From NCBI RefSeq assembly GCF_964204645.1, contig NC_134025.1, forward strand, positions 8,432,001-8,496,000: a stretch of DNA of 64,000 nt. Direction: 5' to 3'. The notes beneath the pieces were generated by a model. It searched no databases and was not told where the DNA came from. It saw nothing but the letters and a program-made list of their open reading frames with translations. The DNA is from Tubulanus polymorphus (taxonomy: Eukaryota > Animalia > Nemertea). The position numbers and the translations under genes are program-made. Shown here piece after piece: positions 1 to 64,000 of the stretch (position 1 is its first letter; each line of letters begins with the position of its first letter).

Positions 1-49
1 AAACAATATTGATAGTGATTTTACAATGGTTACGATTTTATCATTTTAG

Positions 50-3000
50 ATGTTCCTTCGGCTCCTATTGACTTAGAAGTACAAGAAGTAAATCGTGATA
101 ATGTCAAAGTATCATGGCGTCCACCAAAAGATGATGGCGGCTGTGAAATTACAGGCTACGTTATCGAAAAGAGAGACACTAACAGAACTAATTGGGGTAT
201 GGCTGGAAGCTGTAAACCTGAGCAGCAAACTTTCAAAGTTGGAAAATTGATAGAGGGAAATGAATATTTCTTCCGAGTCATAGGAGAGAACAAAATAGGT
301 GCTGGTGAAGCAGCTGAACTGAAGAAACCTGTGAGCATCAAGAGTCCGTTTGGACCACCCAGTGCTCCATTAGATCTGAAGGCATCTGGTGTATCTAAAG
401 ACAAGATGATGTTGTCTTGGAAAGAACCTAAAAAGGATGGTGGCTCTAAAATTCTAGGTTATATCATTGAAAAACGCCAAGGTTACAGTAGCCGTTGGGT
501 TCGTGTCAATCGAGACTTACTAAGTGACTCAAAATGCGAATTCACTGACCTTACTGAAAATGCTGAATATGAGTTTAGAGTTACGGCGGAAAATGCAGAA
601 GGTCCTGGACCAGTATCAGATTCACTAGGCCCAATCAAAGCCAAGGATCCATTTGGTATGATTTGATAATGCTTCGAATTATGAATGTTCGTGTCTAGAA
701 TTTATCACTATTTTTTGGACGTTTTCTGTACTTTCAGATAAACCAGGAGCACCAGGAAAACCATCTGTTGTTAATATCACAATATCTGCCCTAAATCTGA
801 AATGGATAGCCCCAAAAGATGATGGTGGCAGTCCTATAACCAATTATATCTTAGAAATGAAGAAACCATATGACTATAAATGGACTCAGGTCAACTCTTC
901 AATCAGTGGTTTAGAATATGAAGTGAATAATCTTAAGAAGGATGTTGATTATGTGTTCCGGGTAATTGCTGTAAATAAGGCTGGGCAGAGTGCACCTTCT
1001 GACCAGACTGATGTCATCAAATTTGGTAAGTCATATGACATCCATATTTGAGAATAAAGATTGATTGCACCACTCATTGATATATTTTTATACCAAATTC
1101 AAACTTGTAGAAGAACCGATGTCTGTTGTGAAGCCACTTCAAGACCAAGAAGTTACTCAGCTTCCAGCTACGGCTGTCTTTGAGTGTAAACTTTCCAAAC
1201 ATGATTTGGATGTACAATGGCTGAAAAAGGGTAAACCCATTCAATCAAGCAAGAAGCACAAGATCAAATCAGATGGTAACACATATAGCCTCATTATCTC
1301 AGATGTAAGCGATGCTGATGATGGTGAATATTCTATCAAATACAAGAGCTTAGAGTCTAAGGCACAGCTTTCTGTAAAAGTTCCACCAAAATTCATGTTC
1401 GTTGAAAAGTTTAAAGAAACAATCTACATGAAGACAAATGCATCAACGATTATTGAGGTGCCATTCATGGCTAGTCCAATGCCTAATGTAGACTGGGACT
1501 TTAATGGGGACAGTTTCACTGATGAAAAACGCATCAAATTTGAAACCATACGTGGTATGACAGCTCTCACTATAAGTCGTGCTGAAAGAAGAGATGCCGG
1601 AAAATATAACCTTAAAATCAAGAATGAACTTGGAAGTATCACCCTGACAGTTACTGTCATCATTCAAGGTGAGAGATGTTATTTACTAACTTTTTAGACT
1701 ACAATCATTTATTATTCATTTTAAGATGAAAAATGCATACATATATCTTTGTTTGAATAGAAAAACCGCTCCCCGTCAGAAATCTTCAAGTAATGGAAGT
1801 ACACGAAGACAGAATCAGCATGAAGTGGAGTAAACCAGAACATGATGGGGGTTGTCCTATTAGTAATTACATCATTGAACGACGTGATGCCAACCGCCGG
1901 ACTTGGCAAAGACTTGGCTCTTGTAAAACTGAAGAATATACAGCTACCCGATTGGTTGAAGGTATCCGCTATTCATTCCAAGTTTTTGCTGAAAATGAAG
2001 TTGGTTTAAGTGAACCAACTGAAACAGAGGGTGTTGTAGCTAAGAGTCCACATGGTAAGTTTGAAGATCCATGGTAAGTTTGAGGTTTGAAGATAAAATA
2101 ATGAAATATGGCAATTTTTTTCTTATTTTTCCTTTAAGGTGAACCAAGTCCACCCGAACCACCAGAAATTTCTGATATTACCAGTAAGTCATGCACTGTT
2201 ACCTGGCAGAAACCACGTGACGATGGTGGAACACCAGTCATTGGTTACCACCTTGAACGTAGGTTGACAAGCAGTCAACGCTGGGTTAAACTAAACCGTG
2301 ATTTAATAAAGGAGTTGACTTATGGTGTGAATGATCTAATGGAAGGCAATGAATATGAGTTCCGTGTGATTGCTGAAAATAAGGTTGCTCAAAGCAGGCC
2401 GAGTCTCCCTTGTAGACCATTTACAGCCAAAGATCCATGGGGTAAGAATTGCTCTTTATTCTGCAAATAAAGGGATTTTGACGCAGAATTATATCCAGCA
2501 AAACGTTTTTATACTTGTTTTATTTCAGATAAACCGTCAAAACCAGGCATGCCAACCATTGAAAATGTCACCAAGAAATCTGTTAGTCTAAACTGGAAAG
2601 CTCCAGACACTGATGGAGGGAGTCCTATCACAAATTATGTTGTTGAGTACCGCCTCAAGGGAGGTTACAAGTGGAATGTTGCTAATGATTTAGAAAAGAT
2701 CAAAGATTTGTCCTACACGATAAAAGGTCTCAAAGAAGATATGGATTATGAGGTCCGTGTAAGTGCTGAAAATAAAGCCGGTGTTGGGCCTGCTGCTCAG
2801 TGTAAAGATGCTGTTAAAGTTTTTGAGCCTCTAGTTGGTGAATCTCCAAAAATGTTGAAAGAAATGAAGGATCTCATTTTAAATTTACCTGATGATGCTT
2901 GTTTTGGTTGTAAGATTGCTCCAGGTGACCCAGAGGCTGACATAAAATGGTGAGCTGACAAACTGCAAAAAGTACATCTATTATAGAAAAAAAGCATTCT

Positions 3001-3571
3001 TTCCAATGATGAAATAATTACGTTTCTAAATCTAGGTACAAAGATGGCCGTGAATTGTATGAAACAAAACGTCATATTACCCATTACTCCAATAGTGAAG
3101 TCACACTGAAAATCCATCCCACTGAGGCATCTGATACTGGGAAATATAAGGTTGAAGCTTCAAACATCATTGGTAAAGTTGAGACATCAGCTGCATTGAC
3201 TGTTAATGGTAAGCTTAATAACTGTAATGTGTTGGTATTGACTAAGTTGAAGAGGTGTTGAATTTGTGATATTTTCTTAACAGTTGCCCCAAAAATTGAA
3301 TATGAGCACAAATACACGGAAGCAACATCTCTGAAGGCTGGATCAAACCTGAATATTCCTGTGCGGGTGTTTGGTATTCCTGAACCATCAGTTAGTTGGT
3401 GTCTCAATGGTAAGGCCTTAAGACCAGATAACAGAATATTGTTGGAGACTCGTGGAGAAAATAGCTCACTCGCCATCCATAATGTTACCAAGGATGATGC
3501 TGGAAAATATACGGTTACTGCTGAAAATGTCGTCAATAAAGCTACAGCAGATTTTGAAGTCCTTATCAAAG
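50..3571 (+). repeat. 10-domain super-repeat copy 1 (Fn3 x3, Ig x2, Fn3 x3, Ig x2)
   Basis: Exons 50-655 (2 Fn3), 738-1025, 1111-1668 (2 Ig), 1761-2054, 2139-2441, 2529-2949, 3036-3208, 3284-3571. Confidence 0.9.
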
Positions 3572-6500
3572 GTATTCCCATAAATCTGTTCATTCACTTC
3601 TGAAACTGTACATGTTTATATGACTGACCATTTCTAACGCATGTTTCCTTCATCAGATAAGCCTGAAGCACCTCGTAACCTACGAGTGACTGAAGTTGAC
3701 AGAGACAATATCACTATATCATGGGAAGCTCCAAAAGATGATGGTGGATCTCCAATCACTGGATATTTGGTTGAAAAACGAGATGCTAAGCGTTCAATGT
3801 GGGCACCATGCCCTTCTGTTGGGCCCAATAAACTAACACTGGTCATCTCAAAATTGGTTGAAGGCAATGACTATTACATCAGAGTTCTTGCTGAAAACAA
3901 GGTTGGTGTCAGTGAACCAGTTGAGACAGAAAAATCCACTAAACCAAAGAGTCCATATGGTAAGTTATCTTCTATATTCTTCTCATTTGTTTTACATATT
4001 GTATAAATGTCTATATTCACATAACCATTTTATATTTTGTAATGTAGATGTACCAGGTGCTCCACGAAATCTCAAGGCAACAGATATTTCTTCATCAACT
4101 ATAACACTTCAATGGGAACCCCCAAAATTAGATGGGGGAACTCCAATCACAGGATATATCGTTGAACGACGCCAAGGCTACAGCACTCGATGGACAAGAC
4201 TCAATAGATATGCCGTTACTGATCTAACAATTGTTTGTGGAGATCTTCGTGACCGTGAAGAATATGAATTCCGTGTTACTGCTGAAAATAAAGAAGGCAT
4301 TGGTAAATCATCTGATACAACAGGAGTTATCAAAGCCAAAGATCCATTTGGTAAGAGAACGCCAATCTGATACGCGCATACATTTAAGATTGCGGTCAAC
4401 AAATGATATGTTAATTTCTATTGTACTTTTTTTAAGATAAACCAGGAACACCAGGAGCCCCAGATGTAACCGCCATGACAGCAGATTCTGCGACACTGAA
4501 ATGGAGAGCACCTCGAGATGATGGTGGCTCACCAATCTCCAATTACATCATCGAAATGAAAAAGCCATTTGATTATAAGTGGTCTGTTGTTGAAGCAAGG
4601 GTAACTGGAACTGAATATAAAGTCAAGGCACTCAAAATTGAAACTGAATATATGTTTAGGGTGACAGCTGAAAACAAAATCGGACAAAGCAGTCCATCTG
4701 ATGCATCAGAGACGGTTCGATATGGTATGAATTTTTTTAATATCAGTTTTATGAAAAGTCATGGAATAACGTATGTTGAAAAAATGTGAATTGTTAAAAT
4801 GTAAATTGCAGAAGAGCCCCTGGAATTTGTTCGCAAACTGCAAGACATAGATATCAAGTCTCTGCCAGCTAAGGCAACATTTGAATGTGAAGTCTCTAAG
4901 CCACAGGCTGAGGTAACCTGGTTGAAGAATGGCAAGCCCATACGATCAAATGACAAATACACAATTGAATCATCTCACGGTGTTCATCGACTCATAATTG
5001 TGGATCTTACACAAGATGATGTTTCTGAGTATACTGCTATTGTGGGGGTCAATGAATCAAAAGCCAAACTCACAATAAGAGGTAAGAAACGTTTTTGAAT
5101 ATCCATTACACTAGTGGATTTGTCAAAATAGTTCACTGCTTAATAAGATATTTATGATATATCAAATATAAATAATGTTATTTATATTTTCTTTTAGCCC
5201 CACCTAAGTTATTATTGGATAAGAATTTCAAGGACACTATTCATCTGAAGTCAAATCAAACAGCTATAATTGAGGTACCATTCTGTGGCTGCCCTAAGCC
5301 TGATGTGAAATGGACATTCAATGGTGGAAGTTTCTCAGACTACAAGCGAATAACTGAAGAATCAATTTATGGTATGACAGCACTGACCATAAGCCGGGCT
5401 CAAAGACAGGATTCTGGTGACTATAAACTGGTAATTAGGAATGAAATTGGAACAGTGTCAGTATCTATAAAGGTTTCTGTTATTGGTAAGTATATAGAAC
5501 AACTGATGGCATAAATTACACTATAAGGAGTTGTGTGATGAGATTTTTGTAGATATAGCAGGCGATATAGATCACATTTATTCAGTGATAATCTGCAATC
5601 TTTCAGATAAACCATCTCCCCCTGTAAATCTGCAAGTAAAAGATGTTACTGCTACCTCAGCCACTTTGCAGTGGAATGAACCACAGGATATTGGAGGCAG
5701 TCCGATTTTAAATTACTTGGTTGAAAAACGTGAAATGAACCGTCGCACATATCAGATAGTTGGTAAGACCAAGGACAAAAACATGAAAATCAGCAATTTA
5801 GCTCAAGGAATGCAGTATGTCTTCCAAGTGTCTGCAGAGAATGAAGTCGGTCTTAGTAATTCAGTGGAACTAGCAGGACCTGTTACAGCAAAGCATCCTT
5901 TCAGTGAGTATTAATCAATAATTTTCATTTTTATCATACTGTTTAATTATCTGCTATTCATCGTTTTCTATTTCCCAGAACCCCCAGGGGCACCTGATGC
6001 ACCTAAAATCAGCGATATCTTCAAAGAATCATGTGTGATTTCTTGGAGTGCTCCTTCTCAGGATGGTGGATCTGGAGTCACAGGATACAACATTGAGAGA
6101 CGAGTTGAGACTAGTTCACGATGGACAAAGATAAATCGCGAGCCAGTTACTGAACTTTCCCACAAAGTGACTGATCTTTTGGAGGGTAGCAAGTACGAGT
6201 ACCGTATTATTGCTGAGAACAAGGCTGGATTTGGCCCACCAAGCAACCCATCAAAAGAATTTGAAGCTAAAGATCCATGGGGTAATTTTAGAATTTGGAA
6301 ATTGATTTGTAATGATACTAGTAGTTTGTGCATTTCATATTGAATATAACTCCTATCTATTTTAGAAAAACCATCAGCTCCACGTCACCTTGCGGTGTTG
6401 GATATTACAAAGAAATCTGTGGTTCTCAAATGGGATACCCCAACGAATGATGGTGGTAGCAAAATCACTAACTACGTTATCCAATATAAAAAGGTTGGTG

Positions 6501-9500
6501 CATTCAAGTGGACTGCTGCCAATGTTGAGAATGTAACAGAAACGAATTACAAAGTCACCGGCCTCAGAGATGAAGAAGAATATGAATTCTGTATTGCTGC
6601 TGAAAACAAAGCAGGTGTCGGCCCAGCTATTGAGCTTCGAGAATCAGTCAGAACCACTGAGCCAATTGGTGAGTGATACTGTTTTTACCTATAAATTCTA
6701 AACATTGCAGCTATTATCATTAGGTATTGTATATTGAATATTTTGATATAACTTTAGTTGGAGATCCACCAAAAATTAAGACGGGCTTGAAGGATGTATC
6801 TGTTATTTCACCACAAGAAATAGCATTGAACTGTGAAATCGATCTTGGTGAACCAAAAGCTGAAGTCAGTTGGTTTAAAGGCGGTCGTGAAGTTCTTGAA
6901 AGTCGTCGATTTAAATTTACTCAAAAAGACAATGTAATTCAGTTGAACATACTAGAAACTGAAACTAATGATTCCGGAACATACAAGGTTGAAGCTGTTA
7001 ATGCTCTTGGACATGTTGAAAGTTCTGCATCATTGTCCATTGCAAGTAAGTTACTGGGGCACTTAATGTGTAACAATGAATCAGCTACTGTATTTCAAAT
7101 GATTGTTTTGATCATTTCCCTTTTCTTCCAGAATTGCCTGTAATTGAGTACGATGCCCGATTAAAAGAAGTCCAGTCAATCAAGGCTGGTAGTAATCTAG
7201 CTCTTAATATCATGAAATTTGGTGTTCCAACACCATCTGCTAAATGGTTCCACAATGAACAGCTTATCACCAGTGGGGTTAATACAACTGAAAGGGCATC
7301 TGGCCTTTCTGTACACAATGTAGATAAGAAGAAGTCTGGTAAATATAAGGTGGAGGTTGCTAACAATATCGGAGTAGCAACTGCAGAATTTGCTGTAACA
7401 ATTCGAGGTATGATTGATAATTTCATTTTATGAGCATACGTATAATCAAATCTTTTACAAAAGATATGAATTATATTTCAATTCTTTTAACATACTATCA
7501 ATAAACTCAAAGCCTAGCATTTTTTCATTCAGATAAACCTTCACCTCCACAAAACCTGAAAATTGGTGATGTCCAGAAGGATTCTGTTGATCTGTCTTGG
7601 GATGCACCCAACGACGATGGTGGCTCTGAATTAACCGGGTATGTGATTGAAAAGCGAGATAAGAAACGTGGCTCCTGGATGACAACTGGCAATGTTGGTG
7701 CTAAGACGACGTCACTCACAGTTGGAAAATTGTATGAAGGTAATGAATACGATTTCCGAGTTTCTGCTGAAAACAAGATTGGAATAAGTGAACCAGTGAC
7801 AGTGACTAAATCAGTGCTCGTCAAAAGCCCATACAGTAAGTAAATCCTTTTTTCTATGACTCTTCCACCCTAGTTCATCAGTTACGAATAGCATGTTTCC
7901 TTGTAATCATCAATTCTTATTTCTATCAAAATAGATGTTCCCAGTGAACCTCGTAATCTGAGGATTTCTGACATCTATGCAACATGTATGACTCTGAAGT
8001 GGGAGGCGCCTAAAGATCACGGAGGTCTTCGAGTTAATGGTTACGTTATTGAATACCGATCTGGATACAGCAGCCGTTGGATTAGGATCAATCGATATGC
8101 TGTTGAGGAAACTCATTTCCTGGCTGATGATTTGCGAGTTGGAGAAGATTATGAATTCCGCGTTTTGGCTGAAAATGATGAAGGTCTTAGCAAGCCATCA
8201 GAAACTAGTTCGAAAATCAGAGCTAAAGATCCTTGGGGTAAATTCTTTAAAAGTTCAACTTCTAACCAGTTGCTGTTATAAATACTATCATATTGTTCCT
8301 CTGACATCTTAACTTTCTTCTCTTATTAGACATACCTGATAATCCAGGCAAACCAAAAGTAGATAAAATGAGTCCAACATCAGCAAATATCAGCTGGGCT
8401 CCTCCAAGAGATGATGGAGGAAGCCCCATCACAAACTATATCATTGAGATGAAACAAGTACAGGACTATAAATGGTCAGTGGTAAATCATACTTCTGTAA
8501 CCAACACTCAATATGAAGTTGTTGGTCTGCGTCAAGAAACCGATTATGTCTTCCGTGTTTCTGCTGAAAACAAAGCAGGATGCAGCAAACCATCAGAACC
8601 CTCAAACACTGCCAGATATGGTACGTAATATATGCACGTTTTTGATTCACATTTTTTATGTCTAAATTACTTCTATATTAATATGATTGCTAATGATTTT
8701 TATTTCATGTTAGATGAGCCTCTTGAAATCCTAAAGCCCCTGAAGGATGTTCATATCAAAGAATTACCAGCAAATGCAACTTTTGAATGTGTGCTGTCAA
8801 AAGCTGGCATTCATGTTCAATGGTTCAAGGGTGATAGAGTTATCAAAATGGACAATAAACATAAAATTGTAGAAGAAGGAACTCAACATATACTCACTAT
8901 CAAAAATATCACAGAAGAGGATCTTGGTCTTTACAGGGTTGAGGTTAAAGACAAGAGTTCACAAGCACAACTCATTGTTGAGGGTAAGAACCACGTTGAA
9001 TTAGTTTTTGATTTTAACCCGGCTGAGTTACTGGGATACTGGAGTATATTCAAAAGCTTTTATCCGTTATTTGTTCTCTAGCTCCCCCTAAATTCCTCAA
9101 AGATACCAAATTCCAAGATGAAATTATCATGCGAGCCAATACTTCGACCGTGATTGAAATTCCATTCTCTGCCTGTCCCATGCCTGAGGTCAAGTGGACA
9201 TTCAATGGTGGCAGATTTAATGATCCAAAACGAATCAAGGAAGAGACCATTTACAGAATGACAGCTCTCACAATAAGCCGAGCTGAAGTGAAGGATGCTG
9301 GTGTTTACAAGTTAGATATGAAAAATAAATTTGGCAAAGCTTCTATTAGCATTACTGTCAAAGTTCTAGGTACATCTTGTTTTTCACTATACCAGAAATA
9401 AGAATACACATTATTTTATATATTTTGATGAAATTTTCATTTATTCTAATCATTTACTGTAGATAAACCATCAGCACCACGTAATTTCCGCATTGATACT

Positions 9501-12500
9501 ACAACTGCTGACAGTGTCCTCTTGAAGTGGGATGCCCCTGTTGAGGATGGTGGTTCACCAATCAAGCACTATGTCATTGAGAAGCGGGAGGCTCATCGTG
9601 TCAGTTATACAATGGTGGGAACAACAAAATCCAAGGAAATAACAGTAGGCAGCCTAATCACTGGAAACCAGTATGTATTCCAGATTGTTGCTGAAAATGA
9701 TGTTGGAACTAGTCCGTCGGTGGAAACATTGACTCCTGTAACAGCAAAACATCCATTTAGTAAGTGTATTTAGTAAAAATGTGATGGAATATAAGAATAT
9801 TTCATGTAAAAGGAACTAATTCATAGATTATACGGATGAATATACAAACTGAAGGCTCTTTGTATATTTTCGCAGATGTTCCTAGCGCTCCTGACAGACC
9901 AAAAATATCAAATGTTGAAGGAAGATCATGTATGATTGAATGGAATCCTCCAAAAATAGATGGTGGCGCACCAGTCACTGGTTACTATGTTGAGCGCAGT
10001 CTTGCTACAAGCACCCGCTGGATCAAGGTGAACACTTCTGTAATTACTGAATGTAGAACCACAGTTAAAGACTTGACTGAAGGAAATGACTATGTATTCC
10101 GTGTCATTGCTGAAAACAAGGCAGGCTTTGGTCCTGCTAGTGAACCATCTAAACCAATAACAGCTAAGGATCCATGGGGTAAGTGATTTTGTACAAATAT
10201 TGTTAGTTCTTGTAGTTTGGAGCTTCATTTGTTTTCCATTTAAATGATAATCTATAACTTTGTTCATTGTAGATAAACCTGGAAAACCAGGAATACCAGA
10301 AGTGACGGAGATTTCAAAACGAGCTGCAACACTTAGCTGGTCACCTTGCAAAGATGATGGTGGTGCACCAGTCTTAGGTTATGTAGTTGACTATCGACTG
10401 GTTGGTGGCTTCAAATGGGTTAACTCTGGCACACTTATCCCAGATACTACACATACTATTCGTGGTCTTCAAGAAGACAATGAATATGAATTCCGAGTTG
10501 CTGCTGAAAACAAAGCGGGCATTGGTCCCCATGCTATCTGTAAGGAACCAGCAATGACCACTGAGCCAATTGTTGGTGATGCTCCAGTAATAAAGACTGC
10601 TCCATGTGATGTGCTTGTGGCTTCTCCAGAAAATGCAGTTTTAGAATGCAAAATCAATCCTGGAAGTCATGAACTTGAAATCAAATGGTTTGTTTGCTTC
10701 GATGAATTTAGTTCAATTAATAACTGTGCAGAAATTAGATGTGTTCTGGGACAAAAGTTTTTTTTCATTTCCAGGTTCAAGGACAGTCGAGAACTATATG
10801 AAAACAAGAAATGTTCAATGACCTTTAAAGATGGTATTGCTCAATTGATTATTAAGAAAACCGATGCCTCAGATGCTGGAAAATACTGTATTGAAGCTGC
10901 AAACATAATTGGTATGGTAAGAGCGGAAGCATTTATTGGTGTCCAAGGTCAGTAGCAATTGAACTGAGAATACATTTGATACACATGCATAACATCTTTA
11001 TTGAATGTTTGACTTAATTCTTTTGTAGTTGCGCCAGTTTTAGATTATGATAAGAAATATATGCAGCAAACGATCAAAGCAGGATCAAGTATCATGCTTC
11101 ATGTAAATTATACTGGCATACCAAATCCTACGCTACAGTGGATTCACAATGGCAAATCAGTCAATGAAAATCCGAAAATCAGTATTGAGACATCAGATTC
11201 TTCGTCTACTCTGACTATCAAATCTTCTAAAAAAGAGGATGAAGGGCAATACATGGTGACTGCCGAAAATAAACTTGGAAAAGATTCCGCTACATTTAAT
11301 ATCCTCATCAAAGGTATTTTCTTTTACAATTAAACTAATTTTCTAAATGAATAAATCGATTTTTTTCGGTCATTCCATCTTATTGATTAACTTCTGATGT
11401 ATCTTCAATGTCTTATAGGAAAACCAATGCAGCCGCAATCACTGTCTGTTTCTGAAGTGAAGAGGGACTCAGTTATTCTTACTTGGAAACCACCCAAAGA
11501 CAATGGTGGCTCTGAAATAACTGGATATACTATTGACAAACGTGACACAAGGAAAGCCATCTGGTCCACTGCTGGATCTGTTTCTGCAGATGTATTATCA
11601 TTCACAGTGCCCCGTTTAGTTGAGGGCAATGAATACTCCTTTGGTGTTTGTGCTGAAAATTTGATTGGTCTCAGTGAACCAGTTGAACTCGGCAAAGCAG
11701 TTCTTGTGAAAAGCCCATTTGGTAATTAACATTCAGGATTTATTGTTTAGAGATCTGTAAAAATGAAGAAATTACATATTATCATGATCATTATACTTTT
11801 AGATGTACCACAGCCTCCAAGAAATGTCCAAGCTGTTGAAGTAAGAAAGGACCACATCACACTACAGTGGCAAGCTCCTAAGCAAGATGGGGGAACCCCT
11901 CTTACTGGATACTTTGTTGAATTCCGAAAAGGAAAAAGTTATGCTCGATGGGCGAGGTGGAATAAGTACCCAATAAATGAAACTGAGGTCATTGTAGATG
12001 ACTTGTCAGAAGGACTTGACTATGAATTCAGAATAATAGCAGAAAATGCTGAAGGTGAAAGTGAAATATCCCAAACCACTGGTGTTATCTGTGCCAAAGA
12101 TCCATGGTGTAAGTACATGTGTTGCTTTGTGTTTGTTTATTTTTCTTTGACTATAAAAGGAGTCAAGAATCACTGTCATTCCTGTTTTAATTTTAGCTAC
12201 ACCAAAACCACCTGGACAGCCTGTTGTCACTGCAATGACTCCCAATTCAGCTACTATGAGCTGGGCTCCACCAGAAAAAGACGGTGGTGCCACTATCACT
12301 AACTACGTGCTAGAGATGAAACGGCCCCATGATTACAAGTGGAGTATCATCAATTCAGACTTCGCTATTAACCAAACTGAATACACTGTGAGAAACTTGG
12401 TGGAAGAGACAGATTATGAGTTTAGAGTTCTGGCAGAAAATCGTGCAGGAGTCAGTAAGCCATCTGCAGTTTCAGATATAGTTAGATATGGTAAGTTTCT

Positions 12501-15500
12501 CACTTATATGCCAATGCCAAAAGAATATACAATGTACCGTACTCATTTTCATCTACTAATAACTATTCACACTTGTAGAAGAGCCTATTGAATTCAAGAA
12601 GCCAGTGAACGACATTCGATTGAAAGAACTAACATCAAAAGTTACATTTGAATGTGAATTATCTAAACCTGGAGTGCGTGTACAGTGGTTGAAAAATAAC
12701 AAACCACTTGACCGATCGCTGAAGTATATCATATCATCAGAGGGTCCATATCACTCTCTAACTATCTGTGAGGTGAATGAAGATGATGATGCTGAATACA
12801 CTATCGTTGCTAAAGCTAACTCGTGTAAAGCTAAACTCATTGTTGAAGGTAAAAAATCATTTCAGACATTTTCAATGCATACTTCTAACGTATGCCTACC
12901 TAGCTGGAAATGATTTAATCTATTTTCTGAATTTCTTATTTCATAGCTCCACCAAAGATTAGCATCTCAGAAAAATACAAGGATGTGCTGCATCTTAAAG
13001 CTGGATCTTCTGCTGTGATAGAAGTTCCATTTACTGGCTGCCCACAGCCCAAAGTATCCTGGACATACAATGGCCGCCCATTAGATTCTACTGCACGATT
13101 CAAAATTGACATAATCAGAAACATGACATCCCTTATCATAAGTAGAGCTGAAAGAAACGATTCTGGCAATTATGTTCTGAACTTGGCGAATGATAATGGG
13201 AAAACAACAGTTACAATTAAGCTTCAAGTTACAGGTAATTTCGCTAAAGATTCAGATTGTTTCTGATATTTTTGATTGTATATTATTTGGTTCTATCAAA
13301 TCTATTGTATATTTTCTAGATAAACCTTCTGCACCAACTGATTTGACTGTTTCTGATGTGTTTGCTGATCAAGTGAAATTGAAATGGAAAGCACCGTCTG
13401 ATGATGGAGGTTCATCAATTACAGGCTATCACGTTGAGAAGCGTGATTCTTCACGCCGTACTTGGCAGCCTGTTACATCCACTCAGGATTTACATTGCAC
13501 TGTTCCTCGACTTGTTGAAGGCATTCAGTACCTTTTCCAGGTGTATGCAGAAAATGAAATTGGAACTTCTGAACCAATAGAAACCTATTCGGCGGTTGTT
13601 GCTAAAAATCCATATGGTAAATTATCTGGTTGCTTGTGCATGAAATGCTTCCACCACTGTAATATATGATAAATAATATTACTTCATCAATAATTTCTTA
13701 TTTCCCTTAGATGTTCCGGGAGCACCTGATGCACCAAAAGTTCCAGAAATATTTAGTGACCGTGCAACCATTACATGGTCACCGCCAAGTAATGACGGTG
13801 GTGCACAAATCACCGGGTATCTTGTGGAACGTAGATCAACCACAAGCACACGCTGGATTCATGTTAATCATGTGCCTACACAAGATCTTTATCTTGAAGC
13901 AAAAGAACTTGTAAATAACACTGAATATGAATTTAGAGTATCTGCCCAAAACAAAGCCGGATTTGGACATCCTAGTTCACCATCTAAAAGAATCTTAGCT
14001 AAAGACCCATGGGGTAAGATATATTCAATTTCGTCTCTTCATTATTTCTAAACAGGCTCTTCAATACCATGAACTCATTGCCATAAAAATGGGTAACATG
14101 ATGTACTATTTCTCTTTCAAGATTGTCCTGGAAAACCTGGTCAACCGATCATCACGGAGGTGACTAAACGCTCGGCAAAATTGACCTGGACAGCGCCAGA
14201 AGAGGATGGTGGTAGCCCTATCATAACGTATAACATTGAGCACAAAGTTATCGGAACATTCCGCTGGATCAAATCAAATTATGAGAAGGTCACGGGTCTT
14301 AGTTTTACAATCAATGACCTGAAGCCAGATCATGAATATGAATTCCGCGTGAATGCTGAGAACAAAGCTGGTTGTGGCCCTGCAGTACAAACCTCAATGA
14401 CAGTTGTTGCTAAAGATCCCCTAGGTAGGAACTTTATTAACTGAATTGTTTGCCCTTCATTGGCGAACATGATGTGTGTACAGTTTGTTTCCTCGCTTTT
14501 TTAGTTGGTGATCCTCCACAGCTCAAACAAGAATTGAGAGACCAAACAGTTGTGGCTCCAAAAGTGGCTGTCTTGGAATGTGTTGTTTTGCCTGGAAAAC
14601 CAGAACCAGAAGTCAGATGGTTAGTTCAAGCACCTAGATTACTGAAGCTTTCTTTGAAAATGTTCCTAAATTTCATGGTTATTTTACAGGTTTAAGGATT
14701 CTAAAGAGATACATAAGAGCAAGAAACTACAAACGAGTTACACCGATAAAGTAGCTTCTCTGAAAATTTCGGACATCGAACCAACAGATACAGGAAAATA
14801 TCGGTGTGAAGTGGCAAATGCTCTTGGTCGAGTTGAGACATCTGCTAAGCTCACTGTTCAAAGTAAGGCTCATATATAAACAAATACCAACTTCATTACT
14901 TCTGAACATACTTGAAAAATTATTTTCATCTATTACAGTATCACCAAAAGTTGAACTGGATACACGCCTTCCTGGACCAGTTGTTGTTAAAGCAGGTTCA
15001 TCATTTATTACATCAGCGACCATTGTGGGTGTTCCTAGTCCGATCTCTAAATGGTATTACCAGGATACTCAGATACAGCCATCTAAGTCAACTGAAATTG
15101 AGTCATCTGATACGTATTCTACTCTAACTGTGAGAAAGTGCTCAAAATCCAATGAAGGAAAATATTCCATTATCGCGGAGAATTCAGTTGGTTCAGCCAC
15201 TGCATCTGTTGATCTGATAGTCAAAGATAAGCCAACTGCACCAAAGAATCTGCAGGTAAAAGATGCTACTTCTGACTCTATAACAATCACTTGGCAAGAA
15301 CCTGATAATGATGGCGGATCACCAATAATGAATTACGTCATTGAAAAACGAGATGCTTCTCGCACAACATGGACAACTGCTGGAACTGTCGGAAAAGATA
15401 TCAACTCATACCAGATAAGTCATCTCATGGAAGGCTCTGAATACTTATTACGAATATGCGCTGAGAACCAAGTTGGAACTGGTCCAACTGTTGAAATAAG

Positions 15501-18500
15501 TGAACCAATATTAGCTAAGAATCCCTATGGTAAGTAAGATAATTCCTCAGCTGTCTTGAATGTTCATATTTTGAACTTAAGTTTTCTGAATATGGAACGT
15601 CTTTCATTGACTGTTTAGATCCTCCTGATGCACCTCGAGACTTTACTGCTACTGAAGTAAGACGAGATCAAATAATACTTTCTTGGCAAGAACCTCGAAA
15701 TGATGGTGGTTCACCAATAGTTGGATACTCAATTGAATCACGACATGGTTACACAAGCAGATGGACAAAACTTAACAAAACGCCAATCCTTAAATCTCCT
15801 TTCAAAATCACCGATCTTGTGGAAGGAACGGAATACGAATTTCATATTTTTGCTGAAAATGCTGCTGGTGCTGGTAAATCATCCAGCATTCTTCGAGTTA
15901 AAGCCAAGGATCCATTCAGTAAGTTTGCATCAGTATGTTTCAACATTCATGTGACAAATTATTGAATCATAGGAGGGATTTTCCAATTCATGATTTTCAG
16001 TTAAGGATGTCATATAACCCCAAAAGTGTTTTGCACATTTCAGCTAAACCAGGTGCTCCTGGAAAACCTGAAATCATCAAACTGACTAAAGATGCAGCAA
16101 CGATACGATGGACTAAGCCATCAGATGATGGAAAATCTCCCATCACTAATTATATCGTTGAATACAAAAAGAAGACAGACTACCAGTGGACAGTTGCTAC
16201 AGAAGACCTTAGAATGAAACATCAGGAGTTCACTGTACCAAATCTAAAAGAGGAAACCGCCTATGAGTTCAGAGTACTGGCTGTGAATAAGGCAGGTGCC
16301 GGACCTGCATCTCCTAACTCTGATGTTGTCAAATATGGTATGTACTTCAGCATTAATCAAATGCCATTTGATTTATCAATAATTGTGTTGTAAACATGAG
16401 CAATAACATCCATATCATTTCCCTATTACAGAAGAACCCATTGAATTTGTGAAACCTCTGAAGGACTGTACAATTAGCACTTTACCAGCAAATGCTACAT
16501 TTGAATGTGAAATTTCAAAGGCAAATGTTGTTGTCCAGTGGATGAAAGATCGTAAGCCATTATTACCACGAGGTGACAAATTGAAGATTTCTGTGAAAGG
16601 AAATGTACATACCCTCACAGTCTCTAATGTAACAAATGAAGATGAAGGCGAGTACTCGTTGTCAGTAAAACATAATGTCTCTTCGGCTAATTTGTCAATT
16701 GAAGCACCACCAACTCTCATGGTTGACCGATATTTCAATGATAAGCTGACATTAAAAGCTGGTGCTTCAACGGTGATTGAAGTTCCATTTGCGGGAAGTC
16801 CTAAACCAAAGGTGACCTGGTTATTTAATGACGGACAGCTTCCAGATGCTAAGCGTATCAAGCAAGAAACTATTTATGGAATGACAGCTCTCACAATGGC
16901 TCGTGTCCAACGTTCAGATGCTGGGGAATATAAAGTAGTGTTTGAGAACAAGCTAGGAAAAACATCCCTTGCAGTCAAAGTTCATATTTTAGGTGAGTAT
17001 TACTAGTGAGTTTGAAATTAACCAATTATATGAATATTACACATAGAGAATTTTTTCCTTTCATTAGATAAGCCAACTGCACCCCGAAATCTTACTGATA
17101 AGGATGTCTCAGCCAATCACATAACCCTCAAATGGGAAAAGCCTAAGGATGATGGTGGCAGTCCGGTAACTGAGTACATAGTTGAAAAGCGAGAAGGTAA
17201 CCGAAGGGCATGGCAGAATGCTGGAACGACTCCTGAGCTTGAGTACACTGTAAAGAACCTCAAAGGTGGCGAAAAGTACACCTTCCGTGTGTTTGCCGAA
17301 AACAAGACTGGAGTGAGTGATGAAGCAGCTGAACTCTCTCATGCAGTTGTTGCCAAATATCCATTCAGTAAGACATTTCTTCTTTTCATCAATTCTTTTC
17401 AATCAAAATAAGATATCATGCATTCTTGATCTTGTAGTATCTGTAATGAGAAATTATTTGATTCCGTTTTGAAGATGTGCCAGATGCTCCACAATCTCTG
17501 ACTCTTAAAGACCTCTGCAGCAAGTCATGCACATTGACATGGGAAGCTTCACGCAAGGATGGTGGATCACCAATAACGGGTTACTTTGTGGAACGCAGAG
17601 CTGGATTCAGTTATCAGTGGTTGCCTGTAAACCAGACGCCAATCTCCGATAAAAAGCTTGAAATCAAAGACCTCATAAGGGGAACTCAGTATGAATTCCG
17701 GGTAGTTGCTGTGAATAAGGCTGGTTGTAGCAAACCTAGTCCATCGACTACATCTGTCAAGGCTAAGGATCCATGGGGTATGTTTTATGAATATTTGCAT
17801 TGGTAAAGATGATGATTTCATTTGGATCTTTCATAACCATATAATGCACTTACAATGTATTGACATGGCTTATGAAAAAATAAATATACTATACCATTTT
17901 TAACAAAATCAATAAATTTGCTTTTAGACGTGCCTGGCAAAGTTGAGAGCCCTGAAGTTGTTGAAGTTACCAGGCAGGCAACTAAATTAGCCTGGCAATC
18001 ACCCAAAAATGATGGCGGCAGCAAGATAATTGGGTACAATGTTGAATACCGTGTCAGAGGTGGATTTAAATGGATCCAAGCTAATGAAGAACCAATCAAA
18101 GGAATGACCTATAGTATTCCAGGACTAAAAGAAGATATGGAATATGAATTCCGTGTTTCTGCAGTTAATAAAGCGGGAGTCGGTAATGTGTCTGAATCTA
18201 CATTACCAATCATCGTCAAAGATCCAATTGGTAGGTTGAAAGCAATACAACAGAATATATAACTATTTATCAAGTAATGTTATTTATAATCTGACATATC
18301 TCATATACATGTTTATTCTCGTATACATGTATATTATGTATGTATGAATGTTTATGTTTAAATGATATCTATATTCAGTTGGAGATCCACCAAAAATCAG
18401 AGAAGGTCTGAAGGATGTAAGCATCATCGCTCCTCAAGATATAACCTTAGAATGCAGTGTCATCCCAGGAAGTCCTGAAGCAGAGATCAGATGGTGAGAA

Positions 18501-21500
18501 TTATTAATCGAATGATATAGAATATTTTTGCCTTAGTAACGTGTGCCTGTACTCAGCTTATTTGATGTTTCCTTTCAAGGTTCCGAGAAAGCAAAGAATT
18601 GCATAGGGGCAACAAATACAAAACAACTTACAAAGAAAATGTTGCTAAATTGACTATCTACCAGAGTGAACCTGAAGACTCTGGTAAATACAAATGTGAA
18701 GCATTCAACCAGGTTGGACGTGCTGTATCCTCTTGCCAGATCAATGTCAGCTGTAAGAACTTTATTTTTTCCGCTAGTCATGAAACATAATGACTTATAG
18801 AATGTGTATTATCCTGATTGAATATGTATTTCAGTGCTCCCTGTGATTGAATTTGACCGTCGTTTGAAAAATACCCAGGCTCTAAAAGCTGGTGGAAACT
18901 TGATATTGCACACGGATATCAGTGGTTCTCCTACACCTAAGATAACTTGGTTGCACAATGGCAAACCCTTGGATTCATCAAATGCAACAGTTGACAATAC
19001 CGATACCTACAGCATTCTCACTATTCGCAATGTCGATAAATCTGATGAAGGCACATACAAACTGATTGCTGAAAATAGAGTTGGTAGAGGTGATGTGGAT
19101 TTCCATGTTACTGTGAAAGGTTAGTGTCATCATGCTTACCTTGAATATACAATTTATATCATGTATGTATTGCCCAGAAATATTGTTCTAAAGAATGAAT
19201 TATGAAATTTTCTGTTTTTTTTCTCAGACAAACCATCTCCTCCTACTGGACTTAAGATAACTGGTGTAGATCGTGATTTTATACAAATTACATGGGCACC
19301 ATCAGCTGAAGATGGTGGCGCACCTATTAAACAATATATCATTGAGAAACGTGATGCTGCTCGTCCATCATGGGTTACTGTCGGTACCACTTCACCTACA
19401 ACAACGTCATTTACTCTACCAAGACTAATTGAAGGAAATGAGTACCATATTCGTGTCCTAGCTGAAAATGATGTTGGTGATAGTGAACCACTCATGACAG
19501 AAAAGGCAGTCATGGCTAAATGTCCATTTGGTAAGTGAGCTTGATGTATCAAACTAAAACAGCTAATGATTCCATAAAATATTGATTTATTTTTCTAAAA
19601 CTCTATTCTGCAATGTCAATATTATTTGCAGATGAACCAGGCATGGTCAGAAATCTGAAAAAGGAAGATGTTTCTAATGACAGTGTAACTCTTTCTTGGG
19701 ATGCACCATCTGAAGATGGTGGTGCACCGATAACCGGCTATACAGTAGAACGATCTGTTGCACATTCTGGTCGGTGGGTACGCTGCAATAGGCGTCCAAT
19801 TACTGATAGAGAATTTACTGTTGCTGACCTTATTGAAGATGAGCAATATGAATTCCGTGTCCTCGCTGAAAATGAAGCTGGCCTTGGTAAACCCTGTAAA
19901 CAGACTACTCCCATTGTCGCAAAGAGTCCATTTGGTAAGTTATTTGTACTATCATTAGAATGAGTCTCTTGTCAAATGGAGAAATATAATTTTACCTAGT
20001 GAAAAAAATCGTCCTGTCCAAGTAAGAAATGTAAGTTTTACCACATCTATAATTCTGATTTATCAATATTTCTCCAGACAAACCAAGTACTCCTGGTAAA
20101 CCAAGAGCAATATCAGTGACTGATGATAGTGTAACTCTCTCCTGGAAGGCTCCAGAACAAGATGGTGGAAACCCCATCTCAAATTACATAATCGAAGGAA
20201 GAAACCGTGGTCAATGGAAATGGACACCCATCAGTACAGAAGCGATACGCAACACCCAATACAAGATTGAAGGACTACAGGATGGCCATGAGTATGAATT
20301 CCGTATCTTAGCTGAAAACAAAGCTGGTATTGGCAAGCCATCAGGTGCTTCTGATAGTATTCTTGTGCGAGAACCAATAGGTAACATAATCTTTGTGTTT
20401 TTTTCAAGCATTTTCATGTCAGATTTACTTTTCTAAAATTGTATGATGTGCATAATGAGTTGATAACTCTATCTATGAATCTATGAATATTTTCGTTGTT
20501 TGTGTAGTGGGTGATGCCCCTGTGATTGTTGAACCATTGAAGGACCAAACTGCTCGCTCAGGTGAAGATGCTACAATTAAAGTGAAAGTAACCGGTGATC
20601 CACCTCCTGAAATAGTGTGGTAAGTAATGATTGAAAAACTGTGATGCATTAGTTGCTTGGATGGCTGAGTATATTCCATTAGTTTTATAATCTTTTAGGT
20701 TCAAAGACAACCGTGAATTATATGATGGCATTAAATACAGTATGGATATCACAGATGGTATTGGTACTTTAACTGTCAAAAAGTTTAATGAGCGAGATAC
20801 TGGCAAATATCACTGCCAAATTCACAATCCTCTCGGAATGACTGAAACGTCTGCCACACTCCGTGTTAGATGTAAGCATTTCTTCATTACCTTACAACAA
20901 AAAATTGGTTATTTGTGGCTTTCAAAAAGATTAAGAGATGTTGAATTAACTTGATAATTTTCAGCTGAACCGAAGTTTGAATATGGTTATCGCTTACGTG
21001 AGCCTTTGTATGCTAAAGTTGGTTCTTTGGTAAAGTTACCAGTCACGGTGTATGGCTCTCCATTGCCACAAATGACATGGACAAAGGATGGTGTACCACT
21101 CAAACCAAGTAAGAATATTGGTATAGATTCAGTTGCTGATGAAACTGTCTTGCAACTGAAAAATCTGACCCGAGATGATGCAGGTAGTTATGTCCTAACA
21201 GCTAAAAATGAAGCTGGAGAGGTAACTCATCCATTTGAGATTATTGTCACTGGTAAGTATGTGTTATAAGCACTTTCACATTGAAGTAGAAATGTAAATG
21301 TTTAAATGTATGTCACCATATTTTAATTTTTAGATCTTCCACAAAAACCGGAAAGCATCAAAGTAAGAGACATTGATCGTGAAGCAGTTGGAATTGAGTG
21401 GCAACCTCCTCATGATACAGGTGGTCTACCTATCACTGGTTACCTCATTGAAAAGTGTGATACAAAGCGTATGGTATGGACCCGTGCTGGAAGTTGTTCT

Positions 21501-24500
21501 GGACATAAGACCTCACATCGTGTTGGTGGGCTTGCTGAAGGGAGTGAATATTTCTTCCGAGTAATAGCTGAAAATGAGCTAGGCGTTGGTGATGCTATTG
21601 AAATGAAACAACCAGTAGTTGTCAAGAGTCCATATGGTATGATCTTTTGACATTTTGCTAAAATACGTTGTACTGTAACTGAAAATATCAGTTTAGTTAT
21701 ATGTTTTGTCACAACTGTTTTAGATATCCCATCAGCACCATCTGGAACTCTGAATATTCGAAATGTTACCCAATCATCTGCTACATTAGACTGGCAGCAT
21801 CCACGCAGCGATGGAGGAAGTCCCATCAAAGCATACATTATTGAAAAACGTGAAGCTGCTAGGGCTAAATGGCAGAAAGTGGCTACAATTCGACCAACAA
21901 ATACATCATATACAGTCCCTAATCTTGATGAAGGATTCACCTACCAATTCCGTGTATTAGCACAGAATGATGAAGGCTACAGTCAGCCACTAGAATCTGA
22001 TCATTCAGTTTTCATTCAGAGACCTCAAGGTAACATTAATAATCCTATTATCTATGTGTCCTCCTCAAAATATGATAATATCCAAATGTATATATTGTGA
22101 TATTGTCGAATTGATCTATCTATGTATCAATAGTAATAATACATATTATTCTTCAGAAAAACCAACCCAACCATTGGGACCGATCCGTGTAAGTGATGTA
22201 CATGCAGATCGCCTCTCGATTTCCTGGCAACCACCTCGTGATGATGGTGGTGCACCAATCAGTACATACAAGTTGGATATCAGTGAAGATGGAAAATCTT
22301 GGCGACCACTAACTGAAGTAACATATCCAACAAGGTTATACACTGCTGGAAACCTAACCGAAGGTCAAAAGTACTTCTTCCGTGTTGCTGCACAAAACCA
22401 GATCGGCCAAAGCCCAGTTCTTGCATCAGACTACATTATTCCAACTAGAGCGATTGGTATGTGAACTGTTTCAGAATCCTAGATAAGTAAAAGAAAATAT
22501 GAACTGATTTATCAAATCAATTTTGTATGTTGTCTGTGGAATCCATTGTTCTTTAATGGTAAGAATAAATCCATTTCCATTGTAGAGCCACCTATGCATC
22601 CAAGATCTCTAGGTGTTGCTGATGTGCGACGTGATTCTGTTGGTCTTGAATGGCAAGCTCCCAAAGGAGATGGTGGTGCACCAATAACTGCATATGTGAT
22701 AGAGAAATATGATGGTCGTAAGGGACGTTGGAGTCATGTTGGGCGTATACCACCACATGAAACAGGATACAATGTCCGAAATCTGGTCCCTGGTGCTGAA
22801 TATCACTTCAGAGTGAGTGCTGAGAATCCTGCTGGAACCAGCACACCAATTGAACTTCCAACCACTGTAATTCCTAGGAGTCCTTATAGTAAGTTAATTC
22901 CTAACAATTTAAGTAAGATTCACCTCCTGAATACAGTAACTGAATATATCATGTTTGATTTATAGATGTGCCATCGATACCAAGTGGTCCTTTAAGACAA
23001 ATAACCACAGACAATGAACCATTCATTGAATGGAGCCCTCCCGAAAGAGATGGTGGTTTACCAATTATTGGCTATTTGATTGAGCTAAAGGAAGGTCGAC
23101 GTACATTCTGGTCACGAGCTGGCAAAGTTGATTCCAGTACAACAAGATTCCCATTGCAAGGGCTTGCAGTTGGCAACTCCTATTTAGCCCGTGTTTCAGC
23201 CATAAACAAGGAAGGACAAAGTGAACCATTGGAATCTGACTTCATCACAACTCAAGAGCGAATAGGTATGTTTATTTGTGAATATTCTTTCAAAAGCTTT
23301 AGAAAATAACAGTGAGATGAAAATGAAATTGAAAATTTGTATTTTTATAGCACCACCTACACCTCCAGTTATGTTAAGGCCCACAAAATACAGTCAAGAC
23401 ACTGTGCAACTTGACTGGAAAGCTCCATATAGTGGTTCACGACCACAGAGCTATCGTATTCGGGTACGAAGAGATGGAACAGATACCTGGGAAGACATTG
23501 GACGTGTCGATGGTTACAAGGGTAGTTTTACAGCCACTAAGTTGAATGAAGGTGTTGGTTATACATTTGCTGTTGCAGCTGAGAATGATGCTGGGTTGAG
23601 TAACTTTGTGGAATTAGATAGTCCGATAATTCCAAGAAGACCTATTGGTAAGTTGGTATCAAATGTGTAAATCAATCTTAGCCCATGTGAGATCGATTTC
23701 ATGTATTTGAAATAATTTCTTCATGTTTGCAGAGCCACCTTTGGCCCCAACTGGACCGCTCCGAGTTGCTGACATTCAGAAACACTCTATTTCATTGGCC
23801 TGGAAACCACCCACAGATGATGGTGGTGCCCCAATAAAACATTACCTGATTGAAAGAAGAGAACCATGGAGAACTCTTTGGACTCCTGTTGACCGTGTAC
23901 CTGCAGACACATATGAATACACTGCTCGGAATCTAATTGAGAATAATGAATACCATTGGCGTGTCTTGGCTGAAAACGTGAAGGGTTCATCTCGTGGATT
24001 AGAAATTGATACTCCTGTGATCCCAAGAAGCCCTTATGGTAATTATGGCGATTGAATTATTTCAAACCTTCAAGAATGGTTAATTTCTTAACCAATTCTT
24101 TGGAAAAGTTATAGGTCTATAAAAAAACACATTTTTTCACAGATCCTCCTAAAGCACCGATCGGTCCAATAGAAATTGATGAATACACTCGCAACTCAGC
24201 TACACTATCCTGGCAACTTCCAAGTGATGATGGTGGAACACCCATCACTGATTATATCATTGAACGACGTGATAAAAAGCGCATGACATGGGTGAAAGTC
24301 GATAAAGTGCCTGCGTCTCAACGAAAATGTATTGTTCCTAATCTTGTTGAAGGAAATGAATACATTTTCCGTATTTCTGCAGAAAATGCAGAAGGTATGG
24401 GACCTGCACTGGAAAGCTCAAGTCCGTTCAAACCTATGAGACCTCCATCCAAACCAGATATTCCAGTTGGTAGATTACATACTTCTCGAACATCTCCAAC

Positions 24501-27500
24501 AAGGGTTACCCTAGAATGGAGTCCTCCGAGTGATGACGGTGGTGCCCCTATCCAACATTACCTGATTGAACAGCGAGGGGTAGATGAAACAGACTGGAAA
24601 CCAGCAGCTCGTGCTTCTGGACGTGCCACATCAGTCGATATTCCTGATTTAACTGAAGGTAGAAAGTACATGTTCCGTATCAGAGCAGAAAACTTTGTTG
24701 GATCATCTGGCTATCTCGAAACAGATAAACCAGTCATGCCAGAAAAACAAAAGGAAAGACCAACTCACCCAGTAGGTCCTTTGCGTCTGACTGACATCCG
24801 ACGTGACAGAATGACTTTGAATTGGACACCACCTAATAGTGATGGAGGAGCAGAAATCACAGGTTACCTTATTGAAAAAAGTGAAAGTCATAGAACAGGC
24901 TGGATGCCTGTTGCTTCAGTGCCAGCTACTGATAGGAGTTATACAGTATCACACTTAAGCGATGGTCACAAATATTTGTTCCGAGTGTCTGCAGAGAATC
25001 GTCTTGGTCTTGGGCAATCACTTGAAATGAAAGAGGCTGTCGTTGCAAAGAGTCCTTACAGTAAGTTAAACACAAATGTATTGTTTTCATATTTTCTTGA
25101 TGGGTTTACTGAAAAATAATCTAAATTGGAATCATTGAAATGCTGACTATCATTACTTTTAGACCCACCACATGCACCTGTAGATGCAGATATTGTAGCA
25201 ATAACTGAAGACAGTGTAACTTTGGAATGGACACCGCCAGATCATGATGGTGGTGTGCCAGTTACAGGCTACATTATTGAGAAACGGGAATCATGGAGAA
25301 CTAATTGGGTGAAGGCTGGATACGCTGAGGCATCGGACCGACGCTATCGTATTCCAAATTTGTATGAAGGCAATGTGTACTACTTCAGAGTCACAGCCGA
25401 AAATGCTGAGGGAATTGGAAAAGCTCGCCAAATTCAACAACCAGTAACTCCACAAAGACCAATAGGTGAGTTTTATAAAATCATGCACAATTTCTCAACT
25501 GGAGAATAGTAAACAATTTGTGTTCTAAGTTGTAATTACTCTGTAACATTTCAGAACCTCCATCTGCACCGACTACATTGGATGTTGCTTACTTGTCAAG
25601 AGATGCAGCTTCTATTGAGTGGCACAGACCTCGATATGATGGCGGAGGGCGTTTGAAATCATTTGCCATTGAAATGAAAGAAGGTCGATCAGGTGAATGG
25701 CAGCCTGTTGGTCATGAAGATGCTAACTACAACTCATATATGATTGACAATTTGCGTGAAGGACAGGAATACTTCTTCCGAGTTGCAGCCAAAAATCAAG
25801 CAGGTCTTGGTCCGTGGATGACATTAGAATACCCTACAATACCTCATAGACCAATGGGTAGGGACTGTATTTATGTTATTTATTTCTTGCATACCCAGTT
25901 TAACTACTAAAAGATATTAAATGATCAAGCATTTTCAGATTGGTCTTTCATTGTGCATTGTAATGTTCAAAACATTTTCAGAACCACCGAGCACTCCTGC
26001 TGGTCCACTTCATATAAGTGATGTTACTGAAGAAAGTGTTACCCTCTCTTGGGAACCACCAGAACGAGATGGTGGCTCTCGAATCTCAAGCTATCTCATT
26101 GAGAAGCGCAGTTCTCGTCGACCTGATTGGATATTTACAACACGTGTGAAACCGGATCAAACAAAGACTGTTGTCAGCAACCTCATTGAAGGAATTGACT
26201 ATTACTTCAGAATAATGGCAGAAAATGATATCGGTGTCAGTTACCCTCTTGAATCTGAAGTGAAGGCAATGCCGAAGAGTAAATTTGGTAAGTATCTTTT
26301 AAGGATTGTTATTTTTAATATTCTTTTTGTTCTTTTAATATTGTTGCTATGCCAGTACTAAATTAATTGATTTCTCCTGGACTACAGGTCCACCTGAAGC
26401 GCCTCAAGGACCAATCAGAGTACCTGTTGTGACAAGAAACAGTGCAACAATTGAATGGGATGCGCCAGTCAATGATGGTGGTAGTCGTATTCAGCACTAT
26501 ATTATTGAGAAACGTGAATTATCCCGACGTATGTGGGTTCGTTGTGGTACTACTGATGCCAGTGAGCGTACCACTACAATACGCAATCTTGAAAGTCTAG
26601 ACTATACGTTCCGCGTCAGTGCTGAAAATAAGCATGGAGTTGGAGCCCCATTAGAAATTGACACACCTGTGTCTTTCAAGAAAATATTTGGTAAATACTG
26701 GACTATTTTATTTCTTCTAGAAAATGTCTACATAAATTGATGTTTTGAAAACGTATATTTTTCGCTATTCCTAGATAAACCAGCTCCTCCATCAACTCTC
26801 CATATTGCACGCATAACCCCATCATCAATCGTGCTGCGATGGGACCCACCTGTGAGTGATGGGGGATCAAATATTACTGGCTTCATCATTCAAAATGACA
26901 ACCAGGAGACGAACAAGTGGGAAACTGTAGCCGAAGTTCTAGCTCACACCTATCTCCATGAGGTTAAGAACCTGAAACCTGGTGATGAATACTATCTCCG
27001 TGTTATCACTAAAACCAGTAAGGGTACCAGTGAACCAATATGCATGGATTCACCAATACAGCTCCCAAAATTAGAACGCAATGGTAAGTTTTGTTTACTA
27101 TTATCATATCTGAGCATCATATACTATTTATATGTATCAGTATGAATTGTTTGCTTTATACACATTTCTACACAAATGAGTGAATTGAATGTATTTATGA
27201 GGTGTATCTTTAGAAAGTATCATGGTATAATTGTAACCTCCGCTGATCAGGGTTACTATCTTTTTTCTGAAGGTATTCACAATTAGTTCCGCCCATTTAT
27301 TCCTCATTGGTTACCGATAGGTATCTTTACCCTATGCAGTATAATGTTTAGAAAAATCTGATCCGGTTATAGAACAGTATTACGTACATACTCCTAGTTG
27401 TGTGTGTTTTAGCAGAATGATTGGAAGCAAGTGTTGGAACTAAAAATAAATAAAACACTGCAATCTGTGTTCAACCTCTGGAAAGCTCACTTTCTCACCA

Positions 27501-30500
27501 GAGAAGAAAGTGTATATTGGAAACTTCTTCATTTCTCAAAACACGTTATTTCCACATGTAATTATATTCTTATTTGGATTATTACTTAACCTCTGTAGAG
27601 AGACCTTCACCACCAGCTGGTCGACCAAAGGTTCTGAAAACAACAACAGACTCCATCTCTATTTCATGGCAAGAACCAGTCAGTGATGGTGGCTGTCCGA
27701 TATTACAATATGTCATTGAAAAACGTGATATGTCCAGTCGTTACTGGGTAAAAGCATTGCGAGTACCTGCTTCCAAAACCAAATGTGAAATTGATGGTTT
27801 ACATGAAGGTGGTGAATACATGTTCAGAGTAATAGCTGAGAATTCGGAAGGACTTAGTGAACCATCCCCTGCATCAGAATTAGCTACTTGCAAAGCTCAA
27901 ATCAGTAAGTAAAATTTATTTCATGTTTCATAGAGTTATTTCAAGCAATATGAAAACAATTTTAGTGCAACTACTATTAGATAGTAGTTCTACAGTTAAA
28001 GCTCTCAGTCTGATGTTAATTATGAAGATTTGTTTTTTCCATATGTTTATTTGCTTTGTGATCTTCTACCTGCGATAATCCATCCTTGTAAACGCCGAAG
28101 TAGATAGCAAGCTTATTCTTCCTTGCAAAGTCAGACATCATACGGTGCGAGCTGTATGGAAAGCTTCAGAAGTAATGAACTTAGTTTACAAACTGGTGAA
28201 TGCTGAATATGCTCTCCGGCAATACTTGATTTCAGAAGAACTAATGTTTATCTTTGAAAGTTGTTGCATGAAGGTCATTTCCACATACCAGTTTGGCTTA
28301 GAACATCTGAAAATGTTTTTGCTTGACTCTTGATAAACTCTGATTAAGTGGCAATTCTTGTTCCCACTCGACTATTAAATTCCACTTAAACTCTTATACA
28401 GAGATGTAGTAAAGCTGTTACATCTACAGCATATACTGTAATTTATGAATGATATCTATACCCACTACTTACTTTGTATGTGTCCGTAGATGTAAAAAAA
28501 ATTTTATCTACTCAAGGTTGTGATGAGCATTATTTTTAGTTATGATGGATATGCATTTACAGCAGCTGTTATTAGCCAGACTTTTGTTTATAGCTGCATC
28601 TATTTGTGTCTATATAAACTGTCTAGTTACATATCATAATTGTGATATGATGAAATCAAGCGAATGCTTGAAAGTAGAATTTTCCTCACAAAGCTAGCTA
28701 TGGAATAAGTAGATTTGGTATATGTTATCTTTCTCTTCTCTTCTTCAGAAATGACTCCTCCAACCTTTGTAGAAGATTTGAGGGATATCAACGTTAATGA
28801 TGGCAGTGATGCCACATTCCAAGTTGAAGTCCAAGGAGAACCAGAACCACAAATTAGATGGTTCCGTGAATATAGAGAAGTGTATGACAGCTTGAAATGC
28901 AGAATCAAGAAGAAGGGTAATGTGCACACTCTGGTTATCTATGAAGTTCGACCTGAGGATATGGGAGCAATTGAATGTCGAGCCAGTAACATCGCTGGAT
29001 CAGTTTCCGTATTTGCTCAGTTAACAGTATTAGGTATGATTTCTTGTGTTTAGTGAGTTTAATCATCTTTGAATTAATTATGTATAAAATTCTAATTTGA
29101 CTTTGTAGCTCCTCCACAAATCAGTTTGCCGAAGCGATTGCAAGATGGAATCATTTTCACTCGTGGTGAAACCATACGCCTCAAAGTTCCAGTCCTTGGA
29201 CATCCCCTGCCAGATATAACTTGGACAAAGGACAATGAGGAAATTGAACATGGTGGTCGTATATCAGTCGAAGCTACAGATCGAGATACTACTGTCAATA
29301 TTCATTATGCTGAAAAGGGAGATGGTGGGCTCTATACATTATTAGTAGAAAATGAACTCGGACAAAAACATGTTACCTTCCCGGTACAAGTTACTGATCG
29401 TCCTGATGTACCTGGAAAACCAGTTGCTTTTATAAAGGACAAATACACTGTTGAACTGGAATGGCCAGAACCAATCAATGATGGTGGCTCATTTATTCTT
29501 GGTTACTTCGTCGAACGATGCGAAATCGGTTCAGATTATTGGATTAAAGTTGCCTCTCCACGAACAAATCATGCTTACATTGAAAGTTTCACAGAAGGAA
29601 AACAATATCGATTTAGAGTTCGAGCGGAGAATGTCTATGGCGTCAGTGATGCTAGTGAGCCTTCTGATGTCGCCAGTAAGATTCAAATTTCAAAAGAACC
29701 AGTTGACTACAACAAACTTGGTAAGCCTTGTTCAGTATTAAGTTATAAACAGTTGTTTTTCAGCAGTATATCTAACTAAATTTTGCTTGATTCCAGTTGA
29801 TCCTAATCTGCCGTACATGTATGTTGATGGAGACAAACTTAAGCGAGATTTTGACAGTAAATACATCATCTGTGAGGAGCTTGGAAAGTATGTTAGCTAC
29901 TTTGAGTCTTTTATTGACAATGAGATGTGAGTTTTCTATGAATCGTACTTTCAACGTCATTTCTACATTACAGGGGTGCCTTCGGTGTTGTGCATAGATC
30001 AATCGAGCGATCCACTGGAAAGACTTGGGCAGCCAAGTTCATTACATGCCGTGCTCATGACAAGGAAAAGATCCGTCATGAGATTGATATCATGAATGAT
30101 TTGCATCACCCCAGATTACTTCAGCTCCACGAAGCCTTTGAGCAGCCTGGCATTATGACTTTAATACTTGAATTGTAAGTAATTGTTCTCGTTAATGATC
30201 AATGGTTTATCATCTGTGGTTAAAGTTTTCAGTGTTAATCTGTCTGTATCTTTTCAATAGTGTGTCAGGTGGAGATTTGTTTGAGCGCCTGGTCGAAGCA
30301 GATTACAGTTTCACTGAAGAGGACTGCATCCATTACATACGCCAGATTTGCCAGGGTATCCACCACATGCACAAACACAAGATTATGCATCTAGACTTGA
30401 AGGTAAAAATGATAGAAAATGAAAAATTCAACAATATAACTAAATGATAGTCAAACATTCTATAATTTTATTTCTCTGTAGCCTGAAAATGTTCTCTGTA

Positions 30501-33500
30501 CGACAGAGACTAGCAAAGACATAAAGATCATTGACTTTGGTCTTTCTGAACGAGTTGATCCTGAAAAGAAGATTCGTGTCTTGTTTGGTACTGCTGATTT
30601 TGTCGCACCGGAAATTGTCAAATATGAACAAGTTGGCCTTGCGACTGATATGTGGAGTATTGGTGTCATCGCATACGTTCTGTAAGTATTTCACTGTAAA
30701 TTTCTTTTTTCAATTGTCACAATGCAGATCTGATTTTATTTTCTTTTATTTCATTCATTTTAGATTGACTGGACTTTCGCCATTTGGTGGAGAAGATGAT
30801 AAGGAAACATTTGAAAATGTGATCAATGTAGACTATAGTTTTGATGACGAGGCATGGGATCGAATATCCGATGAAGCTAAAGACTTCATTTCCAAATTAC
30901 TTATTAAGGAAAAGAGGTAATTCATAAGCCAATTGAATAGAGGTATTTAGGTCGGCAAGAAATTAACAAATATTTGTTTCTTTTTTTCAGGAAACGCATG
31001 CCAATCAAAGAGGCGTTAGCTCACCCTTGGTTAAATGTAAGTGGACTCCTTCTATTAAGTCTCAATGTAAACCTCAAATCTTTTTTATGTCCCGCATACA
31101 TGTTAATAACTATTTGTGTGTACAATAATCCAAAATTATGGTTGAAAATTAAATACTTTGTTGAGTGTGCTTATTATTATTGCTTTCCGCTTTCCATTCT
31201 AAATTTAAATCAACTTCCTTATTAGAATATTACTATTGATTTTTCGCTCATTTAACTACTGGGTAGAATCACCGGGTAGTATCACTGTAGTATTATGCTC
31301 ATCAATTAGAATTTGGAGTGATTTCGTATCTGCTTACATATGCTGGCTGTGTCCATGTTCTAGATAATCTGAAAACAACTGACGATAAATTTGGTTTTGT
31401 TTTGACAAACTGGCCAGTTTATCGTCATGTTGTGGTTGATTTGCTTTTGTCTAATGTTTCTAACATTTTGTCTGTCGTATCTTTTGCTTTATCAGCCAAA
31501 ACCAAGAAGGAAACCAACTGTAGAGGTATGTAGTGCTTGTAGAAGCATATCGCTTTGTTATTGATTTGTTGCTTTTGTCCAAATCAAGTTATTGTTCTTT
31601 AAGTAAATGAATACTGTATATATCCTTATACATTTTGTTTATTAGTGTATTCACAATTTTAATGAAATGTACTGGTTTTCACATTGTATATTCATCTTTG
31701 AGCCTTTATATATACACTTTCACAGTTTCTCTGTAAATGACTTTTGAGATTGTATCATATATCGTTCAGCTTAGATATCATATATTTTATGTAAACTTTT
31801 ATTAAGATATTTATCTAGCATAAAAAACATCTAATCACAGTCAATTGCATGCCACATTCAGAAGAAGTTTGAATTTTCAAATTGTTCCTATATTGCTGCA
31901 TATTTTGTTTTAATTATATGTAGCCAATCAAATTTGAAAATATTTACTATTGAAATGGAATCAATGTTTTCATATCTAAATCCGATATTGATGTATTTGT
32001 TGTATTTTAGGGATCAACTGAATTAAAACTTACAAGGAAAAAGTTGGCTACAACCAATCATGAACTAATGCTTACTAAAAGGAGATATCAGGTAGGTTTC
32101 TTTGGTATACTTTGATAAACCTATAAGATTTTGCTGTACTCCACATACCACATATAAATATACCTTTTCATTTGCATTGTTAATCATGCAAATTTTCTTA
32201 CAAATAGCCTCAAGCTGAACAAATCCTTGGAATTGGTCGTCTAGCTGAAATCAGCCCAATCTTCCGAAAGGTTGGTCAGGAAGGTGTTTTTGAGAGAACA
32301 CTGACAATGGGTGAGTTTACAATGATAATTGGACATGAATTTGATCGATTGATACGCTAATAATCTATACATTATCCTTCTTAAATCAATTTTCTAGAAT
32401 TGGCTGATTCTGAACCAATCATATTAAAAGAGCTGAGTGATGTTGATGCATATGAAGGCACATGTGCAAGATTCAGATGTGTTGTTCAAGCTCAGCCTCC
32501 TCCAGATATTCACTGGTATGATAAAACACAATTTATTTCCTTTTTTTTATTCCAATAAGCTCCTTACTGTTTTTGTGCGTATCATCAGAAAGTGACCTGT
32601 ATGTATGTTCTGTTAACAGGTACAAGGATGATCTTGTTCTGACACCAGGAGATCGATACACCATGACGTACAAAGATGGACGTGCTACACTTGACATCGA
32701 TGATCTACAGCCTGAAGATTGTGGAATGTACATCTGTGAAGTTAGAAATGACCTAGGTGCCATCAGCACTTCTGCTGAACTTGAAGTCATTGGTAACTAG
32801 AAAAGAAAAATTAATTGCTGCTATGGTGTTTAAAGGGAATCATCACTTATTTACTCATTTATATTTTTAAGGTACTGGTCGTCGACTGAAGAGACGACTT
32901 TCACTGACTGAAGTGTCACGTGTGCCTAAACCAGTGGAATTTGAAACTGCCAAGGATGTGGATAATGTACCACCTAAAGTCCGTCTTCCACTTATGGACA
33001 CTACTGTCAAGGCTGAGGAAGACTTCCTCTTTACAGTTACTGGTAAGTGGCATTACATATCATATCATAAATGTCCACCAATACCAGTATACATTATTAA
33101 CTTTTTGTTTGTAATAGTTACAAGTCGACCAGAAGCAGAAATAGTCTGGTATCACAACAATACCCGAATTGAGCCAAGTGACCACTTCATTCTGCATGAA
33201 GATTATGGAGGCATCTACCGCCTTGAAATACGTGACATTGATGAAAATGATGCTGGAGAATATAAGTTTGTAGCAGTCAATCCATACGGACAGACGACCT
33301 CCTCCTGTATCCTGACAGTCGTTGCTAGACTCCCACCTGACTATGAACCACCATTCTTTGTCATGGACCTCCATGATACAAAGATTGTCGAAGGAAGCGC
33401 AGTAAGATTTGATGTCAAATTTGAAGGTCATCCTGAACCAGATATCAGATGGTAAGCTATTGTGCGATTTTTTGTCAGATTTTTTCAAATTTTCTTCCTG

Positions 33501-36500
33501 GAATTAAGAAGATACATTACATGTAATATGATGAGAAGCATAATGGAAATGTTGATAAAAATTTCAGGTACAAGGACAGGAAAGAAATATACCATGGATT
33601 ACATTATCGCATCCTACAGGAAGATGATGTCACAGTCTCACTCATAATCCTTGAATGTTTCCCTGAAGATGGTGGTGCTTACATGTGTCGAGCGGTCAAT
33701 GCGGCAGGAACAGCGGAAACTGAAGCTGATCTACATGTTATCAGTAAGTAATTCTTTCAACCTAATTTTGTGTACTGACTGGTATTTGAGGTGGTTTTTG
33801 TGATAAGAAAAACATCTTTTATATTTACTGCTACCATCCTTCAGCAGGGTCATGTACTTTGTTCTGTCTCCAATCTTTTGCCACGTATGTGTCTAAGAAT
33901 TGGTTACTTTTGATAATCATGCATAATCAAAACAAAGACTGCGAGCTATAAGTTACTTCATTTACCTACTTTCTACATCTGAAGATGTTTTCCTTATGTA
34001 TAAAGTACTCAGAATAGAAATATGATCGTTGTATCAAGATAGATCACTTCCACCTGTAGAATCTGGCTGTGTTGTGTTAGTGCTATTTTCTCGCTGGGAG
34101 TTGAAGGAGAGTGGATAACTGTTTTGTCGATAGCATTTCTTAGCGCACAGCTATCATCAGGTTTGCTTCTGTTTCGAATTTTGGCTAGTTTTTTTTCGTG
34201 AAGAAAAATCAACATATATATTGAGGATTTCTTCTCACTTACTTGATAAACTCTTGCCAAGATGAAGGAAATATTATTAAAGGATCTAGAAACCGAGGGT
34301 AAGGGTTTTTCAGAAAATGTTTCATCATTTTGATTATTGGATTATACGTGTAATTTACTCGTGTAGTACCAATGGATTTATGTGCTAGAATAATCTTATT
34401 GGATGAGAAATTGTTAAAGCATGGTAAGCAAAAGGTTTTTGTATAAGGGTCACTTTTCCAAAATATCTGTTCAACAAGAGTATTGTTGTGATTTTACAGG
34501 GTTGAGATTTGCTCGATCACCGACTCCAGATTATTTCCCTCATCCACTACCAGAACCTATGCCTGAACCAGAGAAGCTCATTAAGCTGAATCGTGCTCCC
34601 GAGTTTACAGTTCGTCTGCGGACTAAAGTCATAGATGAGGGTATGGATATAAAACTTTTATGCTGTGTAGTGGGACGCCCTGAACCAGTTACAAAATGGT
34701 ACAAGGACGGATTAGAAATAGTAGATACTGAAAGAGGTGAAATAAGGGTGAGTTTTCTTCCTTCTTTATGTTCTGAAACTAGTTTACTGTTACTGGAATA
34801 CAGCCAGCAAGAGGACCATCTTTCTCACGGTTAAAAATTCTGTTTTATTTTCCTATTTTTAACCTGAATATCTGAGGCATTCCTTCAACATCTGTACTGT
34901 ATTGTAAACACGTAAAGGTTTATATTTTTCATGTATACTTAACTTAAAGTTTTATTTTTATCCTAGCCTGTTATGATAAAGTTTACTCCAAGCCATATTA
35001 TTACTCCAAGCTGCCAGGTTAAAAGATACTTAGAGTTTGAGAAAATTATTTTTTCTTTCAGAACCAGTATGGTTTATGCACCATTGATATACACAACGCA
35101 TCAAAGGAAGATGCAGGCAAATATACATGTATAGCACGCAACTCAGAGGGAGAAATATCTACCAATATGATTCTGGAAATTAGAGGTTAGTCGACTGGTC
35201 ACATGAAAATGTCTCTATTCTTACTCGATAATAAATCATCTTCATCTTAGAAATGAGTCACTCTATCAAATACCTCAATGTGGTATAGGATTAATGCCAG
35301 TCATGATAAGTTTCCTATTCATTTATTTATGCTATGAATTGTAGAAGTAGAAGATTTCTACGCTCCCACTAGTGACTTTGTCAAACCACAGTTCATCAGA
35401 CCAATATTCAATGCTGTTGCACAACAAGGTTCGAAGGCTGTATTTGACTGCCTGGCAACAGGAAGCCCAATGCCTGATTTTAAATGGTGAGTTATTCCAC
35501 ATCTGACATATAACTGATCAACAATTTTCTATATGCGATGTAAGTGTGATTTTCATTCTTTTTTAATGTTATTCTCATAGGCAAAAGGATTCTGCTGATC
35601 TCTTTGAAACTGAAAAATACAAGTTCATCATTGATGGAAAGGGTAATGCTAAACTGGTCATCCGCAATGTTACAAAGAGAGATGAAGCCCTTTACTCAGT
35701 AGTTGCATATAACAGTATTGGTCGATCCAAAATGGCAGCAACATTGAGAGTTATTGGTATGTTTGATAATATTTTCATGAAATTAAAGATAACAATTAAA
35801 GAATTTTCCTCAAGATTTTGAAATTTACATGTACCGATATTTGAAATTTTTCAGAAAAAGCCTCCTCTCCTGTAGACAGTGGATCCTCATCTAGCAGAGA
35901 TGGCTCTGGTTCTCCAAGGGTGTCATCCGGATCAAGATCTCCTGATAAAGTTCTGAGAGACTTAACACCTCCAATGGATGGTCGCTGGCCTGTTTTCCTG
36001 CGTGAACTTCCAGACAAAATTGAACTTGAAGAAGGAGATATGCTTAGTTTGACTTGTGCTCTCAGTGGTGACCCACGTCCAATAGTAACCTGGTACAAAG
36101 GTGTCCGTGAACTGCAGTACAGCAGTCGTCATCGTATAACATCAGATGGATTTACACACTTCACGCTGGAGATTCCATCAGTTTTGATAACCGATCATGG
36201 TAGATTCCGCTGTCAGATCAAAAATAGCTTTGGCCAAGAATCCTCAGCGTGTCTGGTGACAGTTCGGGGCAGAGATGGAAAGATTTCGGCTCGGTAAGTA
36301 CATAGGCCTATACCAAATAATCTCAGTTGTATTTCGAAATTCATTTGACGATAAAAACTATGAATTTATTCTCATAGCACACACCACACATTTGATGACA
36401 GCGATGATGATGTGGAATTTGAGCATCGATATGAGTCGTTCAGGCAGCAATCCAGGTCATCGAGTGGAGCTAAAGTAACTCGAGAGACATTTGAATACAC

Positions 36501-39500
36501 TAGTGAATCGTACTCATCTAAATCTACCAAGAAACGTGACACAGATCAGCAGGCATACCTCAGATTACCCGAACGATCAGATAGATTGTTGATTCAAACT
36601 GCCAGAGAAGATGAAGTTGGTAAGTTAGAATTTTTACTTTTAACATCTAGGCTTTCTGTACATTTTTCTGCAAACAGAATCCTCTCCTTCCTCTATCCTA
36701 CATTTGACAAATGTTCTCATAGTCTATGACACAGTTATGTTCCTTTCTTTACCTCAACCCTTGAGATACGTTTGATGTGCACCCTTTCACTGTGTGGTGA
36801 ATGTCTTCTTAGAAATCGTGTAAAATGAATCAAACACATCAATTTTCATAATCTTGCTGTAATTTTCAGAAGAAAAACCTGATCAAAGTAAGAAGTCATG
36901 TCGCATGTGTATCAGTCATAGTATTGAATTATAATTTCACTCACAGTAACAAAATAAACCGATTAAGTCACCGATAGCATAACTTAAGAGATTTCTATAC
37001 GATAAATGGTATATTAAATCCAATTAACCAATCAATTTAGTATCTTTAACCTTTATCACTTCACTTTTCTTTACTCTGACTGAATTTCATGTGATGAATT
37101 TTGCATAACAGGGCAATGCGTCGAGAAATCAAAATATTGTTTCGTTGAATTTTGCTATGTTTTGCAAAATTCAATTCATTTTTCGTGTTATGGTAATATT
37201 CTAACATCTTCTTATTTGTCTGTAGTTACATTATTCAACATTCTTAACACTAAAATCAGTGTATGGACAGGTAAAAACCTAACCCATGTATCAACAACCT
37301 ATTTCTCTACATCACGCTTAAATGCAGTACTATAAGGTCTTGAGCAATGCGTTTTTCAGCAGTTGTTATGTTTTGTTTAAATTTGAGCTCACCAATCAGT
37401 TGAAAATCTTTTATCACATTGCTTCAAGTTTTGATTCAGTCTGAGAGGTAGAATTTCACCTCAATTCACCATTTCTTATGATTGTTCAAAACTGTAGGTA
37501 TTTATTTCACTTTTGTTCCATTTGTCAATGAGTTTATAATTGTTGCTGCATTGTAGAATGCATACATCATTTTATACATGATTACCAATTACTTTTACAA
37601 TTATATACCATATGCAATATACTGATGGTACCGTATTCTCATTACAATTTTAGCGCCTTTCTTCATCAAAGAACTTCCTGATGTTGTTGAGTCACTGGCA
37701 GGTACATCTGTACGTATTGATTGCCGTGTCTGGGGACGACCGGAACCAGAGATCACCTGGAAGCGAAATGGAGATGAAGTTCCAATAGGACGACGATACA
37801 AAACTGAATTCCTTGATGATGACAAGGTAACACTTGTGATTAAGGGCGTAGAAGAAAAAGACAGCGGAAAATATACTGTCCATGTTAAGAATCGTGCAGG
37901 TCTTGTTGAATCAACTGCTGACCTTAGAGTTGGAAGTAAGTCGAAAGAAATTATGAAATTATCAACCATAGATTAAATGTACCAATAAATACATGTATTC
38001 TTCTTAACATCGTATTCTTTCATTATTTTTCTACCTTTCAAATTTTGATTCTAAAATGGCTATTTTTGTTAAGGTCTCGAGGAACTGAAAGAAGCAGAAC
38101 GTGAAGACAGCCCTACTTTAATCACTAAACAAGAAGAGGCAGCTGGAGAACGTGTTCCTGAATTTGCCCTCAAACTTAGACACAAAACAGTCAAGTTTGG
38201 AAGCAGGGCTAAACTGAATGCCCGAGTTGTCGGCTTACCCGAGCCAGAAGTTGTCTGGTCTAAAGATGGGCAAGAGATTTTAAATGAAGGTTTGTAAATG
38301 TATTTCAATGTCTGATCAAGTTTTTTGAAGTTCAAGCACTAGCCACGAAAAATAATTGATTAATGAATTCACTTCAGGTCGTTTTGATATCTTCTGTGAG
38401 AAAGGAGTACATAATTTGGAGATTCAGGATGTTAACTTGCAAGATGCTGGTCTTTATTCCTTGAAAGCCAAAAACGAGCACGGTGCTGCATACAGCCAAT
38501 GTGAATTAGCAGTTGAAGGTGTGTATATAAGATACATACTATAGCATGATGAATTATGATTTGATCCTGATGCTATGATACACTTCTGCTTTTAGAAACT
38601 ATATACCGGTAAATAAATAATGAAAATGGCATTATGTTTATTTCTTAGGGCTTAAATAAGTATTTTAATGCCTGGTTTTAAGCATAGATAAGATCTAGTA
38701 TGGCTTTCTTTAGCGTTCTTGTCTCATTAGTAAATCAGTAGTCAATTAAAAACTCACATTCCTATATTTTTTCCCGCTTACAGAGTTTAAAAAGGGTAAG
38801 TTCTATTTGAAAAGATTCTAATTGTTGTCATCCATTTACCTTTTCCTTTCTTATATGTATGTTGTAGCCTATGTATTTGTAGATTTGAAATTCAGCTATG
38901 TGCGTCTTTTAATTTTCTCTTGTCCATCTTTTCATTTTTTGTCTAGCAATGCTGCTGTGATTGTTTGTTTTTTCAATAGTTAGATATGAATATTAGGATA
39001 TTTCTTAAAGAGAAATTAGAGAAATTTCATGTTTGAATTTGTCTTTTCATGCATATTTGTCTTCCAGTAGAATAGTGTACCATCATAGCAATTATTTTTC
39101 ATCAATTATTTGATATAAAGACCTCAGTTTTTGTTTTTTGTTGAACAATCGTGAAAACTATATACTGTATCATATTTATAGAAGATGAACACGCTGCACA
39201 GGAAGCACCCTCATTCACCACTGTGATGCAAGATTTAACTATAGCTGATGGTGACACAGCCAGATTTGACTGCAGTATTAAAGGGTCCCCTGAACCTGAA
39301 ATATCATGGTTAGTAAAAAACTCCACATTTGTTAAAATCTCGCCTCCCATATTCTTGGTTTTATATTTTCCGTTTTGAACATTTCAGGATGCATAATGGC
39401 AGACGCTTGCTTCCATCTCGCCGAGTAAGGGTGATGGAGGAGAATGGTCTCTACACTCTAATCATCACTGGAGCTAGCTTCCAGGATGAAGGAAAATACA

Positions 39501-42451
39501 CATGTTCTGCTCGAAACTCTGCTGGCCATCAAGAGTGTTCTGCAACTTTGAAAATCATGAGTGGTCGAAAAGAAGAGCAACCACACTTGATTATCAAATC
39601 TGATGAAATCATTGAAATAGAAAAACCTGAGTAAGCATAACATTAATTTCATTTTGCCAATATTGTTTGATTTTATGCGATTATGCTACGGCATTTTTAT
39701 AATGAATTTCAGATCCGATAAAAAGAAATTCCCTCCACGCTTTATCAAACCTCTGGAGCCAATGGAAGTAACTGTTGGGGATAGTGTCCGTATGACTTGT
39801 AATGTACATGGATATCCCCTACCTACAATATTTTGGCTCAAAGACGGATCAAAGGTATGAAAAAATATTTTTTCTTTTCACAAAAAATAATTTCATGACA
39901 AAATGTGTAATAGACAGGTAATAACATCACTCGAATTGTTATGAGTTTGAGCCATCATTTTGATGATGAAATAATCCACCTTAACAAATTCTTTCAATTG
40001 ATATTTAATATGTTCATTCAGTTTAAACTGTTCAAGCAAAATGATAGCCACAGGGTGAACATTTCTCTACAACATGCAAGTTATGACAGGTTTTAGACAT
40101 TTGAGCTAGGAATTTTATTAAATGTCTTGTCCAGTTATTCATCGAAGAACTGATATTTGATTTCTTTAGATTTATGCTGTTTTAATTTAAATGGTAGGAT
40201 TAAGTACAATACTCTTTTATTAGAATTTTAAGTGGCTCATAACACGAATGTAATAAATTAGATATGAATATAAGGTGTTATTCATTTCCCGTTTAATAAA
40301 TCGAGTTTCACCTGAAAAGAAATTAGTAGAGTTTGTTTAGATGTACTGGCTCGTAAGTAAAGTGACTGTGACGGGTCAACAAAATAAAGTCTGGTGTCTG
40401 TCACTGAGTTCAGAATAAACAAGCAAAACGGCACAGAACAATATAGAATATTTGACGGTCAACTTACAGACTTATGTCTAGTGTTAGGACTAATACTATG
40501 AATTATTCAATCATGTATCGTTGATTTGTTTACGTATATATGATTTAATTATGATGTTTTGACATTGTTCATCTGCTGGTTGATCTCTTTCTACTGGCTT
40601 ATTGTAAGTATCTGAAATTGGTACCTGATAAAAGTTGTTATAAACGAATTATGCGCTGAAATACATTTGGATCGTACAATGACATCTTTCTTGAACTTGC
40701 AGCAATTTTAATATTCTCCCATAGCATAGGGTGATATAGTTTACACAGAATTTATGGCACAATTGTAAATAGCTAAATGCTTAATAATAGCTGATTGATA
40801 ATTATCATATTCAGGCGAATTTTATTTACGCTCGGAATAAGAGTTCATGTAGAAGGTATGAGAACCAAGGATTGTATAGGGGATAGGTGCTGTGTACTTG
40901 AAAACGTGTTTCTGAATTAACTAAATACACTGTGCGGAGTGTTGGTACCTTGGATTATGATTTTTCACATAAGTAATGACTTTCAGTGTGGACATTGATA
41001 AGTTAAGGTGAATATGATGCTATCAAAATCTGAATGATTGTTTATAATCAAATGTTTTGTAAATCATAGTATCAATAATCAACAAAAAAAAACTACAAAT
41101 GTGTACTAAATATAAGACTTAGAATAATGACTAATCCTCATTGAGGGATGAAGTACTTGTTCAAGTACGAGTTATATTAATGGTAATAAAAATATTTCTC
41201 TTGTCCAAGTGTTTCCTTAGTCATTCAATAGATCCTTAATTCGTACCCAAACATTATAAAGGAAAAGTCTAAAAAGCTTAAAACCTGTTCTATTATCACG
41301 ATTCCCTTGGTCCCTTATGAGTCAAACTAATGGCTAAGTTTGTTGACTGAACACAAAATAGCTATACCAAACCCAATGCTAGAGAATCTGGCTAATTTTG
41401 ACCTTTGCTGGATTTTCATAGAAAGAGCATAGATATATAGTGTATTAACTATAGCCATGTAAATGTATGTGTTCTACACCACTATGAGTTTGAACAAATT
41501 TTTGCACTGATGATTTAGATTTTTGATATACTGGGGTAAAATGAAACTTAAACTATCATCTTAGAGAAGTTACATGATAGATGTAATTAGATAGATTACA
41601 TAGATATTTGATGCATATATAAGGATTTTGTTTATATTCTATACTGAAATGAATCCGTGGTCACCTGGACAATTTCTTGATTCTTGTTCCATATATTCAA
41701 ATATTTCTCTTAAAGTACATTTTTTTCAAGAGTTCATGTAACTTATGGGAATCATAAGGAAATAGCTCAAGTGACAGCACAAAAATGATGGGTGATTTAT
41801 GAATTACATTATTTACTTAAGTAACTAAACCAGATAAGAGTTTTGAGTGACAAGCTTTATTATGCATAATGTTGCAGTATGACTGTACCATAAAAATGTG
41901 TATCATAACCGTATTAGGTTATTGAGATTTTTTCTAGGTTGGTTATTCAAGCTAATGGTATTTTAATGGCTGATGATAATTAGTTTTTACCACCAGTCTT
42001 ACATGCTACTTTTTTAGAAGGTCATAAATCGTATAGGCAGTTTTCCCAATCTAAAGGTCCTTTCATTACCGGTAATTGCATCCCACAAGCAGGTATTCCC
42101 AAATCTAAAATTATTACTTCCGATAACTACGGTATATAAGATCAGTCCATCCTGTATTTGTTTATTTGTTTCGTTTTAACAGACATGCCTTCTGTGGTAA
42201 GACTAGAGCGGTTTTTAGAAAATGTGTGTGGTTATTGTAATTAGACATTAATTGAACAATCAAATCAAGTTGATTACAACTTTTGATATTTCAGATTGAT
42301 AAAAGTGATCGGGTGAGCCTTGCTCTTTCAAAAGATGGTCTGGCCAGTTTAGAAATAAGTGAAACCAAAAAGGAGGACACTGGTCATTATGCCTGTATAG
42401 CTAGTAATACTGAAGGAGAATCAACTGTTGCAGGAACACTGGAAGTTACAG
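50..42451 (+). CDS. Giant titin/twitchin-like muscle protein, 5'-partial and multi-exon: Fn3/Ig super-repeats, 16 Fn3, Ig-Ig-Fn3, kinase, 10 Ig
   Basis: Dozens of ~300-nt exons bounded by GT..AG, separated mostly by 70-200 nt introns and mostly phase 1 between domains. Translations show Fn3 motifs (P..P...W..P..DGG..I..Y.IE...W...L..G..Y.FRV.AEN..G) and I-set Ig motifs (P.F...C...G.P.P...W...D.G.Y). The frame is maintained exon to exon. No convincing terminal exon at 42451, so the CDS may continue to 59831. Confidence 0.93.
3657..7407 (+). repeat. 10-domain super-repeat copy 2
   Basis: One domain per exon: 3657-3959, 4048-4350, 4437-4724, 4812-5081, 5198-5485, 5607-5903, 5979-6281, 6366-6668, 6758-7045, 7132-7407. 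Position-specific motifs recur (RQGYSTRW, IEVPF..P.P...MTALTISRA, KDPW, VGDPP). Confidence 0.9.
7533..11313 (+). repeat. 10-domain super-repeat copy 3
   Basis: Same domain order and position-specific motifs (RSGYSSRW, IEIPFSACPMP..MTALTISRA, KDPW, VGDAP). Confidence 0.9.
11419..15226 (+). repeat. 10-domain super-repeat copy 4
   Basis: Same order. The last Ig shares an exon with the first Fn3 of copy 5. Confidence 0.88.
15227..19119 (+). repeat. 10-domain super-repeat copy 5
   Basis: Same order (RHGYTSRW, IEVPFAGSPKP..ETIYGMTALT, KDPW, VGDPP). Confidence 0.88.
19228..21252 (+). repeat. 5-domain half repeat (Fn3 x3, Ig x2)
   Basis: Three Fn3 exons, then an Ig beginning VGDAPVI split by a phase-2 intron at its Trp, then a second Ig ending at 21252. 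Confidence 0.85.
21334..27904 (+). repeat. Uninterrupted run of 16 Fn3 domains
   Basis: 13 single-Fn3 exons plus one 3-Fn3 exon (~24143-25060), with no Ig between. Many domains begin P..P.GP(L/I). Confidence 0.85.
29797..32310 (+). CDS. Kinase domain 1 (twitchin/titin-type CAMK) with C-terminal regulatory tail
   Basis: Exons 29797-29887, 29974-30174, 30261-30402, 30482-30681, 30764-30916, 30991-31036, 32011-32091, 32208-32310. These give LGKGAFGVVHR..AAKF..HEIDIMNDLHHPRL..HLDLKPEN..DFG..GTADFVAPE..DMWSIGVI..HPWL, then the tail ..KRRYQPQAEQILGIGRLAEIS. Preceded by Ig (28749-29033) and Ig+Fn3 (29109-29720). Confidence 0.95.
31496..31525 (+). CDS. Candidate 30-nt cassette microexon PKPRRKPTVE between kinase-1 core and its tail
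   Basis: Acceptor cttttgctttatcag and donor gag|gtatgt. Phase 0-0, matching the flanking exons, inside an unusually long intron. Confidence 0.7.
36870..36887 (+). CDS. Candidate 18-nt microexon (EEKPDQ)
   Basis: aattttcag|aagaaaaacctgatcaaa|gtaaga. Phase 1-1, matching flanking exons ending 36619 and starting 37654. Confidence 0.6.
38784..38795 (+). CDS. Candidate 12-nt microexon (EFKK)
   Basis: ttttttcccgcttacag|agtttaaaaagg|gtaagt. Phase 1-1 with strong splice sites. Confidence 0.65.
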
Positions 42452-44729
42452 GTAATCTTAGTTTTACTTTTGAATAGGCCCACCAGGTGGCAACACAAGC
42501 AAGACAGGTTTGGGCTAGTCTATGTCTAGCCGTTATTCCCAGGGGTAACCTGTCAGATTGTCTCGTATTCATACTTGGTTTGGGCATGCAGGTTTCCTAG
42601 GTCTACTCATCAGATTTAAAGCCCACTTTTTAGTCGCCTGCATTTATAGAGCTATTAATAGCTGGGTGGCAATGTAGAATGAAAAATCATTTTCTATTAT
42701 AATGTTTATTTGTGAAGACGCAAAAATAACAATTCAGTCTAGACAAGGGTTTAATACAATATTCGAATGCTCCACGTTTATAGCGTGATTTTCTTTCCAT
42801 ATAGAATCGTGATATCATTAATACTTCTCTGAGCTTAGAAAAGCTTTTCATTTTTATTGAATGTAAAACAGTTTTTCAATTTCTTTGATAGTATTCATCA
42901 AATTAATCAACGTAATATGAAGTATTGCTTAGATAACATTTGAATAAAAAGAAGAAAGATATTTTTCACTTTTAACTTTCTGTAAGGAGAACGAAGGCAA
43001 TCAAAACGAACAACCCTATTCAGGAACAGATGTCACTTGTCTCAAATTGGCATATTAGAATGATATATTGAGTCATTATTAACGACCATAATAACTAGGG
43101 AAACTATCCAATTATCGCTCAGCTGATAATTGGTCATAGTTGTTCTCCTCTGCTGACCATACATGACATCAATTCAAACAAATCCTTTATTTATTTCCTT
43201 TATTCCGCTTTGATGATGTCATAGTGAAAAAATAATCCTGAAGACAATTAATTTCGTAATTTGATCATTCATCAGGATATTAGACAATATAAAAAGGGGT
43301 GTAGTTGTGTAGGGCATAGCTTATTTTGATTATTGATAGAAGATTGAATGTTCGTTTCAAGCCTTCATCATTGATCAGGACTGTATCTCTTCATAAACAT
43401 TTAAGTCGAGTGCTATATGACTCAGTAGTCTCTTCACTGAAGCTAGGCGTGGCATGTGTTAGTTCTTGTTGCATTCTGAAATGATGTGATAAAATCTTCA
43501 AATTAGTGCGATATCAAACTTCTTACATACTTAGTCAATAGAATGGTCATTGCTAAGCGGAAATGTTGAATTTTCTCAGTTGTGCAGGAAATGATATCTT
43601 AATTCCAATCCATATTTTTTCGCGTCAGCATCATATTTGGCTCTGAAATAATTGTGAAACAACTGAACAACGGGCTCCTATTTACGAAGGGATTATTACG
43701 TCTTAAAACGACATCAAACTAATGAAATAGGAAAGCCAGAATAAGGAGCTTTATACTTAGCTACTATTGATTTGACTCTCAATTCATGTGAAATATTTAT
43801 CTGGTGACAAAGATACTGCAGTGCATAGTACTACGAGTGAATTATTACATCGTGTAATCCGTTCGGTGAATCAGCTAAAGTTTGTGACAGTCAGCGATTG
43901 TGTAATTGATGACAACCGTTGATGCTAACTGAACAAAAAAGCAAGCTTGGATAATTTCGCTTTTAATCGCAATCAAGTTGTGCGCTGTCATTGCCGGTAT
44001 AGCATTTATTAATATGCACTTATACTTATGGTGAAGAGTTGTTGAAAACGCGACACAGATTCTGAGGACTGGTCTTGTTCAGAAATTTGCATCTAAACAG
44101 CACTTGCGAAATTGGATAATTTGTTTCAAAAATTGTACAGAAGAGTGTTCCCGTGTAGTCGTGTGCTGAGATATTTGTAATCGTGCTGAACACGCTTTTT
44201 CAAGGGACGAACGTGTTTTGCGAAAATCGCGTCACACAATAACATTGAAGGAGTGCGATATTGTGCATACTCACAAAAGCAATGTATTGACCTGGGTTAA
44301 ATGAATGTCTCTTCGGAATCAAAGGCTCGGTATACAAAGTTTATATGCATATGCCATATAGTATAATACTGTAAAACTGAAAAATGACTGTTTTGTCATT
44401 GAGCGTTTGCAGGTAGTACTGTTTAAAGTGGATTTACGTACAGAAGTTAAATTGAAAGTAGTGGAATATACTCATTGGTAAAGTTTGTTTAACCATTTTG
44501 ACCTTGTGTTTTCCCAGGTTTGAAGGAAATCAGGCAGGTGGAACTGCTTACATTAGACATTCAGGTGTGACACTTTATATCTTACATTCACAACATTGAG
44601 CTCGTTTCTTGGATATAAAAACAACACGAAGTTCGATTGTAGAAGTTGACTAACTGTGGAAGGAAAGTAGCTATATGATTGAAATTGGTTTACTGAATAT
44701 CTGTTGAAAATTGGATCTGTCGTTGAAAA

Positions 44730-46820
44730 ATGGGAAATACTGGATTGAGTTGCGTCGGAAAGTCAGCTGATGCCCCATCTGGTAAAAAGGGGAAAGCTCC
44801 TATCACTATTCCTGATCCACCGACAAATGTCAGGATGATAAGTAAAACGTCAAATTCTATAACCATTGAATGGGACAAACCGGCCTATGATGGAGGTGAC
44901 TCAATTTTTGCATACACAGTTAAATTGTCGAGAGCAGCAAATCGTGGTTGGAAGAAGCTTGATAATGAAGTTGAGAATTTGACATTCACTGCGAAAGATT
45001 TAGACCCAGATACAGAATATATTTTCTTCGTGCAAGCAGAGAATGATCCCGGATTAAGCAAACCTAGTGAGATATCCGCACCATTTAAGACAGATGCTGA
45101 AATGAGGGAGGTCCCTGCCACTTCAGCTTCTGATGTGGGTGTCGTGGAGACGGTAGACAGTGCTATTGATGCTAAGCCAGATGGTGAGAAAGCCAATGAG
45201 AATGAAAACGAGAAGAAGAATGAAGAAAATGAAAATTCTGAAAGTAAAGATAACACTACCAGTCTCAGTACTTCTGCAGAGAAGTATGTTAAGAAAGAAA
45301 AGGAAGATGATAAGCAGTCTAGTTCTAGTGAAAGCGATAAGGAGAATGATGATCAAAAGAAAGAAGAATTTGATGTCAAAAATGCTACAGAGGGGATTAC
45401 AATTGAAGAGGAATCTTCTAATATTGAAGATCAAAATACAGCGGATAAAATAGATGATCTTAATGAAAATAAAGATAAGATTGAAGATGATAACAAAGGT
45501 TTTACAGTTGATTTAAAGTTAAGCGATGTTGTTGGAGACAAAAAGCATTCGTCAGCCTCATCTTCATCGTCGGATGATGATGATAAGGATATGGATACTG
45601 AAAAAGGCAATAAACATAAAGCAGCATTAGCTGGGGTCAGCTCTGACGACACTTTTAAAGCTGAAGCTCAAGATGTGAGCTGTGCTCATAATTCACTGTC
45701 TCGTGCTTATCAGTACAGCAATGACTCACTGTTAGATGACGAAACAAGTGAGGGAACAGAGAAAAATGACATCTTTACGAACAACCAAGCCAATCTTGAA
45801 ATGATGAAACGCTTCATCGAGATAGAGCCAATATCAGCAGAAAAGCATGAAGACATGGAGCTTGCTGGTCATAGCTACAAAGAAAACAGTGAACATCCTG
45901 TGGCGTATGACGACGAAGAGATTGACCACAGATTGAGCATAATATCAGAGAAATCCATGGAAGATTTAGATAAAGACAGCTCAATCAAAGTGATTGAGAA
46001 TTGTAAAACCATGAAGGATACTGAAAATCTTCGTCATGAGAATAGCATAACGGAAAATACTTCCATTGTAGAGCTGAATGGTAATACTGAAATCAAGACG
46101 GAGATTACAAAGATGACTTCATCCAGAATTCCAACTCTAGCTGGTACACGGGTTGACAGTCCTACAAGCATAGAAACTGTCACCTTAACTGCTACATCTA
46201 CTAAGTCAGAATCTAAGATTCCAACTTTGGGATCTGCTTTTTTGATGACATCTACAAAAATGACTAAACAATCGACTACACCACCATCGTCTCTGACACG
46301 GATGAAATCTGGAAGCAAGATTCGTCCAGAGTCTCCGGAAATCAATGTAGCTGTCAAGACTGAAGATGGAACTTCTCCGAGTGATATTAGGAAATCATCA
46401 ATACCTACAGTTGCCCGTAGAAGTTCTCTGCCTAAGGTGAAATCTGGAAGGTCAGACAGTCCATTACAGCGTCAGACATGTGATGATATGATACATTCAG
46501 AAAATAAAGATTCTCCGAGATCAGGTATACCTCGTCCCGGATCAGTAAATTCCAACAAATCATCATCATCCGATATCTCTGCCTGTTCAACACCAACACG
46601 AAGTCCACTGCCTGACAATAAACTCAACCAAACAGCGAAGTGCGGAATCCCAAAATCATCAAAAAGCGCAATTCCTCGATCTTCAAACATACCTGGACCA
46701 AAAATAAATAGTATTCAGGCTGGCAAAATGGCTACTCCGGGACTAGAGAAGGTGACCGTAAAGAACACTCAATACAGCCAGTCGCTGCGTGGAGATCTGA
46801 ACACCCATAGCGACACATAA
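44730..46820 (+). CDS. Intron-nested intronless 696-aa ORF: MG..C N-terminus, Fn3, acidic low-complexity region, basic S/T/P-rich tail with multiple SxIP motifs
   Basis: 2091-nt uninterrupted ORF. Start context aaaaATGG with an in-frame TGA two codons upstream. Fn3 PDPPTNV..IEWDKPAYDGG..YIFFVQAEN..G.S. Possible 5'UTR intron 44413-44517. AATAAA at 47263. Confidence 0.85.
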   Translation: MGNTGLSCVGKSADAPSGKKGKAPITIPDPPTNVRMISKTSNSITIEWDKPAYDGGDSIFAYTVKLSRAANRGWKKLDNEVENLTFTAKDLDPDTEYIFFVQAENDPGLSKPSEISAPFKTDAEMREVPATSASDVGVVETVDSAIDAKPDGEKANENENEKKNEENENSESKDNTTSLSTSAEKYVKKEKEDDKQSSSSESDKENDDQKKEEFDVKNATEGITIEEESSNIEDQNTADKIDDLNENKDKIEDDNKGFTVDLKLSDVVGDKKHSSASSSSSDDDDKDMDTEKGNKHKAALAGVSSDDTFKAEAQDVSCAHNSLSRAYQYSNDSLLDDETSEGTEKNDIFTNNQANLEMMKRFIEIEPISAEKHEDMELAGHSYKENSEHPVAYDDEEIDHRLSIISEKSMEDLDKDSSIKVIENCKTMKDTENLRHENSITENTSIVELNGNTEIKTEITKMTSSRIPTLAGTRVDSPTSIETVTLTATSTKSESKIPTLGSAFLMTSTKMTKQSTTPPSSLTRMKSGSKIRPESPEINVAVKTEDGTSPSDIRKSSIPTVARRSSLPKVKSGRSDSPLQRQTCDDMIHSENKDSPRSGIPRPGSVNSNKSSSSDISACSTPTRSPLPDNKLNQTAKCGIPKSSKSAIPRSSNIPGPKINSIQAGKMATPGLEKVTVKNTQYSQSLRGDLNTHSDT

Positions 46821-47262
46821 TGTATCACTTGAATTGCTCAAAATAACTTTATTTTAATGTATGGAATAATATATAAAAACAGTGACTTAAAATGAAATGG
46901 CATCCGCCATGGTGTAAGCAGGTACTTTTAAATTTCGGATGTTCAAATATTTTGATCCTCTGATTGCTGAACTGTGCCGTATTCGTACTTGGACTACACC
47001 ATGGATACAATAGTATCACCATCAGGACTGTGATAGATTATACATAGAGACATACATATAAACGCTGCTATCATATTTACTATTACTACTAAATGTAAAT
47101 CATTACAAGTATCTGCCTCCGAATTGCAAAACTTGGGAAATTGTACACGAAACGCACAAATTCGAAGGATTTTAGACACAGTTACGAAGGAATTCAAAGT
47201 TATTTTTTAGCTATAGCTTGATCCTGTTAACATAGATAAACTGAGCTTTGCTAGTGACACAT

Positions 47263-47268
47263 AATAAA
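47263..47268 (+). terminator. Candidate polyadenylation signal for the nested ORF
   Basis: AATAAA about 440 nt after the stop at 46820, followed by a GT/T-rich stretch. The AT-rich background makes chance occurrence possible. Confidence 0.35.
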
Positions 47269-47543
47269 CAGTATGTTTTTTACCGCGACATTATAATATA
47301 ATCTTTTAATGATATTTTGAATATTCATCTGATAGTGAGATTTTTTAGTTAGGATTTGGAATTATAGTTTAGCTGTTTTATCGCGAGTGCGCATAGATGA
47401 CAAGGAAGAATGAACTTTTTTGCAACAATGTAAAGACTGGTGAATGTTTTTAATGCCATCTATTAATCATTGTTGCTGCTGTGAGAAAACATTTATATCT
47501 GGATTATTTCTGTGACTGCGTATATGTACATACTGGTATATCA

Positions 47544-47580
47544 ATGGACTTTGCATCAAGAGAGCTTCACGTTCTGCAGG
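47544..47580 (+). CDS. Candidate alternative first coding exon (MDFASRELHVLQ) for a stand-alone MLCK isoform
   Basis: tcaATGG start, 37 nt, near-consensus donor agg|gtgagt. Phase 1, matching the acceptor at 48973. Confidence 0.6.
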
Positions 47581-48972
47581 GTGAGTGGTATTCGAATGAC
47601 TTATTTATTTGAAAAAAAAATAGATTCCAGATTTCGCTTGAAATTATTTGCAATTCAAGTCGAACACTGGCACTCAATAAGTAGGTAACTCACATCACTA
47701 AAGTAAATAGTTGATTTTTGGTTAATTATCCGAAATGTTAATTGCCACCACTTGTGTTTCTGATCTGTGGAAGGTTACTATCGAATCATTTTAGAAATTC
47801 ACTACACATATGATTAATGATATAAATAGAAAATGATTTTGATATTAACAACAATAATGAATTCAAATTGGCAATAACGATTTAACCGGTATTTCATTAT
47901 CTATTGTCCTTTTCGATGCCTGTGATCCTTTTACGTACAAGGTTTAAGACTGAAAAATTTGAAAAAAGGTCATCCATAATGAAACATGTTTTGTGTGATT
48001 TGTTGTTACTATGCATTTTGGGTGATATATAATATCTACCAACTGGATTATTTTATGATACGAAAAACCAGTTTTGGGAATGAATTATTCAGTGTTGAGG
48101 TCTCTTTTTACATATATACAATTAAGTTAATTCTCTCCAAACCGCTCTGACCCATTTCAGTACTATTTCTTATTCAGTACCATACTGAATCACCGATCAA
48201 TTCTCTCTTGTTAAGTTTACTATTTTTCAAAGGCAATCTCCGCTCTTTAGAAATTCCTTCTGAATGTTAAATGTTCCAATGAGAATAGAATGCGAAAGAA
48301 ATGATTTAGTACACTCGCTAGGCTGGTCTTTTCTTATGAAATGAGCGCTAAATCTAGATTGTGGTTTTTCATAAGGTATGATTGCGGTAGGCTGGGGTTA
48401 TTTCAAATTTGAATATTCAATTAATCCACTTATGTAACCATGCATTTTTTCATTATGGTTTTGTAGTTTATTCGATCTTATCGTGCATATATGTATATTA
48501 TAATATAGTGCTGGTACCACCATGATAGTTACATTATCATGAGCTATTAACCTTCAGTAGCATTTGTTCAACCTTTGGTTGTAAATGTGCCAAAGTCGAC
48601 GCTTGATTAGGTGTAATTCTAACCTTTTACCATAATTTTTACCCAGTAGATACACAGTAGTGTCAATATCTTCATCAAGGCAGAGAGTTGTATATTTTCT
48701 ATCTGAGATCATTTAATCTCTCAAATACACTGTGGGTATTCTGAATAATGTCAAATTTGTTCATTTAACATCAAATCATTTCCTTTCAATATCTGTTTTT
48801 CAAAGGTATTTCTCTCGGCAATTGATAAGGTACTAAGTGCATAATAATAGACTACAATGAGGACTGGTTTTTAATGGGCAATATAAAGCCTGAGATGGGA
48901 ATGTATAACTTGCGCTCCTTGGAATGTTGTCATGACAGGATTGAGATTACTAAATTTTGTGTTATGTTCCAG

Positions 48973-51900
48973 CTGCAATAAAAACAACAAAAAAGAAGGA
49001 CAAATCACCACCTCCTATTGTCAAAGATGTGGAAATGGTAGAAGAAGAACCAGTTCCTATGATGAAGACCACCGAACCTATTAGTATGTTGATGATTTTT
49101 GCTACGTTCAACATGATTTCAATGAATGAATATAAAATGACTAATAAAAATTGTAATACACGATGTATCTGTTTAACGTAGAATACTGTCAATGTTTGCA
49201 AGCATTCACCTTAAACAATGGTTTTCGATATTAACAATTTTCCTCGTAGGCAAAACACCAAAGGTAAAGAAGATCAAAGAATATCCGCCTCGTTTTATCA
49301 TAAAACCACGAAAAGTTGCAGTAGATGAAGGTTCGTCGGCGAAGTTTCGTATAACATTAGACGGTGAACCGTTACCGACTGTTACCTGGGAAAAGGATGG
49401 TGAACTACTATCCTCAGGCGAAAAGTATCAGGTAATGAAAACAGATTGATCTATATACAAATATAATTTCATAAATAGAGTAGGTATCGATCACAGATTT
49501 TCAGTATTGCATAGAATTGTAAAATTACATGCACATACATAAGATGGCAATCATGGGTCAAATGTATGAGTCTATTCATAGTACAGTAGGGCGGCTCCTA
49601 TTTTCAGCAGTCTTATTTGGTAAATCAAGATCCATTTGAAAATGATACCATGAAAACAATATGGGTGTATAACACATTTTTTAGCTTGAGACTTAAAAAA
49701 TATATGCAAGGAAATATCATGAAAAATTGTGCTGTAGGGAAAGAGAATATTCATTTAATGTTTTCTTTTGATCGAATTTTTAGATTCATTCTGATACCGA
49801 AGGCTATTATTATTTGGAGATTGGCAACACGACGAAAGCTGATGAAGGGTTGTACACTTGTGTACTTTCCAACTCGGTTGGTAAAGAATCCCTCTCAGCT
49901 TCACTTACTATCAATGAAACCATTAAACCTCTGGCCGAACAAAATTTTGCACCAGTCTTTGAACATGAATTGGAAGACATAACTGTCACTGATGGAGAAT
50001 CACCAGTTTGGCGTTGCAATGTAAAAGGTCAGTTTAGTGTCAATTTATTTTCTACTATTAAAGCCAAAAGGTGAATTCATGAATGAAATACACTGTGTTC
50101 GGATTTTTTTAGTGCATCAGTGAAATGAAAATAGATGATAATTTCAGTGGATTATAGAAATTAATACTTTCATACAGATGTTCTCGCCTTATCAATGAAA
50201 CATGTGTCAGATGTATTAGATTACTGTTTCAATTCAGAGTAAATTACGTAAATATGTGCATACGCAGTCGGTGTCATTTATTCAATATTCGTAGCTTGAA
50301 ATCTTTCTAATGTTATAAACTATGATTTGTGGCATCTGTCGTGCTTGTTTCGTCCAGATTGACATCGTTTGATATAAGTTTCTATATATGTTACACTTGA
50401 TCTAACTTTTTCTGGCATTCGATTACTAGTGAAAATGTGCTGTGATATATAATCTAGGAGTGTTGCTCACTTGTCCACTTCAAATAATATGGATAATATC
50501 GAGTTTATATGGAATTGCAGGAAAACCAGTGCCAACTATATCTTGGTATCGCGAAGGTAAAATCTTGCCTCCATCAAAAGACTTCAAACAGACATATGAC
50601 AGCAAAACAGCGAAGCTAACCATTCCAGAAATTTTCCCTGAGGATGAAGGCATATTCGAGTGTGTTGCTAAGAATGATGCTGGTGAAGCCCGTTCAAAAT
50701 CACATCTTCGAGTAACTGGTAAGTATACGCCTCCAGTACCCTGGGTCTATTTACACAATAGCTCTGAATTTTATTATTTTCAATTAAATTTAACTAACAA
50801 CCTCACTTTATTTCATCAGCGCCTCAAAGGCATATCACCTCTGGTATATACAAGCTTCGAGTACTTTTTACGTGATTTAATTCATTTGATCAAGATAAAA
50901 TATACTTGACATATCCTGTTCATACACTTCATAGTGCACACAAAATGTTTGGTCACTTTGTAGATAAAATAATAACTCTTGTAAATATCAATTGCTCTTC
51001 TCATCTTAATGGCTCTGAATTATATTAAGATTTGTGCTTTTCATTACCTCTTGCAGCTAATTCTGTAACAATTGCTGCAATCTGTCACTGGAATGTACTG
51101 CTGAAATAAACAGAAATATTCTTTCAATGGAGCCTTTGAGATCAGATATATTGTATTACATGATTCAAGTAATCATTGCCAGTTATGGCTTTGAATCAGC
51201 GATTTACTTACTTGAGTCAACAACTCAATCAATGGGTTGAACATGGCCCCTTTTTCATTTAATTTGTTGGCAAACACTGAAAAAAGCTTGTACCTTTGAG
51301 ATATTTATTGATCAAGGGGCTTCTAATTGACCGATAACACTCAATATACAATGATCATTGCATGCTTATTATATGCTTTACAGTGCCAGATCACAGTATG
51401 AAGAAACCGCCTGTATTTGTGAAGGAACTTTCTCCAAAAAGAGTGAATGATGGTGAAAAAATAGTTCTCGAATGTACTGTCAATGGTAAGATTTAAGAAG
51501 AGATCATTCCAGTTAAAACTAATTGCTAAACATAGATCTTTTTTGTGGCTTTTTTTACCTAAGATATTGTTGAATTCATGCAAAATCTATTTCTAATGTA
51601 GGAAATCCTGAGCCAGTGATTACTTGGTTTAAAGACAAGACTGAGCTTAAGTCGACTGCTGATTTCCGTCTGTTGTTTGATGGAGCAACTGCTCGCCTAG
51701 AGATCGACGAGGTTTACATGGACGATGATGGTGAATATGTCTGCATAGCAAAAAATCCCGTCGGAGAAGTAAAGACATCCAGTAAAGTCACTGTCATTGG
51801 TAAATATTGAATAATTTAACTAATGATAGGATAGATCAACTGTAGTCAGCAATTGGAAGCCAATGTCTTAATTACTGGCATTGATTGTGGCACTTGCTTG

Positions 51901-54900
51901 TTTGGAGAACTGTAGTTAGTCAATATTATATCAGATATATACAAATGTACACACATGACTACCGGTACTGCAGTTGGTTCTCTGATATGTCATAAGTATG
52001 TGTTCAGCTTGTAAGGATATGATTTGTTTCAAAATAATATTGCGTCATTTTGGATTGTCAGGTCAAAAATCGAGTACATCCAGTTCCGATGGCCGCCATG
52101 GCGAGCGGTCACCACCGCGATTCACAAAAGAATTGCAGGATCAAGAAGTTATGGATGGTGACCGTGTTGAAATGGCTGTCAAAGTCAAGGGTAAGTTGAA
52201 GTGATTCAAACCTAATTTGTTATGCTATGCTATTTACAAACTGTCTTCTAGTTTTCTGAAGTTAGTATTTTATCTCTTAAATTGAATGAAACTCTCATTA
52301 CTAATTTTTCTAATTTTGAAGAACTTATAGTTGCATGGAGTGGTTTAACCTGGGAATTTTCAGTATTCACCAGCCTGCTCCTGCATGAAAAGCCTTGTTA
52401 TTTCGCACAAATTCATTCCAGGTAGACCGGTTTGGGTCCGTAATCAAATCAAGCTCTTCCCACATATCCCAGTTCACAAAAAATTCCAACACTCCGGCAT
52501 GCAAAAACCTGTTTCAAACGGTGATATAGGCACAGCATGTCACTTATTCAAAGGTAAATAGAGCACCAGATTCAAATGTGCTCATATCGGTATTATATTT
52601 ACCATTTAGAATAGAATTTATTATATGTTCGATAATTGATATTCATTGCATGTTCAGTTTTTTTGTCATACTGACTACTAACCTACGTTTAAGTGTAAGT
52701 TAATGATAATCTCATTTAACCATCAAACATGTCTCGATAGGGATTAAATGTTACCCAGTGTATATAATCCATGTGATGTTTTGTGTTGACTTAATCTATC
52801 TCGTATTGCATTGCACTAGCATCTGTTAAACCACATCATGCATGTCTCATTTAGGGATTTCATAGGACATTTTCGACAATATTCATACATATTGATTATC
52901 ACATAGAACGTCTCATTAAGAAAAGCTTTTGCGTAGTAGCAAAAATTCATAGATTAGTCTTTATGAATTTTTGGTAATAGGCATATTACCTACCTTATAC
53001 CTATTGTTTTGTCATTGTTGTGTACACACACCCCTGTTTTGTGATTACAGGAGCACCCCATGAATCTGTGTTTTATAGTACTGATGATTCCTTTGCCGGT
53101 AAATGTTTAACTTAGTTTCCTTCTTGCTGAAACTTGTTGAAATGTCTTTGTTAGCTTCTTTGGAGATGAAATATCATTCAATTTATCATTATTCGCTTCA
53201 TGAATTTCAGCAATTTTTTCTATAATATTCTCTAAGATTGAATACTTTAAAAAATCAATGTATCATTATGAATCAATAGAACTATTCAATCTTGGTGGAA
53301 TCCAATTGCACAATAATTGTAGTAAATCCTAAATAACTGAAGCAAACCTGCATATCTTGAAAACCTTGCACATAGATAATGTATCAATGACCTGCATGCT
53401 TAAAACATAGAAATCTTCATATTAATTAAATTCATAAAATCTATGTTTTTTAGACATATAATTCGTACAGTGCTTATGAATCTCTTTTTTAGAATCTGAG
53501 GATGAAATTCAGCCAGAGTTCATTAAAAAGCTTGAACCACTCAGCATTGAGGAAGGATCTACTGCTACTTTAACTGTTGAAATTGAAGCCAATCCTCCGG
53601 CCACTGTTCAATGGTCAAAAGATGGAAAGAAAGTCAAGAAATCGGAACGATTTAAAGTTAAACACACTGGATCTGTTTATACATTAGAAATCTCTCATAC
53701 TTTGGCGACAGATGCTGGAAAATATACTTGTACTGCTGAAAATATTAAAGGTTCTATAAAATGTGAGATGAATCTCATGGTAGCTGAACTGCCGGAGGCC
53801 GACTCAGGCATGGACTATCGGACCTTGCTCAAATCTCGTCCCGAATTACAAGAAGCCTCAGCCGATGAAGAGTTGACTGAAGATAAAGAGGTTTCACAAC
53901 ATGATTTCCGCGATGTTATTAAGAGACATGGTGTAAAGCCAAAACAACGACCAGAATTCAAAACAAAACTAGTCGACCAGAATGTAAAAGAAGGAAGTGA
54001 GGTGACCATGTCATGTGAAGTTGTTGGAAATCCAGAGCCAACTATTCAATGGCAACAGAATGGAAAGGATATTAAGGTAATTTGCATAATTGGTACATTT
54101 TATGAATCAATATCATGAGGAACTAATTTTGATTGAATCTTAATCTCATCTTTCGAAATATCTCATATGATTATTTTGAAAGCTTATATTTTAACTAATT
54201 CGTTTGATTTCAATTTTTTCAGCAATCACGATTTTTCAAAATGTCCTATGATGATGTAGTGGCTAAGCTTGTAATAGCTGAAGCTTATCCCGAAGATGAG
54301 GGAGAGTACACCTGCAAGGCCACAAATGAAGGCGGTACTGCTTCACAGACATGCGATCTTTATGTTGATGGTAAGTACCTGATAACTTTTTGACTTGAAA
54401 AAAAAAAAACAAACAATGCACTGAATGCATAATCAGCTGGCTCGTTCCATTAAGAAATAACATTCACTGGGAATTTCTTACAAGTTGCATAGTCGAGTAT
54501 GATTGGTATCAAAACAACTGTAAATGTTTGTGAATTCTTCCCTGGTTTTTATAAGAAATACATAAATGAGATTTGCAATTAAGTGTTGGAGGCTCTTGGG
54601 ACTAGAATAGCTGTGTAAAATAGGTTGACAAACCTAATCAAATTTTGCCCAGTTAACATACAGTATTATGTGATTAAATACATTATTGACTTGAAAATAA
54701 AATTTGAATATGTCCAACATCTTTGTCCTTGAGTAAAGATTTCTTTGAATTCTGTGAGGTTATTAATCAACCTTTTGAGTAATAAGTAGTGATTCTAAAC
54801 CAGTTGAGTAAGTTATTTTTCGTAATATAATCATGATTTCTTGAAATATAGATTTGCAACGTAATATCTAGATAGTAGGTTGAACTCTGATTTGAACTAT

Positions 54901-57900
54901 TATTCTATAAATCAAACGAACATTTTACATCGGTGATACTGATTCACAATGCTATGTATGATTAGATTCAACACAGAATATGGTTATACTAAGGGGTGAG
55001 GACTTGGAATATGTATTTAGATAATGCAGATTTGCAGGGTATTTATGATTTTTCTGTTTATTTTTAAAGAAGTGAAAGATTTTGTACCAAAGAAGACTAC
55101 TGAAGGAGGAGATCTGACACCTATATTTGAGGAACTACCAAAAAATGTATCGGTGAAGAAAGGCAAAACGATCACTCTGAAAGCTGTTTTCAGTGGTTCG
55201 CCGCAACCAACCGTGAAATGGTTGATCGCTGGCCAAGAGATTAAAGCAGGTACGGTACGCTTGATTATTTGTTATTTGTTGTGTCAATATTTATTTCGTT
55301 GACTGCCTACTACAGATAAAGCGCTGGTTAGAATCAGTGATCCATGGTTTCCACTTGAAATGATCATTAGAATTTCATTTCATTTCATGTTCAAACCACC
55401 TTTTGATCATTTTCAAACTTCCTCTTAGGGAACACACTTTGCATTGCATTTCTACCATTCTAAATAGGATACAATCTATCTTTTCTGCAGGTGGCCGAGT
55501 TAGAATAGAATCTATCCGTGACAAGACATCTCTGACAATCAAAGACAGTACGCCAAAAGACACCGGTAGATACGAAGTCATTATCAATAACAAACTTGGC
55601 ACTGACAGCACTCGGGCTTCAGTCACAGTTGAAGGTAAAAAGCAAATGGATAGAATTATTTTCAAAAATATAAAAGTTATTGAAAGGTTAAAAAGCTATG
55701 CATATACGATGATTTTGTCAAAATTTGAAATGGTAATTCCGAAATATAGTTTAGTGCAAGAAATTGTAATTCTGTAACTGTATTTGGTTTATTACAGACA
55801 TTCCTAATCCTCCAGCTGGGAAACCAGTAACTTCACGCGTGACAAAGAACTCGCTAACACTCTCATGGTCCGGACCGAACTACGACGGTGGCAGTCCAGT
55901 TACAAATTACATCGTCGAAGCTATCAAATTAGGCTCTGAATTTGAGAGGTGGCGCGTGCTTACATCAAATTGTAAGGTGAGTTGATGTATCTACTAATGA
56001 ATTGATCATAATTGATTAGTGATTTGGTGGCATAATTGATTATTTGATTGCAGCAATCATATACTTTTATCCAGTTTTATGTTTTGTTTGTCCAGCGCTA
56101 ATAATGCACAATAGCTCGATAGTATGACTTTACATAAACCGTGGCAATAATGACTGGACAAGTATATTTATGTTTGTGGGGTCAATGAGCAGAGTATACT
56201 TCCAACCAAATTCTTATCTCTGAGTATATGTATGAAAACATACGTATAGTTGAAAGGATTCCTGTGTATATTGCCTGCTTTATCTGAAATAAGAATCAAT
56301 TGAGGAACCAGTTTTGATAGTGGCTAGATAAAGTTATTATAGTGACTGGACTAGTTGATTTTATATTCAGTTCATCTCCCATTGTTGAGGAAGTAACTTG
56401 TTCAATAGATAAGTAAATCGGAATATATATACTCAATAATACATTGCAGAGTACATCATACCAAGTGAAAAATCTCGAAATGGACAAGGAATACCAGTTC
56501 CGTGTACGTGCTGAGAATAAACATGGATCCAGTGACCCTAGTGAATTATCAAAAGAAACACTTATGACTGATGATCTGGCTACAAGTCTATCAGAAGATG
56601 AGAGTAAGTTTATATCATTTACAGTTGATGATTTCCATTTCAACAACTTTATCTAACAACAGATGCCATAATGAAGTAGCCAATCCAAAAAAAAATAATT
56701 CATTTTTTAAAGTCTTCCTTTTGGCATTCTTAACCTGACGATGAACATTGCATGACACCAAAAGTTTGCATGATAAGATCTGTTGAAGCAATTAGCATCT
56801 AACTAAAGAAAAGTTGAAAATTGAAGGACACATTATCAAGAAACTTATTACCTGATAATACTGACTTTCACTAAGTATTTCATGATTTCTTCTTCTAAAA
56901 CTTGTAGATGTTTCCTTTTGACTTATTTTTGTTTTCATACTAACCTAGACATTTCTCGTCTGAATTTCCATTTTCTTTGTGCAGAGTGGGAGCCAAATCA
57001 AAAATATTCGTTCATATGATAACTGAGGTGTGCATGTGTTTTCCTTGTAGTTTTAACAAAGTATCCTATGCTGTGGCGTAGAACTAGTCTTTGGGAAACG
57101 GTGGTTGAATCTGAAGTTGATGGTAAATAATATATGAGAAATTGGCTTGATTTTCACTTACACGTGATGATATACGTGATTTCACCAACCACAGGGCAAA
57201 CGTGCAGGCATAAAAAACTGAAACAGCTTTCTGTGGTATGCTGTGAAATGAAAAATTTTGTAAGCACCACCACTGCACTTTTCATACTGCGGTTGCAATG
57301 ATATAACCTATTCATTTCACAATCATGAAATGTATTAGAATAGATTTATATCACCAAGAACAATATATGTTTTATTAACCAGTATCTGTAATATCATGTA
57401 TTCATTTGAAAGAGCACTGTGTGTAACCACCAAGTAATTAATTTGATAATTCCGAAAACACATACTAACTCAATTTGATTTTAATGTTCTTGAATATTAA
57501 TCTTTTATTTTGTTTTTTTTAATCTAAAGCTGATGGTTCCTTCAATCCAGGTGAAGTTCAAGTCAAGGTCAATCAGGACTATCATCAGTTCTATGATGTT
57601 CTTGAAAAACTTGGAAAGTAAGTACATATATTATTCTGAAGTACACTACAATATTTCCATAGTGAAACAAAAACAATGAACACATTTACTTTCCTTACAG
57701 GGGACGATTTGGCAGTGTTCATATGGTCAAAGAAAAAGCAAGCAAGCGAAAGTTTGCTGCTAAAGTCATCAAATATCGCACATCAGAGAAAGATGAGCGA
57801 TTCTGTGAAATTGACATTATGAAAGAATTGCGACACCCAAATCTTGTCCAATTATGGGATGCTTATGATTTGAAACGAACACTAGTCATTATTATAGAAT

Positions 57901-59831
57901 AGTAAGTCTAGACCTATGTATTTCTGTAGGATTATCATGTTGCTTAAGAGCTACATTTAGATATTGATATTTCAGTGTCGGTGGTGGTGAATTGTTTGAG
58001 CGAATCGTTGATGAGGAATTTGATCTCACTGAAAAGGACTGCATCGGTTTCATGCAACAAATCTGTAATGGACTTCGATTCATGCATCAACACAACATAC
58101 TGCATTTAGATCTGAAACCTGAAAATATTTTATGCATTGACAAACAGAGTACAAACATCAAACTCATTGACTTTGGTTTAGCTCGACGATTTGACCCGAA
58201 AAAGGAGTTGAAGGTACTCTTTGGAACACCTGAATTTATTGCTCCTGAAGTTATCAACTATGACAGAGTTGGATTTACCACAGACACTTGGAGCCTTGGC
58301 GTCATCTGCTATGTTCTGTGAGTACTTGAATAATGATATTCTCAATGATTATGATTATCTTAATATGACCTTAGATACTGACAATGCCAGTGTTAATTTT
58401 ACAGATTATCAGGGTTGTCTCCATTTGCTGGTGATAATGATCAGGAAACATTCGCAAATGTAACTGCAGCTAAATGGGACTTTGAGGACGATGAGTTCTT
58501 AGATATATCCGATGATGCTATAGAATGGATTGAAAAATTACTTCTAAAGAACAAAGAGTAAGCATTAAATTTCATGGAGTATGAGTGACTGACCCAGTAT
58601 GTGCGAGTTAGTTGGGAATCAGATTCTGTCTATTTTTTTTCCAGTTTTTGATAGATACATGTTTCTGATGATAACTAAATTATTTTTGTAGCAAACGTAT
58701 GGATGTGGAAGCCTGTTTGGCCCATCGATGGCTCGCTCAACCCACAGACCAAATGAAAGAGAAGAAATTAAGCAAAGAAAAATTAAAACACTTCCTCGCC
58801 AAGAGAAAGTGGCAGGTATGTAAATATGATCTGACAAAATTTTGTTTATGACAAGACAAACATTAAAGTTATATGAATTCAATGTGACTGGTTCAGAGTC
58901 TGGATGACTGCTTGCTTCTAAGTTGTAAGAAATGATTGAAATTTCATTATAACATACATAAAATTTTGAGTGCTTTACATGTACAATAACTGCATGAATA
59001 CTTCCTAATCCTAAACTTAAGAAAAGTTGAAAATAAAGTATGATTTAGCGGATAGATCATGACTTAACTCTTCCAATGCATGTTTAGATTTGATGTTAAG
59101 CCATTAATCAGTTGTTGAATATGAAATAGTTCATATAAACTTTGACAATTTATTATAAACTAACAATTACCGGTAGGTCACTATTTTTGTTGTTTTCATT
59201 AATTGCATGATGCATGGTGTTCTGATTTGTATTTTGTAGAAAACCGGGAATGCAATTCGAGCTATTACACGTTTGTCCCAGCTTCACAGTCGTTCTAGTA
59301 GCATGCCACGTGCTCACAGTGAAAGTAGTTTATTGAGTGGTGAATCAGACTCTGAACTCAGCGATGCGTCCGTTTCACCAGCGGGACATAGATCTTTTAC
59401 TCTCATTGATACCTAACCAGTTCGTCATAGAAACCGCCCGAAATCTTCTCACGGTCTGCTGTCATTTGTGTGTTCAGGTACAACAAGAAGCAGACGAATT
59501 CCTTGAATTGTCAAGCACTGATAAAGATCTGGAGAAGGCAAGCTTCTCCAAGAAGATGAAAGACAATGAACTGTTTGAAGGTGACACGGCACTCTTCGAG
59601 GTTAAAGTCACGTCTGCACCGAAATCCCGCGTCATTTGGTACAAGAATGATCGCGTGATGAAACCGGCAAAACATGTTGTATTCAAGCAAGAGAAAAATG
59701 GCGTTTATTCGTTGATGATTGAAAATGTTTCGATCGAAGATGACGCCGAATACAGTTGTGTGGCTTGGAATGCTGCTGGCCGCCGTTCGTGTGATGCCCA
59801 GCTGTTTGTCGAAGCTGTACAATCACCGTAA
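48973..59831 (+). CDS. MYLK: Myosin light chain kinase-like module (smooth-muscle MLCK architecture): Ig array, DFRxxL-like motifs, Ig-Ig-Fn3, kinase, CaM-binding segment, telokin-like Ig
   Basis: Exons 48973-49083, 49250-49431, 49784-50027, 50521-50718, 51384-51485, 51602-51799, 52062-52190, 53493-54076, 54223-54370, 55070-55249, 55491-55634, 55798-55976, 56450-56603, 57530-57617, 57701-57901, 57976-58317, 58405-58557, 58692-58815, then 59240-59416 and/or 59478-59831. Motifs LSWSGPNYDGGS, LGKGRFG, GGELFERIVDEEFDLTE, HLDLKPEN, DFGLAR, VLFGTPEFIAPEV and KKLSKEKLKHFLAKRKWQKTGNAIRAITRL. The symbol indicates family resemblance; orthology is untested. Confidence 0.88.
50820..50843 (+). CDS. Candidate 24-nt microexon (APQRHITS)
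   Basis: Branch-point-like actaac, acceptor tttatttcatcag, weaker donor ctg|gtatat. Phase 1-1. Confidence 0.4.
53051..53098 (+). CDS. Candidate 48-nt cassette exon (GAPHESVFYSTDDSFA)
   Basis: ttttgtgattacag| ... ccg|gtaaat. Phase 1-1, open frame, in a TGCATG-rich intron. Confidence 0.45.
57051..57122 (+). CDS. Candidate 72-nt cassette exon (ILTKYPMLWRRTSLWETVVESEVD) in the Fn3-kinase 2 linker
   Basis: ttttccttgtag| ... atg|gtaaat. Phase 1-1, open frame, TGCATG at 57031. Confidence 0.6.
57530..58815 (+). CDS. Kinase domain 2 (MLCK-type) with autoinhibitory segment
   Basis: All catalytic motifs present: GxGxFG, AAK, alphaC Glu (CEIDIM), HLDLKPEN, DFG, APE, DTWSLG. Confidence 0.95.
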
Positions 59832-61107
59832 CTTATTCATTAAATCATGTTCATTATCATCTTCATCATTATTATTATTATTGAAACAAAACTACTTGTT
59901 CATATCGTATTAATTGATTTGTTGTGATGAAAGATAGTTATCAAATCTTTTAAATGATCTAAAATGATTATGTTGTAATATGATCGAGCAAAGAATTTTC
60001 TCGGGTATGCACAAATGTTGTATGGTTTTTGATTTTGTGGACACTGCTGTATTTGACAATTTTGTGAATATCCTGACAAAATTTCACCATTCTGGGTTAC
60101 CTGTACACGATTTTTTTGTATCTATTTATTTCGTAGCATATGATTATTGATGAAATCGACTCCTTGAACAAATTTTGTTGGAGACCATTTTGATATGCAT
60201 TGTTATTCTTTTCCTGAGAGAAAACTTACGATGTGATTTGCACTGAATTATGACGAATCTTCTTATGCGCGTGTAACCGGGTGTAATCCTACCACCCGAC
60301 ATGCAATTGTTGAAATTTTTATTGTTACTATGGTAACCAAGTTATGTCTAGTTGTATTTGCATAAAGAAGGTTAAAAGAGCTAAATTTTGTTGTAGTTTC
60401 CCATTCAAGATGCTGTCTTTTTTGTTGCCTTATACCATATTGTAGTAAACCTTCTCTAGTTTATACAACTTAAAATCTTTAAGATGACATGGCTTTGGTG
60501 GCCTCCCGTGTTTTTGTACTGACTATGTGATATTGAGATATGAAGTGACAGAAATACCAGATTATGTAAAATGGTGAATGCTGCCCTTGTTGAAAAGTGG
60601 CTGCACCCATTCCAGATTATGTACATGTAATCTTTAAGATACATCACTGCATAAATGACCAATATGTTAAAAGAAAACTCGTCTGAGTTACGACTAACAA
60701 TTGCTGTGGTTAGATCCCTATTGAGTGATTTTGGAGTCTCGGAAATTGAAACTTAAGACCATTAAATTTCTGAACATTAATTTTCGATGAAGTTACTAAG
60801 TGGTTCATGATGGATTGCTGGGGATTGAGTACACGTTTGTGGCTATCTTCAGTTTAACTACCCTCTCTTTATTCATCGTGGACCACTTTGCTAACTTCTT
60901 TAACTTAGACCTGGGCACATGAATGACTGTTTGTGATATTTGGTGGAATATTCGTTTACGAAAGTACGATGGCTCCAATCACCTGTTAATGCTTATTTTT
61001 GAAATTAATCATTCACAAGCTGTTTTGCTACAATCTTCACCTATTTGTGTTATCACAAATATTATGATAAAAATTTACCGTTAAAGCTTTGTAACTTTGT
61101 TTGACCC

Positions 61108-61172
61108 AATAAATCCTGCTGTGCCTATTAGACAAAATATCCAGTTTTATTGTTAGTATTTTGAAGAATAAA
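61108..61172 (+). terminator. Candidate polyadenylation signals ending a ~1.3-kb 3'UTR
   Basis: AATAAA at 61108-61113 and 61167-61172, downstream of the last stop (59831), with T-rich flanks. Confidence 0.45.
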
Positions 61173-61739
61173 TGGAAAAATCCTGGAACAATCTATGAGA
61201 CCTTTCATCTGAGCGTCATGATCAATTTGGAATTATCGATTGAAAATTATTTCAGTAGTGTGTCAGTAATTGGAAAATTATTCAGTGGACAGACCCAACT
61301 GGAGACAGATCAGACCTTAATCGTCAACGGACAGCACTAGGAATTTAAAATTTTGTGGAATATCTAGGCCTACTGTGTCATACGAATTATACAGAAATTT
61401 ACAACACTACCTTAAAATATGTATTTATGTGCACTTACAATTTTAGATTCACACACATATCTTAATTTTCGATTTCTTTCTCGGTAGTTTTTCTACCATA
61501 ACAACCTAATTCAAGCAATATTACTCAAAAATTAGAATCTATCTAATTTCATCGTCGTTGATCTAATTACTATGGTTATACTCAGATGGACATTCTACAG
61601 AACCGCCATCAGGGTGGCCTTTTTGCCTTTTACAGTAAACAGAGCACATCATCAAATTAACTTTTTCATTAAAAAGATAGTTTAACAATCTGCGACATTT
61701 TCAAAGAATACAGAATTTATTCAGTCGACTCCGAGCCGC

Positions 61740-64000
61740 TGTCAGATCTTGACCGTAATGTGCTGCTCCTATATTAATTACTAGCGGTGAACGTGTGAAC
61801 TAACTCAGCCACACAATATTCCTACTGTGGCATGCGAGTTCGCATCCTCGCTTGCCAGGGGTCCGGTATCACTCTCGAACTCTAGACTGGTTGCCGGTCT
61901 CTACCTTCAGTTAGAGACCGCTAGAGACCGGTTGATCCCGTCCTCCATTTTACATTTTCGATGCATGTCAAACATGTCATTACATCGTACCGCAAGGACT
62001 GAGAATCACGAATCCTTTACGCAACACCTACCATACCCAGTATTCCGAAATACTCTGCAAGATATTCTCGAAGAAACTACAAAACCCTCTCATCAGTGTC
62101 ATGTACAGCAAGCAGCGGCAGATTAAGAATCAACTCCAACTACTACTCAATGATCACCAACTTAACGAAACTCAGAGAACCGCTATCGAATCCACTGCCA
62201 ACCGAATCCACGATCAACACATCAAGTCAGCACTTCATACCAAATACAGAAAATTCGACAAACTGAAAAAACTAGAACCAGCCAACACTACCGCCAACTC
62301 CAATGTCGTCAATCTGTCTACATACGAACCATCTCAAGCCGAACTAAATGTTCTCTCCAAAGGTCTGAGCTTTTGTCCCGCCAACAATATCGACAAAGTT
62401 CAACTCTGCGGCGACATGGAACAATTTTTCAGACACCTCCGCCTCAAAGAATTCTTCCCCAGAAAGAATACTATCGACACAGGAACCTCTACATCCACAC
62501 AGTATCGACCAGAAACAGAAACCACCACAGTACAAGCCGATACCGAAAACACGCCACACACACAGATCACCAGTTCAGGCACCACAGACATCACACCAAG
62601 TGATTGTAGCAGACTACCTGTACCCGTACTCAAGACCCAATCCAGTTGGTCTCCCCCCGAAGGCCGCAACACCAAGCTCGATCTTTACATCACCAGCTTC
62701 AGAAACAGAGTCAGATCAGAAATCATCAACACCAGACCTAAAACTCAATACAATCTCACTACAGCAGAACGAAAAGCCATACTTACACTCAGAAACAACG
62801 GAGACATCATCATCAAACCTGCCGACAAAGGAGGCGCCACTGTCATCATGAATCGAAACGACTACATCAACGAAGCACACCGCCAACTTCACAACACCGA
62901 CTTCTACAAAAAACTCGACCAAGACCCCACCAGCGAGTTTACCAAAAAACTCAAACAACTTATCAAACCTCTACCCACAGAATTGAAGAACTATCTACTC
63001 GCCACAATACCAGCTGATCCAACACTGGACACCTTCTACATTCTCCCGAAGATACACAAGAAGAATAACCCCAGACGCCCAATCATCTCCGGCATCGGAA
63101 CCATCACCGAGAATATATCAGGCTACATACGTAGATCGTCTCCTACGCCCATACGCAGCGAACACACCCAGTTACATACAAGACACCACAGATTTCATCA
63201 ACAAACTCGCAAACATCCCAGCAGACCTCCCAGCAGACACCCTACTCGTCACTATGGACGTCACAGCCCTCTACACTAGCATACCACATGAAGATGGACT
63301 TACCGCGATTTCCAGAACCTTACCTAACAACGAAAACTCACAGACCATCATTGATCTCACCAAGTTCATACTTTAACACAACTACTTCAAATTCAACGGA
63401 TCGCTCTACACCCAGACCAAGGGTACAGCTATGGGCACCAGAATGCCCCCCCCCCAATACGCCAACATATTCATGTCTGTCCTTGAAGAAGACTTCCTCC
63501 AAACAGAGCAGCACTCACCACTTTTATACAATCGCTTCATCGACGACATCTTCATCATTTGGACGCATGAGCTTGAAAAACTACTTGAATTCCACAGAAA
63601 CTTCACCAACTTTCATCCAGCTATCGAACTCAGCCTCGAACACTCGCCTCTTCAAATTCCTTTTTTAGACACTCTAGTTAAAATCATCAACGGCAAACGC
63701 GAAACATCGCTCTACAGAAAACCTACTGACACCTACAGCTACCTTCACGGCACCAGCTTTCACCCACCACACACCACGAGATCCATCGTCTTTAGTCAGG
63801 CCATTCGCTACCACAGAATCTGCTCCAACACTCAAGACCGCGACCAACACCTACAACAACTGAAAAATGCATTCCACCAACTCCAGCACAACCCTGAAAC
63901 CATCGACCAACAAATCACTCGCGCTACTCACATACCCAGAGAAAGAACACTCCAATACAAACCGCCCACGTTAGAAGAAACCGAAAGAATCCCCATCGCA
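61740..64000 (+). mobile_element. Penelope-like retroelement (RT), frameshifted, truncated by the window end
   Basis: Motifs [99 protein letters not shown] and LYRKPT..YL..SFHPPH..SQAIRYHRICS. Abrupt shift to C/A-rich composition. Frame changes near 63130, 63330 and 63450. The 5' boundary is approximate and the GIY-YIG domain is not within the window. Confidence 0.92.

Follow-up and report, generated by a model that had tools for sequence, protein, structure and literature searches.

The window, i.e. the whole stretch of 64,000 nucleotides from Tubulanus polymorphus contig NC_134025.1 that was analysed, harbors a titin/MLCK locus. Between 29942 and 59831, a twitchin-like gene (kinase and about five Ig domains) runs straight into a long MLCK-like unit in which about ten Ig domains are followed by DFRxxL-like repeats, an Ig domain, an Fn3 domain, a kinase and another Ig domain. 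RNA joins exons from approximately 38.4 kb to approximately 55.6 kb. At 53480-54118, an exon whose counterpart in a crinoid MLCK is 35% identical contains DYRTLL and DFRDVI, which we take to be actin-binding DFRxxL-like motifs. Frameshifted retroelement-like ORFs of high GC content are located at 61936-63668; judged by motif, they presumably encode a Penelope-like reverse transcriptase, and for 61936-63276 no Pfam match was obtained at E 0.001.

Between the two kinase modules (kinase-like exons around 29.9-31.0 kb and around 57.7-58.8 kb), an intronless ORF encoding 696 amino acids and starting with MGNTGLSC is situated at 44730-46820 on the forward strand (Table 1). An earlier note on this DNA, written from its letters, had described the ORF and its position in these terms, and both were confirmed. 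Given the base composition of the intron, an open frame of 696 codons would arise by chance with a probability of approximately 1e-24. An in-frame TGA stands one codon upstream of the codon preceding the ATG. The claimed succession of an acidic spacer and a basic tail agrees with the residue counts: residues 122-460 contain 92 D/E versus 41 K/R, residues 461-696 contain 35 K/R versus 18 D/E (31% S/T, 9% P). In an AlphaFold model calculated with a four-sequence alignment as input, 592 of the 696 residues had a pLDDT below 50 and the Fn3 domain was the only part with a confident fold. Sequence analysis revealed no transmembrane segment, and Pfam domain searches found neither a TOG domain nor any other domain besides Fn3.

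Table 1. Features of the nested gene and its host locus (positions within the window)
Feature	Position	Strand	Basis
Twitchin-type kinase exons (first kinase), after about 50 Fn3 repeats	29942..31030 (approximate)	+	Domain matches
Host Ig exon upstream of the intron	42295..42451	+	Domain match, RNA joint
Host intron holding the ORF (6,521 nt, GT-AG, phase 1)	42452..48972	+	Joint in RNA run X2
Intronless ORF, 696 aa (P0001)	44730..46820	+	ORF list/translation; RNA contigs colinear; homolog alignment
MGNTGLSCVG, predicted myristoylation (Gly2) and palmitoylation (Cys8) signal	44730..44759	+	Conservation in 4/4; modification inferred
Fn3, titin/twitchin/MLCK type (WxxPxxDGG)	44814..45077	+	Pfam PF00041; model; titin Fn3 as best solved relatives
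SAEKYV, invariant, in acidic spacer	45273..45290	+	Four-protein alignment
YQYSNDSLLD, invariant	45708..45737	+	Four-protein alignment
RLSIISEKSME, predicted phospho-responsive PP2A-B56 docking motif	45930..45962	+	Conservation, published LxxIxE consensus
Basic Ser/Pro-rich tail with six SxIP plus SSLP, SPLP and CGIP; predicted EB-binding cluster	46122..46694	+	Motif counts, context rules
AATAAA, candidate poly(A) signal	47263..47268	+	Sole AATAAA between ORF stop and next host exon
Host exon downstream of the intron	48973..49083	+	RNA joint
MLCK-type kinase exons (second kinase) of the host locus	57700..58815	+	RNA joints, kinase search

A gene inside a host intron

Four sequencing runs contain the region, all from one study and none recorded as RNA. 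Run X2, which is unstranded and of low depth, was taken as RNA on account of its GT-AG joints (at least 15 listed). X3 and X4, which are without joints and have adapter-like ends, were taken as DNA. X1 provided short pieces only, and X5 gave none, which does not count as evidence. One X2 joint connects 42451 with 48973 and skips 6,521 nt. The whole ORF lies inside this intron and has the orientation of the host, whose exons from 39180 to 53097, once joined, form a single open frame of 627 codons. Nesting within the titin/MLCK locus, as proposed before, is thus shown. An RNA signal was also found for the ORF itself, albeit in one unstranded run of low depth: X2 contigs with a depth of 5-15 and without any joint account for 1,638 of the 2,091 bases. 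They are colinear with the genome over 44455-44947 and 45401-47286, and across the uncovered stretch (44948-45400) the homologs align. The last contig stops at 47286, 23 nt past the start of the AATAAA, though contigs cannot prove the end of an RNA. Elsewhere in the same intron, X2 pieces with a depth of 3-7 (43.1-43.7, 44.0-44.2 and 47.9-48.1 kb) may represent untranslated regions or pre-mRNA. The other host introns between 39.7 and 52.9 kb contain no X2 contigs (12 bins match exon-only depth), which fits a separate transcript, a weak argument since contigs show presence only.

Some further observations concern the same region. The sequence TATAAAA is found at 44614-44620, 116 nt upstream of the ATG, and a possible untranslated exon of 47 nt with a pyrimidine-rich acceptor and a GT donor at 44518-44564; use of either was not seen. 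At 46002, X2 shows a T>C exchange (Cys425 to Arg) that is absent from an X4 contig of the same sample and is probably an allele. An X2 contig at 43475 has a 17-base loose end matching 62787-62803 and is probably a chimera.

Given its orientation, the ORF might also be thought to act as a last exon that the host uses alternatively, in which case a shortened Ig-rich protein would carry the SxIP tail at its C-terminus. A candidate poly(A) site within the intron and AG sites of the right phase at 44766 and 44919 would allow this. However, an in-frame stop lies just upstream of the ATG, the best of the upstream acceptors (44517) is followed by a stop at 44568, and an X2 contig passes unspliced through the start codon and the two AG sites; joints leading into the ORF were not seen. 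The RefSeq model of the Lineus homolog and the Logan protein start at the same Met, and neither YSNDSL nor RLSxISE was present in any of 150 long proteins (the best 150 of 7,316 matches). An alternative last exon is therefore very improbable. Most probably, the intron of the MLCK-like gene harbors an independent gene that has no introns of its own.

A family of four proteins

A word-index search covering proteins of up to 1,218 aa, in which 7,986 candidates were scored, yielded four proteins, three full-length homologs and one match confined to Fn3. The homologs are a JGI protein of 661 aa, LOC135499477 of Lineus longissimus (XP_064646307.1, 636 aa) and a Logan protein of 623 aa. Pairwise identities within the family are 35-37%, except between the JGI and Lineus proteins, which are 75% identical, and the four members thus stand for three independent lineages. 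Shared by all four are MGNT, SCV, one Fn3 domain, SAEKYV, YQYSNDSLLD, RLS[IM]ISE[KR]SxE and, in the basic tail, a [ST]x[IL]P cluster. The Lineus protein has the same architecture and motifs as the 696-aa protein, with 35% identity over the alignment.

The novelty presumed in the earlier note stood up to these searches: no characterised full-length relative was found by word-index, profile, Atlas and solved-structure searches, and LOC135499477 is annotated just as "uncharacterized". A profile built from the four aligned proteins detected no further member. Neither did a search of 50% representatives among the best 150 of 7,316 matches, which were dominated by multi-Fn3 proteins. Among the 116 pattern matches of a metagenome contig scan, only one locus was detected, encoding an unrelated multi-Fn3 protein. 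On the eukaryote-like metagenome contig L001, an open frame (4437-10046) that encodes 1,870 aa or more comprises Fn3 and other-type repeats and is unrelated to the family. The Atlas matches FNDC8 and FSD2 (0.80-0.85) were rejected as relatives because they reflect Fn3 alone. The Lineus MLCK was absent among the 120 of 3,593 matches listed for a search with the kinase exons (proteins up to 2,000 aa). In a literature search covering few subscription papers, neither a plus-end tracker uniting SxIP with fibronectin type III nor a gene nested in a twitchin intron was found, and titles and opening abstracts disclosed no myristoylated/palmitoylated SxIP protein or LxxIxE plus SxIP protein like this one. 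The family is real and apparently undescribed.

The N-terminus is kept across three lineages that are about 35% identical, with eight residues among the first 12 identical in all four proteins (the N-terminus of P0002 was taken from its internal Met11). Each member possesses Gly2 and a Cys within the first ten residues, at position 7 or 8. N-myristoylation signals prefer Ser/Thr at position 6. The lack of a Ser at this position, which had been remarked upon before, is true of the 696-aa protein (Leu6, Ser7, Cys8), while the three homologs, which begin with MGNTFSCVSG or MGNTGSCVG, have Ser6 and Cys7. Thus, the position-6 caveat is removed for the family but not for the 696-aa copy. A precedent for the double modification is cyclin Y, a myristoylated protein that is palmitoylated at Cys7/8 (PMC9913408, in part). 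According to the available part of another report, myristate by itself is too weak as a membrane anchor (PMC3668125).

The Fn3 domain comprises residues 29-116 (Pfam PF00041, E 6.5e-14) and contains YDGG at 44886-44897. Both the single domain and this tetrapeptide had been correctly recognised, but the designation of YDGG as MLCK-like needs qualification since it is common in MLCK Fn3 domains without being diagnostic. It was present in 16 of 29 Fn3 domains from the kinase search versus two of the 51 complete Fn3 domains in the window, one of the two being the ORF's own, and one of the three homologs reads SDGG instead. By pairwise score against the four members, the Fn3 of the host MLCK ranks 1, 2, 7 and 12 among 110 Fn3 domains. 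This is a hint of a local origin from the host MLCK, which the trees do not confirm. The family Fn3 domains form one group (97/90), whose neighbors, host domains included, are without starred support; a second tree comprised 44 of 114 rows, and its titin-like rows had been picked by score against the family. The host MLCK Fn3 (55803-56560) is split by a predicted intron (55977-56449), whereas that of the nested gene is intronless. This difference would fit retroposition, if the two domains are related.

The type of the Fn3 domain bears on the question of where the protein acts. It is conceivable that the plus-end tracker is not mainly membrane-bound and that its muscle-type Fn3 attaches to myosin filaments or titin-like proteins, thereby linking microtubule tips to myofibrils. 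The titin/MLCK character of the domain, the ranks of the host Fn3, the location of the gene in a muscle-gene locus and Leu6, which weakens the myristoylation signal of the 696-aa copy, are in line with this idea. On the other hand, MGNT and SC are invariant in all four proteins, although a soluble protein would not need them, and in the tree the family Fn3 was not placed beside any host domain with starred support. A link to myofibrils is thus unlikely, and attachment to a membrane is the preferred reading.

Conserved blocks and SxIP tail

The motifs listed in the earlier note were all present, but the two best-conserved blocks outside the Fn3 domain, YQYSNDSLLD and LxxIxE, had been missed. 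No other 11-column window of the protein is as well conserved as that of YQYSNDSLLD, in which 10 of 11 columns are invariant versus a maximum of 8 of 11 in the Fn3 domain. Grb2 SH2 prefers YxN phosphotyrosine sites. Both Tyr residues of the block and the Asn two positions past the second Tyr are invariant in the four proteins. The family might therefore comprise acylated signalling adaptors, in which the Tyr of Y-S-N-D is such a site and tip tracking just delivers the adaptor; an acylated protein with a YxN site would show what we take to be an FRS2-like layout. However, YxN has a low information content and occurs as one site only, and the invariant DSLLD following it is left unexplained. An adaptor of this kind is improbable.

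In the RLSIISEKSME region, 8 of 12 columns are invariant versus 3 of 61 in the preceding spacer. LS[IM]ISE, present in all four proteins, fits the B56 consensus [LMFI]xx[ILV]xE and is located in a disordered region. At positions 2, 7, 8 and 9 of the motif, acid or phosphate is favored, as stated in the available part of PMC5586252. Since 44-76% of shuffled proteins contain the loose motif and 5-14% contain strict LxxIxE, only its conservation within a divergent spacer counts. Ser is invariant at motif positions 2 and 8 and position 7 is occupied by Lys/Arg, so that the block has no acid at the favored positions unless it is phosphorylated. The basic position 7 argues for weak B56 binding until phosphorylation occurs. 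The B56 site of Cyk4/RACGAP1, RLSTIDESGS (PMC5586252 Table 2), shares R-L-S-x-I-x-E followed by a phosphorylatable Ser with the family, but has Ser at position 7 in place of Lys/Arg; the likeness is one at the level of the motif only.

In the tail, the six SxIP motifs as well as SSLP, SPLP and CGIP were all encountered where the earlier note had placed them. Residues 408-696 contain six strict SxIP motifs versus a shuffle mean of 0.27, a number reached by none of 100,000 shuffles. The looser pattern [ST]x[IL]P occurs 8, 10, 9 and 11 times in the four tails, each count again matched by 0 of 100,000 shuffles. The homologs carry 9-11 of these motifs, the 696-aa protein eight. Clusters beyond chance are thus conserved in all four members. 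Per 240 residues, 8-11 motifs are present in the family versus a maximum of six among 274 other proteins, a weak control as these are mostly folded Fn3/kinase proteins. Two context rules for SxIP, a nine-residue window without acidic residues and a basic residue among the preceding four (PMC4834103, in part), are satisfied by 6 of 8 motifs in the 696-aa protein and by 5 of 11, 5 of 9 and 6 of 11 in the homologs. SKIP495 and SPLP625 have an acidic neighbor. The pLDDT of the tail is below 50 almost throughout, and only 20 of 285 alignment positions are invariant while the motifs persist. Such persistence amid divergence is what selection on the motifs would produce. At three places the motifs of all four rows fall into one column, although it is the motifs themselves that drive the alignment there. 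As described in the available part of PMC4834103, repetition of SxIP raises tip affinity and phosphorylation nearby suppresses it.

Known plus-end trackers and proposed function

A membrane-attached SxIP protein is of a kind already known from AMER2 and STIM1 (PMC5399970, PMC4834103, each in part). AMER2/FAM123A is likewise mostly disordered, has approximately 650 aa, is encoded by a single coding exon and is a membrane-linked SxIP tracker (PMC5399970, PMC4834103 and, in the portions available, PMC2949870). It differs by a phospholipid-binding domain and the absence of Fn3, whereas the 696-aa protein has a predicted acylation signal and an Fn3 domain, with 8-11 motifs in the family. STIM1 also joins EB-decorated microtubule tips to a membrane by means of a SxIP motif (PMC4834103, in part), but it spans the ER membrane and has a single motif, in contrast to the many motifs and the lack of a transmembrane segment in the 696-aa protein. 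CLASP and SLAIN resemble it in their repeated SxIP motifs within basic disordered sequence, and CLASP in addition captures tips at the cortex under the control of kinases. CLASP contains TOG domains and reaches the cortex via LL5beta, whereas Fn3 is the only domain found in the 696-aa protein.

Membership in the AMER/WTX family was rejected, as none of the six block consensuses (B1-B6) given in the available part of PMC2949870 scored above shuffles in any of the four proteins. Pfam PF09422 (AMER/WTX) did not match any member at E up to 10. Although not an AMER, the protein may work like AMER2. It could more specifically be an invertebrate functional counterpart of AMER2, in which YQYSNDSLL is a binding site for the APC armadillo domain and recruits APC and EB to the membrane. 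The APC-armadillo ligand consensus reads XGGG[DE]X-hydrophobic-hydrophobic, and QYSNDSLL is the best match in all four proteins to the Amer1-A2 core SYSGDALY (PMC4860839, in part), with the acidic fifth and the hydrophobic seventh and eighth positions retained. In addition, AMER genes likewise have a single coding exon, and an AMER2 cluster was the only Atlas match listed for residues 290-696 (0.77). An Atlas score below 0.8 is at chance level, however, and the motif match is marginal, with 106-173 of 5,000 shuffles (2-3.5%) scoring equally for this core, one of three that were tried. Moreover, Asn replaces the fourth-position Gly, the most conserved residue of the consensus, and Gln the position-1 Ser that is required by A2 (PMC4860839, in part), and neither an AMER block nor PF09422 was recovered. 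Such a counterpart is quite unlikely. Decidedly doubtful, too, is its most elaborate version, an independently evolved invertebrate AMER2 counterpart born from an MLCK Fn3 in an MLCK intron, with two lipids, about ten EB motifs, a PP2A-B56 switch and an APC-armadillo motif with Asn for Gly, which would perform cortical capture while being co-expressed with a contractility kinase.

According to the main reading, to which we assign a probability of about 50% on the basis of sequence, the protein would carry myristate and palmitate and act as an EB-binding scaffold at membranes, where it would capture microtubule tips under the control of kinases and PP2A. A multivalent membrane-to-tip linker had already been proposed in the earlier note; its predictions at the sequence level held, and motifs support the proposed function. 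Gly2 would be myristoylated and the nearby Cys palmitoylated, which probably fixes the N-terminus in a membrane. The acidic disordered spacer of approximately 340 residues may keep the tail clear of the bilayer. Multivalent binding of EB at growing plus ends is very probably the role of the 8-11 [ST]x[IL]P motifs in the basic tail. With slightly better than even odds, phosphorylation of Ser/Thr beside the motifs would free EB, and PP2A-B56 docked on LxxIxE, strengthened by phospho-Ser2/Ser8, would reset the tail. The Fn3 domain, SAEKYV and YQYSNDSLLD may determine where the protein acts by binding additional partners.

The weight of this proposal is limited insofar as the family consists of four sequences, the sole named one being nemertean, and the functional steps are inferred from motifs. 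If it is right, the family would represent a new architecture among the few plus-end trackers attached directly to membranes and would combine unusually many EB-binding motifs with a phosphatase docking site of its own in one disordered chain. Multivalency and phospho-switching of tip capture would then be easy to test in these proteins, and YQYSNDSLLD is a candidate for a new linear motif.
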